DNA of 64,000 nucleotides. It comes from an uncultured Bacteroidota bacterium (GTDB lineage: Bacteria > Bacteroidota > Bacteroidia > Flavobacteriales > Flavobacteriaceae). The position numbers and the translations under genes were made by a program. How positions within the stretch are numbered: the first letter of the stretch is position 1; every line of letters begins with the position of its first letter. Positions 1 through 64,000 of the stretch are shown here, one piece after another. The DNA lies in NCBI GenBank assembly GCA_902561795.1, contig CACERG010000003.1, forward strand, positions 13,693 to 77,692, in the 5' to 3' direction. The notes under the pieces are model-generated. The model was not told the origin of the DNA, searched no databases, and saw nothing but the letters and a program-made list of their open reading frames with translations.

Positions 1-126
1 CTCATTCAAAACATCCATCATTTCTAAAAAGGACATGTCTGGAGAAACATCTTTAATTTTATATGTTTCTATCTTTCCTTTCGTTTCTGAATTAGGTTGC
101 CGCCAAACTTTTAAAGTTAAATTCAT
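1..126 (-). CDS. sdhB: succinate dehydrogenase/fumarate reductase iron-sulfur subunit, N-terminal fragment (runs off window)
   Basis: The reverse complement of 1-126 reads MNLTLKVWRQPNSETKGKIETYKIKDVSPDMSFLEMMDVLNE, with the ATG at 126-124. It starts 16 nt after the sdhA stop and matches the typical FrdB/SdhB N-terminus. It is absent from the ORF track because there is no stop in the window. Confidence 0.75.
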   Translation of the reverse strand, partial: MNLTLKVWRQPNSETKGKIETYKIKDVSPDMSFLEMMDVLNE

Positions 127-142
127 ATCTAGTTTTTTGTCT

Positions 143-2146
143 TTATTTGTAAGATCTAGTCTTTACTTCAATTTCCTCATATTTTAAATCTTCCTTATGA
201 AGCTTTGCCTTAGATGGATTTCCTTTAGATTCCCATGCAGAGACAAATGTAAAATTTTTATCATCCCTCAATGCTTCACCCTCAGGTGTTTGCGATTCTT
301 CTCTAAAGTGTCCTCCACAAGATTCTGTTCTTTCAAGCGCATCTTTGGCAAAAAGCTCACCGAGTTCTAAAAAGTCTGCAACTCGCCCTGCTTTTGCTAA
401 TTGCTCATTAAATTCGTTAGATTTACCCGGGATATTTACATTTTTATAAAAATCTTCACGCAATTCGTTAATCTCATTAATTGCTTCCTTTAACCCTTTT
501 TCATTTCTTGACATTCCACATTTATCCCACATTATTTTTCCTAGTTTACGGTGATAAAAATCAACTGAATTTTTTCCATGATTACTTATAAAACCTTCGA
601 TTTGAGCATTAACTGCAGCCTCGGCTTTCTCGAATTCAGGGTGATTAGTATCAATTGGACCAGTACGAATGTCATCTGCAAGATAATCACCTATTGTATA
701 AGGAAGAACAAAATATCCGTCAGCCAGTCCTTGCATTAAAGCTGACGCACCAAGGCGGTTAGCTCCGTGGTCCGAAAAATTAGCTTCACCAATTGCATAA
801 CAGCCAGGAATAGTTGTCATTAAATTATAGTCAACCCAAACACCACCCATGGTATAATGAACAGCTGGATAAATCATCATAGGTGTTTCATAAGGATTTT
901 GGTCAACAATTTTTTCATACATCTGAAATAGATTACCATATTTTGCGCGAACCACTTGTTGTCCTAATTTCTTTACTAAAATTGAGTCATCTTCATTTAA
1001 ACCTTTTACATGAGCTTGTTCTTTTCCATAGCGTGTTATTGCAGAAGCAAAATCTAGATAAACTGCTTCACCTGTTTTGTTTACACCAAATCCAGCATCA
1101 CAGCGCTCTTTTGCTGCTCTGGAAGCAACATCCCTAGGTACTAAATTTCCAAATGCAGGATAACGTCTCTCTAGATAATAATCTCTGTCTTCTTCTTTAA
1201 TCTCAGTAGGTTTAAGGCTTCCTTCACGGATAGCTTTTACGTCTTCTAGCTTTTTAGGCACCCATATTCTACCATCATTTCTTAAGGATTCCGACATTAG
1301 TGTTAGTTTTGATTGGTGATCACCAGATACTGGGATACAGGTGGGATGAATTTGTGTAAAACAAGGATTTGCAAAATATGCTCCTTTTTTGTGAATTTTC
1401 CATGTTGCAGAAACATTACTTCCCATCGCATTTGTAGACAAGAAAAATACGTTTCCATAGCCTCCAGAAGCAATAACTACAGCGTGTGCTCCGTGGCGCT
1501 CTACCTTACCATTAACTAAGTTTCTTGTTATAATTCCACGTGCTTTACCGTCAATAATAACTATGTCCATCATTTCATGTCGGTTGAACATTTGAATTTT
1601 TCCACGACCAATTTGCCTGTTCATAGCAGAATAAGCTCCCAAAAGAAGCTGTTGGCCAGTTTGGCCTTTTGCGTAAAATGTCCTTGAAACCAGAACACCG
1701 CCAAAAGACCTGTTGTCTAATAATCCACCATAATCCCTAGCGAAAGGAACACCTTGAGCGACACACTGATCGATTATATTAGTTGATACTTCTGCTAAAC
1801 GATGAACATTTGCCTCTCGAGATCTATAGTCGCCACCTTTAATGGTGTCGTAAAACAAACGATATGTTGAATCTCCATCCCCCTGATAATTTTTTGCAGC
1901 ATTTATTCCACCTTGTGCAGCAATAGAATGTGCTCTTCTAGGCGAATCTTGAAAACAGAAGGTTTTTACGTTATATCCCAATTCAGCAAGAGTTGCTGAT
2001 GCAGACGCACCGGCTAAACCAGTTCCTACAACGATAACATCAATTAAGCGTTTATTTGCTGGGCTAACCAAATTTATCTTACCCTTATGTTTTGTCCACT
2101 TTTCAGCAACAGGACCGTATGGAATTTTTGATTCGAGTTTAGCCAT
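143..2146 (-). CDS. sdhA: succinate dehydrogenase/fumarate reductase flavoprotein subunit
   Basis: 667 aa. FAD dinucleotide fold [14 protein letters not shown], the histidyl-FAD region [15 protein letters not shown], and the HPTC/HYTMGG motifs. It sits between the cytochrome b and Fe-S subunit genes. Confidence 0.95.
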
Positions 2147-2147
2147 A

Positions 2148-2807
2148 TTAAAATTTATTTATATGATGAAATACGGCAATAAAAACAAAACCGATAGGAA
2201 CGATTATTGAAAATGCAGTAGTAAAAGATTTTATTGATTTAGTGTACTTATTGTTTAGTCCCACAGACTGAAAAGATGAAGCAAACCCATGAAGTAAGTG
2301 CAAGCTTAAAAAAATGAAAGAAAAAGCGTAAATAATTACTCTAACAGGACTTTCAAATTTATGGACAAGTTCTTCAAAATATCTGTTTTGGTCAAGTGGT
2401 AAAACTTGAACATACTTGTAATTCATTTCTGGAACCCAAAAATCATAAAAATGTAATCCAAGGAAAGATAAGATTACAATTCCCGAGAGAATCATATTGC
2501 GTGACATCCAAGAAGCGTTAGTTTTTCCTTTGTAAACGGAATAACTTGTTGAGCGTGATTTTGAATTTTGGAGTTCTAAAATAAATCCCATAACAAAATG
2601 AAACAAAACGCCAAAAATTAAAATAGGTTGAAGAATAAATTGGACAATAGGGTTGTTTCCCATAAAATGTGAGACTTGATTAAACAATGATTCACTAAAA
2701 ACAGAAAGTAGATTAATGCTAAAGTGCTGAGTTAAAAAGAGCACTAAAAATATTCCTGAGAGTGCCATTGCTACTTTTCTTCCTATTGAAGAGGCAGTTA
2801 AGCTCAT
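2148..2807 (-). CDS. sdhC: succinate dehydrogenase cytochrome b subunit (b558-type, Bacteroidetes form)
   Basis: 219 aa polytopic membrane protein with conserved His in the TM helices. It lies 1 nt upstream of sdhA in the order sdhC-A-B. Confidence 0.8.
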
Positions 2808-3005
2808 AAGTTTTTCAATTTGTTATTCAAAATTAAGGCATAAACGCTTAGCAGCAAACCTGTTTTCATAATTTTTACCTTTTATGAACAAATAAATGAC
2901 TATTTAAAAAATTTGTTGAATTTTATTTTTGAAATAATGTTTTTTTTGATAAAATAGTTAAACAAATTAGGGTTTAAAAACTATTATCTTCGTAAAAAAT
3001 ATCAG

Positions 3006-4298
3006 ATGAAATATAAACCCATTTCAAACTCTTTTTACAAAAAGACCAGAAAGGCTTTTACGAGTCAAATGAAATCAAAAAGTTTAGCGGTATTTAATTC
3101 AAATGATATTTATCCTATTAGCGCTGACAGCACTATACCTTTCCATCAACACCGAGATATATTTTATTTATCTGGTATTGATCAAGAACAGACAATTCTT
3201 CTCCTATTTCCTGACTCTTTGAATCCTAAGTATAGAGAAATCTTATTTGTAAGAAAAACAAACTCAAAGATTATTATTTGGGAAGGTGCTAAATTAAATA
3301 AAGAACAAGCTCGAGAGTTAAGTGGTATTGAAACAATTTTATGGTTAGACGATTTTAAGAGTATTTTTCAACAATTAAGTACTCAATGTGAAACTTTTTA
3401 TTTTAACACCAACGAACATTATCGTCAGAATGTTGAAACAGAGACTAGGGAGGATCGGTTTATTAAATGGTGTAAGGATAATTACCCTGCACATAAAACT
3501 GCTAAAAGCAATCCAATATTACAGGAATTAAGGGCTGTTAAGACACAAGAAGAAATTCAACAAATACAAATAGCCTGTGATATAACTGAAAAAGGTATCC
3601 GCCGAATATTTTCATTTGTAAAACCTGGAGTATGGGAGTATGAAATTGAAGCAGAGTTGATACATGAGTTCATCAGAAACAGATCTAGGGGATTTGCATA
3701 TGAACCTATAATTGCTTCAGGCACAAATGCCAACATTTTACATTATATAGAAAACAATAAGCAATGTAAATCGGGTGAGTTAATACTTATGGATGTTGCT
3801 GCAGAATATGGAAATTATTCAGCTGATCTAACAAGGACGTTACCTGTTTCAGGGAGGTTTACTAAACGTCAAAAAGAGATTTATAATGCTGTTTTACTTG
3901 TAAAAAATGAAGCTACAAAACTCTTAAGGACTGGTGTTATTTGGAAAGATTTTCATGTAGAAGTTGGAAAAATCATGACTTCAGAGCTACTTAAATTGGG
4001 CCTTTTAGACAAATCGGATGTTCAAAACGAAACCAATAAAAACCCAGCATATAAAAAATATTTCATGCATGGAACTTCACACCATTTAGGTTTAAATACC
4101 CATGACTACGGCCTTTTACATTTGCCTATGGAGACTAATATGGTCTTTACCGTTGAACCTGGAATATATATACCAGAAGAAGGTTTAGGAATCCGTTTGG
4201 AAGACGACGTTGTAATTCAAAATTCTGGGGCTCCACTAAATTTAATGTCGAACATTCCAATTGAAGCCGAAGAGATTGAAGACTTAATGAATAACTAA
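3006..4298 (+). CDS. Xaa-Pro aminopeptidase (peptidase M24B)
   Basis: 430 aa. M24 pita-bread metal-ligand motifs: MDVAAEYGNYSADLTRT, HGTSHHLGL, EPGIY and GIRLEDD. Confidence 0.85.
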   Translation: MKYKPISNSFYKKTRKAFTSQMKSKSLAVFNSNDIYPISADSTIPFHQHRDIFYLSGIDQEQTILLLFPDSLNPKYREILFVRKTNSKIIIWEGAKLNKEQARELSGIETILWLDDFKSIFQQLSTQCETFYFNTNEHYRQNVETETREDRFIKWCKDNYPAHKTAKSNPILQELRAVKTQEEIQQIQIACDITEKGIRRIFSFVKPGVWEYEIEAELIHEFIRNRSRGFAYEPIIASGTNANILHYIENNKQCKSGELILMDVAAEYGNYSADLTRTLPVSGRFTKRQKEIYNAVLLVKNEATKLLRTGVIWKDFHVEVGKIMTSELLKLGLLDKSDVQNETNKNPAYKKYFMHGTSHHLGLNTHDYGLLHLPMETNMVFTVEPGIYIPEEGLGIRLEDDVVIQNSGAPLNLMSNIPIEAEEIEDLMNN

Positions 4299-4321
4299 AA
4301 ACCACCTAAAAGGTGGTTTTA
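4298..4321. terminator. bidirectional rho-independent terminator
   Basis: Perfect hairpin AAAACCACCT-AAA-AGGTGGTTTT between two convergent genes. Confidence 0.8.
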
Positions 4322-4326
4322 ATACT

Positions 4327-5538
4327 CTATGCTGTTGGTACTTTAGAGGCTCCCTTTTGCCAAAAATAAAGTATTGTAAATAGAATTATAAGGATACCCG
4401 GAAAAGAGATCATATATGTTAGAGTTTCTTGTCCCACGGCTAGATCTAGATCTGGACCTGAAAGCCCAGAAGATTTTTGTATTTCTGTAGATTGATCAAT
4501 CCATGAACCAATGATAGGTTGGAAAATAGAAGTTGAAAACATTCCCATACCTCCAACAATTGACATTCCTAATGCACCACTAGCAGGAATTTTTTCAGCT
4601 ACAAAACCAATCATATTTGGCCAGAAATAACAAATACCCATAGCAAAAAATATAGCTGCCACATAAACCATAGTACCTGTTTGAGTACTGAAAAGAAAAA
4701 TTCCTATTGAGGCTAAAACAGCTGAACCAAGGAGAACACCAGTTTGATCTAATCTGTGCACAATGTCCCCTCCAAAATAACGACCTACGGCCATTAAACC
4801 AGTTATTAAAGCAAGAATAACCATAGGATGTGCACCACTATTAGACATTATAAGGCTTGTCCATTGTTGTGGTCCGAATTCAGAAATAGCAGTCAATGCC
4901 ATACAAGCCAAGATAAATAAGTAGACAGGAGATGCCATTGCTTTTAAATTTTCACTAACAGATGCTGCAGCTTCCACTTTAGGCTTAGGAAATTCTTGAC
5001 CCATAAAAAGGTAAGCATAAATTAATGTAGGGATCATAATTATCCAAATCTGAGCTTGCCATCCTAAACCCGCATTTGTCATAAGTAAGGAGACAACACT
5101 TCCAATTACTATTCCTCCAGGAAACCACATGTGAAATCTATTGAGCAAAGTATTCATTTTTTTTCCTTCATATGCGTCAGCAATCATTGGATTACAGGCT
5201 GCTTCAGTGCAACCATTTCCTATTCCAATTAAAAGTGTCGAAAGAAGTAAACCCGAATAACCTCCAGAATAAATAGTCAGAATAATACCAATGGTATGAG
5301 TCAAAAATGCAAATTGCATGATACGTTTTGGACCTATTGTATGATAAAAAAGACCTCCTAATATCATTGATATAGGGAAACCAAGAAACCACATTGAATT
5401 TATAAATCCTAGTTGTTGGGCATCGAGAAGAAATTCTTCACCAAGCTGAGGTAAAATACCAGCACGAATGCTAAATGAGAGTGCTGTAGTTATTAAGGCG
5501 AAACAGCTACCGTAAAATAATCTGTTAGAATTAGTCAT
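4327..5538 (-). CDS. MFS transporter
   Basis: 403 aa with about 12 predicted TM helices and the MFS-like loop GPKRIM after TM2. The substrate is unknown. Confidence 0.8.
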   Translation of the reverse strand: MTNSNRLFYGSCFALITTALSFSIRAGILPQLGEEFLLDAQQLGFINSMWFLGFPISMILGGLFYHTIGPKRIMQFAFLTHTIGIILTIYSGGYSGLLLSTLLIGIGNGCTEAACNPMIADAYEGKKMNTLLNRFHMWFPGGIVIGSVVSLLMTNAGLGWQAQIWIIMIPTLIYAYLFMGQEFPKPKVEAAASVSENLKAMASPVYLFILACMALTAISEFGPQQWTSLIMSNSGAHPMVILALITGLMAVGRYFGGDIVHRLDQTGVLLGSAVLASIGIFLFSTQTGTMVYVAAIFFAMGICYFWPNMIGFVAEKIPASGALGMSIVGGMGMFSTSIFQPIIGSWIDQSTEIQKSSGLSGPDLDLAVGQETLTYMISFPGILIILFTILYFWQKGASKVPTA

Positions 5539-5634
5539 TGTTAAGTTTATTTCAATTTGCGTATCTAAAGATATAAGATTTTATATTATACAGATTAGCA
5601 AAAAGGAATTTATAACAATTTTAGGTACTTAACA

Positions 5635-5766
5635 TTAATGACAATCACAATTATGATCACAACCTTTTTTATTTGCTAGCTTGCTTTTAAAAAAAAACTT
5701 TCTGAATAAAAATAGTAGTGCACATATTCCTGACAGAAAAACTAAAAAGCCTTGTATCCAATCCAT
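5635..5766 (-). CDS. FeoB-associated Cys-rich small membrane protein
   Basis: 43 aa: MDWIQGFLVFLSGICALLFLFRKFFFKSKLANKKGCDHNCDCH. One TM helix plus a C-terminal CxxxCxC tail. Its ATG overlaps the feoB stop (TAATG at 5768-5764). The 71-aa version in the ORF track overlaps feoB and is probably too long. Confidence 0.6.
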   Translation of the reverse strand: MDWIQGFLVFLSGICALLFLFRKFFFKSKLANKKGCDHNCDCH

Positions 5767-7856
5767 TATGATAAAATTTGATAAGTTAGAAATGAAATGA
5801 AATAAGCTAATATTGTCATGAAGAATAGCTGGCCCAGTGGCCATTTCCATGAGTTAGTTTCCTTTTTTACAACAGCAAGTGTGCTCATACATTGCATGGC
5901 AAAAGCATAAAAAATCATTAACGAAGTTCCACTTGCTAAATTAAATAATAACTTCCCATCTTTCCTTACTTCTGAAGCCATTTTATTTTTAATAGTATCG
6001 TTATCGTCATTCTGAACACTATATATAGTCGCGAGTGTTCCCACAAAAACTTCTCTTGCAGCAAAGGAGGTGATTATTGCTATTCCAATTCTCCAATCAT
6101 AACCCAATGGGGTTATTATAGGTTCTATTGATCTTCCCAAAACCCCTACATATGAATTCTCTAATTTAAATGAGTTGGTTTTTAATTCTATTTCTTTTTC
6201 TGCAAGCTCAGGATATTTCTTTTGAATAATATTTTCAGCTTGATTAAAATTTTCACCAGGACCATATGAAGCTAAAATCCAAAGTAAAATGGAAATCGCT
6301 AATATTATTTTTCCAGCTCCTTCCACAAAGCTTTTTGTTTTTTCCAATACAGTTAGAGCAACATTTTTAATTAATGGAATCTTATAATTAGGTAATTCAA
6401 TAACAAAGTAGCTCTTTGAATGAATTGATAGGGTAGTAGTTAGGATCCAAGCAATTCCTAGTGCCATAAGAAAACCAATCAAATATAAAAACATTAACAT
6501 CAACCCTTTATAACTAAAGCCGAGAAAGTAACCATCAGGAATTACGAGAGCAATTAGTATTGCATAAACTGGTAAGCGTGCCGAGCATGTAGTAAATGGA
6601 GTAACTAAAATAGTAATTAAGCGCTCTTTCCAAGACTCAATATTTCTTGTTGACATTATTGCTGGTATAGCACAGGCTGTTCCAGAAATTAAAGGGATAA
6701 TACTTTTTCCGCTAAGACCAAAACGACGTAATCCTCTGTCCATTAAAAATACAACCCTACTCATGTAACCTGTTTCTTCGAGTATAGACAAAAAAAGAAA
6801 TAAAAATGCAATCTGAGGAATGAAAATTACTATTCCACCAAGGCCTGGAATAATTCCTTGTGATAAAAGGTCTGTAAACACACCACTTGGTAAATTATTT
6901 GAAGCTACACTGCTCAAATAATTAAAACAATTATCAATAAAATCCATTGGTACTTCACTCCAACTAAAAATAGATTGAAATATTATCATAAGTATTGAAA
7001 AGAAAATTAGATAACCCCAAAACTTGTGAATAAGAACTCTATCTAATTTACTTCTAAAATCAGTTGCAGATGCTTTATCAATTTGTAAACCCTTTTTTAA
7101 AACACTATTAATAAATTGGTAGCGTTTAATCGTTTCCTTTTGTTGAAGACGTTTGATTTCAGATTTAGATTTTGTTTGAAATTTTGAAATATCTGATATA
7201 AGGGTTCTCTGAATTGCTACAAAATTTGCATCCTGTGTTATAATTAACCAAAGTTTGTAAAGTAATTGTCCAGGAAAAGCGTTTTCAAGATTTTCAAAGT
7301 ATTTTTTATCAATAGAATTAATTTGAACAAGCGGTTTATTAGAAATAATCCTGTAGTTCAAAATTAATTTTTTCAATTCATCTAAGCCAGTGTTTTCACG
7401 TGTACTCACGAGGGCAATTTTGGTTTCAAGCGTTTGCTCCAAAATTGGTATATCTAATGAAATACCTTTACGTTTCATTTGATCTGCCATATTAATGACA
7501 AGTATAGTTGGTATTCCCAAGTCTTTAATTTGAGTAAATAGCAACAAGTTTCTTTTTAAGTTTTCAACATCGGCTATTACCAAAGCTAAATCTGGATAAT
7601 CTTTGTTGTTTTTGTTTAGAAGAAGTTCAACAACTATACTTTCATCTATTGATGAAGAATTTATACTGTATGTTCCAGGTAAGTCAATAAAATATCCTTT
7701 TGTTGTCCTATCAAGCTTGCATACTCCCTCTTTTTTTTCAACTGTAACACCTGGATAATTTCCCACCTTTTGAGATAGACCGGTTAGACTATTAAACAGA
7801 GATGTTTTTCCAGTATTTGGGTTTCCCAACAATGCGATATTAAGAGACTTGCTCAT
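5766..7856 (-). CDS. feoB: ferrous iron transporter B
   Basis: 696 aa. N-terminal G-domain with GNPNTGKTSLFN (G1), DLPGTYS (G3) and NMADQ (G4), followed by a polytopic permease domain. Confidence 0.95.
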   Translation of the reverse strand: MSKSLNIALLGNPNTGKTSLFNSLTGLSQKVGNYPGVTVEKKEGVCKLDRTTKGYFIDLPGTYSINSSSIDESIVVELLLNKNNKDYPDLALVIADVENLKRNLLLFTQIKDLGIPTILVINMADQMKRKGISLDIPILEQTLETKIALVSTRENTGLDELKKLILNYRIISNKPLVQINSIDKKYFENLENAFPGQLLYKLWLIITQDANFVAIQRTLISDISKFQTKSKSEIKRLQQKETIKRYQFINSVLKKGLQIDKASATDFRSKLDRVLIHKFWGYLIFFSILMIIFQSIFSWSEVPMDFIDNCFNYLSSVASNNLPSGVFTDLLSQGIIPGLGGIVIFIPQIAFLFLFLSILEETGYMSRVVFLMDRGLRRFGLSGKSIIPLISGTACAIPAIMSTRNIESWKERLITILVTPFTTCSARLPVYAILIALVIPDGYFLGFSYKGLMLMFLYLIGFLMALGIAWILTTTLSIHSKSYFVIELPNYKIPLIKNVALTVLEKTKSFVEGAGKIILAISILLWILASYGPGENFNQAENIIQKKYPELAEKEIELKTNSFKLENSYVGVLGRSIEPIITPLGYDWRIGIAIITSFAAREVFVGTLATIYSVQNDDNDTIKNKMASEVRKDGKLLFNLASGTSLMIFYAFAMQCMSTLAVVKKETNSWKWPLGQLFFMTILAYFISFLTYQILS

Positions 7857-7859
7857 ATT

Positions 7860-8087
7860 TTATTTGATTAGCTTAACAAAAATGAATTTGGCCGTTTCTT
7901 TTCTTATTGCAAGATGGGTCTCATCAACTTTGAGGTATAGTGGGTCGTCAAATGGAGCTTTTTGAATTATTGTAATAAAGTTGCCGGGTAAACAGCCCAT
8001 TTCAATTAGTTTTAAGGGGATTTTATCAATTTCAATTGATTCGATACATGCATTTTCACCAAATTTTAGCTGACTTAACGGGATCAC
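7860..8087 (-). CDS. feoA: ferrous iron transport protein A
   Basis: 75 aa SH3-like FeoA (MGCLPGNFITI) directly upstream of feoB. GTG start. Confidence 0.85.
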   Translation of the reverse strand: MIPLSQLKFGENACIESIEIDKIPLKLIEMGCLPGNFITIIQKAPFDDPLYLKVDETHLAIRKETAKFIFVKLIK

Positions 8088-8155
8088 TATCTAGAATGAT
8101 TTTAAAGAGTAAAAGTAGGGAAATTACGTTCCAAAATTTATCAACTGATATAAAA

Positions 8156-8842
8156 TTAAGAACTAGGGTACTCCTTTTTTAGAACTCGGATGTCATAAAG
8201 TAGGGATTTCATTTCAGATGTGTCCGTACCGTCATAAAATCCTCTAATACGTTTATCTGGATCAACTAAAATGAAATTCTCAGTATGTATCATATCATTT
8301 TTTCCACCATCGCCATCATTTTTCGCTGCAAAAAATGACTTTCGTGCTAAGTCATAGATATGTTTTTTATCACCAGTCAAAAGATTCCATTTAGAGTCTA
8401 TGACCCCTTTTTCAATCGCATATTTTTTAAGCTGAGGGACAGAGTCTATTTCTGGTGTGACACTAAAAGAAACTAATTTGACTTGATTATCCTCTTTTAA
8501 AGCTTCTTGTATCAATCCCATATTCGCAGTCATCTTTGGACATATTCCTGGACAGGTAGTAAAGAAAAAATCTGCAATATAAATTTTATCTTTAAAATCC
8601 TGTTCTGTTACATTTAGACCATTTTGATTAGTTAGAGAAAAAGAGCCTATTTTATGAAACTTTTTGATGTGTTGCAAGCTTTGGTCCACCAATTCGTAAT
8701 TCACCGATGCTGGTTGGTACACAGGTAATTTATCTTCTGGTTTAAGAGCATTATAAAACAGCAGAAGAATAACAGATGAGATACCTGTCATTATTGCAAA
8801 AAAAGTTTTGTAGCGATCAAAGAATTTAATCATAAGTCTCAT
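8156..8842 (-). CDS. SCO1/SenC family copper chaperone / thiol-disulfide protein
   Basis: 228 aa. N-terminal TM anchor and a thioredoxin-like fold with FFFTTCPGICP (CxxxC) and a downstream His (MIHTENF). Confidence 0.85.
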   Translation of the reverse strand: MRLMIKFFDRYKTFFAIMTGISSVILLLFYNALKPEDKLPVYQPASVNYELVDQSLQHIKKFHKIGSFSLTNQNGLNVTEQDFKDKIYIADFFFTTCPGICPKMTANMGLIQEALKEDNQVKLVSFSVTPEIDSVPQLKKYAIEKGVIDSKWNLLTGDKKHIYDLARKSFFAAKNDGDGGKNDMIHTENFILVDPDKRIRGFYDGTDTSEMKSLLYDIRVLKKEYPSS

Positions 8843-8944
8843 TTTTTCGCAAATTTAGAGTATTTATAATCTATATTTAGCCTAATATTTAAAAACTAAT
8901 TTAAATCCAATTGAATTTCATTTTTATTATGGTATCGATTGTAC

Positions 8945-8952
8945 TAATTTTG
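8945..8952 (+). promoter_or_regulatory. canonical Bacteroidetes -7 box TAATTTTG upstream of rseP
   Basis: Exact match to TAnnTTTG, 18 nt upstream of the ATG at 8970. Confidence 0.5.
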
Positions 8953-8969
8953 CTCCTTAAAATTTTAAT

Positions 8970-10286
8970 ATGAGCCCTTTTATTGTTAAAGCTGTTCAAT
9001 TGCTTTTGAGCTTATCTTTACTAATTATACTACATGAGTTAGGGCATTTTATCCCAGCTCGTATTTTCAAGACAAGAGTTGAAAAATTCTTTCTTTTTTT
9101 TGATGTCAAATTTGCCCTACTAAAAAAGAAAATAGGTGAAACTACTTACGGTATAGGATGGTTACCACTAGGAGGTTATGTTAAAATATCAGGTATGATA
9201 GATGAAAGTATGGATAAGGAACAAATGTTACAACCTCCAAAGCCATGGGAATTTAGATCCAAACCAGCATGGCAACGTTTAATCATAATGCTAGGAGGAG
9301 TAACTGTTAATCTTATTCTCGGATTTCTGATTTATATGATGATACTCTTTGTATGGGGGAAATACACCCTGGCATCAGAAGACTTGCCATTGGGCTTAGA
9401 GCCTACACCTATTGTTTCCCAGCTAGGTTTTGAAACAGGAGATCAAATTCTGAGTGTAGATGGGGAAAGCTTAGAAAATGTGTTAGACATTAATAAATAT
9501 TTTTTACTTCGGGAGGTTAATGAAGTGAGAGTAAGAAGAAAAAATGGGGGTCTAGCTACAATTTATATACCAGACGATATTGGTACTCAAATTTTTGAAT
9601 CTGGTCAAATGATTCCATTTGTTCCTGTCTTCCCCGCTATGATTGACAGTGTTATTCCAAATTCCCCAGCAAGTAAAATTGGACTTCTGTCAAATGATAA
9701 AATACTAAGCTTGAATGGCAATAAAATTTCCAGTTGGAGTGACTTTAAAAATAATATGACAAAAGATTCTAAAGAAATTGATTTAGTTGTTGAAAGAAAT
9801 CAAAGTGCAATTTCATTTAGTACAGTAACAAGGGGGGACGGTACTTTAGGGGTTTATCCAAAAACAGACTTTTTCTCCTTTGAATTAGAGAAATTAAGTT
9901 TAGGCGAAAGCATAGTTGAGGGTTTTGACTATGGGTATTGGACCTTAAGAGATTACATCGCACAATTTAAGTATATATTTACACCCAAAGGAGCTTCGCA
10001 ACTAGGAGGGTTTGGGGCAATTGGTAATATGTTTCCTAGTCAATGGGACTGGAAAGGCTTTTGGTCAAGTACAGCATTAATATCTATTATTTTAGCTTTC
10101 ATGAATATATTACCTATTCCTGCACTTGATGGCGGGCACGTGATGTTTCTTTTTTATGAGATTGTTACTGGAAGAAAACCGAACGACAAGTTTATGGAAT
10201 ATGCACAAATGTTTGGATTCTTTTTGCTTTTGTCATTAGTTTTATATGCTAATGGGAATGATATTTACAGGGCAATTTTCACTTAG
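8970..10286 (+). CDS. rseP: RIP metalloprotease RseP (site-2 protease, M50)
   Basis: 438 aa. HELGH zinc motif in TM1, central PDZ-like region, and the C-terminal NILPIPALDGGH motif. Confidence 0.9.
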   Translation: MSPFIVKAVQLLLSLSLLIILHELGHFIPARIFKTRVEKFFLFFDVKFALLKKKIGETTYGIGWLPLGGYVKISGMIDESMDKEQMLQPPKPWEFRSKPAWQRLIIMLGGVTVNLILGFLIYMMILFVWGKYTLASEDLPLGLEPTPIVSQLGFETGDQILSVDGESLENVLDINKYFLLREVNEVRVRRKNGGLATIYIPDDIGTQIFESGQMIPFVPVFPAMIDSVIPNSPASKIGLLSNDKILSLNGNKISSWSDFKNNMTKDSKEIDLVVERNQSAISFSTVTRGDGTLGVYPKTDFFSFELEKLSLGESIVEGFDYGYWTLRDYIAQFKYIFTPKGASQLGGFGAIGNMFPSQWDWKGFWSSTALISIILAFMNILPIPALDGGHVMFLFYEIVTGRKPNDKFMEYAQMFGFFLLLSLVLYANGNDIYRAIFT

Positions 10287-10848
10287 AATCTTTTTTACCT
10301 ATTGATTCAAAATCAACCTCGAACAGGACTTCATTTTTACGATTAATTATTTTATAGGGGGAATTATAGACCAATACAATTGGGTCACCAATTAATTTTA
10401 TTTTATTTCTAAATGCTATTTCTTCCAAATTTTTCCTAACTCTAGTTACTGCCCAGTCGAAAGCATATCCTCCAAAAGAATGAGCAATATAATAACCAGA
10501 TCTAGATTCATAAACTTCAACTTTTTCTGACAGAGGTTCGGGTGCGTTACTTTTGTCAATTGATCTAGGAAGTACAAATTCCATCATTTCATTGTCTTCA
10601 TTTTTTCCTAGATATACTGGGGTTGTCATAGCAATTTTTTGATCCCTTGAATTTCTACCTGATATGTAACCAAACAAGGCTCCAAACCCATTTTTTCTAG
10701 ATGATCTTATTTTGACAGCGGGTGGATAGAAGCGGATTTCAGCTTCATCAACTTTCTTAATTAGGTCAAAACTTTGTGTTTCATATTGTTGAGCCATAGA
10801 AATAGATTGATAAAGTATAAATAAAAGAGTAAATGTTTTCGTTTTCAA
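10279..10848 (-). CDS. SOUL heme-binding family protein, secreted
   Basis: 189 aa with a signal peptide. SOUL/HBP pattern: FGALFGYISGRN, KIAMTTPV, MEFVLP, and a C-terminal NSPYKIINRKNEV. Confidence 0.8.
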   Translation of the reverse strand: MKTKTFTLLFILYQSISMAQQYETQSFDLIKKVDEAEIRFYPPAVKIRSSRKNGFGALFGYISGRNSRDQKIAMTTPVYLGKNEDNEMMEFVLPRSIDKSNAPEPLSEKVEVYESRSGYYIAHSFGGYAFDWAVTRVRKNLEEIAFRNKIKLIGDPIVLVYNSPYKIINRKNEVLFEVDFESIGKKDSK

Positions 10849-10916
10849 TTTAAATAATCAAAATTTTGTTTTCAATTTAACAATTTAATTCTCTTTCAAG
10901 AGCTAATGTATATTGT

Positions 10917-11666
10917 TTAATCAACAATAAATGAAAAGATTTGAGAATAAGAACTATTTAGATTTGTATCAGTTGTTTTCACTCGCCAATAGTAGGTGTT
11001 TCCTGAGTCTACGTCTACAATTTTTGATTTTGAAGTAATATTTTTATTATCTGTTAATGGCTCTTGAAGACCATCAAGATTATCAAAGAATAGAGTATAA
11101 GTTATTAATTCCCCTTCAGGGTGACTCCCTTCCCAAGATAATTCGACAGAATTAGTTGAAGGTGCAAATGATTTTCCTGATGTTGGTGATATTAGCTCAG
11201 CTGGATATGGAGGATAATTTGATAATCCCTCACCTGAAAGGTAAAATTTCCAACTACTTGATGTTGCTGTTTCCGAAGTACCACTTCTTTTTGAAACTAT
11301 TTGCCATGAGTAGGGAGTTCCTTTATCCAAGGTAACTTCATTTGAAGTTTCAGATATACTGTTAATATTAGTCAGTTGATCATTTTTAAGATTTGTGATT
11401 TTAAGATCGTATGAATCTGTATTATTGGACGCGTTCCATTGAAAGTTTACTTTAGCTTGTCTATCAGATACTGATATACCAGTCTGGCATATCTCATCTT
11501 TTTCAGGATATAAAAGATTAGCTGCCGAAGGAGGACTGACCTCAGCAGGAGTTGAATTTTGAACAACTAAATTTTCATCATTAGAGCTGCCTTCATTACT
11601 GCAAGAATTTACAATTAATGCAGCCTCAATTAAAAATAAAAAAATAATTAAACTTTTAATTTTCAT
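10917..11666 (-). CDS. lipoprotein with two Fn3/Ig-like repeats, function unknown
   Basis: 249 aa. Lipobox LIVNSC and an internal duplication (…YSWQIVSK… / …YYWRVKT…). Its ATG overlaps the protease stop (ATGA at 11666-11663). Confidence 0.6.
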   Translation of the reverse strand: MKIKSLIIFLFLIEAALIVNSCSNEGSSNDENLVVQNSTPAEVSPPSAANLLYPEKDEICQTGISVSDRQAKVNFQWNASNNTDSYDLKITNLKNDQLTNINSISETSNEVTLDKGTPYSWQIVSKRSGTSETATSSSWKFYLSGEGLSNYPPYPAELISPTSGKSFAPSTNSVELSWEGSHPEGELITYTLFFDNLDGLQEPLTDNKNITSKSKIVDVDSGNTYYWRVKTTDTNLNSSYSQIFSFIVD

Positions 11667-14600
11667 TCTTTTATAATTTTTATTGTTTTCTCCACTGTTT
11701 GACCCTTTAGTTTTACAATGTAGACTCCTTTGAAAAGATCACTAAAATCAACTTCAACTTTTCTTGAAGAAGAAATCTCTTCCATGCAGCTTTTATTTAA
11801 TTTACCAGAAGAATCAAAAATTTTAATATCTATAAAATTGTCTTGTCCATTTATATAAAAGTTTACATAATTAATTGTTGGATTTGGATAAAATTGAATT
11901 TCTTCACTTACAAAAATTTCTTCTAAATATTTTCCCTGACACGATTTATCTGTCGAAATTTCAATATGGTTTAATCCAGGTTTTAATCTAATTGTTGGAT
12001 TATTATTATCCACAACTTTTATCTCATCATTATGATTTATGTAGTAAAACTTGGAGCCACTTAAATTAAACTCAACAGCTTTATCTGTTTTATTTACTTT
12101 CGAAGTGGCAGTTAACGGTTCAGGTTCTTTTACAGTTAGTTCAAAACATTGCTCGTAGTCCTCTTGACCAACTACTTTTATACATATATCATAAGTACCA
12201 TGTTTTAAATTTTTGAAATTTCCAGAATGATTATTTGATTGATCTAATTTTACATTTTCTGTAGTATTATCTAAATTATTCGAGGACTCTTGAAAAGCGT
12301 TTGTAAATTCTCTTACATTCACTTTATTAGCTATGCTATATGAAGTACCATCTGCTAACGAGGTAATATATTCAAATACATAACTTCCTTTTATTGCGTC
12401 ATTTTTTACTATACCAGAAAAAATCAAAGTATTTTGAGTTCCAGGATCAGCATTAATGTTGCATTGAAAAGATCCATCACAAATTCTTCCATCATTACTG
12501 ATTCTAGAGTAAGCGCTGTATGCATTATCAACTATAAACGGCCACTTATTAGTTTTTTCATCACCTATTAGCTCAGAATAGTTTATATAACCATTTCCGT
12601 ATTGAGCTTGATGATCAAAATCATTCTCATTTGTTTCGTTGCTAAAATAAACACGTTCGGTCTGAATTGAACCATTTAATGAACATGTATTTGTTACAAC
12701 ATAGGTAACAATCCAAGTTTTATCTCCTAGTCCAATGAATTGTTGATATTTAGGAATAACAAAAATTCCATCTCCAGGTACAAGAGCTGGAGCATCAGAG
12801 TTAAGATTTACCTGAATATTATCGGTCCAAATCGAGGAAAAGAAAGTATTATAAATTCCTCGATCAGGATGTTTATCTTTCCAACTTATAATTGGTAAAC
12901 ATGAAGAATTTTTTTTGTAAGAATTATTTGTTGCTCGTTCTGAAGAAGGTTTATTAGAAATAGAAGCCAGATAATCATAAGATTTATCTTCCGCACTGAA
13001 AACAATTTCACCATCGTCATTTCCAATGCAGGAAATCTCTTTAACTGAGAGTGAAAAATTATTTTTGGGTAAACTAAATATTTTGCATCCATTAATGTCA
13101 ACTTTTGAATCTAGAGGTGTATCTGGACAAAGGTCGCGCTCATCTTCAACTCCATCGCCATCGTCATCTTCATCACATGAATTTCCAATTCCATCATTAT
13201 CAGTGTCAATTTGATTTTCATTAGGAACTTCAACACAATTATCTTGATTATCATATATACCATCTTGGTCCGTATCTTTTTGAGATACAGCACAACCGTC
13301 ATCATCAACAGGAACTCCAGCTGGAGAATTAGGACATCTGTCAATATCGTCCAATACTCCATCTTTATCAAAATCTCTCTGACCCTGGTTAAACCATATA
13401 CCGTAATCTGCAAATGGGATTAAAAGTGATTCCTGATCAGAGGGAACAAGAAAATCACTTATTTGCCTTGAGTAAATATCACTAGATCCCTCTTGATCTA
13501 CTTTTGTATAAATAATTTGATTGTCTAATGTTGCGAAACTTGGTATAGAGTAGTCTAAGCTATTATTTTCAAAAAAATTAAAGTCACCTTTTTCAATATC
13601 TAACAAGACAACGTAAGGATAAAATTCACCATCTATTTCCTCAATATAGTCAAATGCTAATATATTATTTGTTGTCTTTGATATGGATGGATAAGCTATA
13701 TTAACATTTTCTGGAATTTGTGAGTAAAGTCTAAAAATATTTCCACTTCCAAACCTATTTTTTTCTGAGTCCCAAACCTCCATAATTCCAATATCCCAGT
13801 ACTCTAAATCTTCACCATTTCCTCGTTTAATTCTATTAAGCTGATCAAAAATTATACTTTCACTTCTGTTGTCCCACTCTAGTGCATCAGCGTATAAAAT
13901 CTGATCACTTTTTAAGCCTCCTTGAGCTGTAGTTGGTGTATATAATTCGAAGGTTTTCCATTTACTATTGATAAAATCATAGATGTAAATATTTTTATCA
14001 TCAGAATCCGTTGTTGTAAGAGCAATTTTACTTTTATCCTTTGATATTGCAACAGAGTTCCATATACCAGAATCATCAAAAACATATTCATAAATGTTCT
14101 CACTTTCTAAAGAAATAGCATTTAAATTATTTTCTTCTGTTATAAAAATTAAGAAATATCCATCGGATGATATAGAGGGCTTAGTCACAATTTCTGTTTC
14201 TGATATCGCCACAAATTCCTCTGCAAAAGGATCTGAAATGTAAAAAGTAGTTTGATTACTAGGATCAGTATCATAAGATAAAATATAATCTGTGCCATCA
14301 ACTTCTATTTTACTTGCCGATTCAACTTCTTCAAATAAAATTCCAACAGCATCAAGCCCTTCTTTTACGGAAATTAATTCAGCAGAATTAGAGCCATAAA
14401 TATCTATCGCACTTTCTTCCAGCCCTATTCTTAAATCAAGAAAATCTGAACTTCTTGTGAGATAGGTGGTTAGAGCACGATAATAAATTTGTTCCGCTTT
14501 ATCCTTTCCTATCGAACTAGCTATAATATAAAAGGCTTTGTTTGGAATACCACTATTTATATGTACACCGCCATTGTCAATATCTGTCCCAAGATAAATA

Positions 14601-16300
14601 ACATCATTGTAATTATCTGGTTGGTCACCTAATTTAGGTTCTTCTAAACTTCTTAAAAATCCATTAGGGTAATATTCATCATTCACTACTTCTTCGCCAA
14701 GTGTCCAATCATCTCTATCGACCAATACTCCAAAAATATCACAAAAAGACTCATCTATTGCTCCCGACTCATCTTTATATTCTAACCCTGCAGTAGCTTG
14801 TACAATCCCATGAGAAAATTCATGTGCAGCAACATCTAGTGAACCTGCAAGTGGCTTGAAGCCAGTTTTACCATTCCCATAACCTATGAACCTACCATTC
14901 CAAAATGCATTATCAACATCGATACCGTTTTCTTTGATATTTGTCACAGATAGGGTACTTCCACCGTTGCCATCAAGAGAATTTCTTTGAAATGTATTAA
15001 AGAAATAATCATAAACTGTTGATGCATTGTAATGAGCTGAAACTAAAGAGGGATCATCAAAAGTGTTATTTTGATTTTCTTGATAATAATAATTGTCATC
15101 ATTTGAGTTATATTTTAAGGTTTGAATTGCTCCTTTCTGATCTAACTCGTTCGATAAATTGGAATCGTAAGATGGTTTGGTAGTATCGATTAGCCAATAA
15201 GAATCATTAAAAAAAAAAGTATTTAAGTTCCTTTCGATGCCATTTAAATCAACACCTGCACCGGTAGTACCTGTTTTATAGTTTTTTTTATTATTTGATG
15301 TATTATGTTCACCAAAATTATTATTGTGATTATGATTCGTCTTAATTGTACATGTTGTATTAATTCTATCCAATACGTCACCAGTTTTGTCATCAATAAA
15401 TAGATTCCATCTATCTATATAAGAGGAATATATTGTTATATACCAAGATAAATAAAGCTGATTTTTTTTCTCATAAATAACCAAAACAGGTTCTATAGAA
15501 TCATTTAAATCCTCAAGTTCACCAATACTTTTTCCAAATATATTAGGCAATTTTTCTCTGACTTTCTCAACGTCTAGCTGGGCTGTTGTATTTACTTTTT
15601 CGGGTGTTGAGATGTAAGACCCATTTAAAGATTTTACATATCCTTTTTTATCTAAATGAACAACTATCTCTTTAGCATAAACGGGAATTTTATTAAAAAC
15701 CTGTTTGAATTTTAGGTGAGTTAATCCGAACTTATCCTTTGTTTCTTCTTTAATTTCAAATTCATCATTTGGGGCTTTTATCATTAAAATATCTTTTAAC
15801 TCTTCCAGATAATCTTTAACAATTAACCTTTTACTTTTTTTACTAGAACTTGAAATATCACCTACAAAATTACTACGTATGAATCTCGGAACTTTATTTT
15901 TAGAATATTTGATTGATATTTGTTCATACTCCCTTTTTTTAAAATAGGTCAAAGTTTTTGATGTAGAACTACTAATTTTTTTGGTGACAATTTTATTAGG
16001 TTTTAATTTGTTTAAGCTTAATTGAGGAGATGGTCTTTTGTTTTTCAAATTTAACGGAACCTTGTTAAACGACTTTTTGCTTTTGCCAGAAAATACTTTA
16101 TTAGTAGATATTGAAGTTTTATTTGTAAGAGTTTTTTTATTTTTTATAACTGGCAGACCCTTGTTTTCAGCTTCAGAAACGGTGATTCGAGAATATGTGA
16201 ATTTATTGATTTGTTTTTTTGAGGTTTGGCTAAAACCACGAAAAAAGGTCAGCAAGACTATTAAAGTCAACAATCTAATAAATTTTGAAAATGGTCTCAC
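11663..16300 (-). CDS. secreted multidomain M4 (thermolysin-like) zinc metalloprotease with TSP type 3 repeats and a T9SS type A sorting domain
   Basis: 1545 aa with a signal peptide. Motifs: VAAHEFSHGIVQ (HExxH), GAIDESFCDIFG (ExxxD) and GGVHINSGIPNKAF. It also has DxDxDG calcium-binding repeats and a C-terminal tail of the YPNPT…VYIVKL…KIIKE type. Confidence 0.9.
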   Translation of the reverse strand: MRPFSKFIRLLTLIVLLTFFRGFSQTSKKQINKFTYSRITVSEAENKGLPVIKNKKTLTNKTSISTNKVFSGKSKKSFNKVPLNLKNKRPSPQLSLNKLKPNKIVTKKISSSTSKTLTYFKKREYEQISIKYSKNKVPRFIRSNFVGDISSSSKKSKRLIVKDYLEELKDILMIKAPNDEFEIKEETKDKFGLTHLKFKQVFNKIPVYAKEIVVHLDKKGYVKSLNGSYISTPEKVNTTAQLDVEKVREKLPNIFGKSIGELEDLNDSIEPVLVIYEKKNQLYLSWYITIYSSYIDRWNLFIDDKTGDVLDRINTTCTIKTNHNHNNNFGEHNTSNNKKNYKTGTTGAGVDLNGIERNLNTFFFNDSYWLIDTTKPSYDSNLSNELDQKGAIQTLKYNSNDDNYYYQENQNNTFDDPSLVSAHYNASTVYDYFFNTFQRNSLDGNGGSTLSVTNIKENGIDVDNAFWNGRFIGYGNGKTGFKPLAGSLDVAAHEFSHGIVQATAGLEYKDESGAIDESFCDIFGVLVDRDDWTLGEEVVNDEYYPNGFLRSLEEPKLGDQPDNYNDVIYLGTDIDNGGVHINSGIPNKAFYIIASSIGKDKAEQIYYRALTTYLTRSSDFLDLRIGLEESAIDIYGSNSAELISVKEGLDAVGILFEEVESASKIEVDGTDYILSYDTDPSNQTTFYISDPFAEEFVAISETEIVTKPSISSDGYFLIFITEENNLNAISLESENIYEYVFDDSGIWNSVAISKDKSKIALTTTDSDDKNIYIYDFINSKWKTFELYTPTTAQGGLKSDQILYADALEWDNRSESIIFDQLNRIKRGNGEDLEYWDIGIMEVWDSEKNRFGSGNIFRLYSQIPENVNIAYPSISKTTNNILAFDYIEEIDGEFYPYVVLLDIEKGDFNFFENNSLDYSIPSFATLDNQIIYTKVDQEGSSDIYSRQISDFLVPSDQESLLIPFADYGIWFNQGQRDFDKDGVLDDIDRCPNSPAGVPVDDDGCAVSQKDTDQDGIYDNQDNCVEVPNENQIDTDNDGIGNSCDEDDDGDGVEDERDLCPDTPLDSKVDINGCKIFSLPKNNFSLSVKEISCIGNDDGEIVFSAEDKSYDYLASISNKPSSERATNNSYKKNSSCLPIISWKDKHPDRGIYNTFFSSIWTDNIQVNLNSDAPALVPGDGIFVIPKYQQFIGLGDKTWIVTYVVTNTCSLNGSIQTERVYFSNETNENDFDHQAQYGNGYINYSELIGDEKTNKWPFIVDNAYSAYSRISNDGRICDGSFQCNINADPGTQNTLIFSGIVKNDAIKGSYVFEYITSLADGTSYSIANKVNVREFTNAFQESSNNLDNTTENVKLDQSNNHSGNFKNLKHGTYDICIKVVGQEDYEQCFELTVKEPEPLTATSKVNKTDKAVEFNLSGSKFYYINHNDEIKVVDNNNPTIRLKPGLNHIEISTDKSCQGKYLEEIFVSEEIQFYPNPTINYVNFYINGQDNFIDIKIFDSSGKLNKSCMEEISSSRKVEVDFSDLFKGVYIVKLKGQTVEKTIKIIKE

Positions 16301-16452
16301 ATTAATAATTTACACAACTATACTTTACAATGTATTATTTTTTTTTAATTTGAAATACACATTCAAATCAAAGAACAAAAAATATTATATTTGCTGACCT
16401 ATTTGTAGAATAAAATATGTTTTGATTCATATAGCTCTATATCTAGTTACAT

Positions 16453-16526
16453 TCCTCCTTAGCTCAGTTGGTTAGAGCATCTGACTGTTAATCAGAGGGT
16501 CCTTGGTTCGAGCCCAAGAGGGGGAG
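16453..16526 (+). tRNA. tRNA-Asn (anticodon GUU)
   Basis: Hand-folded cloverleaf, 74 nt, no encoded CCA. Acceptor stem TCCTCCT/AGGGGGA (one G-U pair), D stem GCTC/GAGC, anticodon stem TCTGA/TCAGA with loop CTGTTAA, and T arm CTTGG-TTCGAGC-CCAAG. Confidence 0.9.
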
Positions 16527-16571
16527 CAAGCTTAGCCGCTACACTACACATTACACAACAAGCATTCAAAG

Positions 16572-16597
16572 CCCTTCACTACGGTGAGGGGTTTTTT
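16572..16597 (+). terminator. rho-independent terminator after tRNA-Asn
   Basis: CCCTTCAC-TACG-GTGAGGGG followed by TTTTTT. Confidence 0.7.
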
Positions 16598-16633
16598 CTT
16601 ACAATTAAGTTTTAGGGGTTATTTCTTTTTTGG
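16598..16633 (+). promoter_or_regulatory. decayed remnant of the island promoter/leader module, with no + strand gene behind it
   Basis: TTCTTACAATTAAGTTTTAGGGGTTATTTCTTTTTTGG aligns with TTCTTAAAATTAAGTTTAGTGAGTAATTTGTATATTGG at 19134. It runs into the 3' end of a minus-strand gene. Confidence 0.3.
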
Positions 16634-17107
16634 TCTTTGATTTTCATAAACAATGATTCTACTAACTAAACCATCTTCAAGTTGTATATCTCCCATATGT
16701 AATACTACATTTTCTTCTCCATCTACATTTGATGTTAATGCAAAACCTGCAATTACCCATTTTTCTTTAGCTACAACTGAGTTGTATGGTAACATCCAAT
16801 ATGGTTTCCAAGTCACATTATTAGCAAAAAATGATTCAAGAACTTTAGAATGTTCATCTTGGCCATTAATGACTGTTCCATCTGGTAGCTCTATTTTAAT
16901 ATCAGCTTTTTCCATGGATAAAATTGATTCCATATCCCTTTCATTATGAGCATCTGCCCATTTTCTTATAAAATCTGTGGTTTCATCTGAACCAATCATA
17001 TAAGATTCCTCTTCACCTCTAATAGAGTAACCTGCAGTTTTTGGTTCTTGTTTTTGTTCTGCACAAGATGCAAATAGGATTGCAACTAACAATAAATATT
17101 TTTTCAT
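16619..17107 (-). CDS. NTF2/SnoaL-like lipoprotein
   Basis: 162 aa. Lipobox LFASC. The size and alpha+beta cone pattern (DFIRKWADAHNERDMESI…) are typical of SnoaL/DUF4440-like proteins. Confidence 0.55.
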   Translation of the reverse strand: MKKYLLLVAILFASCAEQKQEPKTAGYSIRGEEESYMIGSDETTDFIRKWADAHNERDMESILSMEKADIKIELPDGTVINGQDEHSKVLESFFANNVTWKPYWMLPYNSVVAKEKWVIAGFALTSNVDGEENVVLHMGDIQLEDGLVSRIIVYENQRPKKK

Positions 17108-17231
17108 TATGATTGATTTATAATTTAGAATCTAATATATGTAAAATTGAGTTGTGATATTCCTTTAAGTAAAAATTATCCATCATATCTAAAACATAGA
17201 TAATAGTGGTTAATGGAATCTAACATATCAA

Positions 17232-17621
17232 TTATTCAAACTTTTTTAAATACTTTTCAAATGACTTTATTGCACTTTTAGTAAAGTTGTATTTTCTTGG
17301 TACGCTTGTAAGTTTTAATTTTGCTGAACCAAAAGATCCTTTTTCAATAGTGTAAAGATCTGTGCTTATTGGTTCTTTATTTTTCTGCACCATTTTAATG
17401 TCATCTACTAACTTTCTTATACCTGATATACCATACTTTTTTAAATGATCGTATTCTATACCCTGTGTAATGATAGAACCATCAGAATAAAAACTAATAC
17501 CACGTGACGGTTCATTGATAGTGGAGTATAATATTTCCTCATTATATGATTGCCAAACTAATTCTTGGCATTGTGTATAGGTAGAAATAATTAGCGCAAG
17601 TATTAAGAGTACATTTTTCAT
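17232..17621 (-). CDS. secreted hypothetical protein
   Basis: 129 aa with an N-terminal signal peptide. No motif recognised. Confidence 0.55.
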   Translation of the reverse strand: MKNVLLILALIISTYTQCQELVWQSYNEEILYSTINEPSRGISFYSDGSIITQGIEYDHLKKYGISGIRKLVDDIKMVQKNKEPISTDLYTIEKGSFGSAKLKLTSVPRKYNFTKSAIKSFEKYLKKFE

Positions 17622-17638
17622 TTAATCCTATTCTATAT

Positions 17639-18139
17639 TCATTTAACGATTCTATAAATATTGTGCTGTGCTCGATAAGGTGATGGCGGATAAAAAAATT
17701 CTGTATCTGCAAATCCTACAGTATAATTAAGCCATTTATATTTTGAGCTTGAAGTTCTAAATCTCCAGCTTGTGTGCATAAAATCATTAGTATTTGATAT
17801 TGAGTCTTTTAAAATTAGTCCAAGTGCTTCACAGTATATTTTTTCACCTTCATCAGTCAACAGTACCATTCTAATATCATCTTCAATTAATGTTTTCCCA
17901 TCAATGTAAGTGTCAGAGTATAAGTTGAATGCACCACCTTGAGCAAGCAGTTTACCTTTTGCAACACCATCAAATACGCCGTTGGAGTATGGATAATAGC
18001 CTGATTTTAAATCCATAAATTCACCATATTGGTCATCTATCTCAACTTGCAGTTTTATGGAAAAAATTTTTTCAAATTTGACCTCTTGGGAAAAGCATTT
18101 GTAATTGATAATGAACAATAGGAAAATTATTTTTTTCAT
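17639..18139 (-). CDS. secreted beta-barrel protein, DUF3237-like
   Basis: 166 aa with a signal peptide. The patterns DIRMVLLTDEGEKIY and YKWLNYTVGFA resemble DUF3237/UPF0311. Assigned by eye only. Confidence 0.45.
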   Translation of the reverse strand: MKKIIFLLFIINYKCFSQEVKFEKIFSIKLQVEIDDQYGEFMDLKSGYYPYSNGVFDGVAKGKLLAQGGAFNLYSDTYIDGKTLIEDDIRMVLLTDEGEKIYCEALGLILKDSISNTNDFMHTSWRFRTSSSKYKWLNYTVGFADTEFFYPPSPYRAQHNIYRIVK

Positions 18140-18179
18140 TTTAATTGGTTTATAGTTAGCATTAAATTAAACATAAAAA

Positions 18180-18318
18180 TTTTACAGATATTGTTAATTC
18201 CGACAGACCTAAATACCACTGTCCAAATTGTTTTAATCTAAACCATAGGCATATCCAAATCTATTAAATTTAGGGACTAATTTGTATATTGTTGCTTATT
18301 AACCATAAATCAATTAAA
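18180..18318 (+). promoter_or_regulatory. island promoter/5'-leader module, long copy
   Basis: TTTTACAGAT…CCTAAATACCACTGTCCAAATT…CATATCCAAATCTATTAAATTTAGGGACTAATTTGTATATTGTTGCTTATTAACCATAAATCAATTAAA, followed by the ATG. About 140 nt align with 21832-21967. Confidence 0.6.
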
Positions 18319-19092
18319 ATGAAAAAACTTATTATTTTCACTTTTTTAGTTTCTATTAATATTTCTTCAGCTCAAATAATGGTCCTTTTTGAGGCAGAAA
18401 CTCCAGATAAACAAAACATGTCTCAAATAGCACAAAATTGGTTTGGTGCTGTTAAATCTGTTACTGGAGATGATAATGGGATTACAATGCATCACAAGGG
18501 ATGGGGGAGTAAAGGAGTATATTTTGTTCAATGGTTTAAAGACATGAAAGACATGGTAACAACTATGGAAAGTCAAGAATCAAAAACAAAAAAAGTAATG
18601 GAATATATTCAATCAAAACCTTCAGATCCAGAGTTATTAAAACAATTCAATTCAATTACTGATCCAAAACAAAGTTCTGTTTGGGAATATGTACCTGAAT
18701 TAAGTATGATGGAAGATTTTATGAAGTTATCAGTTCAGGAAAGAAACAAGATGGCATACAGAAGGTTTTCATTTATAAATGCAGGTATGAATTCTGGAGG
18801 GGAATTTGAAATGTTTAGAAAAAAGGGGAAAGAACTTGATGAAAAACGAGGTGTGAGTTATCATGTTGCTGTATTTAGAAATATTTTTGGAGGAAAAGAT
18901 GCGGACTACCTAACAATTCTAATCGATAAAACAAGAATGGATTACATGAACAATTTTATTAATAGAATGGATAAAAGAAGAAAAGCTAAAGATTGGAAAA
19001 CAAACAGAAACAGATGGGATTTAACTAAATACAATACAGTTAAAACTGAAGAAGTTTACAAAAATCTAGATTTTAAAATTTCAAGCAATTAG
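18319..19092 (+). CDS. secreted two-lobed protein of unknown function (island family B)
   Basis: 257 aa counted from MKKLIIFTFLVSINISSAQ. The TTG start at 18289 in the ORF track reads through the conserved leader (…INHKSIK) and is rejected. Confidence 0.65.
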   Translation: MKKLIIFTFLVSINISSAQIMVLFEAETPDKQNMSQIAQNWFGAVKSVTGDDNGITMHHKGWGSKGVYFVQWFKDMKDMVTTMESQESKTKKVMEYIQSKPSDPELLKQFNSITDPKQSSVWEYVPELSMMEDFMKLSVQERNKMAYRRFSFINAGMNSGGEFEMFRKKGKELDEKRGVSYHVAVFRNIFGGKDADYLTILIDKTRMDYMNNFINRMDKRRKAKDWKTNRNRWDLTKYNTVKTEEVYKNLDFKISSN

Positions 19093-19112
19093 TATAAAAA
19101 AATCAATTAATA

Positions 19113-19135
19113 CCCTCCCAAGCGGAGGGTTTTTT
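19113..19135 (+). terminator. rho-independent terminator (CCCTCC/GGAGGG type)
   Basis: CCCTCC-CAAGC-GGAGGG followed by TTTTTT. Confidence 0.75.
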
Positions 19136-19197
19136 CTTAAAATTAAGTTTAGTGAGTAATTTGTATATTGGCACCTTACAATAATAAATAAATTACG
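19136..19197 (+). promoter_or_regulatory. island promoter/5'-leader module copy
   Basis: TTAAAATTAAGTTTAGTGAGTAATTTGTATATTGG, then an A-rich leader and the ATG. Confidence 0.5.
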
Positions 19198-19482
19198 ATG
19201 AACAAATATCTTATAAAAAGATCAATTGAAGGGGCTTCGCAGATACCAAGTGAAAAACTCGATGAAATAGGACAAGGATCTGAATCGGTATTGATCGCTA
19301 TGAGAAATGAAGGAAAACAAATAGAACAAGACCATAGTTATATCGCTGGAAACAATGTTTTTTGTGTTTATAACTCAGATTCTGAGGATTTGATAAAAGA
19401 ACATTCTGAACGTGCTGGAGTTCCTGCCAATGAAATTACCTTAATATCAAGTATACTAGAGCATAATACCAATAACGATTAA
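19198..19482 (+). CDS. DUF4242 (SCO4226-like, nickel-binding ferredoxin-fold) protein
   Basis: 94 aa with no signal peptide. The pattern KYLIKRSIEGAS…SEKLDEI…HSYIAGNNVFCVYNSDSEDLIKEHSERAGVPANEIT matches the DUF4242 family layout. Confidence 0.7.
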   Translation: MNKYLIKRSIEGASQIPSEKLDEIGQGSESVLIAMRNEGKQIEQDHSYIAGNNVFCVYNSDSEDLIKEHSERAGVPANEITLISSILEHNTNND

Positions 19483-19552
19483 ATCATCGGTATATCCTCT
19501 TAAATAATTTCAAGGACTTCCTAAAACTGTTTAATTATTGCAAATCTAGGTA

Positions 19553-20191
19553 GTGCAAGTTATTAGTCTTAGAGATTTCAAAAACGAGGAGTTTTGGAAT
19601 GTTTTAACACATTTTTCAGGCTTTGTTTTATCTGTTATTGGGATACCTTTTTTATTCTATTTTGATAATGAAATTACGCCCTTAAGTTCGTTTTCACTTA
19701 TTTTATTCTCTATTGGTTTATTGCTTGTATATTCATCATCATCTATTTACCATTTTGTTATAAATCCCAAGCTTAAAAAAAGATTTCAGGTATTTGACCA
19801 TATAAGTATATATTATCTCATTTTGGGTTCATATGCGCCAGTATGCTTAGTAACTCTTTATAAATACTCGGGTACAAATATTTTTATTGCTGTACTAATT
19901 TTAACATTGGTGGGAACCTTAAAAAAACTGTTCTTGACAGGGAAATATCAATTTATATCTCTCTTGTTATATTTAGTTATGGGATGGCTTATAATTTTTG
20001 ACATAAATTCTCTTTTTAAATTGATTGATTTTAATGCTAAATTATTACTAATCTTAGGTGGAATTTCTTACACCTGCGGGGTTATATTTTATGTTTTAGG
20101 TAAGGTTAAATATTTCCATTCAATATGGCATCTATTTGTGTTAATTGGTTCTGGTTTTCATTACTTTATGATATTATTTTATGTAATCTAA
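19553..20191 (+). CDS. hemolysin III / PAQR family membrane protein
   Basis: 212 aa with 7 TM helices. Motifs: NVLTH, SSSIYH, DHISIY and SIWHLFVLIGSGFHY. GTG start. Confidence 0.85.
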   Translation: MQVISLRDFKNEEFWNVLTHFSGFVLSVIGIPFLFYFDNEITPLSSFSLILFSIGLLLVYSSSSIYHFVINPKLKKRFQVFDHISIYYLILGSYAPVCLVTLYKYSGTNIFIAVLILTLVGTLKKLFLTGKYQFISLLLYLVMGWLIIFDINSLFKLIDFNAKLLLILGGISYTCGVIFYVLGKVKYFHSIWHLFVLIGSGFHYFMILFYVI

Positions 20192-20198
20192 ATTATTG

Positions 20199-20267
20199 AT
20201 ATATCTTCATCACTAAGATTAGGGACTAATTTGTATATTGATTATTATTAACTATAAATCAATTAAA
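20199..20267 (+). promoter_or_regulatory. island promoter/5'-leader module copy
   Basis: GATATATCTTCATCACTAAGATTAGGGACTAATTTGTATATTGATTATTATTAACTATAAATCAATTAAA, followed by the ATG. Confidence 0.6.
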
Positions 20268-20747
20268 ATGAAAAATCTATTTACATTACTATTTCTATTA
20301 ACACTAACTTTTTCATTCTCTCAAGGCATTACGGGTAAAACAACAACTGATGACAAATACTCAAAAGCGATCAAAGCTTACATGAATGAATATTTACAAA
20401 ATAAATTTGATACATATGAAGAAATACACGCTGAAGATGCTGTTTTCGATTTAAACGGAATTGAAGCAAATAAGTCAACCGTTAAAAAAGGATGGAGTTC
20501 TCATCATAAAATCTACAGTAATATCAAATTAGAATGGATGTTTGTTGAAACTACAGTGTATGATGAAAACAACAATAATATGGTGTGGTCTCACATATGG
20601 GGTGGTTGGTCTGCTAAAGGCAATAAGACAAAAAAAAATTGGAGTAATCCATTTAACGCATCATTTAAGTGGGTTGATGGAAAAATTGTAATGGAGAATT
20701 GGATTTTTGACCCTACATCGGATATTACAGAAGCTGCTGCTAAATAA
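20268..20747 (+). CDS. secreted NTF2/SnoaL-like protein (island family A)
   Basis: 159 aa counted from MKNLFTLLFLLTLTFSFSQ. Close paralog of 23936-24421, sharing blocks YSNIK, FVETT.YDENNNN.VWSH.WG, KRTKKN and SFKWVDGKIV. Confidence 0.65.
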   Translation: MKNLFTLLFLLTLTFSFSQGITGKTTTDDKYSKAIKAYMNEYLQNKFDTYEEIHAEDAVFDLNGIEANKSTVKKGWSSHHKIYSNIKLEWMFVETTVYDENNNNMVWSHIWGGWSAKGNKTKKNWSNPFNASFKWVDGKIVMENWIFDPTSDITEAAAK

Positions 20748-20770
20748 CAATTTACTATTAAGATATAATA

Positions 20771-20797
20771 CCCTCCCAAGTGGTGAGTTTTTTTATA
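20771..20797 (+). terminator. degenerate copy of the CCCTCC/GGAGGG terminator
   Basis: TAATACCCTCCCAAGTGGTGAGTTTTTTT is homologous to 19108-19137, but only 4 of 6 stem pairs remain. Confidence 0.4.
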
Positions 20798-20803
20798 TCA
20801 TGG

Positions 20804-20871
20804 GCATATCCTCTTCATTAAATTTAGAGACTAATTTGCGTTTTCTTATTTATTAATAATCAATCAATCAA
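20804..20871 (+). promoter_or_regulatory. island promoter/5'-leader module copy (diverged core)
   Basis: GCATATCCTCTTCATTAAATTTAGAGACTAATTTGCGTTTTC…TTAATAATCAATCAATCAA, followed by the ATG. Confidence 0.5.
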
Positions 20872-21792
20872 ATGAAAAATATTCTAGAAACGGTTGGCAA
20901 TACACCAATAGTAAAACTTGAGAAAATTATTCCTTCAGGTTGTGGCGAAGTTTATGTAAAACTAGAGGCAAATAATCCAACAGGATCAAAAAAAGATAGA
21001 ATGGCCCTTTCTATGATTGAAGGAGCTGAAAAAAGAGGTGATTTAAAAGAAGGAATGTCTGTTGTTGAGTACTCTGGAGGTAGTACTGGAGCTGGATTAG
21101 CTTTTGTTTGTGCAATTAAAGGATATCGTTTCAGGTTAATTACTGCAGATGTTTTTGGGAAAGAAAAAATTGGCTTAATGAGAGCCTTGGGGGCAGATAT
21201 AGAAGTTATTAAAAGTGAAGATGGAAAAATCACTAAAGAACTTATTGGAAAGATGATTGAAAGGGCTGAAGAAATTTCTGTTGAACCGGATACATTTTTT
21301 ACGGATCAACTTAATAATATGGATGTTATTGAAGGTTTTGTTCCTCTAGGAGATGAGATACTCCAACAACTTGGCGGAAAAGTAGATGCTGTTTGTGACA
21401 CCATTGGAACAGCAGGAACATTAATGGGAATAGCAAAATCATTCAAAAATAATGGGGTTCACTCTAAAGTCATTGCCCTTGAGCCTGCAAGTTCTCCTAT
21501 ATTATCAAAAGGAATTAAAGGCGCTCATAATGTTGAAGGGGTTGGCCTTGGGTTTATTCCTGCTATATATAATTCTGAATATGTTGATGATGTTATTTCA
21601 ATTGAAGAATCCTTAGCAAGACATACTTGCAAGGAACTGGCTTCGAAGGAAGGAATATTTTGTGGTACTTCAAGTGGTATGAATGTAGCAGGTGCAATAA
21701 AATTATCTAAGAGCTTAGGACCAAAATCAAAAGTGGTTGCTGTAGCTTGTGATACAGGACTCAAATATCTTTCTGAAGGACTTTTTTATTAA
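20872..21792 (+). CDS. PLP-dependent cysteine synthase family protein
   Basis: 306 aa. PLP-lysine motif NPTGSKKDR, the SGGSTG loop, and GTAGTLMG, SSG and CDTGLKY blocks typical of the CysK/CysM/CBS fold. Confidence 0.8.
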   Translation: MKNILETVGNTPIVKLEKIIPSGCGEVYVKLEANNPTGSKKDRMALSMIEGAEKRGDLKEGMSVVEYSGGSTGAGLAFVCAIKGYRFRLITADVFGKEKIGLMRALGADIEVIKSEDGKITKELIGKMIERAEEISVEPDTFFTDQLNNMDVIEGFVPLGDEILQQLGGKVDAVCDTIGTAGTLMGIAKSFKNNGVHSKVIALEPASSPILSKGIKGAHNVEGVGLGFIPAIYNSEYVDDVISIEESLARHTCKELASKEGIFCGTSSGMNVAGAIKLSKSLGPKSKVVAVACDTGLKYLSEGLFY

Positions 21793-21831
21793 TACAAATA
21801 GTATTTTTCACATCTCAGTCTATGATATGAA

Positions 21832-21967
21832 TTTTACAGATTTTATAAATTCCAATTACCTAAACACCAATGTCCAAATTATATATTATAAATCATCGAC
21901 ATATACTCTTCATTGATTTCGGGGAGTAATTTGTATATTGAACATTATTAACCATAAATCAATTAAA
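21832..21967 (+). promoter_or_regulatory. island promoter/5'-leader module, long copy
   Basis: TTTTACAGATTTTATAAATTCC…CCTAAACACCAATGTCCAAATT…CATATACTCTTCATTGATTTCGGGGAGTAATTTGTATATTGAACATTATTAACCATAAATCAATTAAA, followed by the ATG. Confidence 0.6.
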
Positions 21968-22651
21968 ATGAAAAAAATACTATTAATATTTAGTTTATTT
22001 ATTTATTCCATATCCTTTTCACAACAAATATTTTGGTATGATGTTTTTTTAGAAGTGGAATCTAATGCATCTGTTGTTGCTGAACTAGTTGATGAATTTT
22101 ACTCAAATCATCCAAAATCATCTGATGTGAAAGTAGCTTTTTCATCCATACCTTTGAAAGGAGCTAGTGAAAAAGCAACTCACATAATTAGCATAAGTAG
22201 CGAATCATCTAAATCGCTTGCAGATTTTAGAAATTCTTTAAAAGGAAGCAATTGGGACTTATATATATCAAAAATGAGTAATTATATAAAAAGTAATAGG
22301 GCTAACGCTGGTAGAAGCCTAGTGACTAATGGTTCAAATTCCTCATATCCTATTGGTCAAGCATGGGTATTCAAAATTAAAAATAAGGACTTAAATTCAA
22401 CTATTCAAGCTTTTGACAAATTTGTAAAATCAACTGAATTTGATGGATTTGTTGGAATGGGACAAATTGTTCACGGTTCAGAAAACGGTGAAGGGGTATA
22501 TATATATGCTACATACGCTGATTTAAATCAAGCTTTTAATTTCGGCCCACGAAATAAAAAAGAAGGTGCGGCATTTGCAGAAATATTTGCTGCACTTGAT
22601 GTAGCTGAAGATTCAAAAACATTTACTAGAGTTCTTATAAAAAGCTACTAG
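21968..22651 (+). CDS. secreted two-lobed protein of unknown function (island family B-like)
   Basis: 227 aa counted from MKKILLIFSLFIYSISFSQ. No recognised motif. Confidence 0.6.
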   Translation: MKKILLIFSLFIYSISFSQQIFWYDVFLEVESNASVVAELVDEFYSNHPKSSDVKVAFSSIPLKGASEKATHIISISSESSKSLADFRNSLKGSNWDLYISKMSNYIKSNRANAGRSLVTNGSNSSYPIGQAWVFKIKNKDLNSTIQAFDKFVKSTEFDGFVGMGQIVHGSENGEGVYIYATYADLNQAFNFGPRNKKEGAAFAEIFAALDVAEDSKTFTRVLIKSY

Positions 22652-22660
22652 GTTTTATTC

Positions 22661-22690
22661 AAAATCCCCTAGCACCTTCTAGGGGATTTT
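22661..22690 (+). terminator. rho-independent terminator
   Basis: AAAATCCCCTAG-CACCTT-CTAGGGGATTTT. Confidence 0.75.
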
Positions 22691-22831
22691 ATATTCTTTC
22701 AAGTAATCCAAAAGTCAGAAGTTGTAATCACTCTAACAACTTAATAAATACTTCTTGATTTTTTTCTACAAAAAAATTGACATTAGTATAATATGTATAT
22801 TAGACATTGAAGAGTCTATAAATACTTCTTA

Positions 22832-23854
22832 ATGAAACGAAGAAAATTTATACAGGGATCAACAACTATAGCATCAGGACTTGGGTTTTCAGCTATTTCA
22901 TTTACTCAATTAGAATCAACTAAAACTAAACAATCCATAGAGACATATGTAACATTGGATCAGGAAAAAGTTTCTTTTTATAGTGATGTCATTAAAGAAA
23001 AAATAAAAATAATCCATATTGCAGACACACATCTTTTTATGGATGATGAAAGAGGGGTCCCCTTTTTAAACTTCAGTGGTCGAATGGCTAAAGCTTATAA
23101 TCAAACAAAACATTTCAAAACAGGAGAAAAAACAAATCCTAAGAAAGCCTTTAAGCAAGCAATAACTTTTGCTAAAGAATCAAATGCAGATGTTATCACT
23201 TTAGTAGGTGATATATTTAGTTTTCCATCTGAACTTGCAATTGAATGGGTTTTATCTGAAATAGAAGCGATTGGTATTCCATATATTTACATAGCAGGAA
23301 ATCATGATTGGCATTACGAAGGGATGGATGGCAGTCTTAATTCACTTCGTGATAAATGGATAGAAAAAAGATTAATTCCTTTATATCAAGGGAATAACCC
23401 CTTAATGGCAGCATATGATATAAAAGGTATTAGGTTTTTAGCCATTGATAATTCAACATACGAAATAAACAATAAACAATTGGATTTTTTTTCAAAACAT
23501 GTTGAATCTGGTATGCCTATTGTTTTGTTGATTCATATACCAATGTACGCTCCTGGGAAAAATATTTCGTTTGGATGTGGAAACCCTTTTTGGGGAGCTG
23601 AAACTGACCGTAATTTTGAATTAGAAAGACGTCCCAAATGGCCAGAAAATGGTCATACTAAAACAACATTTGAATTTTATAAAAAGGTTTTTGATTCATC
23701 TAATGTGATTGGAATTTTTGCTGGTCACATACATCGAAACTCTATTGAAATTATTAAAGGAAAACCTCAAATAGTTTCAGATGATAATGCGAGCGGGGCA
23801 TATCTAGAAATTGATTTTATTCCAATGGAAGAAAAGTATAAAGTTAAAAGTTAA
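22832..23854 (+). CDS. TAT-exported metallophosphoesterase
   Basis: 340 aa. Twin-arginine signal MKRRKFIQGS. Calcineurin-like motifs IADTH, VGDIF, AGNHDW and AGHIHR. Confidence 0.8.
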   Translation: MKRRKFIQGSTTIASGLGFSAISFTQLESTKTKQSIETYVTLDQEKVSFYSDVIKEKIKIIHIADTHLFMDDERGVPFLNFSGRMAKAYNQTKHFKTGEKTNPKKAFKQAITFAKESNADVITLVGDIFSFPSELAIEWVLSEIEAIGIPYIYIAGNHDWHYEGMDGSLNSLRDKWIEKRLIPLYQGNNPLMAAYDIKGIRFLAIDNSTYEINNKQLDFFSKHVESGMPIVLLIHIPMYAPGKNISFGCGNPFWGAETDRNFELERRPKWPENGHTKTTFEFYKKVFDSSNVIGIFAGHIHRNSIEIIKGKPQIVSDDNASGAYLEIDFIPMEEKYKVKS

Positions 23855-23862
23855 AAAACTGG

Positions 23863-23935
23863 ACATATCCTCTTAATTTTAAATTATATGAGACTTATTC
23901 GTATATTACTTACTATTAATCATAAACCAATTAAA
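23863..23935 (+). promoter_or_regulatory. island promoter/5'-leader module copy
   Basis: ACATATCCTCTTAATTTTAAATTATATGAGACTTATTCGTATATTACTTACTATTAATCATAAACCAATTAAA, followed by the ATG. Confidence 0.6.
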
Positions 23936-24421
23936 ATGAAAAATTTATTTATACTCTTATTTATTGCTAGTTCTTTTTACTCTTTAGCTCAAGAAATAAC
24001 TGGAACAGTAAGAACATCTGATAAGTATTCTAATGCAATTAAAAAAATGAATAGTGAATATTTTAAAAATGATTTTACAACATTTAAAAAGATTTTTAGT
24101 GATGATGCAACCTTTAGTGTAAATGGAGAAGAATTTTCAAAAAGTCAAATAATTGAAGGTTTTTCAATGCACCATAAATTTTACTCAAATATTAAGATGC
24201 AGTATAGTTTTGTTGAAACGACTTTTTATGATGAAAATAATAATAATCAAGTATGGAGTCATAATTGGGGACTTTGGGATGGGGTTTCAAAAAGAACTAA
24301 AAAAAATGTGCCCAACCCTGTGAATGTCTCATTTAAATGGGTTGATGGGAAAATTGTCAATGCTTCCTGGATATATGATCCAACACAATTGAATGAAGAA
24401 ATAATGGCCTCTCAAAAATAA
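23936..24421 (+). CDS. secreted NTF2/SnoaL-like protein (island family A)
   Basis: 161 aa counted from MKNLFILLFIASSFYSLAQ. Close paralog of 20268-20747. Confidence 0.65.
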   Translation: MKNLFILLFIASSFYSLAQEITGTVRTSDKYSNAIKKMNSEYFKNDFTTFKKIFSDDATFSVNGEEFSKSQIIEGFSMHHKFYSNIKMQYSFVETTFYDENNNNQVWSHNWGLWDGVSKRTKKNVPNPVNVSFKWVDGKIVNASWIYDPTQLNEEIMASQK

Positions 24422-24450
24422 AATAAATTAAAATATTTAATACATTAAAG

Positions 24451-24480
24451 GACCCTTCAAATATGGAGGGTCTTTTATTT
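24451..24480 (+). terminator. rho-independent terminator (CCCTYC/GGAGGG type)
   Basis: GACCCTTC-AAATAT-GGAGGGTC followed by TTTTATTT. Confidence 0.7.
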
Positions 24481-24483
24481 ACC

Positions 24484-24551
24484 TGTATATGCTTTATTTT
24501 AAATTTAGGGACTGATTCGTATATTCACTCAGCTAAATAATAATCGATTAA
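24484..24551 (+). promoter_or_regulatory. island promoter/5'-leader module copy
   Basis: TGTATATGCTTTATTTTAAATTTAGGGACTGATTCGTATATTC…AATAATCGATTAA, followed by the ATG. Confidence 0.5.
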
Positions 24552-25277
24552 ATGAAAAAAATAGTTAATAGATTTTGGGAGTTTTTAATGTTATTTATTG
24601 CTATTTCACTAGGTTTTTTTGTTGAGAATTATAGGGAAGTGTTAGTCGATAGACAAAAAGAAAAAGAAATAATAGCATCATTTATTAATGACCTTGAAAC
24701 CGACATTAAAGAGTTAGATATTGTAATTCAACGAAGACAAACAAGAGAAGTAAGGATAGATTCAATTATATATATTTTAAATAATGGTTTACAAGATGAT
24801 TATGGAAAAGATCTTTACTATTATGCGAGGTACTTACCTCGCCCTGTGGTGTTTTGGGCAAACAATACAACAAATGAAGAGTTAAAATATTCTGGAAATT
24901 TTATTTTAATAAAAAACCAAAAGATAATTGATACCCTCTTACAATATAACGACAATTTTATTTTCATTGATTTCATAAAAGAAAGGGAGGAATATTTAGT
25001 AAGGAGACTATTTGATCAAATAAATGTGATGTTTGATCCCATGGTTTTCGATGAGATGAATGTTTATGATATAGAATTTGTTTATCCCTCCGGAAATCCA
25101 AAAATAAATACCAAAAATAAGGATGTGATTAACCTTTTTTTAAGCAATTTACACTATGTAAAAACAGTAAATGTAGGACAGCTAGGGCTTTTCAAAAGAC
25201 ATCAAAAAAAAGCAAAAGAAATTTTAAACTTTATAAAGGAAGAATATCCTGATGTGGCAGCTGAAAAACGCAAATAA
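24552..25277 (+). CDS. N-terminally anchored hypothetical protein (paralog of 34451-35185)
   Basis: 241 aa. A single N-terminal TM helix is followed by the motif VENYRE and a helical region. The layout matches the 34451 product (VDNYRE). Confidence 0.55.
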   Translation: MKKIVNRFWEFLMLFIAISLGFFVENYREVLVDRQKEKEIIASFINDLETDIKELDIVIQRRQTREVRIDSIIYILNNGLQDDYGKDLYYYARYLPRPVVFWANNTTNEELKYSGNFILIKNQKIIDTLLQYNDNFIFIDFIKEREEYLVRRLFDQINVMFDPMVFDEMNVYDIEFVYPSGNPKINTKNKDVINLFLSNLHYVKTVNVGQLGLFKRHQKKAKEILNFIKEEYPDVAAEKRK

Positions 25278-25281
25278 CTAT

Positions 25282-25626
25282 CTAACTACCCTCGAAAATA
25301 GAAAGATTTCTTACAACAGTTTCTCCGGGATTATCGCCAAGTTCATTTAAGGCTTCTTGATATTCTTTGCTATTATGACAATTTATAGCGTCTTGTAAAC
25401 TATTAAACTCTACAACTGCTGCAAACATTAAATCTGAACCCTGAATTTTACCTTTAGGCTGACCTGTGAGCACAGGTAAATAGTTTCCAGTTTGTTCATT
25501 TTTATGTTTTTCTTCAATTTGAAAGTATTTTGTTAAGTAGTTATTCCATCTTTCTTCATTTTTAATTTCAATTACATTTCCTATCCAATATCCTTTTTTC
25601 ATTTTATTATGATTTGATTTATTCAT
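25282..25626 (-). CDS. DUF1330-like (dimeric alpha-beta barrel) protein
   Basis: 114 aa. Pattern GYWIGNVIEIKNEERWNNY…AAVVEFNSLQDAINCHNSKEYQEAL resembles DUF1330. Confidence 0.55.
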   Translation of the reverse strand: MNKSNHNKMKKGYWIGNVIEIKNEERWNNYLTKYFQIEEKHKNEQTGNYLPVLTGQPKGKIQGSDLMFAAVVEFNSLQDAINCHNSKEYQEALNELGDNPGETVVRNLSIFEGS

Positions 25627-25782
25627 CTAATATATAGAATGATTTTATGTAAAATAATTTCTTGTATCATCAAATTATATTAATTATTCAGATATAAATA
25701 TTATAAAGCATTTAAGTTTATTTAAGTGCTCCTGCTATCGTTTCATTAAAAATTAATAATTTTATTTATATAAATATTTGAT

Positions 25783-25872
25783 ATGTGTAATTGTGATTGT
25801 TCCCCTTGTAAAGAATTAGATTGTTCAGCATGTATTTGCGAACCCTGTAGTTGTTCTCCTTGTGATTGTTAG
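25783..25872 (+). CDS. 29-aa cysteine-rich peptide, metallothionein-like (unannotated small ORF)
   Basis: An ATG followed by 28 sense codons and a TAG encodes MCNCDCSPCKELDCSACICEPCSCSPCDC. It has 11 Cys in 29 residues, arranged as CxC, CxxC and CxxxxC. It is below the ORF-track length cut-off. Confidence 0.5.
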   Translation: MCNCDCSPCKELDCSACICEPCSCSPCDC

Positions 25873-25896
25873 TTCAACAATAAAAATTCTTGTATT

Positions 25897-26148
25897 TCAT
25901 TTCTTTTTTAATTTTTTGTGTTCAATTATTTCTGGAACCCCTCCCTTGAGATCATCTATCAGAATATGTGGAGTTTGTTTTCGTATCCATTGATAAATCA
26001 CACCCCTTATAAATTCAGTTTGAGTGGGATATTTACCGAATTTGTCTTTTGCCTCGTTTGAAACGATCGCCTGTCTTATATAGTCCACGAATTGCGTTGA
26101 AGCATTAAACTTAATTTGATTACTATATTGAATTTTGGTTTTTGGCAT
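25897..26148 (-). CDS. small putative DNA-binding protein, ribbon-helix-helix-like
   Basis: 83 aa. The N-terminal segment NQIKFNASTQFVDYIRQAI fits a beta-strand plus helix, followed by a second helix (TQTEFIRGVIYQWIRK) and a basic tail. A perfect palindrome lies 34 nt upstream. Confidence 0.45.
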   Translation of the reverse strand: MPKTKIQYSNQIKFNASTQFVDYIRQAIVSNEAKDKFGKYPTQTEFIRGVIYQWIRKQTPHILIDDLKGGVPEIIEHKKLKKK

Positions 26149-26181
26149 CAGAATAACTTTTTGTCAATAAAATTTTTACAG

Positions 26182-26198
26182 GTACCTTTCAAAGGTAC
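26182..26198. promoter_or_regulatory. perfect 8-1-8 palindrome, candidate operator
   Basis: GTACCTTT-C-AAAGGTAC lies upstream of the minus-strand 83-aa gene. An extra half-site-like GTACCT occurs near 26236. Confidence 0.4.
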
Positions 26199-26403
26199 TT
26201 ATATTATTGAAAAAAAAAATATATAAAGTCTTTTTGATGTTTTTTGTACCTAAAAATACCTCTAGCATATTATTTAAAAAGTAAAATTGTTATTTTTTCC
26301 ATATTTATTAATAAAAAATCCAAATTTTTAGCTATTTTATGAGATTTTTAGAAGAAAAGTGCAAGTTTTTACGAATTTTTTAACTTGTTTCATTAATTTC
26401 TGC

Positions 26404-26462
26404 TTCATTTAATTTTAAAAAACATATTTGTATCTTAAAGTTTCAATCATAAATCAATTAAT
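26404..26462 (+). promoter_or_regulatory. island promoter/5'-leader module copy (diverged)
   Basis: TTCATTTAATTTTAAAAAACATATTTGTATCTTAAAGTTTCAATCATAAATCAATTAAT, followed by the ATG. Confidence 0.45.
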
Positions 26463-27236
26463 ATGAAAAATTTAATTTTTGTAGTTATACTCTTTACATC
26501 AATATTTATTCATGCTCAAACAACAGTAATGATTGCTGTTGTGCTTGAAGATGGTAAAGAAAATGAATATCTCCAGTATGAAAAAAACTGGAATAAAGTT
26601 GCTGACCAAATGGTAAAAGATAATTTGATTGCTCAATGGTCAGTGTGGAAAAGAACTCCTAGAGATGGAGACGAAAATTGGGCACAATATTATGTTTTTA
26701 GAAGAACAACAAAGGAGCAGGACGAGAATCTTGATACAAATGCTTGGAAAAAGTCAACTAAAACTGCATTTAAGGGTAAAAGTCAAAAGACAATAGATAA
26801 ATTACTGTCCTCTAGCGGAATAGTTAAAGAAAACAGAAGTAGAACCTACAAATGGGTATCTGGTACTGGATGGAGAGGATTAGAATGGGAAATAGGTGAT
26901 AAGGGCTATTTTCATTTTATGAAACAAAATAATGATGATTTTGAAGATTATGAAAGATCAGTTTGGAAACCTATAGCTCAGCAACAAATTCTTGACGGTT
27001 ACAGAAAATTTTGGGGTCTTGCCAAAATCATATCAAAAAATGATTACACAAAAAAATTAGAGTCAGGTTTCACCCATATTGCATTTAATTTTATGACAAA
27101 AAAGGAAATGCCACAGGGCACAGAGTACAATATAATAGAGGACGAATTTTTAAGGGAAAAGGCTTTTGAGGGACTTCAAGCATCAAGGGAAATGCTACCT
27201 TCCGAAGAACTCACTTTAGTATATTCAACTTTTTAA
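26463..27236 (+). CDS. secreted two-lobed protein of unknown function (island family B)
   Basis: 257 aa with signal peptide …FIHAQ. It shares its layout and scattered motifs (W.K.A……W.…KR) with 28126-28896. Confidence 0.65.
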   Translation: MKNLIFVVILFTSIFIHAQTTVMIAVVLEDGKENEYLQYEKNWNKVADQMVKDNLIAQWSVWKRTPRDGDENWAQYYVFRRTTKEQDENLDTNAWKKSTKTAFKGKSQKTIDKLLSSSGIVKENRSRTYKWVSGTGWRGLEWEIGDKGYFHFMKQNNDDFEDYERSVWKPIAQQQILDGYRKFWGLAKIISKNDYTKKLESGFTHIAFNFMTKKEMPQGTEYNIIEDEFLREKAFEGLQASREMLPSEELTLVYSTF

Positions 27237-27248
27237 TGACAAAAATTG

Positions 27249-27274
27249 ACCCTCCAAAACTGGAGGGTTTTTTT
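27249..27274 (+). terminator. rho-independent terminator (CCCTCC/GGAGGG type)
   Basis: ACCCTCCA-AAAC-TGGAGGGT followed by TTTTTT. Confidence 0.8.
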
Positions 27275-27299
27275 AAAATATTAGGAAATCTTTATTTAT

Positions 27300-27347
27300 C
27301 AATTTCATGCACTTCTTTGTATATTGATGGATCTTAATTTTATTTTT
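27300..27347 (+). promoter_or_regulatory. island promoter module copy (core only)
   Basis: The core CTTTGTATATTG at 27315-27326 is 21 nt upstream of the ATG. The leader has diverged. Confidence 0.4.
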
Positions 27348-27860
27348 ATGAAAACAAACATCTTATTTATTGCAACAATTGTATCAATACTTTTTTTAGC
27401 TTGTAACTCTCAACAAAATAGTACTCCCCAAAAAGCAGAAAATCAAATAGGTATAATTAAAGGAAATGATTTTCGCTCCAGTGCGATGATTACATTTATG
27501 GATGCTTATGTTAATAACAACCTAAGTAGCGTTGCTGATTTATTTACTCCTGATGCGAAAATAATGATAAATGATGCTGATTTAACCTTTTCCCAAATGG
27601 CAGAAGGATTTTCAGCAGGTCATCAATATTTTGAAAATATTCGCCACGAAAATAGAGATGCTTTTACTATGCATTACGAAGATGGTAAACCGGCAGGAAA
27701 TATTTTTACACATTGCTGGTATACTTGGAAAGCAACAAGTAAAAAAACAGGTGAAGAACTTTCAATAAGAGGCTATGCTTGGATGAAATGGAAAGATGAT
27801 AAGGTTGAAACAGTTTATAATGCATTTGATCCTACCATGTATAACGCTTCTATGAATTAA
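27348..27860 (+). CDS. NTF2/SnoaL-like lipoprotein (island family A, distant member)
   Basis: 170 aa counted from MKTNILFIATIVSILFLAC (lipobox). It shares motifs F.DAYV.N, GF…H.YF.NI, H.WY.WKA.SKKT, KWKDDKV and DPT with 20268 and 23936. Confidence 0.6.
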   Translation: MKTNILFIATIVSILFLACNSQQNSTPQKAENQIGIIKGNDFRSSAMITFMDAYVNNNLSSVADLFTPDAKIMINDADLTFSQMAEGFSAGHQYFENIRHENRDAFTMHYEDGKPAGNIFTHCWYTWKATSKKTGEELSIRGYAWMKWKDDKVETVYNAFDPTMYNASMN

Positions 27861-27865
27861 AATGA

Positions 27866-28054
27866 GTGAATCAAATAAATAAAAATCTGTCATTTTTTGC
27901 AATCATTTTAATGGTTGTAAGTGCTTTTTCAACGGCAGAGGAACAAATCGATAATTCCAATTCTATTCAGGAAACAGAATCAAATCCAAATGGATTTTTC
28001 TGGAGAAACGATAATGGAGTACTAGTTCAAACGGAATATGAGTTTTGTTTATAG
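27866..28054 (+). CDS. possible small secreted peptide
   Basis: 62 codons from a GTG 5 nt after the previous stop, with a hydrophobic N-terminus (LSFFAIILMVVSAFSTAEE). It has no module and no terminator of its own. Confidence 0.3.
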   Translation: MNQINKNLSFFAIILMVVSAFSTAEEQIDNSNSIQETESNPNGFFWRNDNGVLVQTEYEFCL

Positions 28055-28075
28055 AAAATAACTATGAAAAAATAA

Positions 28076-28125
28076 TTTATTGAGTAATTCGTATATTGCT
28101 GTTTATTAACCATAAATCAATTTAA
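28076..28125 (+). promoter_or_regulatory. island promoter/5'-leader module copy
   Basis: TTTATTGAGTAATTCGTATATTGCTGTTTATTAACCATAAATCAATTTAA, followed by the ATG. Confidence 0.55.
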
Positions 28126-28896
28126 ATGAAAACATTTAATAAACTTATATTAACTTTTCTTTTAATGTTTGCTGTAAATATTTCAGCACAAGGAGTATTT
28201 TATTTACATGGAGTTCGTGTTCCTTACAAATTTCAAGAAAATTTTGAAAGCAATCAAAAGCAATATTTTTCTAAACTAGCTCAAGATTATGTCAATTCTG
28301 GTAAAATGCAAGGCTGGGCTTTATTAAAAAGGGTATCACGTGTAGGTGATTCAGAAGATTATAAATTTAATTATTTTTGGGTTCACGGTTTTGAGAGTAT
28401 TGATCAAATGATTTCAGCACAAGCGGATCCATTTTGGAATAAATTTGAAAGCAAATTTAAAAAGAAGCCAAGTGAATTATTAAAAGAATCTCGATCTATA
28501 AAAAGTGGCACTTATTATTTTAAAACGTATGATCAGTTTAGTACAGGTCAAGGTAAATATGTGATATTAAATGATGGAAAGGTGAAGGATATACAAATGG
28601 CTTTAGATATGGGAAAACAAACTGGTAAAATTTTTAAAAAGAATTCGAAAAAATCTGGAATGAAAGGATGGGGAGTTGCTACAGTCATTGCACCTCAGGA
28701 TAAACATAATACAAGTAATGTATTTTATTGGGACATATATGACACATTAGCAAATGCAATGAAACATATGGCAGGGGAAGCCGCTATATTAGACATACCT
28801 GATGAAATGGCAGGTAAATTTTATGAAAATCTTCCAGATGGTTTCTCACACAGGAATATAACAGAAATTATTATTGGCACTACTCCTAAAGAGTAA
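28126..28896 (+). CDS. secreted two-lobed protein of unknown function (island family B)
   Basis: 256 aa with signal peptide …NISAQ. Similar to 26463-27236. Confidence 0.65.
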   Translation: MKTFNKLILTFLLMFAVNISAQGVFYLHGVRVPYKFQENFESNQKQYFSKLAQDYVNSGKMQGWALLKRVSRVGDSEDYKFNYFWVHGFESIDQMISAQADPFWNKFESKFKKKPSELLKESRSIKSGTYYFKTYDQFSTGQGKYVILNDGKVKDIQMALDMGKQTGKIFKKNSKKSGMKGWGVATVIAPQDKHNTSNVFYWDIYDTLANAMKHMAGEAAILDIPDEMAGKFYENLPDGFSHRNITEIIIGTTPKE

Positions 28897-28913
28897 TCAT
28901 ACATCAAATTTTA

Positions 28914-28948
28914 TAAAAAAAAACCCTCTAAAATGGAGGGTTTTTTTT
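28914..28948. terminator. bidirectional rho-independent terminator
   Basis: A-run, then CCCTCT-AAAAT-GGAGGG, then T-run, between two convergent genes. Confidence 0.8.
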
Positions 28949-28950
28949 AA

Positions 28951-29883
28951 TTATATATCAAATTTTGAAAGCGAGGCCCTTACCCTTTTAAGTTTGGCTC
29001 CCACCTCCATTTTGTTAAGTTCTTTATTGAAAGGTTCGACACTAACAGCCCCTTTGTAACCTTTATTTCTAATAAAATTCAAGAAGTTTTTTAAGTCAAT
29101 TATCCCAGTATCTCCTGGCAACTCCCTTTCTAGGTCCATCTGAGTAGCAACAGTTCTACCTAATACTCCATCGTTTAATTGTACTGATATAATATCTTCA
29201 GCTTTTAAAAAATTAAGGTCCTCATTTTTATCTTCAGCACAATAAGTGTGATAGCTATCAAGCAAATAACCGACATTATTTTTACCAATAGCTCCAATAA
29301 GCTCTCTTAATCCCAATGCACTGTGTAAAAAGGGGTATTTGTCTCTTGCCATTAGTGTTTTTGGCCCCACATATTCTAATCCTAATTTTAGTCCAGCATC
29401 CTCTAGAACAGTCGCAACTTGAGTTAATCGAGTTCTGTGCTGTTCAAAATTTTTCATGTACGGCAAAGTTTTGTGGGTAGGCATGATCCATGTCACAAAA
29501 CTGTTAATATTTAAAGAAACAATTGAATCTATGTTTTTTAATAAAAAATCATATCCCTCTTTAAACTTTGAATCTGTTGTTCTAAATTGGATCGGTAAAC
29601 CCCCTGAGTCAAAAATGATTTTATTTTTTTCCATTTTTTCTAAATAACCCTTTTTATCAGTTTCCTTAAACTGAATCAGCTCTGTTATTGGGGGACTTAT
29701 GGCTGAAAACTTATACTTAATTGCATAATCTAATAATTCATTAGCTGTACATTTAAGACCAATAGCTCCTGGACTTAGTGACGCTTTTAGGGTTTTTCGA
29801 GTACCAATTAATTCAGAACTAATTAAAAATGGACTTGTTAAAGCAACTGAAAAAGATTGAATAAAGTGTCTTCTGTTTGACAT
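28951..29883 (-). CDS. TAT-exported sugar phosphate isomerase/epimerase (xylose isomerase-like TIM barrel)
   Basis: 310 aa. Twin-arginine signal MSNRRHFIQS. The pattern of the AP-endonuclease-2/xylose-isomerase-like barrel family is present (…LGLEYVGP…, …LLDSYH…, …VSVEPFN…). Confidence 0.7.
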   Translation of the reverse strand: MSNRRHFIQSFSVALTSPFLISSELIGTRKTLKASLSPGAIGLKCTANELLDYAIKYKFSAISPPITELIQFKETDKKGYLEKMEKNKIIFDSGGLPIQFRTTDSKFKEGYDFLLKNIDSIVSLNINSFVTWIMPTHKTLPYMKNFEQHRTRLTQVATVLEDAGLKLGLEYVGPKTLMARDKYPFLHSALGLRELIGAIGKNNVGYLLDSYHTYCAEDKNEDLNFLKAEDIISVQLNDGVLGRTVATQMDLERELPGDTGIIDLKNFLNFIRNKGYKGAVSVEPFNKELNKMEVGAKLKRVRASLSKFDI

Positions 29884-29920
29884 CTAATTAATGTATTATA
29901 TAAAATCTACTTTTTTATAA

Positions 29921-30925
29921 TTAACCTGCTTTTACAAATGTGTAGGTTTCATTTCTAGTTCCATCTTCATCTTCAACATTTATAAAGGTAAATGAGATTT
30001 GAGTATCTGTGATACTATCAACTGTGGCTGAATTTACAATAGCGTTTCCTGGACCCCCAGTGACAGTAAACTCTGTTTGTTCTGCATTTCCCCAGTCCCA
30101 ATTTCCAATTGCTACAAAAACAATGTTTTCATCAGCTGCCAATTCCATATAAATGTATGTGCCAAAAGTAGAAATAACTAGTTTAGCTGATGTAGCTGGA
30201 CTACAATCTGGATCTAAAACACCATCTTCATAGCATTCATCGTCATCAAAATAACTACTAAAGCTTCCACCTTCTGAGTCAGAATAATTGGATAAATTCC
30301 ATGTACCCACAATCTTATAATGGTTAGTACTTGTATCTGCAGTTAAAGTTTCCTCCATGGCTGGTTCTTTATCAGCAGAAAAATCACCTTCCATTTCCTC
30401 ATTATTACACGGGATACCTATACTTTCTATATCTATTATAAAACCGTAACTAAAGCTTATATCTAGTTGACCATCCGTTTCAACAACCTCTATATCGGTA
30501 ATTTCAGCAATATCTATTTCAGTACCATCATAAAACGTTTTTAAAATAACTTTTGTTACTTTTTCGTCAACTTCAATTAATTCGTAGTTGCCATAAATAA
30601 CAACAATTCCCCCTGTTTCAATACTTCCGGGAGCACTTATATTTAACAGATAATCATTTTCTGTAAACTCTATAAAATTGTATGAACAACCATCAATTTT
30701 TTTTCCTGTCCTTGAGCTACTAATAGATGAATTTAAATTCCATTTTCCAAAAATTGTTTTTTTAGCTTGTTCAGCATTTTGTTCAGAAACTTTTCCTGTA
30801 GCGTTTACCTCAGTAATTGCAGAGACTACCTCAGCTGTTTGTGATTGATCGGACATTTGGTCATCGGACTCTTTATTACAGCATAAAAAGAGGAATATTA
30901 TTGAGACAAAAAAAATTTTTTTCAT
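29921..30925 (-). CDS. lipoprotein with two lipocalin-like modules
   Basis: 334 aa. Lipobox FLFLCC. The motifs FGKWNLNS and IVGTWNLSNYS are repeated, as in Bacteroidetes lipocalin-like domains. The protein is acidic. Confidence 0.55.
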   Translation of the reverse strand: MKKIFFVSIIFLFLCCNKESDDQMSDQSQTAEVVSAITEVNATGKVSEQNAEQAKKTIFGKWNLNSSISSSRTGKKIDGCSYNFIEFTENDYLLNISAPGSIETGGIVVIYGNYELIEVDEKVTKVILKTFYDGTEIDIAEITDIEVVETDGQLDISFSYGFIIDIESIGIPCNNEEMEGDFSADKEPAMEETLTADTSTNHYKIVGTWNLSNYSDSEGGSFSSYFDDDECYEDGVLDPDCSPATSAKLVISTFGTYIYMELAADENIVFVAIGNWDWGNAEQTEFTVTGGPGNAIVNSATVDSITDTQISFTFINVEDEDGTRNETYTFVKAG

Positions 30926-31013
30926 TTGATAGTTAATTGAATGTTATACAACAAGATACCAAAAATTATACAGGATATCTAAATTTCAAAATATCGTTAG
31001 TAATTAAATTCAA

Positions 31014-33191
31014 CTAATTTAGGGAATAGGCCACATAAGAATCCCCTGACTTTGTTCCCATTTTTCCGCCACCACAAGCAATAACAATATATTGTTTTCC
31101 GTCTAATTCGTAAGTCATTGGAGTTGCATATCCACCAGCAGGCAATTTACTTTTCCACAACTCTTCTCCTGTGGTTTTATCAAAAGCCCTAAAATATTCG
31201 TCATTTGTTGCACCTATGAAAATTAGTCCACCAGCAGTAAGGATTGGACCACCATAATTTTCTGTTCCTGTTTTTGGAAAACCAAGCTTTGTTAATTCAT
31301 CGTATTCACCAAGTGGAACTTGCCAGACAATCTCACCAATATTTAAATCAATAGCATTTAGTGTTCCCCAAGGAGGCTTAATTGCAGGATATCCATTCTC
31401 ATCCATAAAACGCCCAAAATAATTAACTGAATAAGGAGAAAAATTAGGATCAATTTCTTGCAATGAAGCCACTTCAACATTTGTACTATTGTCTTCTAGA
31501 AGGTACGCTGTTAGAAGATCAATTTGAGTTTTTGAAATTTGGGGCATGGGCATCATGCCTCCTTTTCCTTTTGAAATTATAGATGCTAAATTCAGGGCAT
31601 TATATCGACTCTTTAGATTTTTTAAACTAGGAATATTAGACATTCCATTTAAATCAGCACCATGACATCTTGAGCACTGCTGATTATAAATAACCTTCCC
31701 ATAATCCTTTATTTTATCCCCATTTTCTGAAGATGATAAATCTACTTTTTTTGCAATTGAAACCCATGGCATTTCATTAGAGTTTACATAAAGCCAATTA
31801 GTTATGGGGTCATATGCTGCACCGCCCCATTCTGCACCACCATCTAAACCGGGAAATGTTACTGATCTAATTTTTTCGCTATGTGGAATAAATTGGCCTT
31901 CTGAATTTAATGTTTCCCACACCTGTTTAATTGTTTTATCAAGTATTTTGTCTTTTTGAGTTGGAGTCCAAGCAAGCATAGCTTTTGCATCTGGGAACAT
32001 ATCATTAATTAGATCTTTCGAAAATTCTTGTCTTGCAAAAGGGGGTATATGAGTTGGTAATGGTTGGGTTGGCCAAGACTTTTCTCCATCAAGTTTAGCA
32101 GATTTAACAGGAATTTCTTCTATTGGATATATCGGTTCACCTGTTAATCGATCAAAAACAAACAAGTGTCCTGATTTTGTCACTTGTGTTACAGCTTTTA
32201 TTTCATTTCCATTTCGATTTATTTCAACCAAATTCGGTGGTGCTGGCAGATCCCTGTCCCACAGATCGTGATGAATGAATTGAAAATGCCAAACTCGTTC
32301 TCCATTTTTTGCATTTAGTGCGATCAAAGAATTTGCAAATAAATTTTCTCCTGATCTATTACCTCCCCAGAAATCGTATGATGCTGAACCCGTTGGAATG
32401 TAAGCTATACCAGTAGACTCATCAAGAGTCATTCCAGCCCACGAATTTGCACCTCCCATATGTTTCCAAGCATCTTTTGGCCATGTTTCATAACCGTATT
32501 CTCCGGGGTGCGGAATTGTATTAAATCTCCATACCATTTCACCTGTATTTAGGTCATAAGCACGAATATGTCCTGGAGATGCTCCTGGACCTTCATGGAC
32601 TCTGGAACCTTGAATTAAAATATTGTCATAAACGACTCCTGGCGTGTTGGCTATTACAATCATTTCATTGTAAGGGCGGCCTAAGTTTTTTCTAAGATCT
32701 ACTTTACCATTTTCTCCAAAAGTTTTTTCAGATTTTCCTGTCAAAGCGTCTACTGCATATATATAGCTTCCTGAAGTGTAAACTATCCTCCCGTCTTGCC
32801 CATCATCCCAATAAATTAATCCTCTATTAACACCCCACCAGCCTGGACCAGCATCCTTCCCGTGATCAAATTCCCATATTTTTTTTCCAGTTTTTGCACT
32901 GATTGCAAAAAGCTTAGTTAAAGGATTTGTACCATACAGTATAGTATCAATAACGATGGGACTGCATTGTATTTGAGTTGTATTTTTAGAATTTTGAATC
33001 CCTCCAGATTTATATTCCCAAATTTTCTTTAAGCTTTTTACATTGTTAGTATTAACCTGATTTAAACTTGAATAATGACTTCTTGATTTGTCACCTAAAT
33101 ATTCATTCCAGCTTTTGAAATTATTTTTAGCCTCATTGGAGTTGCAGTTTATTAAAACTAGCATAATAGATAAAAAAGTTAATTTTCTCAT
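31014..33191 (-). CDS. PQQ-dependent dehydrogenase (glucose/quinate/shikimate family) with an inserted c-type cytochrome domain
   Basis: 725 aa with a signal peptide. Propeller motifs QCSPIVIDTILYG, GANSWAGMTLDESTG and HHDLWDRDLPAPPNL. Heme motif CSRCHG (codons near 31660-31677) plus GGMMPMP, followed by further propeller blades. Confidence 0.8.
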   Translation of the reverse strand: MRKLTFLSIMLVLINCNSNEAKNNFKSWNEYLGDKSRSHYSSLNQVNTNNVKSLKKIWEYKSGGIQNSKNTTQIQCSPIVIDTILYGTNPLTKLFAISAKTGKKIWEFDHGKDAGPGWWGVNRGLIYWDDGQDGRIVYTSGSYIYAVDALTGKSEKTFGENGKVDLRKNLGRPYNEMIVIANTPGVVYDNILIQGSRVHEGPGASPGHIRAYDLNTGEMVWRFNTIPHPGEYGYETWPKDAWKHMGGANSWAGMTLDESTGIAYIPTGSASYDFWGGNRSGENLFANSLIALNAKNGERVWHFQFIHHDLWDRDLPAPPNLVEINRNGNEIKAVTQVTKSGHLFVFDRLTGEPIYPIEEIPVKSAKLDGEKSWPTQPLPTHIPPFARQEFSKDLINDMFPDAKAMLAWTPTQKDKILDKTIKQVWETLNSEGQFIPHSEKIRSVTFPGLDGGAEWGGAAYDPITNWLYVNSNEMPWVSIAKKVDLSSSENGDKIKDYGKVIYNQQCSRCHGADLNGMSNIPSLKNLKSRYNALNLASIISKGKGGMMPMPQISKTQIDLLTAYLLEDNSTNVEVASLQEIDPNFSPYSVNYFGRFMDENGYPAIKPPWGTLNAIDLNIGEIVWQVPLGEYDELTKLGFPKTGTENYGGPILTAGGLIFIGATNDEYFRAFDKTTGEELWKSKLPAGGYATPMTYELDGKQYIVIACGGGKMGTKSGDSYVAYSLN

Positions 33192-33244
33192 AACTTTAAA
33201 TTAATTAATTGAAAAGTAAAATCATAATATCAAAGCTGATTTAT

Positions 33245-34144
33245 CTAAAATGATCTTTCACCATTTATATCATATCTAGATAAAAAATCCCAAACCAATT
33301 CTGATGTGTTTTGCCCTTGGAAAGTTGACATAAACCATATATGATATCCACCAATATATTTGTAGTGTTCAACTGAAACTGAATTATTCCCATTATCATA
33401 AACATAATGTTCGATTTCAATTTCTCCACTATTATCAAAATTTACTATAGGCTCTTTATTTGTGTTATTAAAATTTATCCAGTAGTCTAATGTGTTTTGA
33501 ACTGAATTGTAATAATTATTTCCATTGTAAGGTAAATCGAAATCATTTGTTCCGTGCAGATGTATTACTGGCATTGGGTGCGAAGTAGGTCCAGTGCAGT
33601 CTAACATTGCACCTGATACTGAAGCTACTGCAGCAATTAGTTCACTTTTATGATTGGCAAGACCATAGGCCATCATTCCTCCATTAGAATAACCTACAGC
33701 ATAAATTCTTTCTAAATCAATATTGTAATTAGAGGATATTTCTTCGATAAGAGTTTCAATAAATCCAAAATCATCAACGTCACTTTTGTTATCTCCTCCA
33801 TTAGGACATGCGTTCCAATGTGGCTCACCATCTAGATCAAGACCTTGAGGATAGATTAAAATAAAATTCTCAGATTCTGACAAAATACGCATGTCTGTCT
33901 CATTCATATATTGATATGCATCACCGCTAAATCCATGAAAATTTAAAACAACAGGGACGGAAAAAGAACCATCATATGAATCAGGGACATGTATAACATA
34001 TTCTCTGTTTACACCCTCATGAATTATTGTTAGAAAGTTCGAAGTAGAATCGTCTGATTTTGAATAATTTTTAGTTTCACTATTAACACAACTACCAATT
34101 AAAAAAACTGAAATCATTAAAAAAAACATTTCTTTTTTTATCAT
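33245..34144 (-). CDS. secreted esterase, PHB depolymerase/LpqC-like (alpha/beta hydrolase)
   Basis: 299 aa. Lipobox LIGSC. Motifs VVLNFHGFSG, GYSNGGMM (GxSxG) and HLHGTNDF. Confidence 0.7.
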   Translation of the reverse strand: MIKKEMFFLMISVFLIGSCVNSETKNYSKSDDSTSNFLTIIHEGVNREYVIHVPDSYDGSFSVPVVLNFHGFSGDAYQYMNETDMRILSESENFILIYPQGLDLDGEPHWNACPNGGDNKSDVDDFGFIETLIEEISSNYNIDLERIYAVGYSNGGMMAYGLANHKSELIAAVASVSGAMLDCTGPTSHPMPVIHLHGTNDFDLPYNGNNYYNSVQNTLDYWINFNNTNKEPIVNFDNSGEIEIEHYVYDNGNNSVSVEHYKYIGGYHIWFMSTFQGQNTSELVWDFLSRYDINGERSF

Positions 34145-34290
34145 TTAAAAAAGTTTTTAGAACCTGTAGGTAATCAATTTATCAAGGTGTATTTTACTGG
34201 AAATTTAAAAATAATTATATTTGAAACTATCAAAGCAGCCAACTAAAAATATTTATCGATGTAGCCGCTACGCTACCATTCTAACTAAAG

Positions 34291-34319
34291 CCCCTTCCAA
34301 AAAAGGGGTTTATTCTTTT
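34291..34319 (+). terminator. orphan + strand hairpin plus T-run immediately upstream of tRNA-Arg
   Basis: CCCCTT-CCAAAA-AAGGGG followed by TTTATTCTTTT. No + strand gene lies upstream. It is part of the segment homologous to 16533-16600. Confidence 0.4.
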
Positions 34320-34391
34320 GCCCTCCTAGTTCAACGGATAGAACAAGAGTTTCCTAAACTTTAGATCCAAGTTCGATTCTTGGGGAGGGTA
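34320..34391 (+). tRNA. tRNA-Arg (anticodon CCU)
   Basis: Hand-folded cloverleaf, 72 nt, no encoded CCA. Acceptor stem GCCCTCC/GGAGGGT, D arm GTTC-AACGGATA-GAAC, anticodon stem AGAGT/ACTTT with loop TTCCTAA, 4-nt variable loop, and T arm CCAAG-TTCGATT-CTTGG. Confidence 0.85.
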
Positions 34392-34401
34392 CAAAACCTT
34401 C

Positions 34402-34409
34402 TAATTTTG
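34402..34409 (+). promoter_or_regulatory. canonical -7 box TAATTTTG
   Basis: Exact match to TAnnTTTG, 42 nt upstream of the ATG at 34451. Confidence 0.4.
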
Positions 34410-34450
34410 TCTTTGGTTTTTCTTTTTATATTTGATTAAAACAAAAGACG

Positions 34451-35185
34451 ATGCGAAAACTTTTAATAGAAGGTGTTGTAATATTTACAAGTATAATAGC
34501 TTCCTTTTGGGTTGATAATTACAGAGAAAAAAATGAAGAAAAAGCCATTCTAACAGATTCTATTATCACTCTTGGAAATGAAATTTCGATGAATATAGAA
34601 TACACCAAAGAACATATCTATCAGGTAAAAAACCTAAAGTACATGACAGATGTTATTCTTGATAATTTCAATGAATTAACACTTGAAAAACTTAAAAGGA
34701 CTCACGACAATAATCCATTTTTTCACAGTATTGATATCAATGGAAAAACAACTTATGATAAGCAATATGACAATGATGGATCAATTGCCTGGATGTTTCG
34801 AGGGTTTTTAGCGTGGGAACCTGCCGATATATTTTTTAAATCAATGTTAAACTCAGGTAAATTGTTAGATATTGAAAATGATAAGTTAAGAGTAGAAATT
34901 GAATCTATTTACACAAAACATGAGGAAAGAGTAAATGGATTAACAAATGGGACAAAAGCCTATTCCGATCAAATTGGTAAATGGTTTGAAACTAAAAGAA
35001 ATAAATACAATAGTGATATAGATCTAGGGATTGTCTTTTTAAAAGAAAGAGATCAAAATCTAAAAAACCTATTGAAAGATAAAAATGCAATTCTTAAGGC
35101 CAGGCTTGTTGATTTGGAATTTTATTTGCAGTCTCTTCAGAATGTTGTCTCAATTATTAGTAGTGAATATAAATCTGTAAACTAA
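34451..35185 (+). CDS. N-terminally anchored hypothetical protein (paralog of 24552-25277)
   Basis: 244 aa. An N-terminal TM helix is followed by the motif VDNYRE and a helical region. Confidence 0.55.
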   Translation: MRKLLIEGVVIFTSIIASFWVDNYREKNEEKAILTDSIITLGNEISMNIEYTKEHIYQVKNLKYMTDVILDNFNELTLEKLKRTHDNNPFFHSIDINGKTTYDKQYDNDGSIAWMFRGFLAWEPADIFFKSMLNSGKLLDIENDKLRVEIESIYTKHEERVNGLTNGTKAYSDQIGKWFETKRNKYNSDIDLGIVFLKERDQNLKNLLKDKNAILKARLVDLEFYLQSLQNVVSIISSEYKSVN

Positions 35186-35196
35186 TTTTTAAAAAA

Positions 35197-36042
35197 ATGA
35201 AAACACGTTATTTAGCTTTTCTTTTAATTCCTTTTTTCTCATTTACTCAAAAAACTATTTCTGTAAATCATAAAAAGGAAAATTTGAAATCATATCCTGA
35301 ATCTAAAATAAATATTGGTGGCTCCGAGGGATATTATTATGATAATGTATCTGAGCCTCAAATGGATTTATATCTGGCAAAGGGAAAGGCTGTAACTGAT
35401 AAAGCCATGATAATTTGTCCAGGCGGAGGACTCTATTTCTTATCCTATGTAAAAGAAGGTATCGAGGTAGCTAAGAAATTAGCTTCAAACGGAATAACAG
35501 CAATTGTATTAAAATATAGAACTTATCCTAGAGAGGGCTCTGTTTATAAATGGCATAAAGCCTTTTGTTGTGATTCTAAAATGGCAATAGATAGTGCTAA
35601 AACAATATTACCCTACTCATCAAAAGACGCTTTAAGTGCAATTGAAATGATAAGAAATAAGGCTAAAAAATATAACATTGACCCAAACAAAATTGGACTT
35701 ATGGGATTCTCAGCAGGTGGGGCTGTGACAATGGAAGCGACATATAAATCAACTCCCAAAAATCAGCCTAACTTTATTGCCCCAATTTATCCATGGATGC
35801 ACATTGTGGAAAAACAAAAAGTACCACAAAATAAACCTGCCGCTTTTATTTCTTGCGCAAATGATGACCCATTAAGGCTAGCTGCACCCAGCGTTCAAAT
35901 CTATAATGATTGGATCTCAGCTAATGCTAAGGCGGAGCTTCACATGTTTAGTCAGGGGGGTCACGGATATGGTATGAATGATTTATCTATACCTGTAGGT
36001 AAATGGTCAGACTTACTTGTTGATTGGATATTGAGTTTGTAA
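35197..36042 (+). CDS. secreted alpha/beta hydrolase (esterase/lipase fold)
   Basis: 281 aa with a signal peptide. Motifs CPGGG and GFSAGG (GxSxG), and a C-terminal GGHGYG. Confidence 0.7.
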   Translation: MKTRYLAFLLIPFFSFTQKTISVNHKKENLKSYPESKINIGGSEGYYYDNVSEPQMDLYLAKGKAVTDKAMIICPGGGLYFLSYVKEGIEVAKKLASNGITAIVLKYRTYPREGSVYKWHKAFCCDSKMAIDSAKTILPYSSKDALSAIEMIRNKAKKYNIDPNKIGLMGFSAGGAVTMEATYKSTPKNQPNFIAPIYPWMHIVEKQKVPQNKPAAFISCANDDPLRLAAPSVQIYNDWISANAKAELHMFSQGGHGYGMNDLSIPVGKWSDLLVDWILSL

Positions 36043-36106
36043 AACAATTATCAATCATTAATAAATTTTTCAATATGAGCTCATTTTTAAACTAAAAACA
36101 ACTTAA

Positions 36107-37075
36107 GTGAGAACCCCAATATTATTCTATTTATTTACCATTATATTTTTTGGATGTGAGTCTTCTGAAAAAAAACCACAGGATTTTATTTTTAATTCAA
36201 AATTTTCAAAAACACCATTTACCTCTCCAATAGCAGATAAAAAAAATGAAGATTTTTCGTTTGCAATTATAGCCGATTTAACTGGAGGGGAAAGAGAGGG
36301 TGTTTTTGAAAAAGCTGTTGGACATTTAAACAATTTGAATCCTCTTTTTACATTATCTGTTGGAGATCTCATTGAGGGTGGAACAAGGGACACTAAAGTT
36401 TTAGACAAAGAATGGGGCTTTTTTAATAGCCGTTTAAAAAAATTGAATTCTCCCTTTTTCTATGTTGGAGGAAACCACGATTTATCAAGTAATAAAATGA
36501 GAGAGTACTGGGAAGAGAAGATAGGTCCAACTTATTATCATTTCGTTTATAAGGACGTTTTATTTTTAATGCTAAATTCTGAAGATTATGAGCCTGAGCG
36601 GATGGAAAAAATCTTTTTAGCAAGAGAGCGTTCTTTAAAAATAGAATCAGGTGAAATTGAGGGTAATTTTGAGGATACAGAATACTATAAAATGCCTGAG
36701 CGTACTTATGGGGATATAGGCGAACAGCAGCTAGAATATTTTAAAAAGGTACTAAATGAAAATAAAAATGTTCGATGGACATTTTTATTTATGCACAAAC
36801 CGATTTGGAAAAATAAGAATAATAAAAAATTTGATGCACTAGTAGAAGAATTACAAAACAGAAATTATTCAGTCTTTAATGGTCACGAGCATTCGTTTTC
36901 AATTCAAGATATAAATAACCAAACCTACACTGTACTGAGTACAACTGGAGGAAGTCATAATAGTTCCGATGACAGTGTTTTTGACCAAATTACTTGGGTT
37001 TCAATGAGAGAAAAACCATTTGTAACTCACATCCGTCTTGACGGTATTGTAAAAGGATTAAAAAGCAATAATTAG
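36107..37075 (+). CDS. metallophosphoesterase lipoprotein
   Basis: 322 aa with a GTG start. Lipobox FFGC. Motifs IADLTGG, VGDLIEGG, GGNHD and NGHEH. Confidence 0.75.
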   Translation: MRTPILFYLFTIIFFGCESSEKKPQDFIFNSKFSKTPFTSPIADKKNEDFSFAIIADLTGGEREGVFEKAVGHLNNLNPLFTLSVGDLIEGGTRDTKVLDKEWGFFNSRLKKLNSPFFYVGGNHDLSSNKMREYWEEKIGPTYYHFVYKDVLFLMLNSEDYEPERMEKIFLARERSLKIESGEIEGNFEDTEYYKMPERTYGDIGEQQLEYFKKVLNENKNVRWTFLFMHKPIWKNKNNKKFDALVEELQNRNYSVFNGHEHSFSIQDINNQTYTVLSTTGGSHNSSDDSVFDQITWVSMREKPFVTHIRLDGIVKGLKSNN

Positions 37076-37120
37076 AAAAAAATTAATAAAGCAGTAGTTT
37101 TTTTAGTTTAGTTATTCATT

Positions 37121-37161
37121 TTTCTAATCATTTGTATATTTAATAACTAAATTTTATAGCC
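37121..37161 (+). promoter_or_regulatory. promoter with the island-type core TTTGTATATT
   Basis: AATCATTTGTATATTTAATAAC has its core at 37131-37140, 21 nt upstream of the proposed ATC start. Confidence 0.4.
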
Positions 37162-40100
37162 ATCAAACAAGCACTTAGCCTTTTAGTTTTTTTACTGTTT
37201 CAGATTTCTTTTTCCCAAGGAATTGTTTTAAACGGCAATACTATAGAGTGTGATAGTGCTGCTGTAGGTGATAGTGCTGTAATAGGAGGTCAAACAATCT
37301 ATGCAGTAGATAGAGATGCACTTATCTCAGTTATAGAAAATGGTAATTTCACTTATGATCCGCCTGGACCTGTAACTTCAGCCACCGCTACTCCAACAGA
37401 TTTAAGTTGTGTTTGTACTTCCAATATAACTGATATGAATGATCTATTTAACAGAGATGGAGTTTATGGGAAGGCAAACTTTGATACAGACATTAACAAT
37501 TGGGATGTGAGTAATGTGACTAATATGTATCAACTTTTTGCTAATGCAACTGTCTTTAATCACCCCCTTAACAATTGGAACGTTAGCCTTGTTGAAAACA
37601 TGATGAACATGTTTCTCAACACAAGTTCATTTAATCAGGAGCTTGACAGTTGGAACGTTGGCCTTGTTGAAAACATGGAAGGCATGTTCGGTAGTGCAAC
37701 ATCATTTAATAAAAGTTTAAATTCTTGGAATGTATCAAAAGTGACAAACTTTAAACGTATGTTTTATAAAGCATCTAGTTTTAACCAACCGGTTGATAAC
37801 TGGGTTTTATCTCCACAGCTAACGAAACTATTATATGTGTTTCAGGAGGCAACTAGTTTCAATCAACCTTTAGATAATTGGGTCACAACTAACATTAAAG
37901 AACTTAGGGGCACATTTTTGGGCGCAACAGCTTTTAATCAGAATTTAAATACTTGGGATGTGAGTGAAGTCACCCTTATGGATCAACTTTTTCAAAATGC
38001 TACATCGTTTAATGGTAATATAGATAATTGGCAAGTTCAAAAAGTAACGCATTTGTCTCAAACTTTTAGAAATGCAACTAATTTTGCCAGGGATATTTCT
38101 GGATGGCAAACATTAAAGCTAAAGTATATGAATTGGACATTTGCAGATGCCGATAGTTTCAATACAAATATAAATGGTTGGGATGTTGAAGAAGTTGTAA
38201 ATATGAATAATATGTTTAATGGTGCTGACATATTTAACCAACCACTAGATCAATGGAAAACATATAAGCTAACATCCCTTTCAAATACTTTCCAAAACGC
38301 AAAAGCATTTAATCAAGAACTAAATAATTGGGATACAAGTGAGGTAACGAATATGAGGGCAATGTTTTATGGTGCAGATGAATTCAACAAAAATTTAGAT
38401 AGTTTGGATACAAGTAATGTTACGAGTATGCGCGAGACATTTCGTGATGCAGACAAATTCAACAATGGTGCAGCTGCTGGGGTTTCTAACACATTAAGCT
38501 GGGATGTGTCTAAGGTACAAAATACACTATCCATGTTTTATTCAGCAGATGCATTTAACTCAAATCTTTCGGGTTGGGATTTAGGTGAAGTTACTCAAAT
38601 GGCGAATATGTTTCGTGAATCAGATTGGAATAATGGGGCGAGTGCTGGAGTCTCCACAACATTAAATTGGAATGTTGAAAAAGTTGCAAATATGGGTAGT
38701 ATGTTCCGGGACAATAACGCCTTTAATGCTAATATTTCTGCTTGGAATCCTTTAAGTGTTCTTGGCCTAAAGGAAACTTTTAAGAATGCAACAGCATTTA
38801 ATAATGGGTTCCCTGCTGGATCTGCTGGATCAGCTACAATTTCCAACACGCTAGATTGGAATATGCCCAGTTTAGGTAGTCATCCAAATGATTGGAAATG
38901 GTATGGTTTAGCTCAGACTTTTATTGGGGCTACTGCATTTAATTCATACATAAATAATTGGAACGTTTCTTCTGTTACTAACATAAACTACATGCTTTAT
39001 AATGCTACTTCTTTTAATCAACCCTTAGATAGTTGGAATGTTGGATCTGTAAGGTTTATGGAAAGTGTGTTTAGGGGCGCCACATCCTTTAATCAGCCTA
39101 TAGGTAATTGGGATGTTACTTCAGTAGAAATATTTAATAATATGTTTCTTGGAGCATCAATATTTGACCAGGATATATCATGTTGGTGTGTTCCTAATGA
39201 CCCTCAAAGAAATAACTTTAGCAACTCCTCACCCATAGATGCTAAACCAAACTTTATACCACGATGGAATCTGCCTTGTTCTCCCATCTTAACTATGACC
39301 GATTCTCTTTCCCTTGCCGGAGATGATACTTTGATTGGCCCAGGCGAAAGTATAACATTTACTGCTAGTTTTGACAGGGATATCGCAAGTACGGTATCAT
39401 ACAGCTTGAATGGAAGTTCAATTTCTTCAATGACTGCTGTAAACTCTACAACCTTCACAGTCTCCATAGCCGCAAATGATTTAGCTGACAATACTTATTT
39501 GTTTACAATAGAGACAACCGATTATTGTGGAGCTAGTTATAATCCTGCTGATGCTACTTTAAATGGAAGTGAAACAGCTACTGATACCATTGAATTTACT
39601 GTCGATAAGACACCTCCAAATGTTACTCTAACACATAATCATCCAGACAACATCCTCTCAGGGGGTGACACTGTGGAAATTACCGCAACATTTTCTGAAG
39701 GCGTTGTATCTCCTACTCTAAGTCTTGATGGGTTGTTTGCAAATGCTGCAATGACCGGTTCCACATCTTCTGTTTGGACTTACAATATTGATATCACCAC
39801 ATTAACAGTGTCCCCTTCGGGTGATGACTATTTTGTAACAATAAATGCCAGTGATCCAGCTGGTAATAATTATACCTCATCTACAGGAATTCAAGATGGT
39901 AATGAAACCTCTGTAGATAGCATCACTTTTACCATTGATAATACACCACCAACAGTAGTTTTAACAGACAGTGATCTTGATGATATTGTTTATCCATCAG
40001 ATTCCATTACGGTTACAGCCACATTTTCTGAACCTATGACAAGCGCACCACAAATTAGTTTTTCAGGTGGTCCTCAGGACATAAATATGTCCGCTACAAG

Positions 40101-43100
40101 CTCCCCATCAGTTTGGACTTTTGTATTTGACTTTCCATCATACTCTCTTCCAAGTGGAATTTATACCCTTACAGTAAGTGGTACTGATATTTCAGGCAAC
40201 CCATATTCAGTGAGTGAAGATGTTGAATTGGATTACCAGTTAACTGCACCAACTTTAACTTTAACAGATCAAACACTTGTCTATGTACTGGATCAGACTT
40301 TCACTCTTACAGCTACTTCAAGTAGTTCGGGAGCTTTATCTTTTAGTATTGCAAGCCCATCGGTCGCAACAGTCAGTGGTTCTACGGGAACTATTAAAGC
40401 AGCAGGCTCAACAATTATAACAGTAAACCAAGCAGCATCTGGTAATTATGCAGCGGCAACAGCAACAGCAACCCTATTAATTAATAAAGCCGTTGCCTCT
40501 ATAACCAGTTCAAATGTTCTAACAAAAATATATGGAGATCCTGTATTTCCTCTAACAGCCACATCAAGTAGTACTGGAAGTTTTTCATACCAAGTCTTAG
40601 ATCCTAATATAGCAGTACGTGTAGGTTCTAATGTGGTATCAATTACAGGTGTTGGAACAACAACAATTGTAATTACCCAGGCAGAAGACTCAAATTTCTC
40701 AACCACAAGTAAAACAATAACTCTTTTTGTTGATACAGCAGTGCCTGAAATACAAAACAACCTTATTATAACCAAGATTTTTAATGACACTTTTCCAGTT
40801 TCCGATATTTCAGCAACCTCGAGCAGCACAGGACTATTTTCTTATACTGTTTCGGACTCTTTAATAGCAAGTGTTTCAAGTAGTACGATTGTTACTACTG
40901 GGGTAGGAACGACAACAATATTTATAACCCAATCAGCCGATGGTTTCTATAAGTCAGCTACATCATCGGTAACTTTAATTGTAAATAAGGCAATTCCTAT
41001 AATAACTTTTCAAGACAAAACTGTTACCTACGATAATAGTAGAGTTTTTGGTATTTCTGCAACTTCAAGTAGTACAGGTAGTTTTACCTATTCAATAGCA
41101 GATGTAAGTGTTGCAAGAGAATCTACACAATCACAAACAGGAACGACCATTCCTGGGTTCAACAAATCTTCAGTTAGAAGCAATATAATTAGCCAAACAT
41201 TTTCGTTCAAAACACGCAAATCTGGTGAAACTGAAATTACCGTAGTTCAAGATGAAGACAATAATTATTTATCTGCATCTGCTACCATGACTCTTAAAGT
41301 ACTTAAGAAAGATATAGGAGGTGATTGGTATCCACCTACCTCCATATTTACAAGGGATTATGGTATACTTCCTTTTCAAGTAGTCCAACCAACTGTTGAA
41401 CTAGATTACTCAGGTACATTTAATTATAGATCTGCAGATCCAAGTATTGCGAGTTTCTCTACATCAACAATTACTATTAGTAGCACTGGAACAGTTACCC
41501 TTTTTGCAGATATATTAGGGGATGATAAATATAATGCTAGGACTGTAACTGCTACCCTTATAGTTGAAAAATCAAATCAATCAATAATTGTTGAACCATT
41601 ACCAATAGAAAAGCCTTTAAAAGATTTCACATCTCTTACAGTATCTGCAACATCGACATCTGGCGATCAAGTAATAGTTTCACTTGTAAGTGGATCTGCA
41701 GCAAATCTCTCGGGTTCTGTAGGCAACTATTTATTAAATAATATTAATCAGACAGGACTAGTAACGATTACCTTTACAGTTCCTGAAAGTCAAAATTATT
41801 ACTCTGCAACAGTGACTGCTGTAATTGATGTTATAAAAACTAATCAATCCATTACTGTAAGCCCAGTAACACCTACTTTTATATATTATCAGGAAAATTT
41901 AGTTTACACTATAAATGCATTTTCGGACTCGACACTAGATTTAACCTACACATTAGTATCAGGTACTAATGCGACACTGTCCGGAAATGTATTAAATATT
42001 TCAGATATAGGTGAACTAGTTGTAGAGATTAACCAACCAGGGGACAATATTTTTAATCCTGCAATTACGAAAAGAGAGGTTATAAAAGTTGTTCAAGGAA
42101 TAACCAATTTAAGTAATTTTAATATACCTGATAAGTATGTTGATGATGATAATTTTGTAATTCCAACACCTACCTCAAACAGATCAGGAAATTACACTCA
42201 CAGATCGTCTAATATTACTATAGCAGATATTATTTATTCTAGACCTGAAGAAATCGAAATTATGGGCATTCCTGGTGTTAGTACAATAACAGCAATACAA
42301 CAGGCAACCCCACAATTTAGTGAAGGATCTATAGATGCACCATTTAAAGTCATTGACTATGATTGTGATGGTGATGGGACAACAAATTTTTATGATGATG
42401 ACGATGACAACGATGGCTATCTTGATGTTGATGATGCCTTTCCATGTGATCCTACTAAATTTGAAGATTCCGATCTGGATGAAGATGGCATACCAGACTT
42501 ACAAGACAACTGCCCTTCTACACCCAATCCAAAACAGGAGGACGCAGATGGTGATGGGGTAGGTGATGCTTGCGATAATTGTCTGTCAGAGGCTAATCCT
42601 AACCAAGAAGATACTGACTCAGATGGAATAGGTGATGCATGTGACAACTGTCTTTCAGAGGCTAATCTTAATCAAGAAGATACTGATGGCGATGGTATAG
42701 GCGATGCATGTGATAATTGTCTGTCAGAGGCTAATCCTAATCAAGAAGATACTGACGGGGACGGTGTAGGTGATGCATGTGATAATTGCCTCTCAGAGGC
42801 TAATCCTAATCAAGAAGATACTGACGGGGACGGTGTAGGTGATGCATGTGATAATTGCCTCTCAGAGGCTAATCCTTACCAAGAAGATACTGATGGCGAT
42901 GGAAAAGGTGATGCATGTGATAACAATCCACTTCCTGATCCTGGTCCTGATGATGGAGAAATTAAAATTTCTGAGTTTGTTTCACCTAATGGTGACGGTA
43001 TAAATGACTTTTTTGTGATCCAAAACATTGAAAATCACCCAAATAATGAGCTTGTAATATATACCCGATCAGGAGTAGTAATTTTCTCTACAAGAAACTA

Positions 43101-43224
43101 CAGAAACAACTGGAGTGGCACTACAGACAATGGATTAGTTCCAGAAGGGAGTTATTATTTTACCCTAGATTTAGAAGGCGACGGCACTTTAGACAGGCAG
43201 GGCTGGATATATATATCAAGATAG
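37162..43224 (+). CDS. giant T9SS-secreted surface protein: 26-residue (DUF285/BspA-type) repeats, Ig-like domains, TSP type 3 repeats and a type B (CHU_C) sorting domain
   Basis: The frame is open from 37147, and the first ATG is at 37435. Codons 37156-37230 encode a signal peptide ([22 protein letters not shown]). There are about 20 copies of W(D/N)VS.V.NM..MF..A..FNQ.L..W. Repeated TPP.V.LT Ig-like modules follow, then DTDGDG.GDACDNC repeats. The C-terminal segment is [13 protein letters not shown]…YYF. The start codon is uncertain (ATA at 37156 or ATC at 37162). Confidence 0.85.
42565..42924 (+). repeat. 69-bp (23-codon) near-identical tandem repeat, about 5.2 copies, inside the adhesin gene
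   Basis: Units start at 42565, 42634, 42703, 42772 and 42841 and encode [18 protein letters not shown](S/G)DG(I/V)G. Units 3 and 4 differ at only 2 of 69 nt. Confidence 0.9.
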
Positions 43225-43428
43225 TTTTTTTGAGACTTTAGCAAAAAAGAAAAGATTCAACAAAACCGTTATTTTCATATTCTTTTGGTTTTTCTACTTT
43301 TTATTTTCATAACTTTAATATTGGAAGTATACATGAAGATGAGAAGTAGACGAAGAAGATACCTGCAAGTAACACCTTATATTAACATGTTGGGCTGCAT
43401 TTGGTTCACTGAAAACATGTTTTAGACG

Positions 43429-43743
43429 GTGTCTATTTACATACCTGTAATCATTGTTACGGTTATGTATTATATCATTTCCATTTCCATTAATAAAGAC
43501 AACGCCAAGTATCTGTTATCTCCTTACAACAGAATGTCGGAAGCTGAAAGAAAAAAATTTGATCTAGATAAATTTTTAGTTTTTTTTAGAAATTTTTTTA
43601 AACAACAATCTATTTACACATTTTTAATTTTTGTAACTTTTAAGTGGTTATATAATGACAATGTTGCAATTTCAATTTATTCATTACTTATTACTTTGAG
43701 TTTAATTTATCTTGTTATTAAATCAAATAAATTCTATAGATAA
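43429..43743 (+). CDS. small membrane protein, DUF3784-like
   Basis: 104 aa with 3 TM segments and the central motif YNRMSEAERKKFDLDKF. GTG start. Confidence 0.45.
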   Translation: MSIYIPVIIVTVMYYIISISINKDNAKYLLSPYNRMSEAERKKFDLDKFLVFFRNFFKQQSIYTFLIFVTFKWLYNDNVAISIYSLLITLSLIYLVIKSNKFYR

Positions 43744-43762
43744 AATTTTAAACACCAAAATT

Positions 43763-44818
43763 ATGCCTAAAGCAAAGTTAATTTTACCCATATTAATTTT
43801 AATTATATTCAATTTTAGTTGTTCTAAAGAGGACGATTTTTCATCTGAAATGGCAACGACAACTAATACTACAACTCAAACAGAAAATAGCAGCTCGAGC
43901 TCTTCATCTAACAGCGACAATAACACAACTAACCCTTTAACAACAATTACCCCTACTTCAACTTTTACTTTAACAGGGAATATAACTTTCAAAAATTATC
44001 TACATGAAAGTCTTCCAAGTGAATGGATTGCAGAATACAACACTATAATGCAAAATATGATTGAATTAGCACCAACATCTGTTGTACCTTGGTTTGAAGA
44101 GGAACTCAATATTTTTGCTTGGTTAGATGATATTGATAAGCCTTTTACTGTTTCTGTTCAAGACTGGGACGGTACAGAAAAATTAGTTACAGTAGAGGGC
44201 CAGTGCTTATGTGGTTACGGTGATAAAAGATGGATGTCATTAGAAATGTTTTCTCCTGAATTTGAAGGTGAATTTCCAAGCAATCACAGATTTTCTGTTG
44301 TAGTGCATGAGTACTATCATGTCTATCAATCTACACTTTCGGAAAGTTTTACACAGCCCAACGGGGGAGATACATTAAATCCTGAAGGATTTGATATATT
44401 ATGGCTGGCTGAGGGTACTGCAGCTACAATTGAATCATTATATATTCAACAATATTATGGAGTAAATTATTTTGAAGAGGGTTTTGGATGGCTTGATTTT
44501 AACCAAGCTATCACAAATCCTGCTGCTTTTGAGTCTAGAGACGTTGAAGATACAAACTATGGTGGAGCAACCTTTATGATACTAGCATTAGCAAAAGAAA
44601 TAGAGGCTACAGGGAAAACCCCCGAAGATGCATTTAATTTAATATTAAAGGAATTTTGGAAAACAAATGCTAACAATCAAAATTGGAAAGTTAGCTTTGA
44701 AAATGTGTTTGGATTGAGTTTAGAAACATTCTATTCAAATCTTTCCGATTACAGCAATGATATTTCTCTTTATTATCCTCCAAGGGACATAAGACTTCAA
44801 AACATATTAAGAAACTAA
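43763..44818 (+). CDS. lipoprotein with an HExxH motif (putative zinc metallopeptidase)
   Basis: 351 aa counted from MPKAKLILPILILIIFNFSC (lipobox). Ser/Thr/Asn-rich linker and VVVHEYYHVYQ. The TTG start at 43712 in the ORF track is rejected. Confidence 0.5.
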   Translation: MPKAKLILPILILIIFNFSCSKEDDFSSEMATTTNTTTQTENSSSSSSSNSDNNTTNPLTTITPTSTFTLTGNITFKNYLHESLPSEWIAEYNTIMQNMIELAPTSVVPWFEEELNIFAWLDDIDKPFTVSVQDWDGTEKLVTVEGQCLCGYGDKRWMSLEMFSPEFEGEFPSNHRFSVVVHEYYHVYQSTLSESFTQPNGGDTLNPEGFDILWLAEGTAATIESLYIQQYYGVNYFEEGFGWLDFNQAITNPAAFESRDVEDTNYGGATFMILALAKEIEATGKTPEDAFNLILKEFWKTNANNQNWKVSFENVFGLSLETFYSNLSDYSNDISLYYPPRDIRLQNILRN

Positions 44819-44903
44819 TTTATAATTTACTCAACACTCAAACTCTTAAATAAAACTAATATTTGTCAAACATAAAAAAACGGTATTGTAAGAATATTAA
44901 TTT

Positions 44904-46076
44904 ATGACTGATCAAATAGAAAAAAACTACGATATTATTGTTTTAGGTATAGGGAGTATGGGATCTTCCTCATGTTACCACCTTTCTAAAAGAGGTTATA
45001 AAACTTTAGGGATAGAACAATTTGATATACCTCACAACTTAGGTTCACATAATGGGCAAAGCCGAATTATAAGAAAGGCTTATTTTGAGCATCCAAGTTA
45101 TGTCCCTTTACTTGAAGGGGCTTACAAGAATTGGGAAATCCTTCAAAAAGAATTCGGTGAGCAGATATATTTTAAAACAGGACTTCTTTACTTTGGCCCA
45201 GAAGATCATTTGTTAATTAAAGGGTCTAGAAGATCTGCTAAGCAATATGGCATTGAAATTAACAATTTCACAACTCAAGAACAGAAAGAAAAATACCCAC
45301 AATTTAAAATTCCTGAAACTTTTGTTAATATGCTTGAAAAAAATGCTGGTTTTATTACACCAGAAAGGGCAATTATAGCATTTACTAAACTTGCTCAAAA
45401 TTATGGAGCAAAAATTAAAACTAACGAAAAAGCCGTTAAATGGTATAAAAAAGAAGATTCAATTATGGTTCAAACCAACAGAAGCGTATACCGTTGCAAA
45501 AAATTGGTTATTTCAGTTGGAGCATGGATGTCAGAACTTTCTAACGTTTCAGATTTTAAGGTAACAAAACAAATTCTTGCTTGGGCAAAACCTAAAAATT
45601 GGGAGGATTTTACTCTAAAAACTTTTCCGTGCTGGACTTATGCTGATAATTCTTCGAAAGGTATGTTCTATGGTTTTCCAATTCTACCTAGTTCTATTTC
45701 GCATGACGGTTATCAAGGAATAAAATTTGCTCATCATTTTAAAGGTGAAGAAACCGATCCAAACAATGTTAATAGAAAGGTGTCAAAAAATCAAGAAGGT
45801 GAACTTTTAGAGGCGATACAAAAATTTATTCCAAAGGGTATTGAATCTATCCATACTTCTAAAACATGCCTCTATACTTACAGTAAAGATGATGATTTTA
45901 TAATTGATCATCACCCTACTAATGAAGATGTAATTATCACTGCTGGTTTTAGTGGGCACGGTTTTAAGTTTACAAGTGTTGTAGGTGAGATAGTAACTGA
46001 TCTTGTTGAAAAAGACAACTCTGATTATCCTATTGAATTTCTCAAGCTAAAAAGATTTAGCAAAAATTCTATTTAG
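44904..46076 (+). CDS. monomeric sarcosine oxidase / N-methyl-L-tryptophan oxidase family flavoenzyme
   Basis: 390 aa. FAD fold DIIVLGIGSMGSS, the covalent-FAD cysteine context SKTCLYT, and GFSGHGFKF. Confidence 0.8.
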   Translation: MTDQIEKNYDIIVLGIGSMGSSSCYHLSKRGYKTLGIEQFDIPHNLGSHNGQSRIIRKAYFEHPSYVPLLEGAYKNWEILQKEFGEQIYFKTGLLYFGPEDHLLIKGSRRSAKQYGIEINNFTTQEQKEKYPQFKIPETFVNMLEKNAGFITPERAIIAFTKLAQNYGAKIKTNEKAVKWYKKEDSIMVQTNRSVYRCKKLVISVGAWMSELSNVSDFKVTKQILAWAKPKNWEDFTLKTFPCWTYADNSSKGMFYGFPILPSSISHDGYQGIKFAHHFKGEETDPNNVNRKVSKNQEGELLEAIQKFIPKGIESIHTSKTCLYTYSKDDDFIIDHHPTNEDVIITAGFSGHGFKFTSVVGEIVTDLVEKDNSDYPIEFLKLKRFSKNSI

Positions 46077-46081
46077 CAATA

Positions 46082-47251
46082 TTATTTTAAAGTAGAGTTT
46101 AATTTTAAAGCAGCATCCATATAACGATAAATGTCAGGAGTAAAGTCACTTTTTGAGTCATCTTTAGGACCCTTACTTTTTCCTAGACGAACTAAAATTA
46201 AATTTTCATCAGGGAAAGTTATAACGTATTGACCTAGGTGGCCTCGCTCCATAAAAACGTTATGATTTTTATATTCCTCCAACCACCAACCATATCCATA
46301 TTCGTCACTTTCAGAAAATCGTGGTCTTAGTGATTTGGCTATAAAGCTTGAATCTAGAAGTACCTCACCATTCCATCTGCCATGATCTTTGTAAAGTTTT
46401 GCTAGACGCGCAAAATTTTTTGCACTAGAAGCAATACAACAAAAAGCTTTTTCAACTCCTTTTTCAGCACTGTCAACTTGCCAATAGCTTTCAAATTCAT
46501 TACCCATTGGGTTCCACAGAGTTTCATATAAGTAGTCTGTTAAGTTTTTCCCAGTTGCGTTTGCAATCGCCATACCTAGCAATTGTGTAGCACCGCTTTT
46601 GTAATTAAATTTCTTTCCAGGTTCTATTTCAATGGGCTGATCAAGCATTAGTTTATTTAGATCTTTAACAAAATATGAGGCTGCAGTAACTGAAAAAGGG
46701 GAATAGTAAGCTTCATCCCAACGAAGACCTGAAGCCATACTGGACAAATCGCCGACGGTAACTTGGTCTGAGAAGGGCCCTTTTAATTCTGGAATAAAAT
46801 CTTTTGCCTTTTGATCGAGATTATTGATGTATCCTTGCATGATAGCCTTGCCAAGTAGTGCAGATACGTAACTTTTTGACATTGAAAACGAATTACTTTT
46901 AGAGCTAGGTTTATACCCATCATAATATTTTTCAAAAAATACACTGTCGTTTTTAATTAAAACAAAGGCTACTGTTTTTGTTTCTTTTAAAAAATCTTTG
47001 AAATCGTCGTCTAGTGAAATGCTATTAAACTTTTTGTGCTTAGGCCATGGAGTGGGGTTTTCTGAAGTAGGCAAAGTATGATTATCGTATACCTTATAAT
47101 CAGATATATAAGCGGTAACGTGACCAGTTAAATAGATTTTAGAAACACCACGCAGTATATAATTATATTTTGAAATATAAAGAAGACCTACTAGGATCAG
47201 TATAATGAACCCTAAATATGAGAGAATTTTTTTTACCATTTGTTTGTGCAA
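46082..47251 (-). CDS. serine hydrolase, beta-lactamase (class C/PBP4*-like) family, membrane anchored
   Basis: 389 aa. N-terminal TM helix, the SxxK motif SMSKS, and a downstream YKS and HLG. Confidence 0.75.
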   Translation of the reverse strand: MHKQMVKKILSYLGFIILILVGLLYISKYNYILRGVSKIYLTGHVTAYISDYKVYDNHTLPTSENPTPWPKHKKFNSISLDDDFKDFLKETKTVAFVLIKNDSVFFEKYYDGYKPSSKSNSFSMSKSYVSALLGKAIMQGYINNLDQKAKDFIPELKGPFSDQVTVGDLSSMASGLRWDEAYYSPFSVTAASYFVKDLNKLMLDQPIEIEPGKKFNYKSGATQLLGMAIANATGKNLTDYLYETLWNPMGNEFESYWQVDSAEKGVEKAFCCIASSAKNFARLAKLYKDHGRWNGEVLLDSSFIAKSLRPRFSESDEYGYGWWLEEYKNHNVFMERGHLGQYVITFPDENLILVRLGKSKGPKDDSKSDFTPDIYRYMDAALKLNSTLK

Positions 47252-47373
47252 ATCTAATATTTTTTAAAACCTAAATTACCTAACTACAGCTACAAATTTT
47301 AATTAAACTGAAGTCAACTTATTTTTTTAAAAACTTATATTAGTCCTATAGTAATTATTCGAATTCAAAGTAA

Positions 47374-48294
47374 ATGAAACAATTTGACTGGAAAGGTGTA
47401 ATGCCGGCAATAACAACTCAATTTGATAAAAATGGAGTATTGGATTTAAAAGCTTTCAGAAATAATTTATCTAATCAAATAATAGCAGGAGTACATGGGA
47501 TAATCCTAGGTGGTACATTAGGAGAGGCAAGTACACTCAAAGATTTAGAGAAAAAAGAACTTCTAGCAACTACTTTGGATGAGGTAAACGGCAAAATTCC
47601 TGTTATAATGAATATTGCTGAACAAGCTACCTCTAAAGCGGTAGAATTAGCAAAAGAACTTGAGGCTGAGGGGGCAGATGGATTAATGCTGCTACCTCCT
47701 ATGCGCTACAAAGCAAATGATCAAGAAACACTAGCATATTTTTCATCAGTTGCATCATCAACAAGTCTACCTATAATGATATATAATAATCCTGTTGATT
47801 ACAAAATTGAAGTAACCTTAGATATGTTTGAGAAACTAAAAGAGCACAAAAATATATCCGCAGTAAAAGAGTCTACTAGAGATGTAACAAATATAACTAG
47901 GATGATTAACCGCTTCGGCGACCGTTTTAAAATCTTATGTGGTGTTGATACAATTGCAATGGAAACCTTACTTATGGGAGCAAGTGGTTGGGTTGCGGGA
48001 CTAGTGGATGCTTTTCCTGAAGAAACCGTTGCAATATATACCTATTGTAAGATAGGAGAACTAGATAAAGCACGATCAATTTTTAGATGGTTTTTACCTT
48101 TATTAGAGCTGGATATCTCTCCTCAGCTAGTTCAAAATATCAAATTGTGTGAAGTGGCTACTGGAATGGGAACAGGTCATGTAAGACCCCCTAGACTTCC
48201 TCTTCAAGGAGAAGAACTTGAAAGAGTGAATAAGATTATTAAAACAGGCATTGCAAAAAGACCTAAAGATTTAGATTACAAAAAGTACTTATGA
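47374..48294 (+). CDS. dihydrodipicolinate synthase family lyase, probable 1-pyrroline-4-hydroxy-2-carboxylate deaminase
   Basis: 306 aa. DHDPS/NAL fold motifs GGTLGE, YNNP and the Schiff-base lysine context AVKEST. First gene of the hydroxyproline operon. Confidence 0.7.
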   Translation: MKQFDWKGVMPAITTQFDKNGVLDLKAFRNNLSNQIIAGVHGIILGGTLGEASTLKDLEKKELLATTLDEVNGKIPVIMNIAEQATSKAVELAKELEAEGADGLMLLPPMRYKANDQETLAYFSSVASSTSLPIMIYNNPVDYKIEVTLDMFEKLKEHKNISAVKESTRDVTNITRMINRFGDRFKILCGVDTIAMETLLMGASGWVAGLVDAFPEETVAIYTYCKIGELDKARSIFRWFLPLLELDISPQLVQNIKLCEVATGMGTGHVRPPRLPLQGEELERVNKIIKTGIAKRPKDLDYKKYL

Positions 48295-49829
48295 TAAAAG
48301 TTGGGAACTTGGTTGGAGGTATTTGGCAAACAAATCCAAAAACTAAAACATTTCAAACGTTTAATCCAAAAACAAAAAAGTCTATTTCAAATGAATTCGA
48401 AGAGGCCTCTGAAGAACAAATTGATCAAGCAGTTGAAAAAGCCAGTTCAGTTTTTGAATTTTTTTCTGAAACCTCTTTTTCTGAGAGAATAAAGTTTTTA
48501 AAAGCAATTCAAAAAGAACTCAACCTTAAAAAAGATGAAATTTTAAATATTTATCAGCTTGAATCAGCCCTCCCTAGTGCTCGTGCTGAGGGAGAATTTC
48601 AAAGGACTTTAGGACAAATTCAAGAATTTATCGAGCTTTTGGCTTTAGGATCTTTTATTAATCCTATAATTAATACAAATGGACCAGATTTAAGAAAAAT
48701 GCTTTTCCCCATTGGACCCATTGCTGTATTTGGGGCAAGTAATTTCCCACTTGCTTTCTCAACTGCTGGAGGAGATACGATTTCAGCATTTGCAGCTGGA
48801 TGTCCAGTTATAGTGAAAGCCCACCCTTATCATGCAGGCACAAGTGCTCTTGTCGCTGAAGCTATCTTAAATGCAATTGAATATTGCAGCTTACCATTAG
48901 AAATATTTTCCCACTTAGGTGGAATGTCACATAATGTTGGTTGCGAACTTGTAAATCATTCAGCATTAAAAGGAGTAGGATTTACTGGAAGTTTTATTGG
49001 TGGAAAAGCATTATATGATCTAGCCCAAAAAAGGGAAGAGCCTATACCTGTTTTTGCTGAGATGGGAAGTATAAATCCAATTTTTATTACAGAAAAAAGA
49101 TTAGAGAATGACAAAAATCTTTCAGAAACGTTGGTACAATCAATTGTTTTAGGTACAGGTCAGTTTTGTACTAATCCTGGAGTAATAATTTTTTGCGATT
49201 CTAAAGACAAAAGTGATATTGTTACACAGGTGGATCAAAAATTAAAACAAATTGCATTACCTCCGATGGTTCATCTAAATATTGAGAGTAATTATCTAAA
49301 AAAAATTGAAGGACTAAATAATATAAAGGGCTTAAAGATTTATAAGCAGTCAGAAAATATTGCTGCTTTAGGATTAATTTCAGCTTCAATATTGTTAGAA
49401 AACAAAGAACTATTAGACGAGGTTTTTGGGCCTTTTAGTCTATTTGTAAAATGTAATTCTTTAGAGCAAATGAATGAATTGATTAAAATTATCCCTGGTC
49501 AATTGACGGGGACTCTTTTATCAGATAAAAATGACCAAGTTGGTTTAAAAAAATTAGTAAACCAGATTAAAAATAAAGTAGGAAGATTACTTTTTGAAGG
49601 TGTTCCTACAGGTGTTGCTGTTACAAAAGCAATGCAACATGGAGGTCCTTATCCAGCTTCAACAGACGGACGTTTTACTTCAGTAGGGACTGATTCCATA
49701 TACCGTTGGCTAAGACCAATTGTTTTCCAAGATTGTCCTAATGTCTTACTTCCACCACCTTTAAAAGATGAAAACCCTCTAGCTTTAGAAAGGTCAGTTA
49801 ATGGGCAAATGACTAAAAAGGCAATATGA
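48291..49829 (+). CDS. aldehyde dehydrogenase, probable alpha-ketoglutarate semialdehyde dehydrogenase
   Basis: 512 aa. Catalytic-Glu context FAEMGSINP and catalytic-Cys context GTGQFCTNPG. It overlaps the upstream gene by 4 nt. Confidence 0.75.
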   Translation: MIKVGNLVGGIWQTNPKTKTFQTFNPKTKKSISNEFEEASEEQIDQAVEKASSVFEFFSETSFSERIKFLKAIQKELNLKKDEILNIYQLESALPSARAEGEFQRTLGQIQEFIELLALGSFINPIINTNGPDLRKMLFPIGPIAVFGASNFPLAFSTAGGDTISAFAAGCPVIVKAHPYHAGTSALVAEAILNAIEYCSLPLEIFSHLGGMSHNVGCELVNHSALKGVGFTGSFIGGKALYDLAQKREEPIPVFAEMGSINPIFITEKRLENDKNLSETLVQSIVLGTGQFCTNPGVIIFCDSKDKSDIVTQVDQKLKQIALPPMVHLNIESNYLKKIEGLNNIKGLKIYKQSENIAALGLISASILLENKELLDEVFGPFSLFVKCNSLEQMNELIKIIPGQLTGTLLSDKNDQVGLKKLVNQIKNKVGRLLFEGVPTGVAVTKAMQHGGPYPASTDGRFTSVGTDSIYRWLRPIVFQDCPNVLLPPPLKDENPLALERSVNGQMTKKAI

Positions 49830-50836
49830 ATTCCAAAGAAAAATTAATTTTTGATTGTATAGACGCCCATACGCAAGGCAATCCGGTACGTCTTGTTAAA
49901 GGGCCTAAACCAGAGCTAAAGGGCTCATCTATGGGAGAGAAAAGAATACATTTTATAAATGAATTCGATTGGATTCGAACTGGATTAATGTTTGAGCCTC
50001 ACGGTCACGACATGATGAGCGGTTCATTTTTTTATGAGCCAGATAATAAAAAAAATGATCTGGCAATTTTATTCATAGAAACAAGTGGATGTTTACCTAT
50101 GTGTGGTCACGGACTTATTGGTACATTAACAATTTTGTTAGAAGAAAATTTGATCTCTCCAAAACAAAAAGGAATATTAAATGTAGAGACTCCAGCTGGA
50201 CTTGTAAGATGTAGTTACAAACAAGAGGGTACAAAGATTAGTGAAATAAAATTTCATAATGTGCCTGCATTTTTAGCTGCTTCAGATTTGGAAATAGTCT
50301 GCTCGGATTTGGGAATTCTAAAAATTGATGTATCCTATGGAGGAAATTTTTATGCTATAATTGATATTCAAGATAATTTTAAAGGTATTTCAAAATATAC
50401 TGCATCAGATCTAATCAAATGGAGCAGGGAAATAAGAGAAAAATTAAACAGAGATCACAATTTTATTCATCCACTTGATAAAAAGATAAATGGATGTAGT
50501 CATGTTCTTTGGGCTGGAAAGCCTTCAAAAAATTTCTCAACAGCCAGAAATGCTGTGTTTTATGGAGATAAAGCTATCGATCGTTCACCTTGTGGAACTG
50601 GAACATGTGCACGGATGGCACAATGGTATACAAAGGGAAAATTAAAAAAAGGTGAGAAGTTTGTTCACGAAAGTATTATAGGATCCATTTTTGTTGGAAG
50701 AATTGAAAATGAGATAAATATTGGGAAATTTCAAGGTATTATTCCTAGTATTCAGGGGAGTGCTCGAATTACAGGATACAATAAACTAATTTTAGATCCA
50801 GAAGATCCTTATGTTAAAGGATTTCAAGTAGTCTGA
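49826..50836 (+). CDS. 4-hydroxyproline 2-epimerase (proline racemase family)
   Basis: 336 aa. Both catalytic cysteines are present (LPMCGHG and DRSPCGTGT). It overlaps the upstream gene by 4 nt. Confidence 0.8.
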   Translation: MNSKEKLIFDCIDAHTQGNPVRLVKGPKPELKGSSMGEKRIHFINEFDWIRTGLMFEPHGHDMMSGSFFYEPDNKKNDLAILFIETSGCLPMCGHGLIGTLTILLEENLISPKQKGILNVETPAGLVRCSYKQEGTKISEIKFHNVPAFLAASDLEIVCSDLGILKIDVSYGGNFYAIIDIQDNFKGISKYTASDLIKWSREIREKLNRDHNFIHPLDKKINGCSHVLWAGKPSKNFSTARNAVFYGDKAIDRSPCGTGTCARMAQWYTKGKLKKGEKFVHESIIGSIFVGRIENEINIGKFQGIIPSIQGSARITGYNKLILDPEDPYVKGFQVV

Positions 50837-50837
50837 T

Positions 50838-52085
50838 ATGGTCAAAAAAAAAGTTATTGTATTAGGAGGTGGCATAGTTGGTTTATCAACTGCTTATTAT
50901 TTAATCCAGGAAGGACATGAAGTAACAATCATTGATAAGGGTAGATTAGACTCTGGAGCTTCACATGTAAACGCAGGTTATTTAACACCTAGCCACATAG
51001 TTCCGATGGCTGCACCAGGAATGATTTCAAAAGGAATGAAATGGATGTTTAATGCTAAAAGCCCTTTTTACATAAAACCACGTTTTGATTTAGATCTGAT
51101 TAGATGGGGTTTAAAATTTATAAAATCTTGTACAAATCAGCATGTCCAAAGGTCAATGAAATCGATTCTTGATATAAATCTTTTGAGTAAAAAGTTGTAC
51201 TTAGAAATGCTAAAATCAGAATTATTCGACTTTCACCTCGAAACTAAAGGTCTGCTAATGGCCTATAAAACTTCTCACGCCGAAAGAGAGGAATCACAGG
51301 TCTCAAAATGGGCAAAAGATTTGGGGATTAAAGTAGAGCAATTTTCAAAAGAACAAGTTTTAAAAACACAACCTGACATTGCTATGGATATAGCCGGAGC
51401 CTTTTGGTATAAGAGTGATGCACACACTACTCCAGAGCTATTCATTAATAATTTAAAAGATTATTTGATTAAAAAGGGTGTTGGATTTAAATTAGAGAAT
51501 ACAGTAAAATATTTCCAAAAAAACAACAAACAAATTCAGAAAGTAGTAACAGATAAAGGAATTTTTGAAGCAGATGAATTTGTTTTGTCAACTGGAGCTT
51601 GGTCACAACAAATTCTAAAAGACTTGGGCATCAAATTATTTATACAACCAGGAAAAGGTTACAGGTTAAATGTTTACAAACCTACAGGGATAACATTGCC
51701 AGCAATTCTTTTAGAGTCTAAAGTAGCTGTAACACCCATGGACGGTTTCACGCGTTTTGGTGGGACAATGGAGATATCAGGAATAAATCATAGAACCAAT
51801 ATTAGGCGTGTTCAAGCCATTGCAGATTCAGTAACTAAATATTATCCAACTTTAGAAATACCAAAAACTTCTATTAATAATGTTCAAAGCGGTCTTAGAC
51901 CACTTTCACCTGACGGTCTTCCTTTTATTGGCAGGCATTCAAAAATTAAAAATATGGTTTTAGCTACGGGTCATTCTATGATGGGATGGAGCTTGGGACC
52001 AGCAACAGGGCGACTGGTTACTGAAGTTATCTCAGGTAGAAAAACATCAATGGATTTAATGCCTTTCTTACCTGAAAGGATCTAA
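50838..52085 (+). CDS. FAD-dependent D-amino acid (D-hydroxyproline) dehydrogenase/oxidase
   Basis: 415 aa. Motif VIVLGGGIVGLSTAYYL, DadA/DAO-like, with C-terminal GHSMMGW. It starts 2 nt after the epimerase stop. Confidence 0.75.
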   Translation: MVKKKVIVLGGGIVGLSTAYYLIQEGHEVTIIDKGRLDSGASHVNAGYLTPSHIVPMAAPGMISKGMKWMFNAKSPFYIKPRFDLDLIRWGLKFIKSCTNQHVQRSMKSILDINLLSKKLYLEMLKSELFDFHLETKGLLMAYKTSHAEREESQVSKWAKDLGIKVEQFSKEQVLKTQPDIAMDIAGAFWYKSDAHTTPELFINNLKDYLIKKGVGFKLENTVKYFQKNNKQIQKVVTDKGIFEADEFVLSTGAWSQQILKDLGIKLFIQPGKGYRLNVYKPTGITLPAILLESKVAVTPMDGFTRFGGTMEISGINHRTNIRRVQAIADSVTKYYPTLEIPKTSINNVQSGLRPLSPDGLPFIGRHSKIKNMVLATGHSMMGWSLGPATGRLVTEVISGRKTSMDLMPFLPERI

Positions 52086-52092
52086 TTAATTT

Positions 52093-53064
52093 TTAAATTA
52101 ATTTTACAGCTTCTTCAGCAAAATATGATGCAATCATTGAAGCTCCAGCACGTTTAAAACTTAAAAGTTGTTCCATCATTATTTGATCATGGTCTAACCA
52201 ACCCCTTTCAGCTGCGGCTTTGAGCATTGCATATTCCCCACTTACTTGGTATGCTGCAAGGGGAGCAGAGATATTTTCCTTTAGATCTCTAATGATATCT
52301 AGATAGGCTATACCTGGTTTTATCATAATAATATCAGCTCCTTCATCAATATCCCTTTGAGCCTCAACGATTGCCTCTTTTCTGTTTCCAAAGTCCATTT
52401 GATAAGTTTTCTTATCACCAAATCCTGGTGCAGAATCTAAGGCATCCCTAAATGGACCGTAAAAACTGGAAGAATATTTAGCACTATAGCTCATAATTAC
52501 TGTATCCTGATAGTTTTCTGATTCCAAGAGTTGCCTTATTTTTAAAATTCTCCCATCCATCATATCGCTTGGGGCAACAACATCAGCACCTGCTTCTGCA
52601 TGTGATAATGCCATTTTTGATAAAACAGCAATAGTTTTATCATTAATAATTCTTCCCTTCTCGACAATTCCATCATGACCATATGAGGAATATGGATCGA
52701 GTGCAACATCAGTCATTACCACCATATCTGGGACAGCATCTTTCACCTTTTTTATAGCGCTGTGCATCAAACCTCCAGAATTTAATGCTTCTAAACCTTT
52801 GTTGTCTTTTAATTTCTCTGAAATTTTAACAAAAATCAAAACTGATTTTAATCCCAGACTCCATAGATTTTTTACATATTCTGGAATTAAATCGAGTGTT
52901 ATTCTAAAGTAACCAGGCATTGAAGGGATTATTTCCCTTTTTTGTTTTCCTTCAATAATAAATAATGGAACAATAAAATCATCAGCACTTAATTTGTGTT
53001 CTTGTACTAGTGCTCTAAGACTTGGACTACTTCTTAATCTTCTATTTCTTTGAATTGGATACAT
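52093..53064 (-). CDS. hemB: porphobilinogen synthase (delta-aminolevulinate dehydratase)
   Basis: 323 aa. N-terminal RNRRLR and the Schiff-base lysine contexts IMIKPG and SAKY. The metal site is the Asp-rich type (DVALDPYSSYGHDG). Confidence 0.9.
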   Translation of the reverse strand: MYPIQRNRRLRSSPSLRALVQEHKLSADDFIVPLFIIEGKQKREIIPSMPGYFRITLDLIPEYVKNLWSLGLKSVLIFVKISEKLKDNKGLEALNSGGLMHSAIKKVKDAVPDMVVMTDVALDPYSSYGHDGIVEKGRIINDKTIAVLSKMALSHAEAGADVVAPSDMMDGRILKIRQLLESENYQDTVIMSYSAKYSSSFYGPFRDALDSAPGFGDKKTYQMDFGNRKEAIVEAQRDIDEGADIIMIKPGIAYLDIIRDLKENISAPLAAYQVSGEYAMLKAAAERGWLDHDQIMMEQLLSFKRAGASMIASYFAEEAVKLI

Positions 53065-53069
53065 ATTTT

Positions 53070-54365
53070 TTATTGGTTTTCATTATCGTCTTGTTTTGAA
53101 TAGTTTGGGTCCAGATCAATTTCTATTGGAACAGATTCGTCTTCGTTGAATATATGTTCTCCAACAGCTTGGGTTTTTTTAATTGTCCCTAAAAGCATCA
53201 CTATCATCGAAGTTAGAATAACGACAAGCAATACACGCTCATCAATAATACTTTGATCTAAATTGATGAAATTTATATCCTTTAGCTGAATAAATAGTAG
53301 AATACTAATTAGACCCCTTGGTGACATATAGGCAAGTGGACTGGGTTTTAGCTTTAAATTTGTTGTAGCAAAATATAAATAGCGAATAAAAATCATTACT
53401 ATAATAATTAAAAGACCGTAAAATAGTGGGGTAACACTTAAAAAGTCAATTATTTTGATAGAAAATCCAAAAAACACAAAGAAAAATGTCCGGACTATAA
53501 AAGTTGATTCAGCCGTAAGGGTATGAAATTCACTTAGATCTCTTTCGGAGGCATCTAGATCAAGATTTCTTTTTAAGAATTTAGGCAGTAAACTTTTAAC
53601 ATTACTTAAAAATATTCCAAACATAAATATAGTTACAAGTGCTGGAAGATGAAATAATTTACCAAAAGCATAAACTAAAATTAGTAGTGCCAGAATTAAA
53701 AAGAATTTTACTTTACTATTTATTTGGCGCATTAATTGAAATAATATGTATGTTATAACAATAGAAATGAATATAACTCCAACAATTTGAAGCCCAAGTG
53801 CAATCAAAGATTCAGCTCCTATTAGTGCTTTATCTGATTCGAGCTGGCGAAGAGCATAATTAAAAATCATAATTCCTAAAATATCTGAAAAAGTAGATTC
53901 GTATACTACAAATTCACGTTCTACTTGCAGTAGACTAGATGCTGAAGGTATGGCAACGGCACTGCTTATAATTGCAAAGGGTATAGAAAATAAAATAGCA
54001 CTTGCTGGTTCCATTTGAAGCACTAATTCGAATATTAGATTTAAGGCAAATATATTTGCTATCAGAATAATAAAGGCTGCAAAAAAACCCTTAAGAATTA
54101 GTGGTAATTTCTCAACAGTTATTTCTAATTCAATAGCTCCTTCCAGAACTATCAATATTAATCCTAAAGTACCTAAGACTGGAATCAGATTTTCTAAAAA
54201 AGAAAAATTTTCATAATCTGTGAATGATACAAGAATTCTAATGATAATTCCAGTTGCCATAAGTAAAATGACAGATGGAAATTTAGTTTTCTTAGCAAAT
54301 GCATCAAATAAATAAGAGAATATTATTAGTAGTGGTAGAACAAATAAAATTGTAAGTGTGCTCAT
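53070..54365 (-). CDS. cation:proton antiporter (Na+/H+ exchanger family)
   Basis: 431 aa with about 11-12 TM helices and an acidic C-terminal tail. It sits inside the hem cluster. Confidence 0.7.
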   Translation of the reverse strand: MSTLTILFVLPLLIIFSYLFDAFAKKTKFPSVILLMATGIIIRILVSFTDYENFSFLENLIPVLGTLGLILIVLEGAIELEITVEKLPLILKGFFAAFIILIANIFALNLIFELVLQMEPASAILFSIPFAIISSAVAIPSASSLLQVEREFVVYESTFSDILGIMIFNYALRQLESDKALIGAESLIALGLQIVGVIFISIVITYILFQLMRQINSKVKFFLILALLILVYAFGKLFHLPALVTIFMFGIFLSNVKSLLPKFLKRNLDLDASERDLSEFHTLTAESTFIVRTFFFVFFGFSIKIIDFLSVTPLFYGLLIIIVMIFIRYLYFATTNLKLKPSPLAYMSPRGLISILLFIQLKDINFINLDQSIIDERVLLVVILTSMIVMLLGTIKKTQAVGEHIFNEDESVPIEIDLDPNYSKQDDNENQ

Positions 54366-54425
54366 TTAAAACTTAGATAATAAATTAAAATACAAAAAAT
54401 GTATTTATTGTTTTTTTGTGATTTC

Positions 54426-55328
54426 TCAAACCCAATTTTTTGGTTTTTTAAGTACATCTAAAAGTTTTTTTTCTTCACTTCCTTCTTTAGGTTTATGGTT
54501 GTATTGCCATTGTACTTTTGGAGGTAGACTCATTAAAATACTTTCAATACGACCATTTGTTTTTAAACCAAAAAGTGTTCCTTTATCGTGTATAAGATTA
54601 AATTCAACATAGCGACCTCTTCTTATCTCCTGCCAATTTTTTTGAGCTTGGGTAAAACGATGTTTCATTCTTTTTTTTAAAATTGGCATGTAAGCATCTA
54701 AAAAAGATTTTCCAACTGCTGTTACAAAATCAAAACGATCTTCTAAACTAAAGTCTTTATCTTTTTTTAGATAGTCAAAAAAAAGACCTCCAACACCACG
54801 AGCTTCATTACGATGATGATTAAAAAAATAATTATCACACATCGTTTTAAATTCTGAGTAATAGTCAGCATGAAAATGATCACAAACATTTTTGCAGCTT
54901 TGGTGAAAATGTTTCACATCTTCTTCAAAAATGTAATAGGGTGTTAAGTCTTGTCCTCCACCAAACCACTGATCGATTATATTTCCTTTTTTATCATACA
55001 TTTCAAAATATCTCCAATTACCGTGAACAGTGGGTATCATAGGGTTAAAAGGATGTATCACTAAACTTAATCCACAAGCAAAAAAATCAACTTTATTAAC
55101 ATTAAAATACTTTTGCATACTCTCAGGTAGAGGACCGTCAACTGCTGAAATGTTAACTCCTCCCTTTTCAATTACATTTCCATTTTCGATTATTCTACTC
55201 CTACCACCTCCACCTTCGGATCTTTCCCATAGATCTTCATTGAACTTTGCTTTACCATCAATAGACTCAAGCTCTTTTGTGATTTTATCTTGTAAGCCCC
55301 TAATAAAATTGTAAAACCGATCTTTCAT
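54426..55328 (-). CDS. hemF: oxygen-dependent coproporphyrinogen III oxidase
   Basis: 300 aa. Motifs WERSEGGGGRSR, GGVNIS, HPFNPMIPTVHGNWRYFE and RRGRYVEFNL. Confidence 0.9.
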   Translation of the reverse strand: MKDRFYNFIRGLQDKITKELESIDGKAKFNEDLWERSEGGGGRSRIIENGNVIEKGGVNISAVDGPLPESMQKYFNVNKVDFFACGLSLVIHPFNPMIPTVHGNWRYFEMYDKKGNIIDQWFGGGQDLTPYYIFEEDVKHFHQSCKNVCDHFHADYYSEFKTMCDNYFFNHHRNEARGVGGLFFDYLKKDKDFSLEDRFDFVTAVGKSFLDAYMPILKKRMKHRFTQAQKNWQEIRRGRYVEFNLIHDKGTLFGLKTNGRIESILMSLPPKVQWQYNHKPKEGSEEKKLLDVLKKPKNWV

Positions 55329-55334
55329 TCTATT

Positions 55335-56357
55335 TTAATAATAAGATTTTACAGCATCAACAAAAGCTTTAGCATGATCCACTGGTATATTTGGAAGTAT
55401 TCCATGTCCTAGATTAACTATGTAGCGGTCTTTACCAAATTCATTTATCATTTTATAAACTGCCTCTGTAATTTCTGGGATAGGAGACAGTAGTCTTGAA
55501 GGATCAAAGTTTCCTTGTAAAGTGACTTGTCCACCCGAAAGATATCGAGCATTCCTTGCCGAACAAGTCCAGTCTACTCCAACTGCAGAAGCACCTGATT
55601 TTCCCATATCGTGTAATGCAAACCAACATCCTTTACCAAAAATTATGACTGGAATTTTATTCTTAATCTCATCAATTATTTGTTGAATGTAAGGCCATGA
55701 AAAAATATTATAATCTTCTGGAGAGAGAATACCTCCCCAGGAATCGAAAATCTGAATTGCGTTTACCCCAGAATTTATTTTTTGTTTGAGATATAAAATG
55801 GTAGTAGTTGTTATTTTCTGGAGTAAATCATGTGCAAGTTTAGGCTTACTAAAACAAAATGCTTTTGCTTTATCAAAGGTTTTTGAACCTTGACCTTGAA
55901 CGGCATAACATAGTAAGGTCCAAGGCGAACCTGCAAATCCAATTAATGGGACTCTTTGATTTAATTCTTTTTGTGTAAGTCTGATTGCATCCATTACATA
56001 ACCAAGATGCTCCTCGATATCCGGGATTATTAATTTATCCAAATCTATTTTTGATCTTACTGGATTTGCTATCCACGGACCTACATTATCTTTCATTTCG
56101 ACTTTCAATTGCATTGCTTGCAGCACTACTAAAATGTCACTAAATAAAATAGCAGCGTCTGGACCAATTTGATCGATTGGCATAAGTGTAATTTTGGTAG
56201 CTAATTCAGGTGTCTGGCAGCGGGTAAAAAAGTCATACTTCTTCTTAAGAGCCATGAAATCTGGAAGATAACGTCCAGCTTGTCGCATCATCCAAACAGG
56301 AGGGCGAGTAACTGTTTCACCATTAAGTGCTTTAAGGAAAAGGTTATTTTTTAACAT
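55335..56357 (-). CDS. hemE: uroporphyrinogen decarboxylase
   Basis: 340 aa. Motifs [23 protein letters not shown] and QIFDSWGG. Confidence 0.9.
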
Positions 56358-57021
56358 AGTAATTAGAGAAATAATTAATTATTGTCAGTGACAATTGATC
56401 TTCGTTTGGATGTTTTGCTTCACTATATTTAGTAGTAAATTTTTTTAAAGTTTCTGCGGTGCTTTTCCCAATACAAAAGCCATGACAATCTTTTGGCCAT
56501 TTATTGTTTTCAAAAAAACTTAAAACTGCTGAAGGACTGAAAAAAATTATTCCATCAAAAGGTCCCTTAATTTTTTTATTTATAAATAATGTATCGTAAA
56601 GCTCATGAATTTCGACATTCATGTTTTTTATTTTAAATAATGACTCAATTTCAGATCTCCTTTTTTTGCCACAAAAAAAAGAAAATGAATTTTTATTATA
56701 TTTTTCAACTAAAAAATGGGCCAAGTCATTTGCATTTTCTCTCATTTCGATTACTTTAAAACCAAATTTTTCTAAAAGTTTTCTTGTTTTTTCACCAACA
56801 CAAAATGATTTTTTACCAATAATCTTATTTTTTAAAGCATTGTTTTTATTGGCTAGTATAACAGCATTTTGACTTGTAAAAATAAGCATCGACTGAATTT
56901 TTTGATTGGTTAAATGCAATGGTTGTATCTTAATAAGTGGGTATTCTACTATTGAAGTTCCAATCTTTGTTAAATGATCCTTAATTCTAGGACTCAATGT
57001 TTTTGTAGAGAGTAGTCTCAT
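56344..57021 (-). CDS. hemD: uroporphyrinogen-III synthase
   Basis: 225 aa, HemD-sized, located between hemC and hemE. It overlaps both neighbours. Confidence 0.7.
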
Positions 57022-57929
57022 TTCATTTGACTTTTTATTTTTTCCATCAATTTTGAGCCTCCTTTTTTTAAGACCTGAAAGGCCGATTTTTCTCCTAAGC
57101 CCATAGCTTTATCCAAAGGAATTTCAACTTCATGAAAGATAGCTTCTTTACCCTCAGTAGAGAAAATAGCAGTTTTAAAATGTATTTTTTTGTTTTTAAT
57201 ATACGCATAAGCTCCAACTGGAGCTGAACAACCTGCCTGAATGGTTTTGAGAAAACTTCTTTCAATCTCAGCACACAGCATTGTCTCTTTACAATTTAGT
57301 TTTTTAATGATACCAGTAATTTTTTCATTTTTTTTCATACTCGCTATCCCAATAATCCCTTGCCCTGGCGCTGGAATCATCCATTCTAAAACGGAGTAAC
57401 TATTTTCATTTAGTAGGTCTAAACGTTCAAGTCCAACTTTTGCAAAAATAGCACCGCCCCATTTGGATTTATTCAATTTATTTAACCTTGTTTGGATATT
57501 TCCTCTCAAATTCTCCGTTTTGTGTTTTGGAAACTTTCTCATCCATTGAGCTCTTCTTCTTAAACTTCCAGTACCTATAATATCACATACATCCCAATCA
57601 ATAAAATTGGGATTATATACCACTATATCATACGGATTATCTCTTTTCAAATAAGCAGAAATTTCAATCTCTTTTGGAAGTATTGTAGGTACGTCTTTTA
57701 AGCTATGAATAGCAATATCTATTTTGTTGTTTATAAGAGCGATATCTAAGGATTTTGTAAAAACACCTCTGATACCCATAGAATATATAGGTTGCACTAA
57801 ATTCTTATCACCTAAACTTTCAATAGCAACTAATTTTGAAGCATAACCAATTTTTTTTAAATGATCTTTAACTTGATTTGCCTGCCATAGGGCCAATTCA
57901 CTTTTGCGAGTTCCAATTTGGATCATCAA
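57018..57929 (-). CDS. hemC: hydroxymethylbilane synthase (porphobilinogen deaminase)
   Basis: 303 aa. Motifs IGTRKSELALWQA, HSLKDVP, RGNIQTRL, and the cofactor-cysteine context GCSAPVG. Confidence 0.9.
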   Translation of the reverse strand: MMIQIGTRKSELALWQANQVKDHLKKIGYASKLVAIESLGDKNLVQPIYSMGIRGVFTKSLDIALINNKIDIAIHSLKDVPTILPKEIEISAYLKRDNPYDIVVYNPNFIDWDVCDIIGTGSLRRRAQWMRKFPKHKTENLRGNIQTRLNKLNKSKWGGAIFAKVGLERLDLLNENSYSVLEWMIPAPGQGIIGIASMKKNEKITGIIKKLNCKETMLCAEIERSFLKTIQAGCSAPVGAYAYIKNKKIHFKTAIFSTEGKEAIFHEVEIPLDKAMGLGEKSAFQVLKKGGSKLMEKIKSQMK

Positions 57930-59155
57930 TCAATTTTTTCTGAATTGAGCTCAAAAACATCAGTAATTAAATCTATAGTCTGCTCAGCTTGGTTTGGGTT
58001 TTCCCTAATGTAAGCGGCAATTTGTCCCGTAATTTTTTGTGCAATTCTCTGCTTTCTTTGAAAACCAAAACAGTTATTCAGATAAACTTTTAGTTCGCTT
58101 TCTTTTTTTTCTGAAGTAATTATTTTCTCTTTAAATGCATTAAGCGCAGGGATATATTTCCTGTGTTTAATCCAGCATAGAAACTCATCCTTAATCTCGT
58201 TTAAAATTAACTCAGCTTTAGGAATATATCTTTTTCTTATTTCAAAAGTAGCATCAGTAATTTGCGAAAGTTCGTCTAAATGAATCACTTTAACATTTTC
58301 AATTTCATTAATTTTTGTATCTACATTTCTAGGGATTGAAAGATCAAGTATAAGTAGAGGTTTGCTATTGTGAATTAATTCTTTAGAAATTGTTGGGTTC
58401 TGAGCTCCTGTTGCAACTATAAGTATATCTGCTTCATGAATGCAAGAGGTTAGCTCAGAAAAAGGTTTTACAACAACAGGAAATTTATTAGCAATTTTAT
58501 CTGCCCGAGATTGGGTTCTATTAATTAAAGTAATTTGGTCATTTTGAGTGTGTTTTATAAGGTTTTTGCATGTGTTAGCCCCTATTTTGCCTGTGCCAAA
58601 AAGCAGAATATTTTTTTTTGATATGTTCTGGGTATTTTTAAGAATATATTGGACTGAAGCAAATGCTACAGAGGTTGCACCACTTGAGATTTTTGTCTCG
58701 GTTTTTATTCGCTTGCTAGCATTAATAACAGCATTTATGAAATGCTCCAAATATCCTTCAGCTAAGCCCATTTTTTTTGAGCGAAAAAAACTTTGCCTTA
58801 TTTGACTAATAATTTCAAAATCACCGAGTATTTGGCTTTCTAACCCAGTTCCTACACGAAAGACATGATTTATACCGACTTCACCTTTAAGTGTGTATCC
58901 AATTTGTTCAAAAGACTTTTTATCTCCATCACTATGATCACAAAGTAGATTTATTAGAATTTTGGAATCTGGCACCCAAGCATATAGTTCAGTACGATTA
59001 CATGTATTAACAACAATTAGATCCTTGATTTTTTGTTTTTGGGCTTCTAAAAATAACGCGTGATGTTGTGTGTCATTTATACTAAATTTACCTCTAAGAT
59101 CAATATTTGCAGTTTTGTAACTTACACCTACTACAAAAAAATGATGCATATCCAT
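57926..59155 (-). CDS. hemA: glutamyl-tRNA reductase
   Basis: 409 aa. Catalytic-cysteine motif NTCNRTELY and the NADPH fold LFGTGKIG. Confidence 0.9.
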   Translation of the reverse strand: MDMHHFFVVGVSYKTANIDLRGKFSINDTQHHALFLEAQKQKIKDLIVVNTCNRTELYAWVPDSKILINLLCDHSDGDKKSFEQIGYTLKGEVGINHVFRVGTGLESQILGDFEIISQIRQSFFRSKKMGLAEGYLEHFINAVINASKRIKTETKISSGATSVAFASVQYILKNTQNISKKNILLFGTGKIGANTCKNLIKHTQNDQITLINRTQSRADKIANKFPVVVKPFSELTSCIHEADILIVATGAQNPTISKELIHNSKPLLILDLSIPRNVDTKINEIENVKVIHLDELSQITDATFEIRKRYIPKAELILNEIKDEFLCWIKHRKYIPALNAFKEKIITSEKKESELKVYLNNCFGFQRKQRIAQKITGQIAAYIRENPNQAEQTIDLITDVFELNSEKID

Positions 59156-59335
59156 TATTCAATTCTATCAAAATCCATTGCAAACTTAAGACACATTAAT
59201 TAAAAAAAATAACGCTAAAAAGTTTTTAAATAGCTGATAAAGTTTTAAGGTAAAAAAACTCAAAAATCAAATTAATGCAATAGTTTTGCATGAAATTATT
59301 CGATTAATTGAATATAGCCTAATTGATTTATAGAT

Positions 59336-60217
59336 ATGAAAAATAACGGTATAAGTTCTTCCTATAACACTGAGATTGAATCCGGTTTTTATGTTTTGCG
59401 ATTCAAGAATGATACTGAAAGAATTATAAGAAAGAAACATCCTGTAAATCAAGATGTTATTCAATTTCATTTTTGCTTGAAGGGACAAACTAATTTTAGT
59501 TTTAATAATGGGAACTACTCATTTCAGGTGCGAGAAGAGCACTCAATGCTACTATATAATCCACAAAAACCATTACCTATTAATGTAGAATTGTCACCAG
59601 ACACATGGATGGTGAGTATTTTAATTTCAATTTCGAAATTCCATTCTTTATTTTCCTCTGATGCAGACCATATATCATTTTTGAGTTTTGAAAATAGAAC
59701 AAAAAAATATTATGATAATCAACTATTTACTTCATCCATAGCTGTTGTTTTAAGTCAAATATTACAATTAAAAATACATGATAGTATCAGATCACTCTAT
59801 ATTAAGGGAAAAGTATATGAACTATTAAGTCTTTATTTCAATAAAAGTGAAGACCCTTCAACAGAAAAATGTCCTTTTTTAATTGACGAGGAGAACGTTC
59901 AGAAAATTAGAGCAGCAAAAGATATCATTTTAAAACGAATGACTGATCCACCATCACTTGATGAATTAGCATCTGAAATTGGTCTTTCACTTAAAAAATT
60001 AAAAGATGGATTTAAACAAATCTACGGGGATACTGTCTTTGCATATTTGCTAGATCATAAAATGGATGAGGCAAGAAAAATGCTTGAATCACAAAAATAT
60101 AATGTTAACGAGGTGGGCTTAAAACTAGGTTATAGTACTTCAAGTCACTTCATTAACGCTTTTAAAAAGAAGTACGGAACAACACCAAAGAAATATTTGG
60201 GTTCTGTATCTTCGTAA
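59336..60217 (+). CDS. AraC family transcriptional regulator
   Basis: 293 aa. C-terminal double HTH (…LASEIGLSLKKLKDGFKQIYG… and …VGLKLGYSTSSHFINAFKKKYGTTP). Divergent from hemA. Confidence 0.85.
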   Translation: MKNNGISSSYNTEIESGFYVLRFKNDTERIIRKKHPVNQDVIQFHFCLKGQTNFSFNNGNYSFQVREEHSMLLYNPQKPLPINVELSPDTWMVSILISISKFHSLFSSDADHISFLSFENRTKKYYDNQLFTSSIAVVLSQILQLKIHDSIRSLYIKGKVYELLSLYFNKSEDPSTEKCPFLIDEENVQKIRAAKDIILKRMTDPPSLDELASEIGLSLKKLKDGFKQIYGDTVFAYLLDHKMDEARKMLESQKYNVNEVGLKLGYSTSSHFINAFKKKYGTTPKKYLGSVSS

Positions 60218-60227
60218 AAAATTGAAA

Positions 60228-61259
60228 ATGAAAGGAGTTCTACTTGTCAATCTGGGTTCACCAGATAGCACAGAGAGAAATGATGTCAGGGATTATCTAG
60301 ATGAGTTTTTGATGGATGAAAGGGTAATAGATTTACCCAAATGGTTTAGAAGTTTTTTAGTAAAAGGGATAATATTAAAAACCCGTCCAAAGAAATCAGC
60401 TGAAGCATACAAGAAAATTTGGTGGAAAGAAGGGTCTCCTTTGATTGTACTTTCTAAGAGATTAATGGATAAAGTTCAAAGTAGAGTGTCAGTACCTGTA
60501 ACTCTTGCGATGCGATATGGAAATCCTACAATCAAAAAGGGCATGGAGATCTTGGTAAATAAGGGTGTTAAACACATTCTAATTATCCCACTCTATCCAC
60601 AGTTTGCAATGGCAACTACCGAAACAATATTAGTCTTAGCGGAACAAATACAAAATGAATTTTTCCCTGATTTAGAACTCACCTCACTGCCCCCTTTTTA
60701 TAATCATCCAGACTATATAAAGGTTTTAGGGAACTCAATTCAAGAAGCACTCCAAGGAAAGAATTGGGATCATTTATTATTTTCCTACCATGGTGTACCA
60801 AATAGGCACATAAGAAAATCTGATATTACAGGAACACATTGTAAAATGAACGGTAAATGTTGTTTTGAGGAATCACCAGCACATAAATACTGTTATAAGC
60901 ATCAATGTGAGATGACTTCTATAAAAGTTGCTGAATTTTTAAATCTAAAAAAGGGGAGTTATTCGACTAGTTTTCAATCTCGTGTTTCGATTTTAGGCAA
61001 ATGGTTAAAACCCTACACTGATAAGACTGTCGAAAAATTTGCAAAATCTGGAGTTAAAGAACTAGCGATTGCAACTCCTGCCTTTATTTCAGATTGCTTA
61101 GAAACTTTAGAAGAAATTGGAATGGAAGCAGCTGAAGATTTTGAAGATAATGGAGGTAAAAATTTACATGTAATACCATGTATTAATGATAGAGAAGAAT
61201 GGGTAAATGTGCTTAGCCGTTGGATAGATGAATGGGCACATTTGAAGGTTGAAAAATGA
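60228..61259 (+). CDS. hemH: ferrochelatase
   Basis: 343 aa counted from MKGVLLVNLGSPDS. Motifs PLYPQF, SYHGVP and SDCLETLEE. The TTG start at 60222 in the ORF track is not needed. Confidence 0.9.
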   Translation: MKGVLLVNLGSPDSTERNDVRDYLDEFLMDERVIDLPKWFRSFLVKGIILKTRPKKSAEAYKKIWWKEGSPLIVLSKRLMDKVQSRVSVPVTLAMRYGNPTIKKGMEILVNKGVKHILIIPLYPQFAMATTETILVLAEQIQNEFFPDLELTSLPPFYNHPDYIKVLGNSIQEALQGKNWDHLLFSYHGVPNRHIRKSDITGTHCKMNGKCCFEESPAHKYCYKHQCEMTSIKVAEFLNLKKGSYSTSFQSRVSILGKWLKPYTDKTVEKFAKSGVKELAIATPAFISDCLETLEEIGMEAAEDFEDNGGKNLHVIPCINDREEWVNVLSRWIDEWAHLKVEK

Positions 61260-62596
61260 GAGGAGTCAATAAAGAACCATTAGGATCTCTTCCAATATCT
61301 AAACTTTTGATTCAGCAGTCAATTCCAGCTTCTATTGGAATCTTGGTTATGTCTTTAAATATTCTAATTGACACAGTTTTTGTAGGTCAATGGATTGGTT
61401 CAGATGCAATAGCCGCTATAAATGTAGTTTTACCAGTTTCTTTTTTTATTGCAGCACTAGGTATGTCAATTGGGGTTGGAGGCGGATCAATTATTTCTAG
61501 AAGTTTGGGAGAAAAAAACATCCTAAAAGCTGAACAAACTTTTGGAAACCAAATTACTTTAACATTAATTCTTACAGTTTTACTTGTGATTTATGGTTTG
61601 CTATATGCAAATCAAATTATTCCTCTTTTTGGAGGAAAAGGGACATTATTTACTCTTGCTAAAACTTATTATGTAATTGTTATGTATGGAGTTCCTGTTT
61701 TGGCTTTTTGCATGATGGCCAACAATACAATTAGAGCTGAAGGTAAACCAAAAAATGCAATGTATGCGATGCTTTTACCTTCAATATCTAATCTTACTCT
61801 TGATTATATTTTTATCAAGGTTTTTGATTGGGGTATGATGGGAGCAGCGTGGGCTACAACAATATCTTATGGTGTTTGTGCTTTATACATCTTATATTTT
61901 TTTGTTTCGAAAAAGTCTATTTTAAGATTAAAACTTAATTGTTTTAACTTTAACTTAAGTCTAGTTAGAGAAATTTCTTCCTTAGGTTCGGTTACTTTAA
62001 TCAGGCAGGCAATGGTTAGTGTCACTGTTTTATTGGTAAATAACATGCTTTTTGTGATAGGAGGAGAATCTGCAATTACAGTATATGCAATCATAAGTAG
62101 AATGTTGATGTTTGCCTCCTTCCCAATTTTTGGAATTACACAAGGATTTTTACCAATAGCAGGCTATAACTATGGTGCTAAAAATTGGAAACGTGTTCAT
62201 ACCACTATTAAAACCTCGATTTTATATGCTAGTACTCTAGCTACATTTGTTTTAGTAGCAATTATATTTTTTTCTGAATTAATACCTCAAGTTTTTTCGA
62301 AAAACATACAAGTGACCGAACAAGCTCCAATAGCATTACGATACGTTTTTATGGCGTTGCCAATTGTGGGAATCCAACTTATTGGGTCAGCTTATTTTCA
62401 AGCTATTGGGAAAGCAAAACCTGCCCTTTTACTTACATTGAGCCGCCAAGCATTTTTCTTTATACCACTACTTTTTTCTTTACCTTTATTTTTTGGTACA
62501 TTGGGTGTTTGGCTTGCTTTTCCATTAGCAGACTTACTTGCAACTATAGTTACAGTCTACTTTCTTAATAAGGCAATTCGAAAAGAATTAATATAG
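61256..62596 (+). CDS. MATE family efflux transporter
   Basis: 446 aa with 12 TM helices and MATE-like repeats. Its ATG overlaps the hemH stop (ATGA). Confidence 0.8.
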   Translation: MRGVNKEPLGSLPISKLLIQQSIPASIGILVMSLNILIDTVFVGQWIGSDAIAAINVVLPVSFFIAALGMSIGVGGGSIISRSLGEKNILKAEQTFGNQITLTLILTVLLVIYGLLYANQIIPLFGGKGTLFTLAKTYYVIVMYGVPVLAFCMMANNTIRAEGKPKNAMYAMLLPSISNLTLDYIFIKVFDWGMMGAAWATTISYGVCALYILYFFVSKKSILRLKLNCFNFNLSLVREISSLGSVTLIRQAMVSVTVLLVNNMLFVIGGESAITVYAIISRMLMFASFPIFGITQGFLPIAGYNYGAKNWKRVHTTIKTSILYASTLATFVLVAIIFFSELIPQVFSKNIQVTEQAPIALRYVFMALPIVGIQLIGSAYFQAIGKAKPALLLTLSRQAFFFIPLLFSLPLFFGTLGVWLAFPLADLLATIVTVYFLNKAIRKELI

Positions 62597-62670
62597 TGCT
62601 ATAAACTAAATTAACATCTAAATAGAATATAATTTTATAATTTTAGTGATAGTGAAAACATTAAAAGAAT

Positions 62671-64000
62671 ATGAAGCCTAAGTTTTGTAATTATTTATTT
62701 GCCTATTTGTTTCTATTTTTCCTTTCTAATAATTTAACAAATGGTCAATCGAAAAGAGTATCTAAGAAAGACATAATCAAAATTTCTGAAAGCAACTATG
62801 AATCATTAAAATATCGTTCCATAGGGCCACATAGAGGTGGTCGTTCGTCAGCTGTAACGGGAGTGCCTGGAAAACCAAACTTATTTTATTTTGGTTCTGC
62901 AGGAGGCGGTATTTGGAAAACCGTTGACGGAGGAGATACCTACGAAAATATCTCAGATGGTTTTTTTGGAGGTAGTATAGGTTCTGTATCCGTTTCAAAG
63001 AGTGATCCTAATGTTATTTATGTCGGTGGAGGCGAGGTGACACTCAGGGGAAACGTTTCATCCGGATATGGTGTTTGGAAAAGTGTTAATGCAGGTAGGA
63101 CTTGGTCTTTTTCAGGATTGCCTAAATCTAGACATATACCTAGAATTGTTATTGATCCTAAAAACCATGATATTGTTTATGCTGCTGTGTTGGGTAATAT
63201 ATATAAACCAACAGAAGATAGGGGTGTGTATAAAAGTGTAGACGGCGGACAATCTTGGAATAGACTTCTTTTTTCAAATAAACATTCTGGTGCAGTTGAA
63301 TTAGTAATTGATCCCTCAAATCCTAGAATACTATACGCTTCGACATGGAGAGTTAACAGAACTCCTTATAATTTTAATAGTGGTGGTGAGGGTTCTGCAT
63401 TATGGAAAAGCACTGATCAAGGTAAAACTTGGAAAAAGATAAGTACTAATAAGGGTTTTGCTGTTGGTGTTTTAGGTATTATTGGAGTTACCGTTTCCCC
63501 AGTAAATCCTCAAAAAATTTGGGCAATTGTTGAAAATGAAACTAGCGGTGGAGTTTACCGCTCGGATGACGGTGGGTTATCTTGGTCTTATATTAACTCT
63601 AGTAGGTCACTCAGGCAACGTGCATGGTATTATTCAAAAATTTATGCAGATACACAAGATGAGGATATTGTATATGTTATGAATGCATCTTACCATAAAT
63701 CAAAAGATGGAGGAAAAACTTTTGAAAGTCATGACGCGCCACATGGTGATCATCATGATTTGTGGATAGCACCAGAGAACAATCAGAGAATGATTATTGG
63801 AGATGATGGAGGAGCTCAAATTACATATGATGGTGGAGAAACATGGAGTACCTATTATAATCAGCCAACAGCTCAATTTTATAGGGTAACAACTGATAAT
63901 TCTTTTCCTTACAGAATATACTCAGCTCAGCAGGATAATACAACATTAAGAATAAGACATCGATCTTCTGGAAACGGAATATCAGAAGATGATTGGGAAC
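62671..64000 (+). CDS. secreted BNR/Asp-box repeat (sortilin/VPS10-like) beta-propeller protein, 5' part (runs off window)
   Basis: The frame is open from the ATG at 62671 to the end of the window. Signal peptide [19 protein letters not shown]. Asp-box motifs recur: [54 protein letters not shown] and YDGGETW. It is absent from the ORF track because there is no stop in the window. Confidence 0.8.

Follow-up and report, generated by a model that had tools for sequence, protein, structure and literature searches.

A promoter-plus-leader sequence of ~95 bases precedes a dozen unrelated single-gene units in a marine flavobacterium, and its existence as a repeated non-coding module between 16.6 and 28.2 kb of the window (the whole 64-kb stretch of DNA analyzed here) is confirmed. 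On balance, the module is probably a self-contained expression head for mostly exported accessory proteins, with its repeats doubling as joints at which cassettes turn over through homologous recombination.

The array of homologous modules described in the original prediction was recovered in place by a direct-repeat search, by alignment and by nhmmer. The direct-repeat search returned a unit of 50-73 nt in 9-10 copies at the predicted positions, the regions 5′ of each ATG can be aligned among module genes, and an nhmmer profile made from the window's own copies and run on the 64 kb detected nine plus-strand copies (E-values from 1e-16 to 1e-6) and nothing else equally strong. The 23-nt leader TTAACCATAAATCAATTAAAATG occurs seven times in the window at ≤3 mismatches, against an expectation of 0.01. 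Recognizable copies precede 11 genes on the plus strand and two on the minus strand (16.6-28.2 kb).

On the plus strand, full modules comprising the upstream element, the TAATTTG-TATATTG core, the leader and the ATG were found by sequence and nhmmer at 18239..18326 (gene 18319..19092; E 8e-16, and 2e-16 in a second nhmmer search), with further full copies at 20189..20274 (NTF2-like gene 20268..20747; E 4e-14 and 2e-14) and 21889..21975 (gene 21968..22651, of a 227-aa exported family; E 5e-15 and 3e-16). The leader is decayed in the modules at 19127..19204 (gene 19198..19482; E 6e-12), at 20794..20879 (gene 20872..21792, identified by Pfam and NCBIfam as PALP, cysteine-synthase-like; E 3e-11) and at 24487..24557 (TM-anchored protein gene 24552..25277; repeat family D7, E 3e-10). 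A TTATTCGTATATTA core characterizes the module at 23861..23942 (NTF2-like gene 23936..24421; E 4e-11), a weaker core is joined to a good leader at 26402..26469 (gene 26463..27236; E 1.5e-6), and core and leader occur without the upstream element at 28076..28132 (gene 28126..28896; E 5e-12, and 9e-9 in the second search). Nine of the ten copies originally listed are thus supported by nhmmer; the one preceding the SnoaL-like gene 27348..27860 does not stand as a full copy, being a weak, core-only match (TTCTTTGTATATTG, 27298..27355, plus strand) with 63% identity in the repeat search and a non-significant nhmmer E-value of 6.

That list also missed a weak, decayed plus-strand module at 22789..22834 (TAATATGTATATTA at 22789, then TCTATAAATAC and the ATG), recognized by motif match and sequence, before the metallophosphoesterase gene 22832..23854 (Pfam Metallophos). 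The product of this gene has a twin-arginine N-terminus. Two minus-strand leaders have to be added as well, namely CTAACTATAAACCAATTAAAATG at 18135..18178 before the DUF3237 gene 17639..18139 (leader motif, nhmmer) and the diverged AATTATAAATCAATCATAATG at 17103..17146 before the NTF2-like gene 16619..17107 (repeat family D17, nhmmer), together with a solitary plus-strand upstream element (TAAATCATCGGTATATCCTCTT..., 19479..19518; repeat families D6 and D8) that begins at the stop codon closing 19198..19482 and lies ahead of the HlyIII gene 19553..20191. Both outlying copies noted previously, at 16598 and 37131, are present on the plus strand. The former is what is left of a module's upstream part, with no gene behind it (16589..16633; repeat family D18, 80% identical to 19127-19171), on the side of the array that borders a tRNA-Asn, and the latter a core-only motif match (TCATTTGTATATTT, 37128..37141) located ~15-20 nt 5′ of the probable real start of a giant exported protein. 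This tRNA-Asn (16453..16527, plus strand) bounds the variable array on its left. An intrinsic-terminator-like hairpin (19112..19130, plus strand; terminator scan, repeat families D10 and D13) marks a cassette end directly 5′ of the module at 19127, with similar hairpins at 22661-22690, 24454-24470, 27248-27269 and 28916-28948 and an imperfect copy at 20768-20791. As claimed, the genes behind the module belong to unrelated families (Pfam SCO4226-like, HlyIII, PALP, Metallophos, SnoaL_2 and DUF3237), several having no family.

The module is organized, in order, as the upstream element, TAATTTG-TATATTG (that is, two adjacent TAnnTTG boxes), ~5 variable bases, an A-rich block of ~22 nt and ATG-AAA-AAA. 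In a sequence logo, whose leader columns are conditioned by the search pattern, the spacer columns -28 to -24 are almost devoid of information between the conserved TTTGTATATT and TTATTAAC...ATG blocks. The distance from CAAT to the ATG is 4-5 nt in 54 of the 60 copies listed, among which the core-to-leader distance ranges from 8 to 18 nt. Within the leader, A occupies positions -1, -2, -3, -6, -7, -10, -11, -12 and -14, and C at -8 and -16 and T at -5, -9 and -13 are near-invariant across genomes of 29-41% GC. The 30-nt upstream element ATCATCGGCATATCCTCTTCATTAAGTT, at about -55 to -26, occurs among the matches listed only in the window's close relatives, where it is strongly conserved among paralogous copies. 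The leader block is neither palindromic nor clearly repeated, no inverted repeat is consistent among module copies, and no hairpin or other RNA structure was found (mean MFE of the putative transcript -3.4 kcal/mol, z = 0.1; module fold z = 0.0). A search of Rfam matched no family, returning only terminator look-alikes below threshold; the earlier suggestion of an RNA-level control leader is therefore not supported as far as RNA structure is concerned.

The canonical sigma-A promoter of Bacteroidetes combines a -33 TTTG with a -7 TAnnTTTG, refined to TAHHTTTG (PMC6847099). The module resembles it in a T/A-rich box that ends in TTG, in a similar distance to the start codon and in belonging to the same phylum, but the defining 8-mer is missing from 81 of 84 module copies and present at neighboring housekeeping genes. 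In the 40 nt preceding the leader, TAHHTTTG was found in 3/84 copies, TAnnTTG in 45/84 and TT[TC]GTA in 69/84, whereas window housekeeping genes carry TAHHTTTG 7-74 nt before their start; the original reading of the module as a promoter-plus-leader signature, as opposed to a generic one, is upheld by this difference. The observation that the module's box is one nucleotide short agrees with the published SM5 class (TAnnTTGY at -12 to -5), whose transcription start sites have been mapped in F. psychrophilum, with confirmation from mutagenesis. In that species it drives envelope and surface genes and the median 5′UTR is 24 nt (Guerin et al. 2021, PMC9723704). The module box, too, falls one base short of the sigma-A box, and TAnnTTGY occurs in 37/84 copies across genomes, with TAATTTGT an exact fit and TATATTG(T/C) present in many copies; in the window, fits comprise TAATTTGT at 18278, 19157, 20227 and 21927, TAATTTGC at 20832 and TATATTGT/C at 18285 and 28092. 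The envelope and surface association and the short 5′UTR (median 24 nt there, ~22 nt predicted here) are further likenesses. Moreover, TAnnTTGT lies 24-31 nt before the start of four non-module genes, the same distance as the module's second box, and the products of three of these four genes (a T9SS peptidase, a lipoprotein and the giant protein) are visibly exported. The module differs from SM5 in having two boxes in tandem, in embedding them in a much longer conserved unit that takes in the whole 5′UTR and, within a single lineage, 30 nt further upstream, and in the repetition of this unit on accessory-cassette arrays; SM5 was also defined in a different genus.

We infer from these features that the two adjacent boxes would constitute a non-canonical promoter of the SM5 kind, one or the other box acting as -7 element. 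The variable bases followed by a conserved block fit a transcription start ~22 nt before the ATG, such that the ~5 variable bases would be an unconstrained stretch from box to start site and the conserved (T)TATTAACYATAAATCAATTAAA the entire, unstructured 5′UTR, running into ATG-AAA-AAA as the start of a signal peptide. Positive translation determinants in this phylum include A at -3, -6, -12 and -13 (Baez et al. 2019, PMC6847099), and the A residues of the leader would thus lie at positions favoring initiation without a Shine-Dalgarno sequence, conferring a presumably high translation efficiency. The leader shares with the Kozak-like regions of that study the lack of structure, A at -3, -6 and -11/-12 and the absence of a Shine-Dalgarno sequence; those regions, however, are a statistical preference of all genes, and the module keeps a specific 20-nt sequence nearly base for base before unrelated genes. 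The upstream element may offer a place for an activator or for upstream promoter contact, and genes bearing the module may be co-regulated.

A-richness fails to explain the conserved C and T positions, and a sequence-specific reader, be it protein or RNA, is therefore possible. Taken further, a dedicated regulator acting in trans would bind the leader, and perhaps the upstream element, and govern one tight regulon of exported proteins; it could be an RNA-binding protein or a small RNA on the 5′UTR, or a repressor or activator on the DNA. Recognition and not translation efficiency would then account for conservation. We deem this rather unlikely. The near-invariant non-A positions, a leader fixed relative to the ATG, the strong conservation of the upstream element among paralogous copies of close relatives and cargo promoters lacking the canonical box all speak for it, but scanning of ORFs in the arrays and beside them revealed no candidate regulator, the motif shows neither a palindrome nor a clear repeat, the leader columns of the logo are shaped by the search pattern, and the L001-L004 orthologs (79% protein identity) dispense with the leader, keeping the TATATTGT box before a different 45-nt one. 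Such a regulator would, in addition, be compatible with an expression head, adding to that explanation instead of replacing it.

A profile scan of related genomes located the module, nearly always before exported proteins, in many uncultured marine Flavobacteriaceae of different genera, with GC contents of 29-41%. Genomes L006/L084, whose ortholog is only 62% identical in protein, nonetheless contain six module copies in 10 kb. The genome scan yielded at least 60 unique pattern-defined copies and at least 103 nhmmer matches, copy numbers per genome being biased by its seeding on TTTGTA and AACYATAAAYCAAT; among the matches listed, all those with correct geometry lie in marine Flavobacteriaceae MAGs/SAGs. 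The module is specific for exported accessory genes: 80 of 88 downstream proteins (91%) are signal-peptide-like and 8 are not, compared with 114 of 263 other ORFs of the same loci. The downstream proteins form at least 34 similarity clusters and include enzymes (PALP, esterase, beta-lactamase-like, MBL) and many exported proteins without known family. An origin as prophage moron or phage-borne cassette finds no support: a search of 2.9 million viral contigs gave 48 matches to the pattern, none with the TAAA-ATG-plus-exported-ORF geometry. Nor is there support for an anti-phage defense system, PADLOC returning zero matches for 10 array proteins.

Little credence attaches to the notion that the module has no special function, being an ordinary local promoter and leader copied by tandem duplication and kept alike by gene conversion within the island. 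Some cargo genes are indeed paralogs (three proteins of 256-257 aa and four NTF2-like proteins), the copies of any one genome are sufficiently repetitive to undergo gene conversion, and the upstream element is confined to close relatives. Yet the same core and leader recur across genera, GC contents and protein clusters, the enrichment for exported proteins is strong, and the canonical box is absent. Among modules preceding proteins of different similarity clusters, identity is 0.78 in the leader (23 nt), 0.36 in the spacer (5 nt) and 0.38 upstream (-95 to -45), some of these values being biased by the selection of copies on TTTGTA and AACYATAAAYCAAT. A spacer at random identity between conserved flanks argues against duplication or conversion, which would carry the spacer along, and the original contention that conservation does not stem from gene duplication is borne out by the contrast between leader (78%) and spacer (36%). 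Core and leader are kept by selection, not by recency.

Strain differences are cassette-sized and concern whole units. Strain SCGC AAA795-G10 lacks exactly the module, gene 23936 and terminator, and in AG-894-L18 a module of the 18319 type is fused to the 20268 gene. Between orthologs with at least 90% protein identity (third-codon identity 0.88), identity is only 0.58 in the spacer and 0.59 upstream. Of 14 breakpoints in synteny, 11 are no more than 30 nt away from a module (13% expected, P = 6e-8). The junctions differ from event to event; some are at the module's upstream edge, some within the module and others 4-17 nt beyond the ATG. HSPs tend to end at module edges simply because nothing else is conserved between different neighbors, and the breakpoint statistic shows the cassette to be the unit of variation, not the mechanism of recombination. 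Every gene comes with a module and, in most cases, a terminator of its own, which leaves the modules as the only homology between neighboring units. Under the expression-head reading, unequal or inter-strain homologous recombination, plausibly of the RecA type, would use these repeats as joints to add, delete and re-head cassettes, giving rise to hypervariable arrays. More tentatively, the ~95-nt head may represent a recombinase-independent analogue of the integron in marine Flavobacteriaceae, coupling one dedicated control, exerted by an activator or a sigma factor of the SM5 type and possibly by a leader-reading factor, to shared homology for the capture, loss and swap of single genes for exported proteins within and between species. 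If true, whatever gene comes to stand behind the head would be switched on under this one control, and hypervariable "exoproteome islands" would arise.

Scarcely any weight can be given to the already weakened alternative that an integron- or rAID-like system recombines at the module, with a site-specific (tyrosine) recombinase encoded elsewhere inserting and excising cassettes there. It is favored by the cassette-sized presence and absence of units bounded by modules, by the adjacency of the array to the tRNA-Asn, by the N-terminus of a tyrosine integrase (Arm-DNA-bind_5) beside the same tRNA in the L127 relative and by an integrase ~6 kb from a small island in L176. The L127 integrase and the array, however, flank the tRNA on opposite sides, and no duplicated tRNA fragment was found on searching for one. 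The window ORFs scanned encode no recombinase, as had been noted, and none is evident in five other 9-16 kb arrays (ORF maps read, few ORFs scanned). The lack of hairpin potential (z ~0) and of consistent inverted repeats, the differing junctions and the absence of phage copies also count against it. The idea of a cassette holds descriptively, in whole-unit strain differences and breakpoints at modules; a site-specific mobilizing site is not supported, given the lack of a recombinase in the window and of a hairpin.

Integron cassettes, which for the most part lack promoters, have a folded attC at their 3′ end and depend on IntI. The array shares with them single-gene units that vary between strains, but each unit has a promoter-like head and a terminator, with no hairpin and no integrase: no IntI-type recombinase domain adjoins the array among the window ORFs scanned, and, unlike attC, the repeat lies 5′, is fixed to the start codon and has promoter features (module fold z = 0.0). 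What defines the rAID-1 arrays of gut Bacteroidales is the combination of orphan immunity genes with a conserved recombinase of the XerD family (Ross et al. 2019, bioRxiv 10.1101/471110). Here, no XerD-family recombinase heads the array in the window, one relative having an Arm-domain integrase fragment beyond the tRNA-Asn, and no immunity family is among the Pfam matches of the cargo. The cargo includes enzymes and many unknown exported proteins, the organisms are marine Flavobacteriaceae, and membership in rAID-1 is not supported given the lack of a recombinase in the window, of a hairpin and of matches to anti-phage defense families. The likeness that remains, part of which favors a recombination site, consists of long same-strand arrays of small genes in Bacteroidota, repetitive intergenic sequences (bioRxiv 10.1101/471110) and a GC content slightly below that of the flanks, here 29.6% in the array against 33%.

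On balance, we favour reading the ~95-nt module as a portable, non-canonical promoter joined to a complete and optimised 5′ untranslated region (5′UTR) that would serve accessory exported proteins, with the repeats doubling as homologous-recombination joints for cassette turnover. We rate the module as a regulon-type promoter with its leader and as a repeat-bounded cassette array, both of them known kinds, and the original prediction of a dedicated regulon signature or a cassette-mobilising sequence was supported in part. A literature search on the motif strings and on flavobacterial cassette arrays returned no description. Marine Flavobacteriaceae with small genomes play a major part in degrading algal organic matter, and their strain-level differences in gene content consist mostly of unexplained hypothetical exported proteins. 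As a sequence tag, the module provides a handle for finding strain-variable exported-protein genes, suggesting that their expression relies on a promoter of non-canonical class and on a Shine-Dalgarno-less leader that is highly optimised, while recombination at the shared head would constitute a concrete mechanism for island diversification. Standard bacterial promoters and ribosome-binding sites fail in Bacteroidota, and the module would serve as a compact native expression cassette for genetics in these organisms.

The array adjoins a tRNA-Asn gene (16453-16527) and occupies a run of short genes, the majority on the + strand, at 16.6-28.9 kb of the window, which has a GC content of 32%. A repeat search detected a 50-73 nt unit in 9-10 clearly aligning copies that run up to the start codons originally predicted, and a profile derived from these copies yielded nine + strand matches (E 8e-16 to 1.5e-6), with no comparable match in the rest of the 64 kb, confirming the presence of a repeated homologous module. 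With ≤3 mismatches allowed, 7 copies of the 23-nt leader are present, versus 0.01 expected. The predicted start codons stood, but the copy ahead of gene 27348 (genes are designated by ATG position) is core-only and weak, and the list gains two − strand leader copies, preceding the genes that start at 18139 and 17107, and a decayed module at gene 22832. The upstream element alone lies ahead of gene 19553. Modules 18319 and 21968 have ~130 nt of upstream homology in common, within which the core recurs imperfectly in inverted orientation (reverse complement TAATTTGGACATTG) at 21868-21881 and 18213-18226; it seems that a region with divergent promoters was copied here in one piece, even though there is no divergent gene at 21968. 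Between cassettes 27348 and 28126, the gap is filled by a 62-aa GTG-initiated ORF (27866-28054) with a hydrophobic N-terminus and no module of its own; the alignment with SCGC AAA795-G10 breaks inside it, at 27989-27991, and the ORF may be what is left of a cassette.

In close relatives of the window, the consensus reads aaATCATCGGCATATCCTCTTCATTAAGTTTAGGGAC-TAATTTG-TATATTG-N5-TTATTAACYATAAATCAATTAAA-ATG-AAAAAA, comprising an upstream element, a core of two boxes (box 1 and box 2), a variable spacer and the A-rich leader. The upstream 30 nt are found only in the low-GC genomes nearest the window; core and leader are common to all carriers. CAAT and ATG are 4 nt apart in 40 of 60 copies and 5 nt apart in 14, and the interval between core and leader ranges from 8 to 18 nt (mode 14). 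With the leader fixed to the start codon and the core at a variable distance from it, the two constitute separate elements and not a sigma-factor site split in two. Where the geometry of a copy is standard, columns -28 to -24 are nearly information-free and are flanked by two conserved blocks. Among 41 modules preceding proteins of different BLAST clusters, identity amounts to 78% in the leader, 36% in the 5-nt spacer (about random for its composition) and 38% in the region from -95 to -45. Duplication or gene conversion would drag the spacer along with its flanks; with the spacer at random identity, leader conservation is, on this sequence comparison, a matter of selection and not of recency, upholding the predicted independence from gene duplication. 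Both the leader and TTTGTA persist at 62% protein identity, where synonymous sites are saturated.

The module is both ancient and widely distributed. Homologs of the 18319 protein derive exclusively from marine metagenomes and Flavobacteriaceae MAGs. At the loci of an ortholog with 62% identity (L006-L009), six genes in 10 kb are headed by (G)ATTTTGTA-N12-16-AACCATAAAYCAAT-N-ATG, five of them encoding signal-peptide-like N-termini and the remaining one a member of the TM-anchored family, and the ortholog at locus L005 is headed by AATTCGTATAATT...AACTATAAACCAAATTAA-ATG. Scanning 185,579 species genomes with the pattern TTTGTAN{8,18}AACYATAAAYCAAT matched at least 118 blocks of up to 8 kb. Roughly half of the matches listed lie in other phyla, each a lone chance occurrence that no gene follows; the remaining ones come from marine Flavobacteriaceae SAGs and MAGs with a GC content of 29-41%, in which the pattern leads into TAAA-ATG and a 55-432-aa ORF (at least 60 unique copies). 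Carriers include AG-894-L18, the closest to the window among the matches listed (98-99% nucleotide identity), SCGC AAA795-G10 (95-96%, with 92% over one segment), AG-920-B11 (94%), AG-891-I06, AG-892-D16 and ERR599163_bin.87, as well as Candidatus Arcticimaribacter, TMED179 and North Sea bins. A profile built from these 60 copies produced 103 matches in the DNA retrieved from the matches listed, and five further arrays hold 5-9 copies per 8-16 kb, on either strand. In two Sunxiuqinia (Prolixibacteraceae), the search pattern lies 12 nt ahead of a gene for a 252-aa signal-peptide protein (L037 4393-4421 and L077 4171-4199), which may represent a related leader outside Flavobacteriaceae or a chance match preserved by orthology.

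Of 84 leader-anchored copies, 3 have the canonical sigma-A box TAHHTTTG (PMC6847099) in the 40 nt that precede the leader, 45 have TAnnTTG there and 69 have TT[TC]GTA. Yet TAHHTTTG is located 7-74 nt before the starts of housekeeping genes in the window, at 2924 (aminopeptidase), 8945 (RseP-type M50 protease) and, on the − strand, 8857 (SCO1) and 2835 (succinate dehydrogenase cytochrome subunit); it also occurs at 34402 and 34427, ahead of gene 34451. The module is hence distinct from the generic promoter of the organism, as predicted, and differs from a canonical sigma-A promoter in lacking its defining box. Both TAATTTGT and TATATTG(T/C) match TAnnTTGY, the SM5 motif mapped at -12 to -5 of transcription starts and confirmed by mutagenesis in F. 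psychrophilum, where it precedes LPS, gliding/surface and amino-acid-scavenging genes (PMC9723704); the core corresponds to SM5 by sequence, the position of SM5 relative to the start being that defined in F. psychrophilum. Four non-module genes of the window, encoding the T9SS M4 peptidase, a 334-aa lipoprotein, a SOUL protein and a giant 1929-aa protein, show TAnnTTGT 24-31 nt before their start, the same distance as module box 2, with a back-of-envelope chance expectation of ~0.6 boxes in that distance window. If box 2 acts as the -7 element, transcription would start at the T or A opening the conserved block, the variable 5 nt would be the unconstrained -5 to -1 stretch, and the conserved block would make up the complete 5′UTR, of 21-22 nt; use of box 1 would instead generate a 5′UTR of ~29 nt. 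The median 5′UTR in F. psychrophilum is 24 nt (PMC9723704). A scan for the sigma-70 consensus is uninformative in Bacteroidota (72 sites versus 80 expected), and inspection by eye fitted neither sigma-54 -24/-12 spacing, an ECF-type GAAC...CGT, a dif/Xer-like site nor a Fur box to the conserved positions.

The giant 1929-aa ORF is listed with an ATG at 37435, but its frame is open back to 37147, and this extension (37147-37435) encodes a signal peptide and contains no ATG, GTG or TTG. The true start is probably an ATA or ATC at ~37156-37162, some 15-20 nt after a core-only module copy, TCATTTGTATATTT (from 37128). Midway through the array, the − strand encodes an 83-aa protein that matches no family (25897-26148; 79% nucleotide identity in AG-891-I06, locus L124). 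Its gene lies behind a canonical -7 box, TACCTTTG, embedded in the perfect palindrome GTACCTTTGAAAGGTAC (26180-26200); judging from this arrangement, the protein looks like a small autoregulated DNA-binding protein.

The leader carries A at positions -1, -2, -3, -6, -7, -10, -11, -12 and -14. Ribosome profiling and reporters in F. johnsoniae have established that A at -3, -6, -12 and -13 and low structure favour Shine-Dalgarno-less initiation (PMC6847099), and by analogy the leader fits a highly efficient initiation region. Efficient initiation leaves the invariant C and T positions of the leader unexplained, and recognition by a sequence-specific reader is therefore possible. A structural form of the predicted RNA-level control found no support: folding of 40 copies revealed no excess stability (start to +30, mean MFE -3.4 kcal/mol, mean z 0.1; whole module, mean z 0.0), a permissive Rfam search of 16-29.5 kb retrieved just the tRNA and terminator look-alikes, and the defining features of structured leaders are absent from the module. 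A short stretch of the upstream element is complementary to the start region (TTCATT/AATGAA), which could suggest anti-start-codon pairing; this was dismissed because the whole module presents no fold signal and the upstream element probably lies 5′ of the transcription start.

Alignments of the window with its close relatives break at modules. SCGC AAA795-G10 lacks exactly the module, gene 23936 and its terminator; its junction aligns in part with one module's left flank and in part with the body of the module that follows. AG-920-B11 shares 19142-21985, which opens at the first base of a module and closes 17 nt beyond the ATG of a different one, with different cassettes on both sides; AG-894-L18 has one extra cassette between 20268 and 20872 and an 18319-type module joined to the 20268 gene; and ERR599163_bin.87 contains four additional cassettes within the upstream element at 19498-19505. 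Breakpoints fall within 30 nt of a module in 11 of 14 distinct non-edge cases, versus 13% expected (P = 6e-8), although alignments end at modules partly because different neighbours share only the modules. Among orthologs with at least 90% protein identity (third-codon identity 0.88), the core (0.99) and leader (0.93) are conserved, and the spacer (0.58) and upstream part (0.59) are so far below third-codon identity that the heads of the same gene are often not orthologous. These comparisons establish the cassette as the unit in which change occurs, and the heads as mosaics; the enzymology is not proved thereby. The region 10889-16261, which encodes a 1545-aa M4 (thermolysin-like) peptidase with a T9SS C-terminal sorting domain, is absent from AG-894-L18, where locus L118 joins window position 10889 directly to ~16261, so the far side of the tRNA-Asn is likewise strain-variable.

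We propose that homologous recombination at the repeats would drive this turnover. The predicted cassette reading holds in that strains differ by cassettes at modules, but not as a site-specific mobilising site. Site-specific recombination was rejected because Pfam identified no recombinase among the array, flank and window ORFs scanned, as already noted in the original prediction, modules have no hairpins or consistent inverted repeats, the tRNA-Asn has no att duplicate and junction positions are scattered between events; nor was a recombinase evident in the scanned parts of the five other arrays. The array differs from integrons in the absence of IntI and attC, and from rAID-1 (bioRxiv 10.1101/471110) in that of a XerD-family recombinase. 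Two integrases in related genomes, an Arm-DNA-bind_5 tyrosine integrase fragment beside the tRNA-Asn on the side away from the array (AG-892-D16, L127 1-235) and a Phage_integrase gene ~6 kb from a small island (L176 16566-17825), may have a role in islands. A phage origin or vehicle was rejected since none of the 48 matches to the same pattern in 2.9 million viral contigs, scanned as a negative control, had the TAAA-ATG-plus-ORF geometry, and the unit lacks the defining features of phage morons.

The genes behind the module belong to unrelated families, as predicted. In the window, Pfam assigns them to NTF2/SnoaL-like, SCO4226-like, HlyIII, PALP, metallophosphoesterase and DUF3237, alongside a TM-anchored protein and four proteins of no known family (three of 256-257 aa, one of 227 aa). 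Defence or immunity cargo gained no support from the proteins scanned: PADLOC matched none of ten array proteins, no immunity family figured among the Pfam matches, and the sole NCBIfam match among ten proteins scanned was cysteine-synthase-like, below cut-off, for the PALP gene, whose exact-protein look-up found no record. Many units are closed by terminator-like hairpins of the CCCTCC...GGAGGG type, and most are therefore probably monocistronic. By a crude heuristic for signal peptides, 80 of 88 (91%) distinct downstream proteins at the loci from matches listed have a basic N-terminus with a hydrophobic stretch after it, many with a lipoprotein cysteine, against 114 of 263 (43%) other ORFs of those loci. 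The 88 proteins fall into at least 34 BLAST clusters, including several 227-265-aa families without known function, several SnoaL/NTF2 subfamilies, enzymes (beta-lactamase-like, esterase, metallo-beta-lactamase), DUF1059, YgaP-like TM and TPR proteins. For the 257-aa family, the AlphaFold model is unusable (pLDDT 48), and PDB sequence and profile searches returned nothing meaningful and no PDB relative. An ortholog with 79% identity (L001-L004) keeps the TATATTGT box with a different, 45-nt leader, indicating that the module is not obligatory for a protein family.

A family of 235-257 aa, whose members have a single TM helix at the N-terminus and match neither Pfam nor NCBIfam, is encountered repeatedly in the arrays examined (window 24552-25277 and 34451-35185; L006 7374-8081; L176 10001-10735), often convergent with a small gene encoding DUF1330 (window and L176) or a SnoaL lipoprotein (three other arrays). 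Its 192 homologs found are all marine and none has a name; the family could be a conserved island component. Two enzymes inside or flanking the array have twin-arginine-type N-termini, the metallophosphoesterase at 22832-23854 (MKRRKFIQGS) and a xylose-isomerase-like TIM-barrel protein at 28951-29883 on the − strand (MSNRRHFIQS).

Follow-up and report, generated by a model that had tools for sequence, protein, structure and literature searches.

Among known small cysteine-rich proteins, the alpha-domain of vertebrate metallothioneins contains 11 Cys and binds four divalent ions, and small copper metallothioneins are also known from fungi. The SmtA/BmtA proteins are about 55 aa long, use His ligands, adopt a zinc-finger-like fold and are controlled by ArsR/SmtB repressors. 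The Cys11 peptides described here, one of which is encoded in the window (i.e., the whole 64-kb stretch of DNA analysed), resemble metallothioneins in that they are tiny, consist of about 35% Cys arranged as CxC and CxxC with 11 Cys in about 28 residues, and contain virtually no aromatic residues or His. Unlike metallothioneins, they show no homology detectable in Pfam or the PDB, follow a rigid Cys skeleton of their own and also occur as a domain of phage proteases. Like SmtA/BmtA and the mycobacterial MymT, they are small Cys-rich prokaryotic proteins apparently tied to a metal-responsive regulator. They differ from SmtA/BmtA by their length (29-37 aa), the absence of His, the lack of a PF02069 match and the linkage of the relatives of the window copy to an ECF sigma factor.

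The ECF238 group of sigma factors comprises SigZ and the Cd/Zn-activated CorE2, which carry a short Cys-rich C-terminal extension and have no anti-sigma factor; in the SigZ/CorE group, metals are sensed through such Cys-rich tails (PMC7826278). A CxC motif in the linker is a further requirement of CorE-type factors (PMC4937300, PMC6851896). A small Cys-rich partner gene is not mentioned in any of these three papers (PMC7826278, PMC6851896, PMC4937300). The sigma factor encoded next to most Cys11 genes resembles CorE, CorE2 and SigZ: its best NCBIfam matches are the SigZ models, it ends in a short Cys-rich tail, and its operon is preceded by what appears to be an ECF-type promoter. Unlike the CorE-type factors, it lacks the linker CxC, its scores stay below the SigZ equivalog cut-offs, and the window encodes no such protein. 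Finally, the polycysteine leaderless short ORFs of mycobacteria contain consecutive Cys tracts that stall ribosomes upstream of Cys-metabolism genes, the peptide itself being irrelevant (bioRxiv 10.1101/834739). The Cys11 genes share with these ORFs the fact of being short, Cys-rich and unannotated and, in canonical loci, of lying upstream of a gene with an RNA structure in between. Unlike them, they maintain their Cys spacing and other residues, they serve as protein domains, and the window copy has no gene downstream.

The Cys11 open reading frame and its coding signature

The features of the window to which we refer are the following.

25783..25872, plus strand: ORF of the Cys11 mini-protein MCNCDCSPCKELDCSACICEPCSCSPCDC, TAG included (sequence, conservation and substitution pattern)
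25719..25782, plus strand: upstream part of the cassette, 64 nt, presumed promoter and translation start region (extent of the similarity to locus L362)
25873..25905, plus strand: downstream part of the cassette, 33 nt, overlapping the 3' end of the convergent 83-aa gene (extent of the similarity to locus L362)
25282-25626, minus strand: DUF1330 protein gene, diverging from the Cys11 ORF
25897-26148, minus strand: 83-aa protein gene, converging on the Cys11 ORF, without Pfam or NCBIfam match
19198-19482: DUF4242/SCO4226-like gene (PF14026)
20872-21792: PALP enzyme gene
5766-7856: FeoB gene

The ORF occupies part of the 270-nt spacer that separates two minus-strand genes and consists of an ATG at 25783, 28 further sense codons and a TAG at 25870-25872. 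Eleven of the 29 residues of MCNCDCSPCKELDCSACICEPCSCSPCDC are Cys (38%), spaced as CxC, CxxC and Cx4C, and Phe, Tyr, Trp and His are all absent; the first Cys immediately follows Met and the stop codon immediately follows the eleventh. The initial annotation had reported such an ORF, free of aromatic residues and His, and had judged its run of Cys codons unlikely to arise by chance; the window sequence bears out both statements. At a GC content of 32%, Cys codons represent 2.9% of sense triplets in the window, and Cys accounts for 0.9% of the residues of its long ORFs. The probability of finding at least 11 Cys in 28 codons is 1.6e-10, or about 2e-5 expected occurrences over all six frames, which rules out a chance ORF. 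The Cys-skeleton pattern has a single match in the window and none in 100 shuffles, and the runner-up in Cys content among the 248 ATG-initiated ORFs of at least 25 aa in the window has 6 Cys per 29 aa. A 21-aa reading at 40399-40473 on the minus strand, opposite a 1929-aa ORF, was considered as a second Cys-rich gene and rejected as a repeat-driven artefact of the antisense frame. An Rfam scan of positions 25000-27000 returned nothing over the ORF, and a scan for sigma-70 promoters and terminators returned nothing tied to it, with no terminator-like site in 25873..25905.

The peptide is identical in ten loci that carry the exact 83-aa neighbour. Across 10 close relatives, the 90 nt of the ORF contain a single variable site, a synonymous TCC>TCT change, compared with 23 variable columns in the 156-nt upstream spacer, 4 variable sites in the 24 nt downstream and 16 in the 345 nt of the DUF1330 gene. 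Of the ten loci, three (L002, L003 and L009) had the 29-aa ORF predicted by gene callers. A six-frame Cys scan of contigs encoding a 68%-identical homologue of the 83-aa protein yielded a diverged orthologue, MCNCECVPCLEDNCVACICEPCSCSSCDC, which has the same length and stop as the window peptide within different flanks. Compared with MCNCDCSPCKELDCSACICEPCSCSPCDC, it exhibits nine synonymous codon changes, among them an AGT/TCT Ser exchange and two TGT>TGC changes, and seven non-synonymous ones, none of which affects a Cys.

A metagenome scan for the window subtype detected 23 marine contigs encoding 17 distinct 29-aa variants. Since the scan pattern fixed the Cys and two Pro codons, the absence of non-synonymous changes at Cys is partly imposed. 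Over the 23 unique DNA sequences, 12, 11 and 27 of the 29 columns vary at codon positions 1, 2 and 3, respectively, the median pairwise dN/dS is 0.14, and the non-Cys codons taken separately give a pS of 0.56 and a pN of 0.29. This coding substitution pattern rules out a non-coding antisense element and shows the gene to be under purifying selection. The search for the Cys pattern in relatives and the check for purifying selection, both proposed with the initial annotation, thus came out in its favour: the frame is conserved through 17 variants at a dN/dS of 0.14, and the view that this is a genuine gene for a small Cys-rich protein is upheld by conservation and substitution pattern alike. We regard the window ORF as almost certainly a real, translated gene.

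The limits of the conserved unit are indicated by locus L362, which shares with the window only positions 25719-25905 (188 nt, 93.6% identity) between unrelated flanks. With similarity confined to this segment, the conserved unit is a self-contained cassette of about 190 nt. An upstream TATTTG-containing element, pointed out by the initial annotation, is not conserved, position 25778 being a T/A polymorphism among close relatives.

The Cys11 family and its canonical operon

Members of the family were sought with a DNA pattern of 11 TGY codons at their proper spacing, which imposes neither start nor stop. Early matches in viral contigs proved to be TGY microsatellites and were removed by disallowing G as the middle base of three spacer codons. 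The resulting skeleton, CxCxCxxCx4CxxCxCxxCxCxxCxC, admits no indels, and the window peptide conforms to it. It was found in at least 105 small ORFs from at least 105 species-level genomes, nearly all of them Flavobacteriaceae, including Polaribacter, Winogradskyella, Tenacibaculum, Gelidibacter, Kordia, Olleya, Lacinutrix and Aquimarina, with a few Saprospiraceae. MKNKECTCNCDGCKTGNCKNCTCENCTCNNCNC is an example of the canonical form. Among the matches listed, the last Cys is the final residue in 73 of 78 canonical members, and each of the 78 has a Met 4-7 codons before the first Cys. The window ORF fits the definition of a standalone member, with a Met 0-8 codons before the first Cys and a stop at most 2 codons after the last. 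Aligning 71 members leaves the 11 Cys as the sole invariant residues, and canonical members further conserve Gly11 (96%), Thr17 (87%), Asn27 (87%) and Asn20 (77%). The Cys content is 33-38% over the window peptide and the canonical members, and Phe, Tyr, Trp and His each remain below 0.5% in the 78 canonical members. Two further occurrences lie outside the Bacteroidota, where the skeleton is embedded in Lys-rich multi-module ORFs: one of 152 aa on a Methanobacteriaceae contig (L312, 4755-4839) and one of at least 88 aa on a contig of the Cyanobacteria UBA791 (L296). The Cys module is therefore not limited to Flavobacteriia and phages.

This large family, whose members come from over 100 species of marine Flavobacteriaceae as well as from phages, is essentially unannotated. 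Pfam gave no match at E<=1 for the window peptide and none at E<=0.01 for the canonical form, NCBIfam matched neither of them, PHROGs does not represent the family, and a profile search of PDB sequences returned 0 matches at E<=10. A profile of the 71 members obtained 3 weak matches among 5.8 billion clusters, and 21 family peptides were found among 1.84 billion protein representatives. A protein search with the doubled peptide had no matches, and the exact peptide was absent upon look-up, as was any record of the exact DUF1330 neighbour. A tblastn search of cultured phages also returned no match, for which the low-complexity filter is probably responsible. In the literature, we found no description of a flavobacterial or phage metallothionein, of a Cys-rich partner of SigZ or CorE, or of DUF3703 (see below).

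In 78 of the 95 assessable cellular loci among the matches listed, the peptide gene is followed on the same strand by a gene encoding a SigZ-like (ECF238-type) ECF sigma factor of about 179 aa, which starts at a median of 77 nt past the peptide gene; the pair also occurs in Saprospiraceae. Across 77 sequences, this sigma factor has five invariant Cys, namely one in the linker, a CC pair after the sigma-4 region and a terminal CxxC. The single linker Cys lies in the motif H-T-E-x-D-C, the CxC of the CorE linker being absent, so that of the two hallmarks of CorE-like (ECF44) factors the flavobacterial protein exhibits the Cys-rich C-terminal domain but not the linker motif. The motif TGC[AG]TC-N17-GTCT (TGCATC-N16-CGTC) was found about 27 nt before the ATG of the peptide gene in 73 of 77 loci, with an invariant spacer, and its architecture marks it as a predicted ECF-type promoter. 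Spacers between the two genes contain a strong terminator-like hairpin in 62 of 65 cases, and a T-run frequently comes after it.

A second copy of the same motif, about 440 nt upstream of the peptide start, precedes an adjacent DUF3703 gene (PF12487) in nine loci (L239, L253, L281, L286, L295, L307, L332, L335 and L337). The shared motif suggests that DUF3703 belongs to the same small regulon.

The window subtype and the phage members

The window copy is an orphan subtype devoid of the canonical sigma gene and promoter, the canonical form being defined by the ECF-type motif in front of the peptide gene and a SigZ-like sigma gene about 50-95 nt behind it. No SigZ-like gene was detected by tblastn in the 64-kb window, and the motif TGC[AG]TC-N17-GTCT is absent from the window and from every window-subtype locus. 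Neighbours of the subtype vary with the lineage and include the 83-aa gene, a DUF411 (CopG family) gene adjoining the peptide gene in one lineage, a 70-aa ORF, a gene for a large cytochrome-c-domain protein and a DUF2237 gene. Numerous marine contigs contain the exact 83-aa neighbour, as does 'Bacteroidetes bacterium SCGC AAA795-G10'. The initial annotation was right that the ORF converges on a small gene, namely this one, but the proposed RHH-like nature of its product finds no counterpart in Pfam or NCBIfam. The metal- or thiol-related genes that it had listed as nearby (DUF4242, PALP, FeoB) are real; at a distance of 4-20 kb and without conservation as neighbours, they do not sustain the argument drawn from them.

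Several other features of these surroundings deserve mention. Homologues of the 83-aa gene with 52-60% identity directly precede an HK97-type major capsid gene (PF05065) in L016-L020 (3001-3339) and L025 (3001-3327), and the 83-aa family may consequently derive from a phage or other mobile element. Another homologue lies 1.6-2.9 kb from the peptide gene in the L011/L015 lineage. A gene for the Cys-containing DUF2237 (PF09996) adjoins the peptide gene in two subtypes and contexts (L268, -519..-156 relative to the peptide; L011, 4174-4545; L015, 1852-2223), an adjacency that could reflect either coincidence or a functional link. In L359, L360 and L363, the 70-aa ORF, which ends in SQKSCGCC and has no Pfam match, lies about 44 nt downstream of a near-identical peptide copy on the same strand. 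The window also encodes, around the peptide, paralogous predicted secreted proteins of 237, 257 and 256 aa (21938-22651, 26463-27236 and 28126-28896) and two SnoaL-like proteins (23888-24421 and 27324-27860). The relatives L001-L010, although otherwise close, differ in their gene content here, suggesting that this part of the genome is variable.

About 33 clean instances of the skeleton were found in viral contigs; some are ORFs of 30-50 aa by themselves, others are attached behind prohead proteases in fusion proteins. One such protease, confirmed with Pfam, is of the ClpP type and is itself encoded behind a portal gene; reading of the sequences adds fusions to S49-like and HK97-like proteases and to another conserved N-terminal domain. 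These contigs have GC contents between 0.29 and 0.62, and a SigZ-like sigma factor is encoded on none of them. Repeated fusion to other proteins indicates that the module is an autonomously folding domain. Many phage-type members (P0045, P0052, P0053, P0062 and P0063; L151, L206 and L226) have a conserved F-x-x-W-L-E/x-K lead-in before the Cys module, possibly a short docking helix.

A predicted metal-thiolate protein and alternative readings

By composition the peptide is metallothionein-like, yet at the sequence level it falls outside every known metallothionein family. The metallothionein-type assignment of the initial annotation thus stands as far as the composition is concerned (38% Cys, CxC and CxxC motifs, no aromatic residues or His) but not in terms of descent, there being no homology to eukaryotic or other metallothioneins and no match in Pfam, NCBIfam or the PDB. 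The 11 invariant Cys would fold around a metal-thiolate cluster of Zn, Cd or Cu(I), and the peptide probably binds metal. A metal or thiol link agrees with the Cys-tailed sigma factor and the shared motif of most relatives and with the DUF411 (CopG family) gene beside one subtype lineage; against it stand the varying neighbours of the window subtype and the missing linker CxC, by which the proven metal-sensing CorE type is defined. An AlphaFold2 model computed from a 4-sequence alignment and without metal reached a pLDDT of 59, too low to inform on the fold. The small protein would sequester or buffer metal in the cytoplasm, although for the buffering role itself the chances are about evenly poised.

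In the canonical operon, the peptide gene would be the first and main output of the predicted ECF-type promoter. The Cys-tailed, SigZ-like product of the next gene is presumably the sigma factor that recognises this promoter, and leaky read-through past the hairpin into its gene would close a sense-and-sequester loop. The window copy is a self-contained unit of about 190 nt, presumably with a promoter of its own, and is not coupled to the sigma factor; since neither a SigZ-like gene nor the ECF motif is found there, the sigma-based regulatory argument reaches the window only by homology. Taken as a whole, namely a 29-aa metallothionein-like protein that sequesters or buffers metal, a sense-and-sequester loop in the relatives and an orphan copy in the window, we give this reading a little more than an even chance. 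The broader proposal is that these peptides form a widespread family of metal-cluster mini-proteins and that, in Flavobacteriaceae, a SigZ/ECF238 sigma factor sensing metals or redox state has the peptide as its dedicated output and for feedback; it is made tentatively and may well not hold.

Conservation of the peptide-sigma pair in 78 of the 95 assessable loci among the matches listed, Saprospiraceae included, would also be expected if the peptide were a partner of the sigma factor itself, i.e., a tiny Cys-rich anti-sigma factor, a redox sensor or a metal donor or acceptor, with the window copy acting in trans. As a rule, the regulator of an ECF factor is encoded in the same operon, no anti-sigma factor is known for ECF238 (PMC7826278), and the two Cys-rich proteins could share or exchange metal. 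Such a partnership nevertheless appears unlikely: the peptide occurs without the sigma factor in 17 assessable cellular loci among the matches listed, in all window-subtype loci and in all phage loci, a strong hairpin separates the two genes, the module is also a domain within unrelated phage proteins, and the 64-kb window encodes no such sigma factor. With the module being a domain of phage head-maturation proteases, a structural metal-knot role is conceivable beside that of a sigma partner, and the protease fusions fit a structural role better than detoxification. A metal-knot of phage origin, involved in capsid assembly or host takeover, would leave the window copy as a domesticated form or a remnant without a role in metal homeostasis. 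The roughly 33 viral instances, standalone or behind three types of prohead protease over a GC range of 0.29 to 0.62, the location of the adjacent 83-aa family beside HK97-type capsid genes in distant relatives and the movement of the cassette between contexts all speak for this origin. We nonetheless consider it quite improbable, as the window copy has no phage genes around it, the gene is kept in a stable chromosomal operon with a host-type sigma factor and promoter in over 100 cellular species, and purifying selection acts across a diverse marine clade.

The canonical order of promoter, Cys-rich short ORF, strong hairpin and gene recalls a Cys-sensing leader, in which ribosomes pausing at Cys codons would gate the hairpin and the gene beyond it, as mycobacterial Cys-rich short ORFs act as attenuators (bioRxiv 10.1101/834739). 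For the window copy, this reading is largely refuted: no co-directional gene follows and the next gene converges, in agreement with the initial annotation, which had already called it weak. For the family it is very hard to sustain, given that more than 100 species maintain the exact Cys spacing together with the Gly, Thr and Asn residues, that larger proteins contain the module as a fused part, that Cys codons are never consecutive, and that the gated gene would encode a sigma factor rather than a function of Cys metabolism. A Cys-rich RiPP precursor of the SCIFF/ranthipeptide kind would match the peptide in size and Cys content and is equally hard to reconcile with the loci: among the conserved neighbours in at least 105 genomic and 28 subtype loci there is no radical-SAM or other maturase, protease or exporter, no NCBIfam precursor model matches, and there is no leader/core organisation, the window peptide beginning with Met-Cys. 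We consider it very improbable.

Whatever its function, a gene of more than 100 abundant marine Flavobacteriaceae species is nearly missing from protein databases, which shows the extent of the small-protein biology missed by automated annotation. That the module was joined repeatedly to the proteases of phage head maturation suggests that capsid assembly involves a metal-dependent element hitherto overlooked. For sigma factors of the SigZ type, about whose signal and regulon little is known, the loci provide a conserved promoter motif and a conserved target. If the metallothionein-like reading is true, the Cys11 proteins would be the first metallothionein-type family of the Bacteroidota and the first carried by phages, and the SigZ/ECF238 group would gain a defined target and a testable signal. 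If they bind metal, they would constitute a trace-metal buffering component in organisms that dominate the degradation of marine algal blooms.
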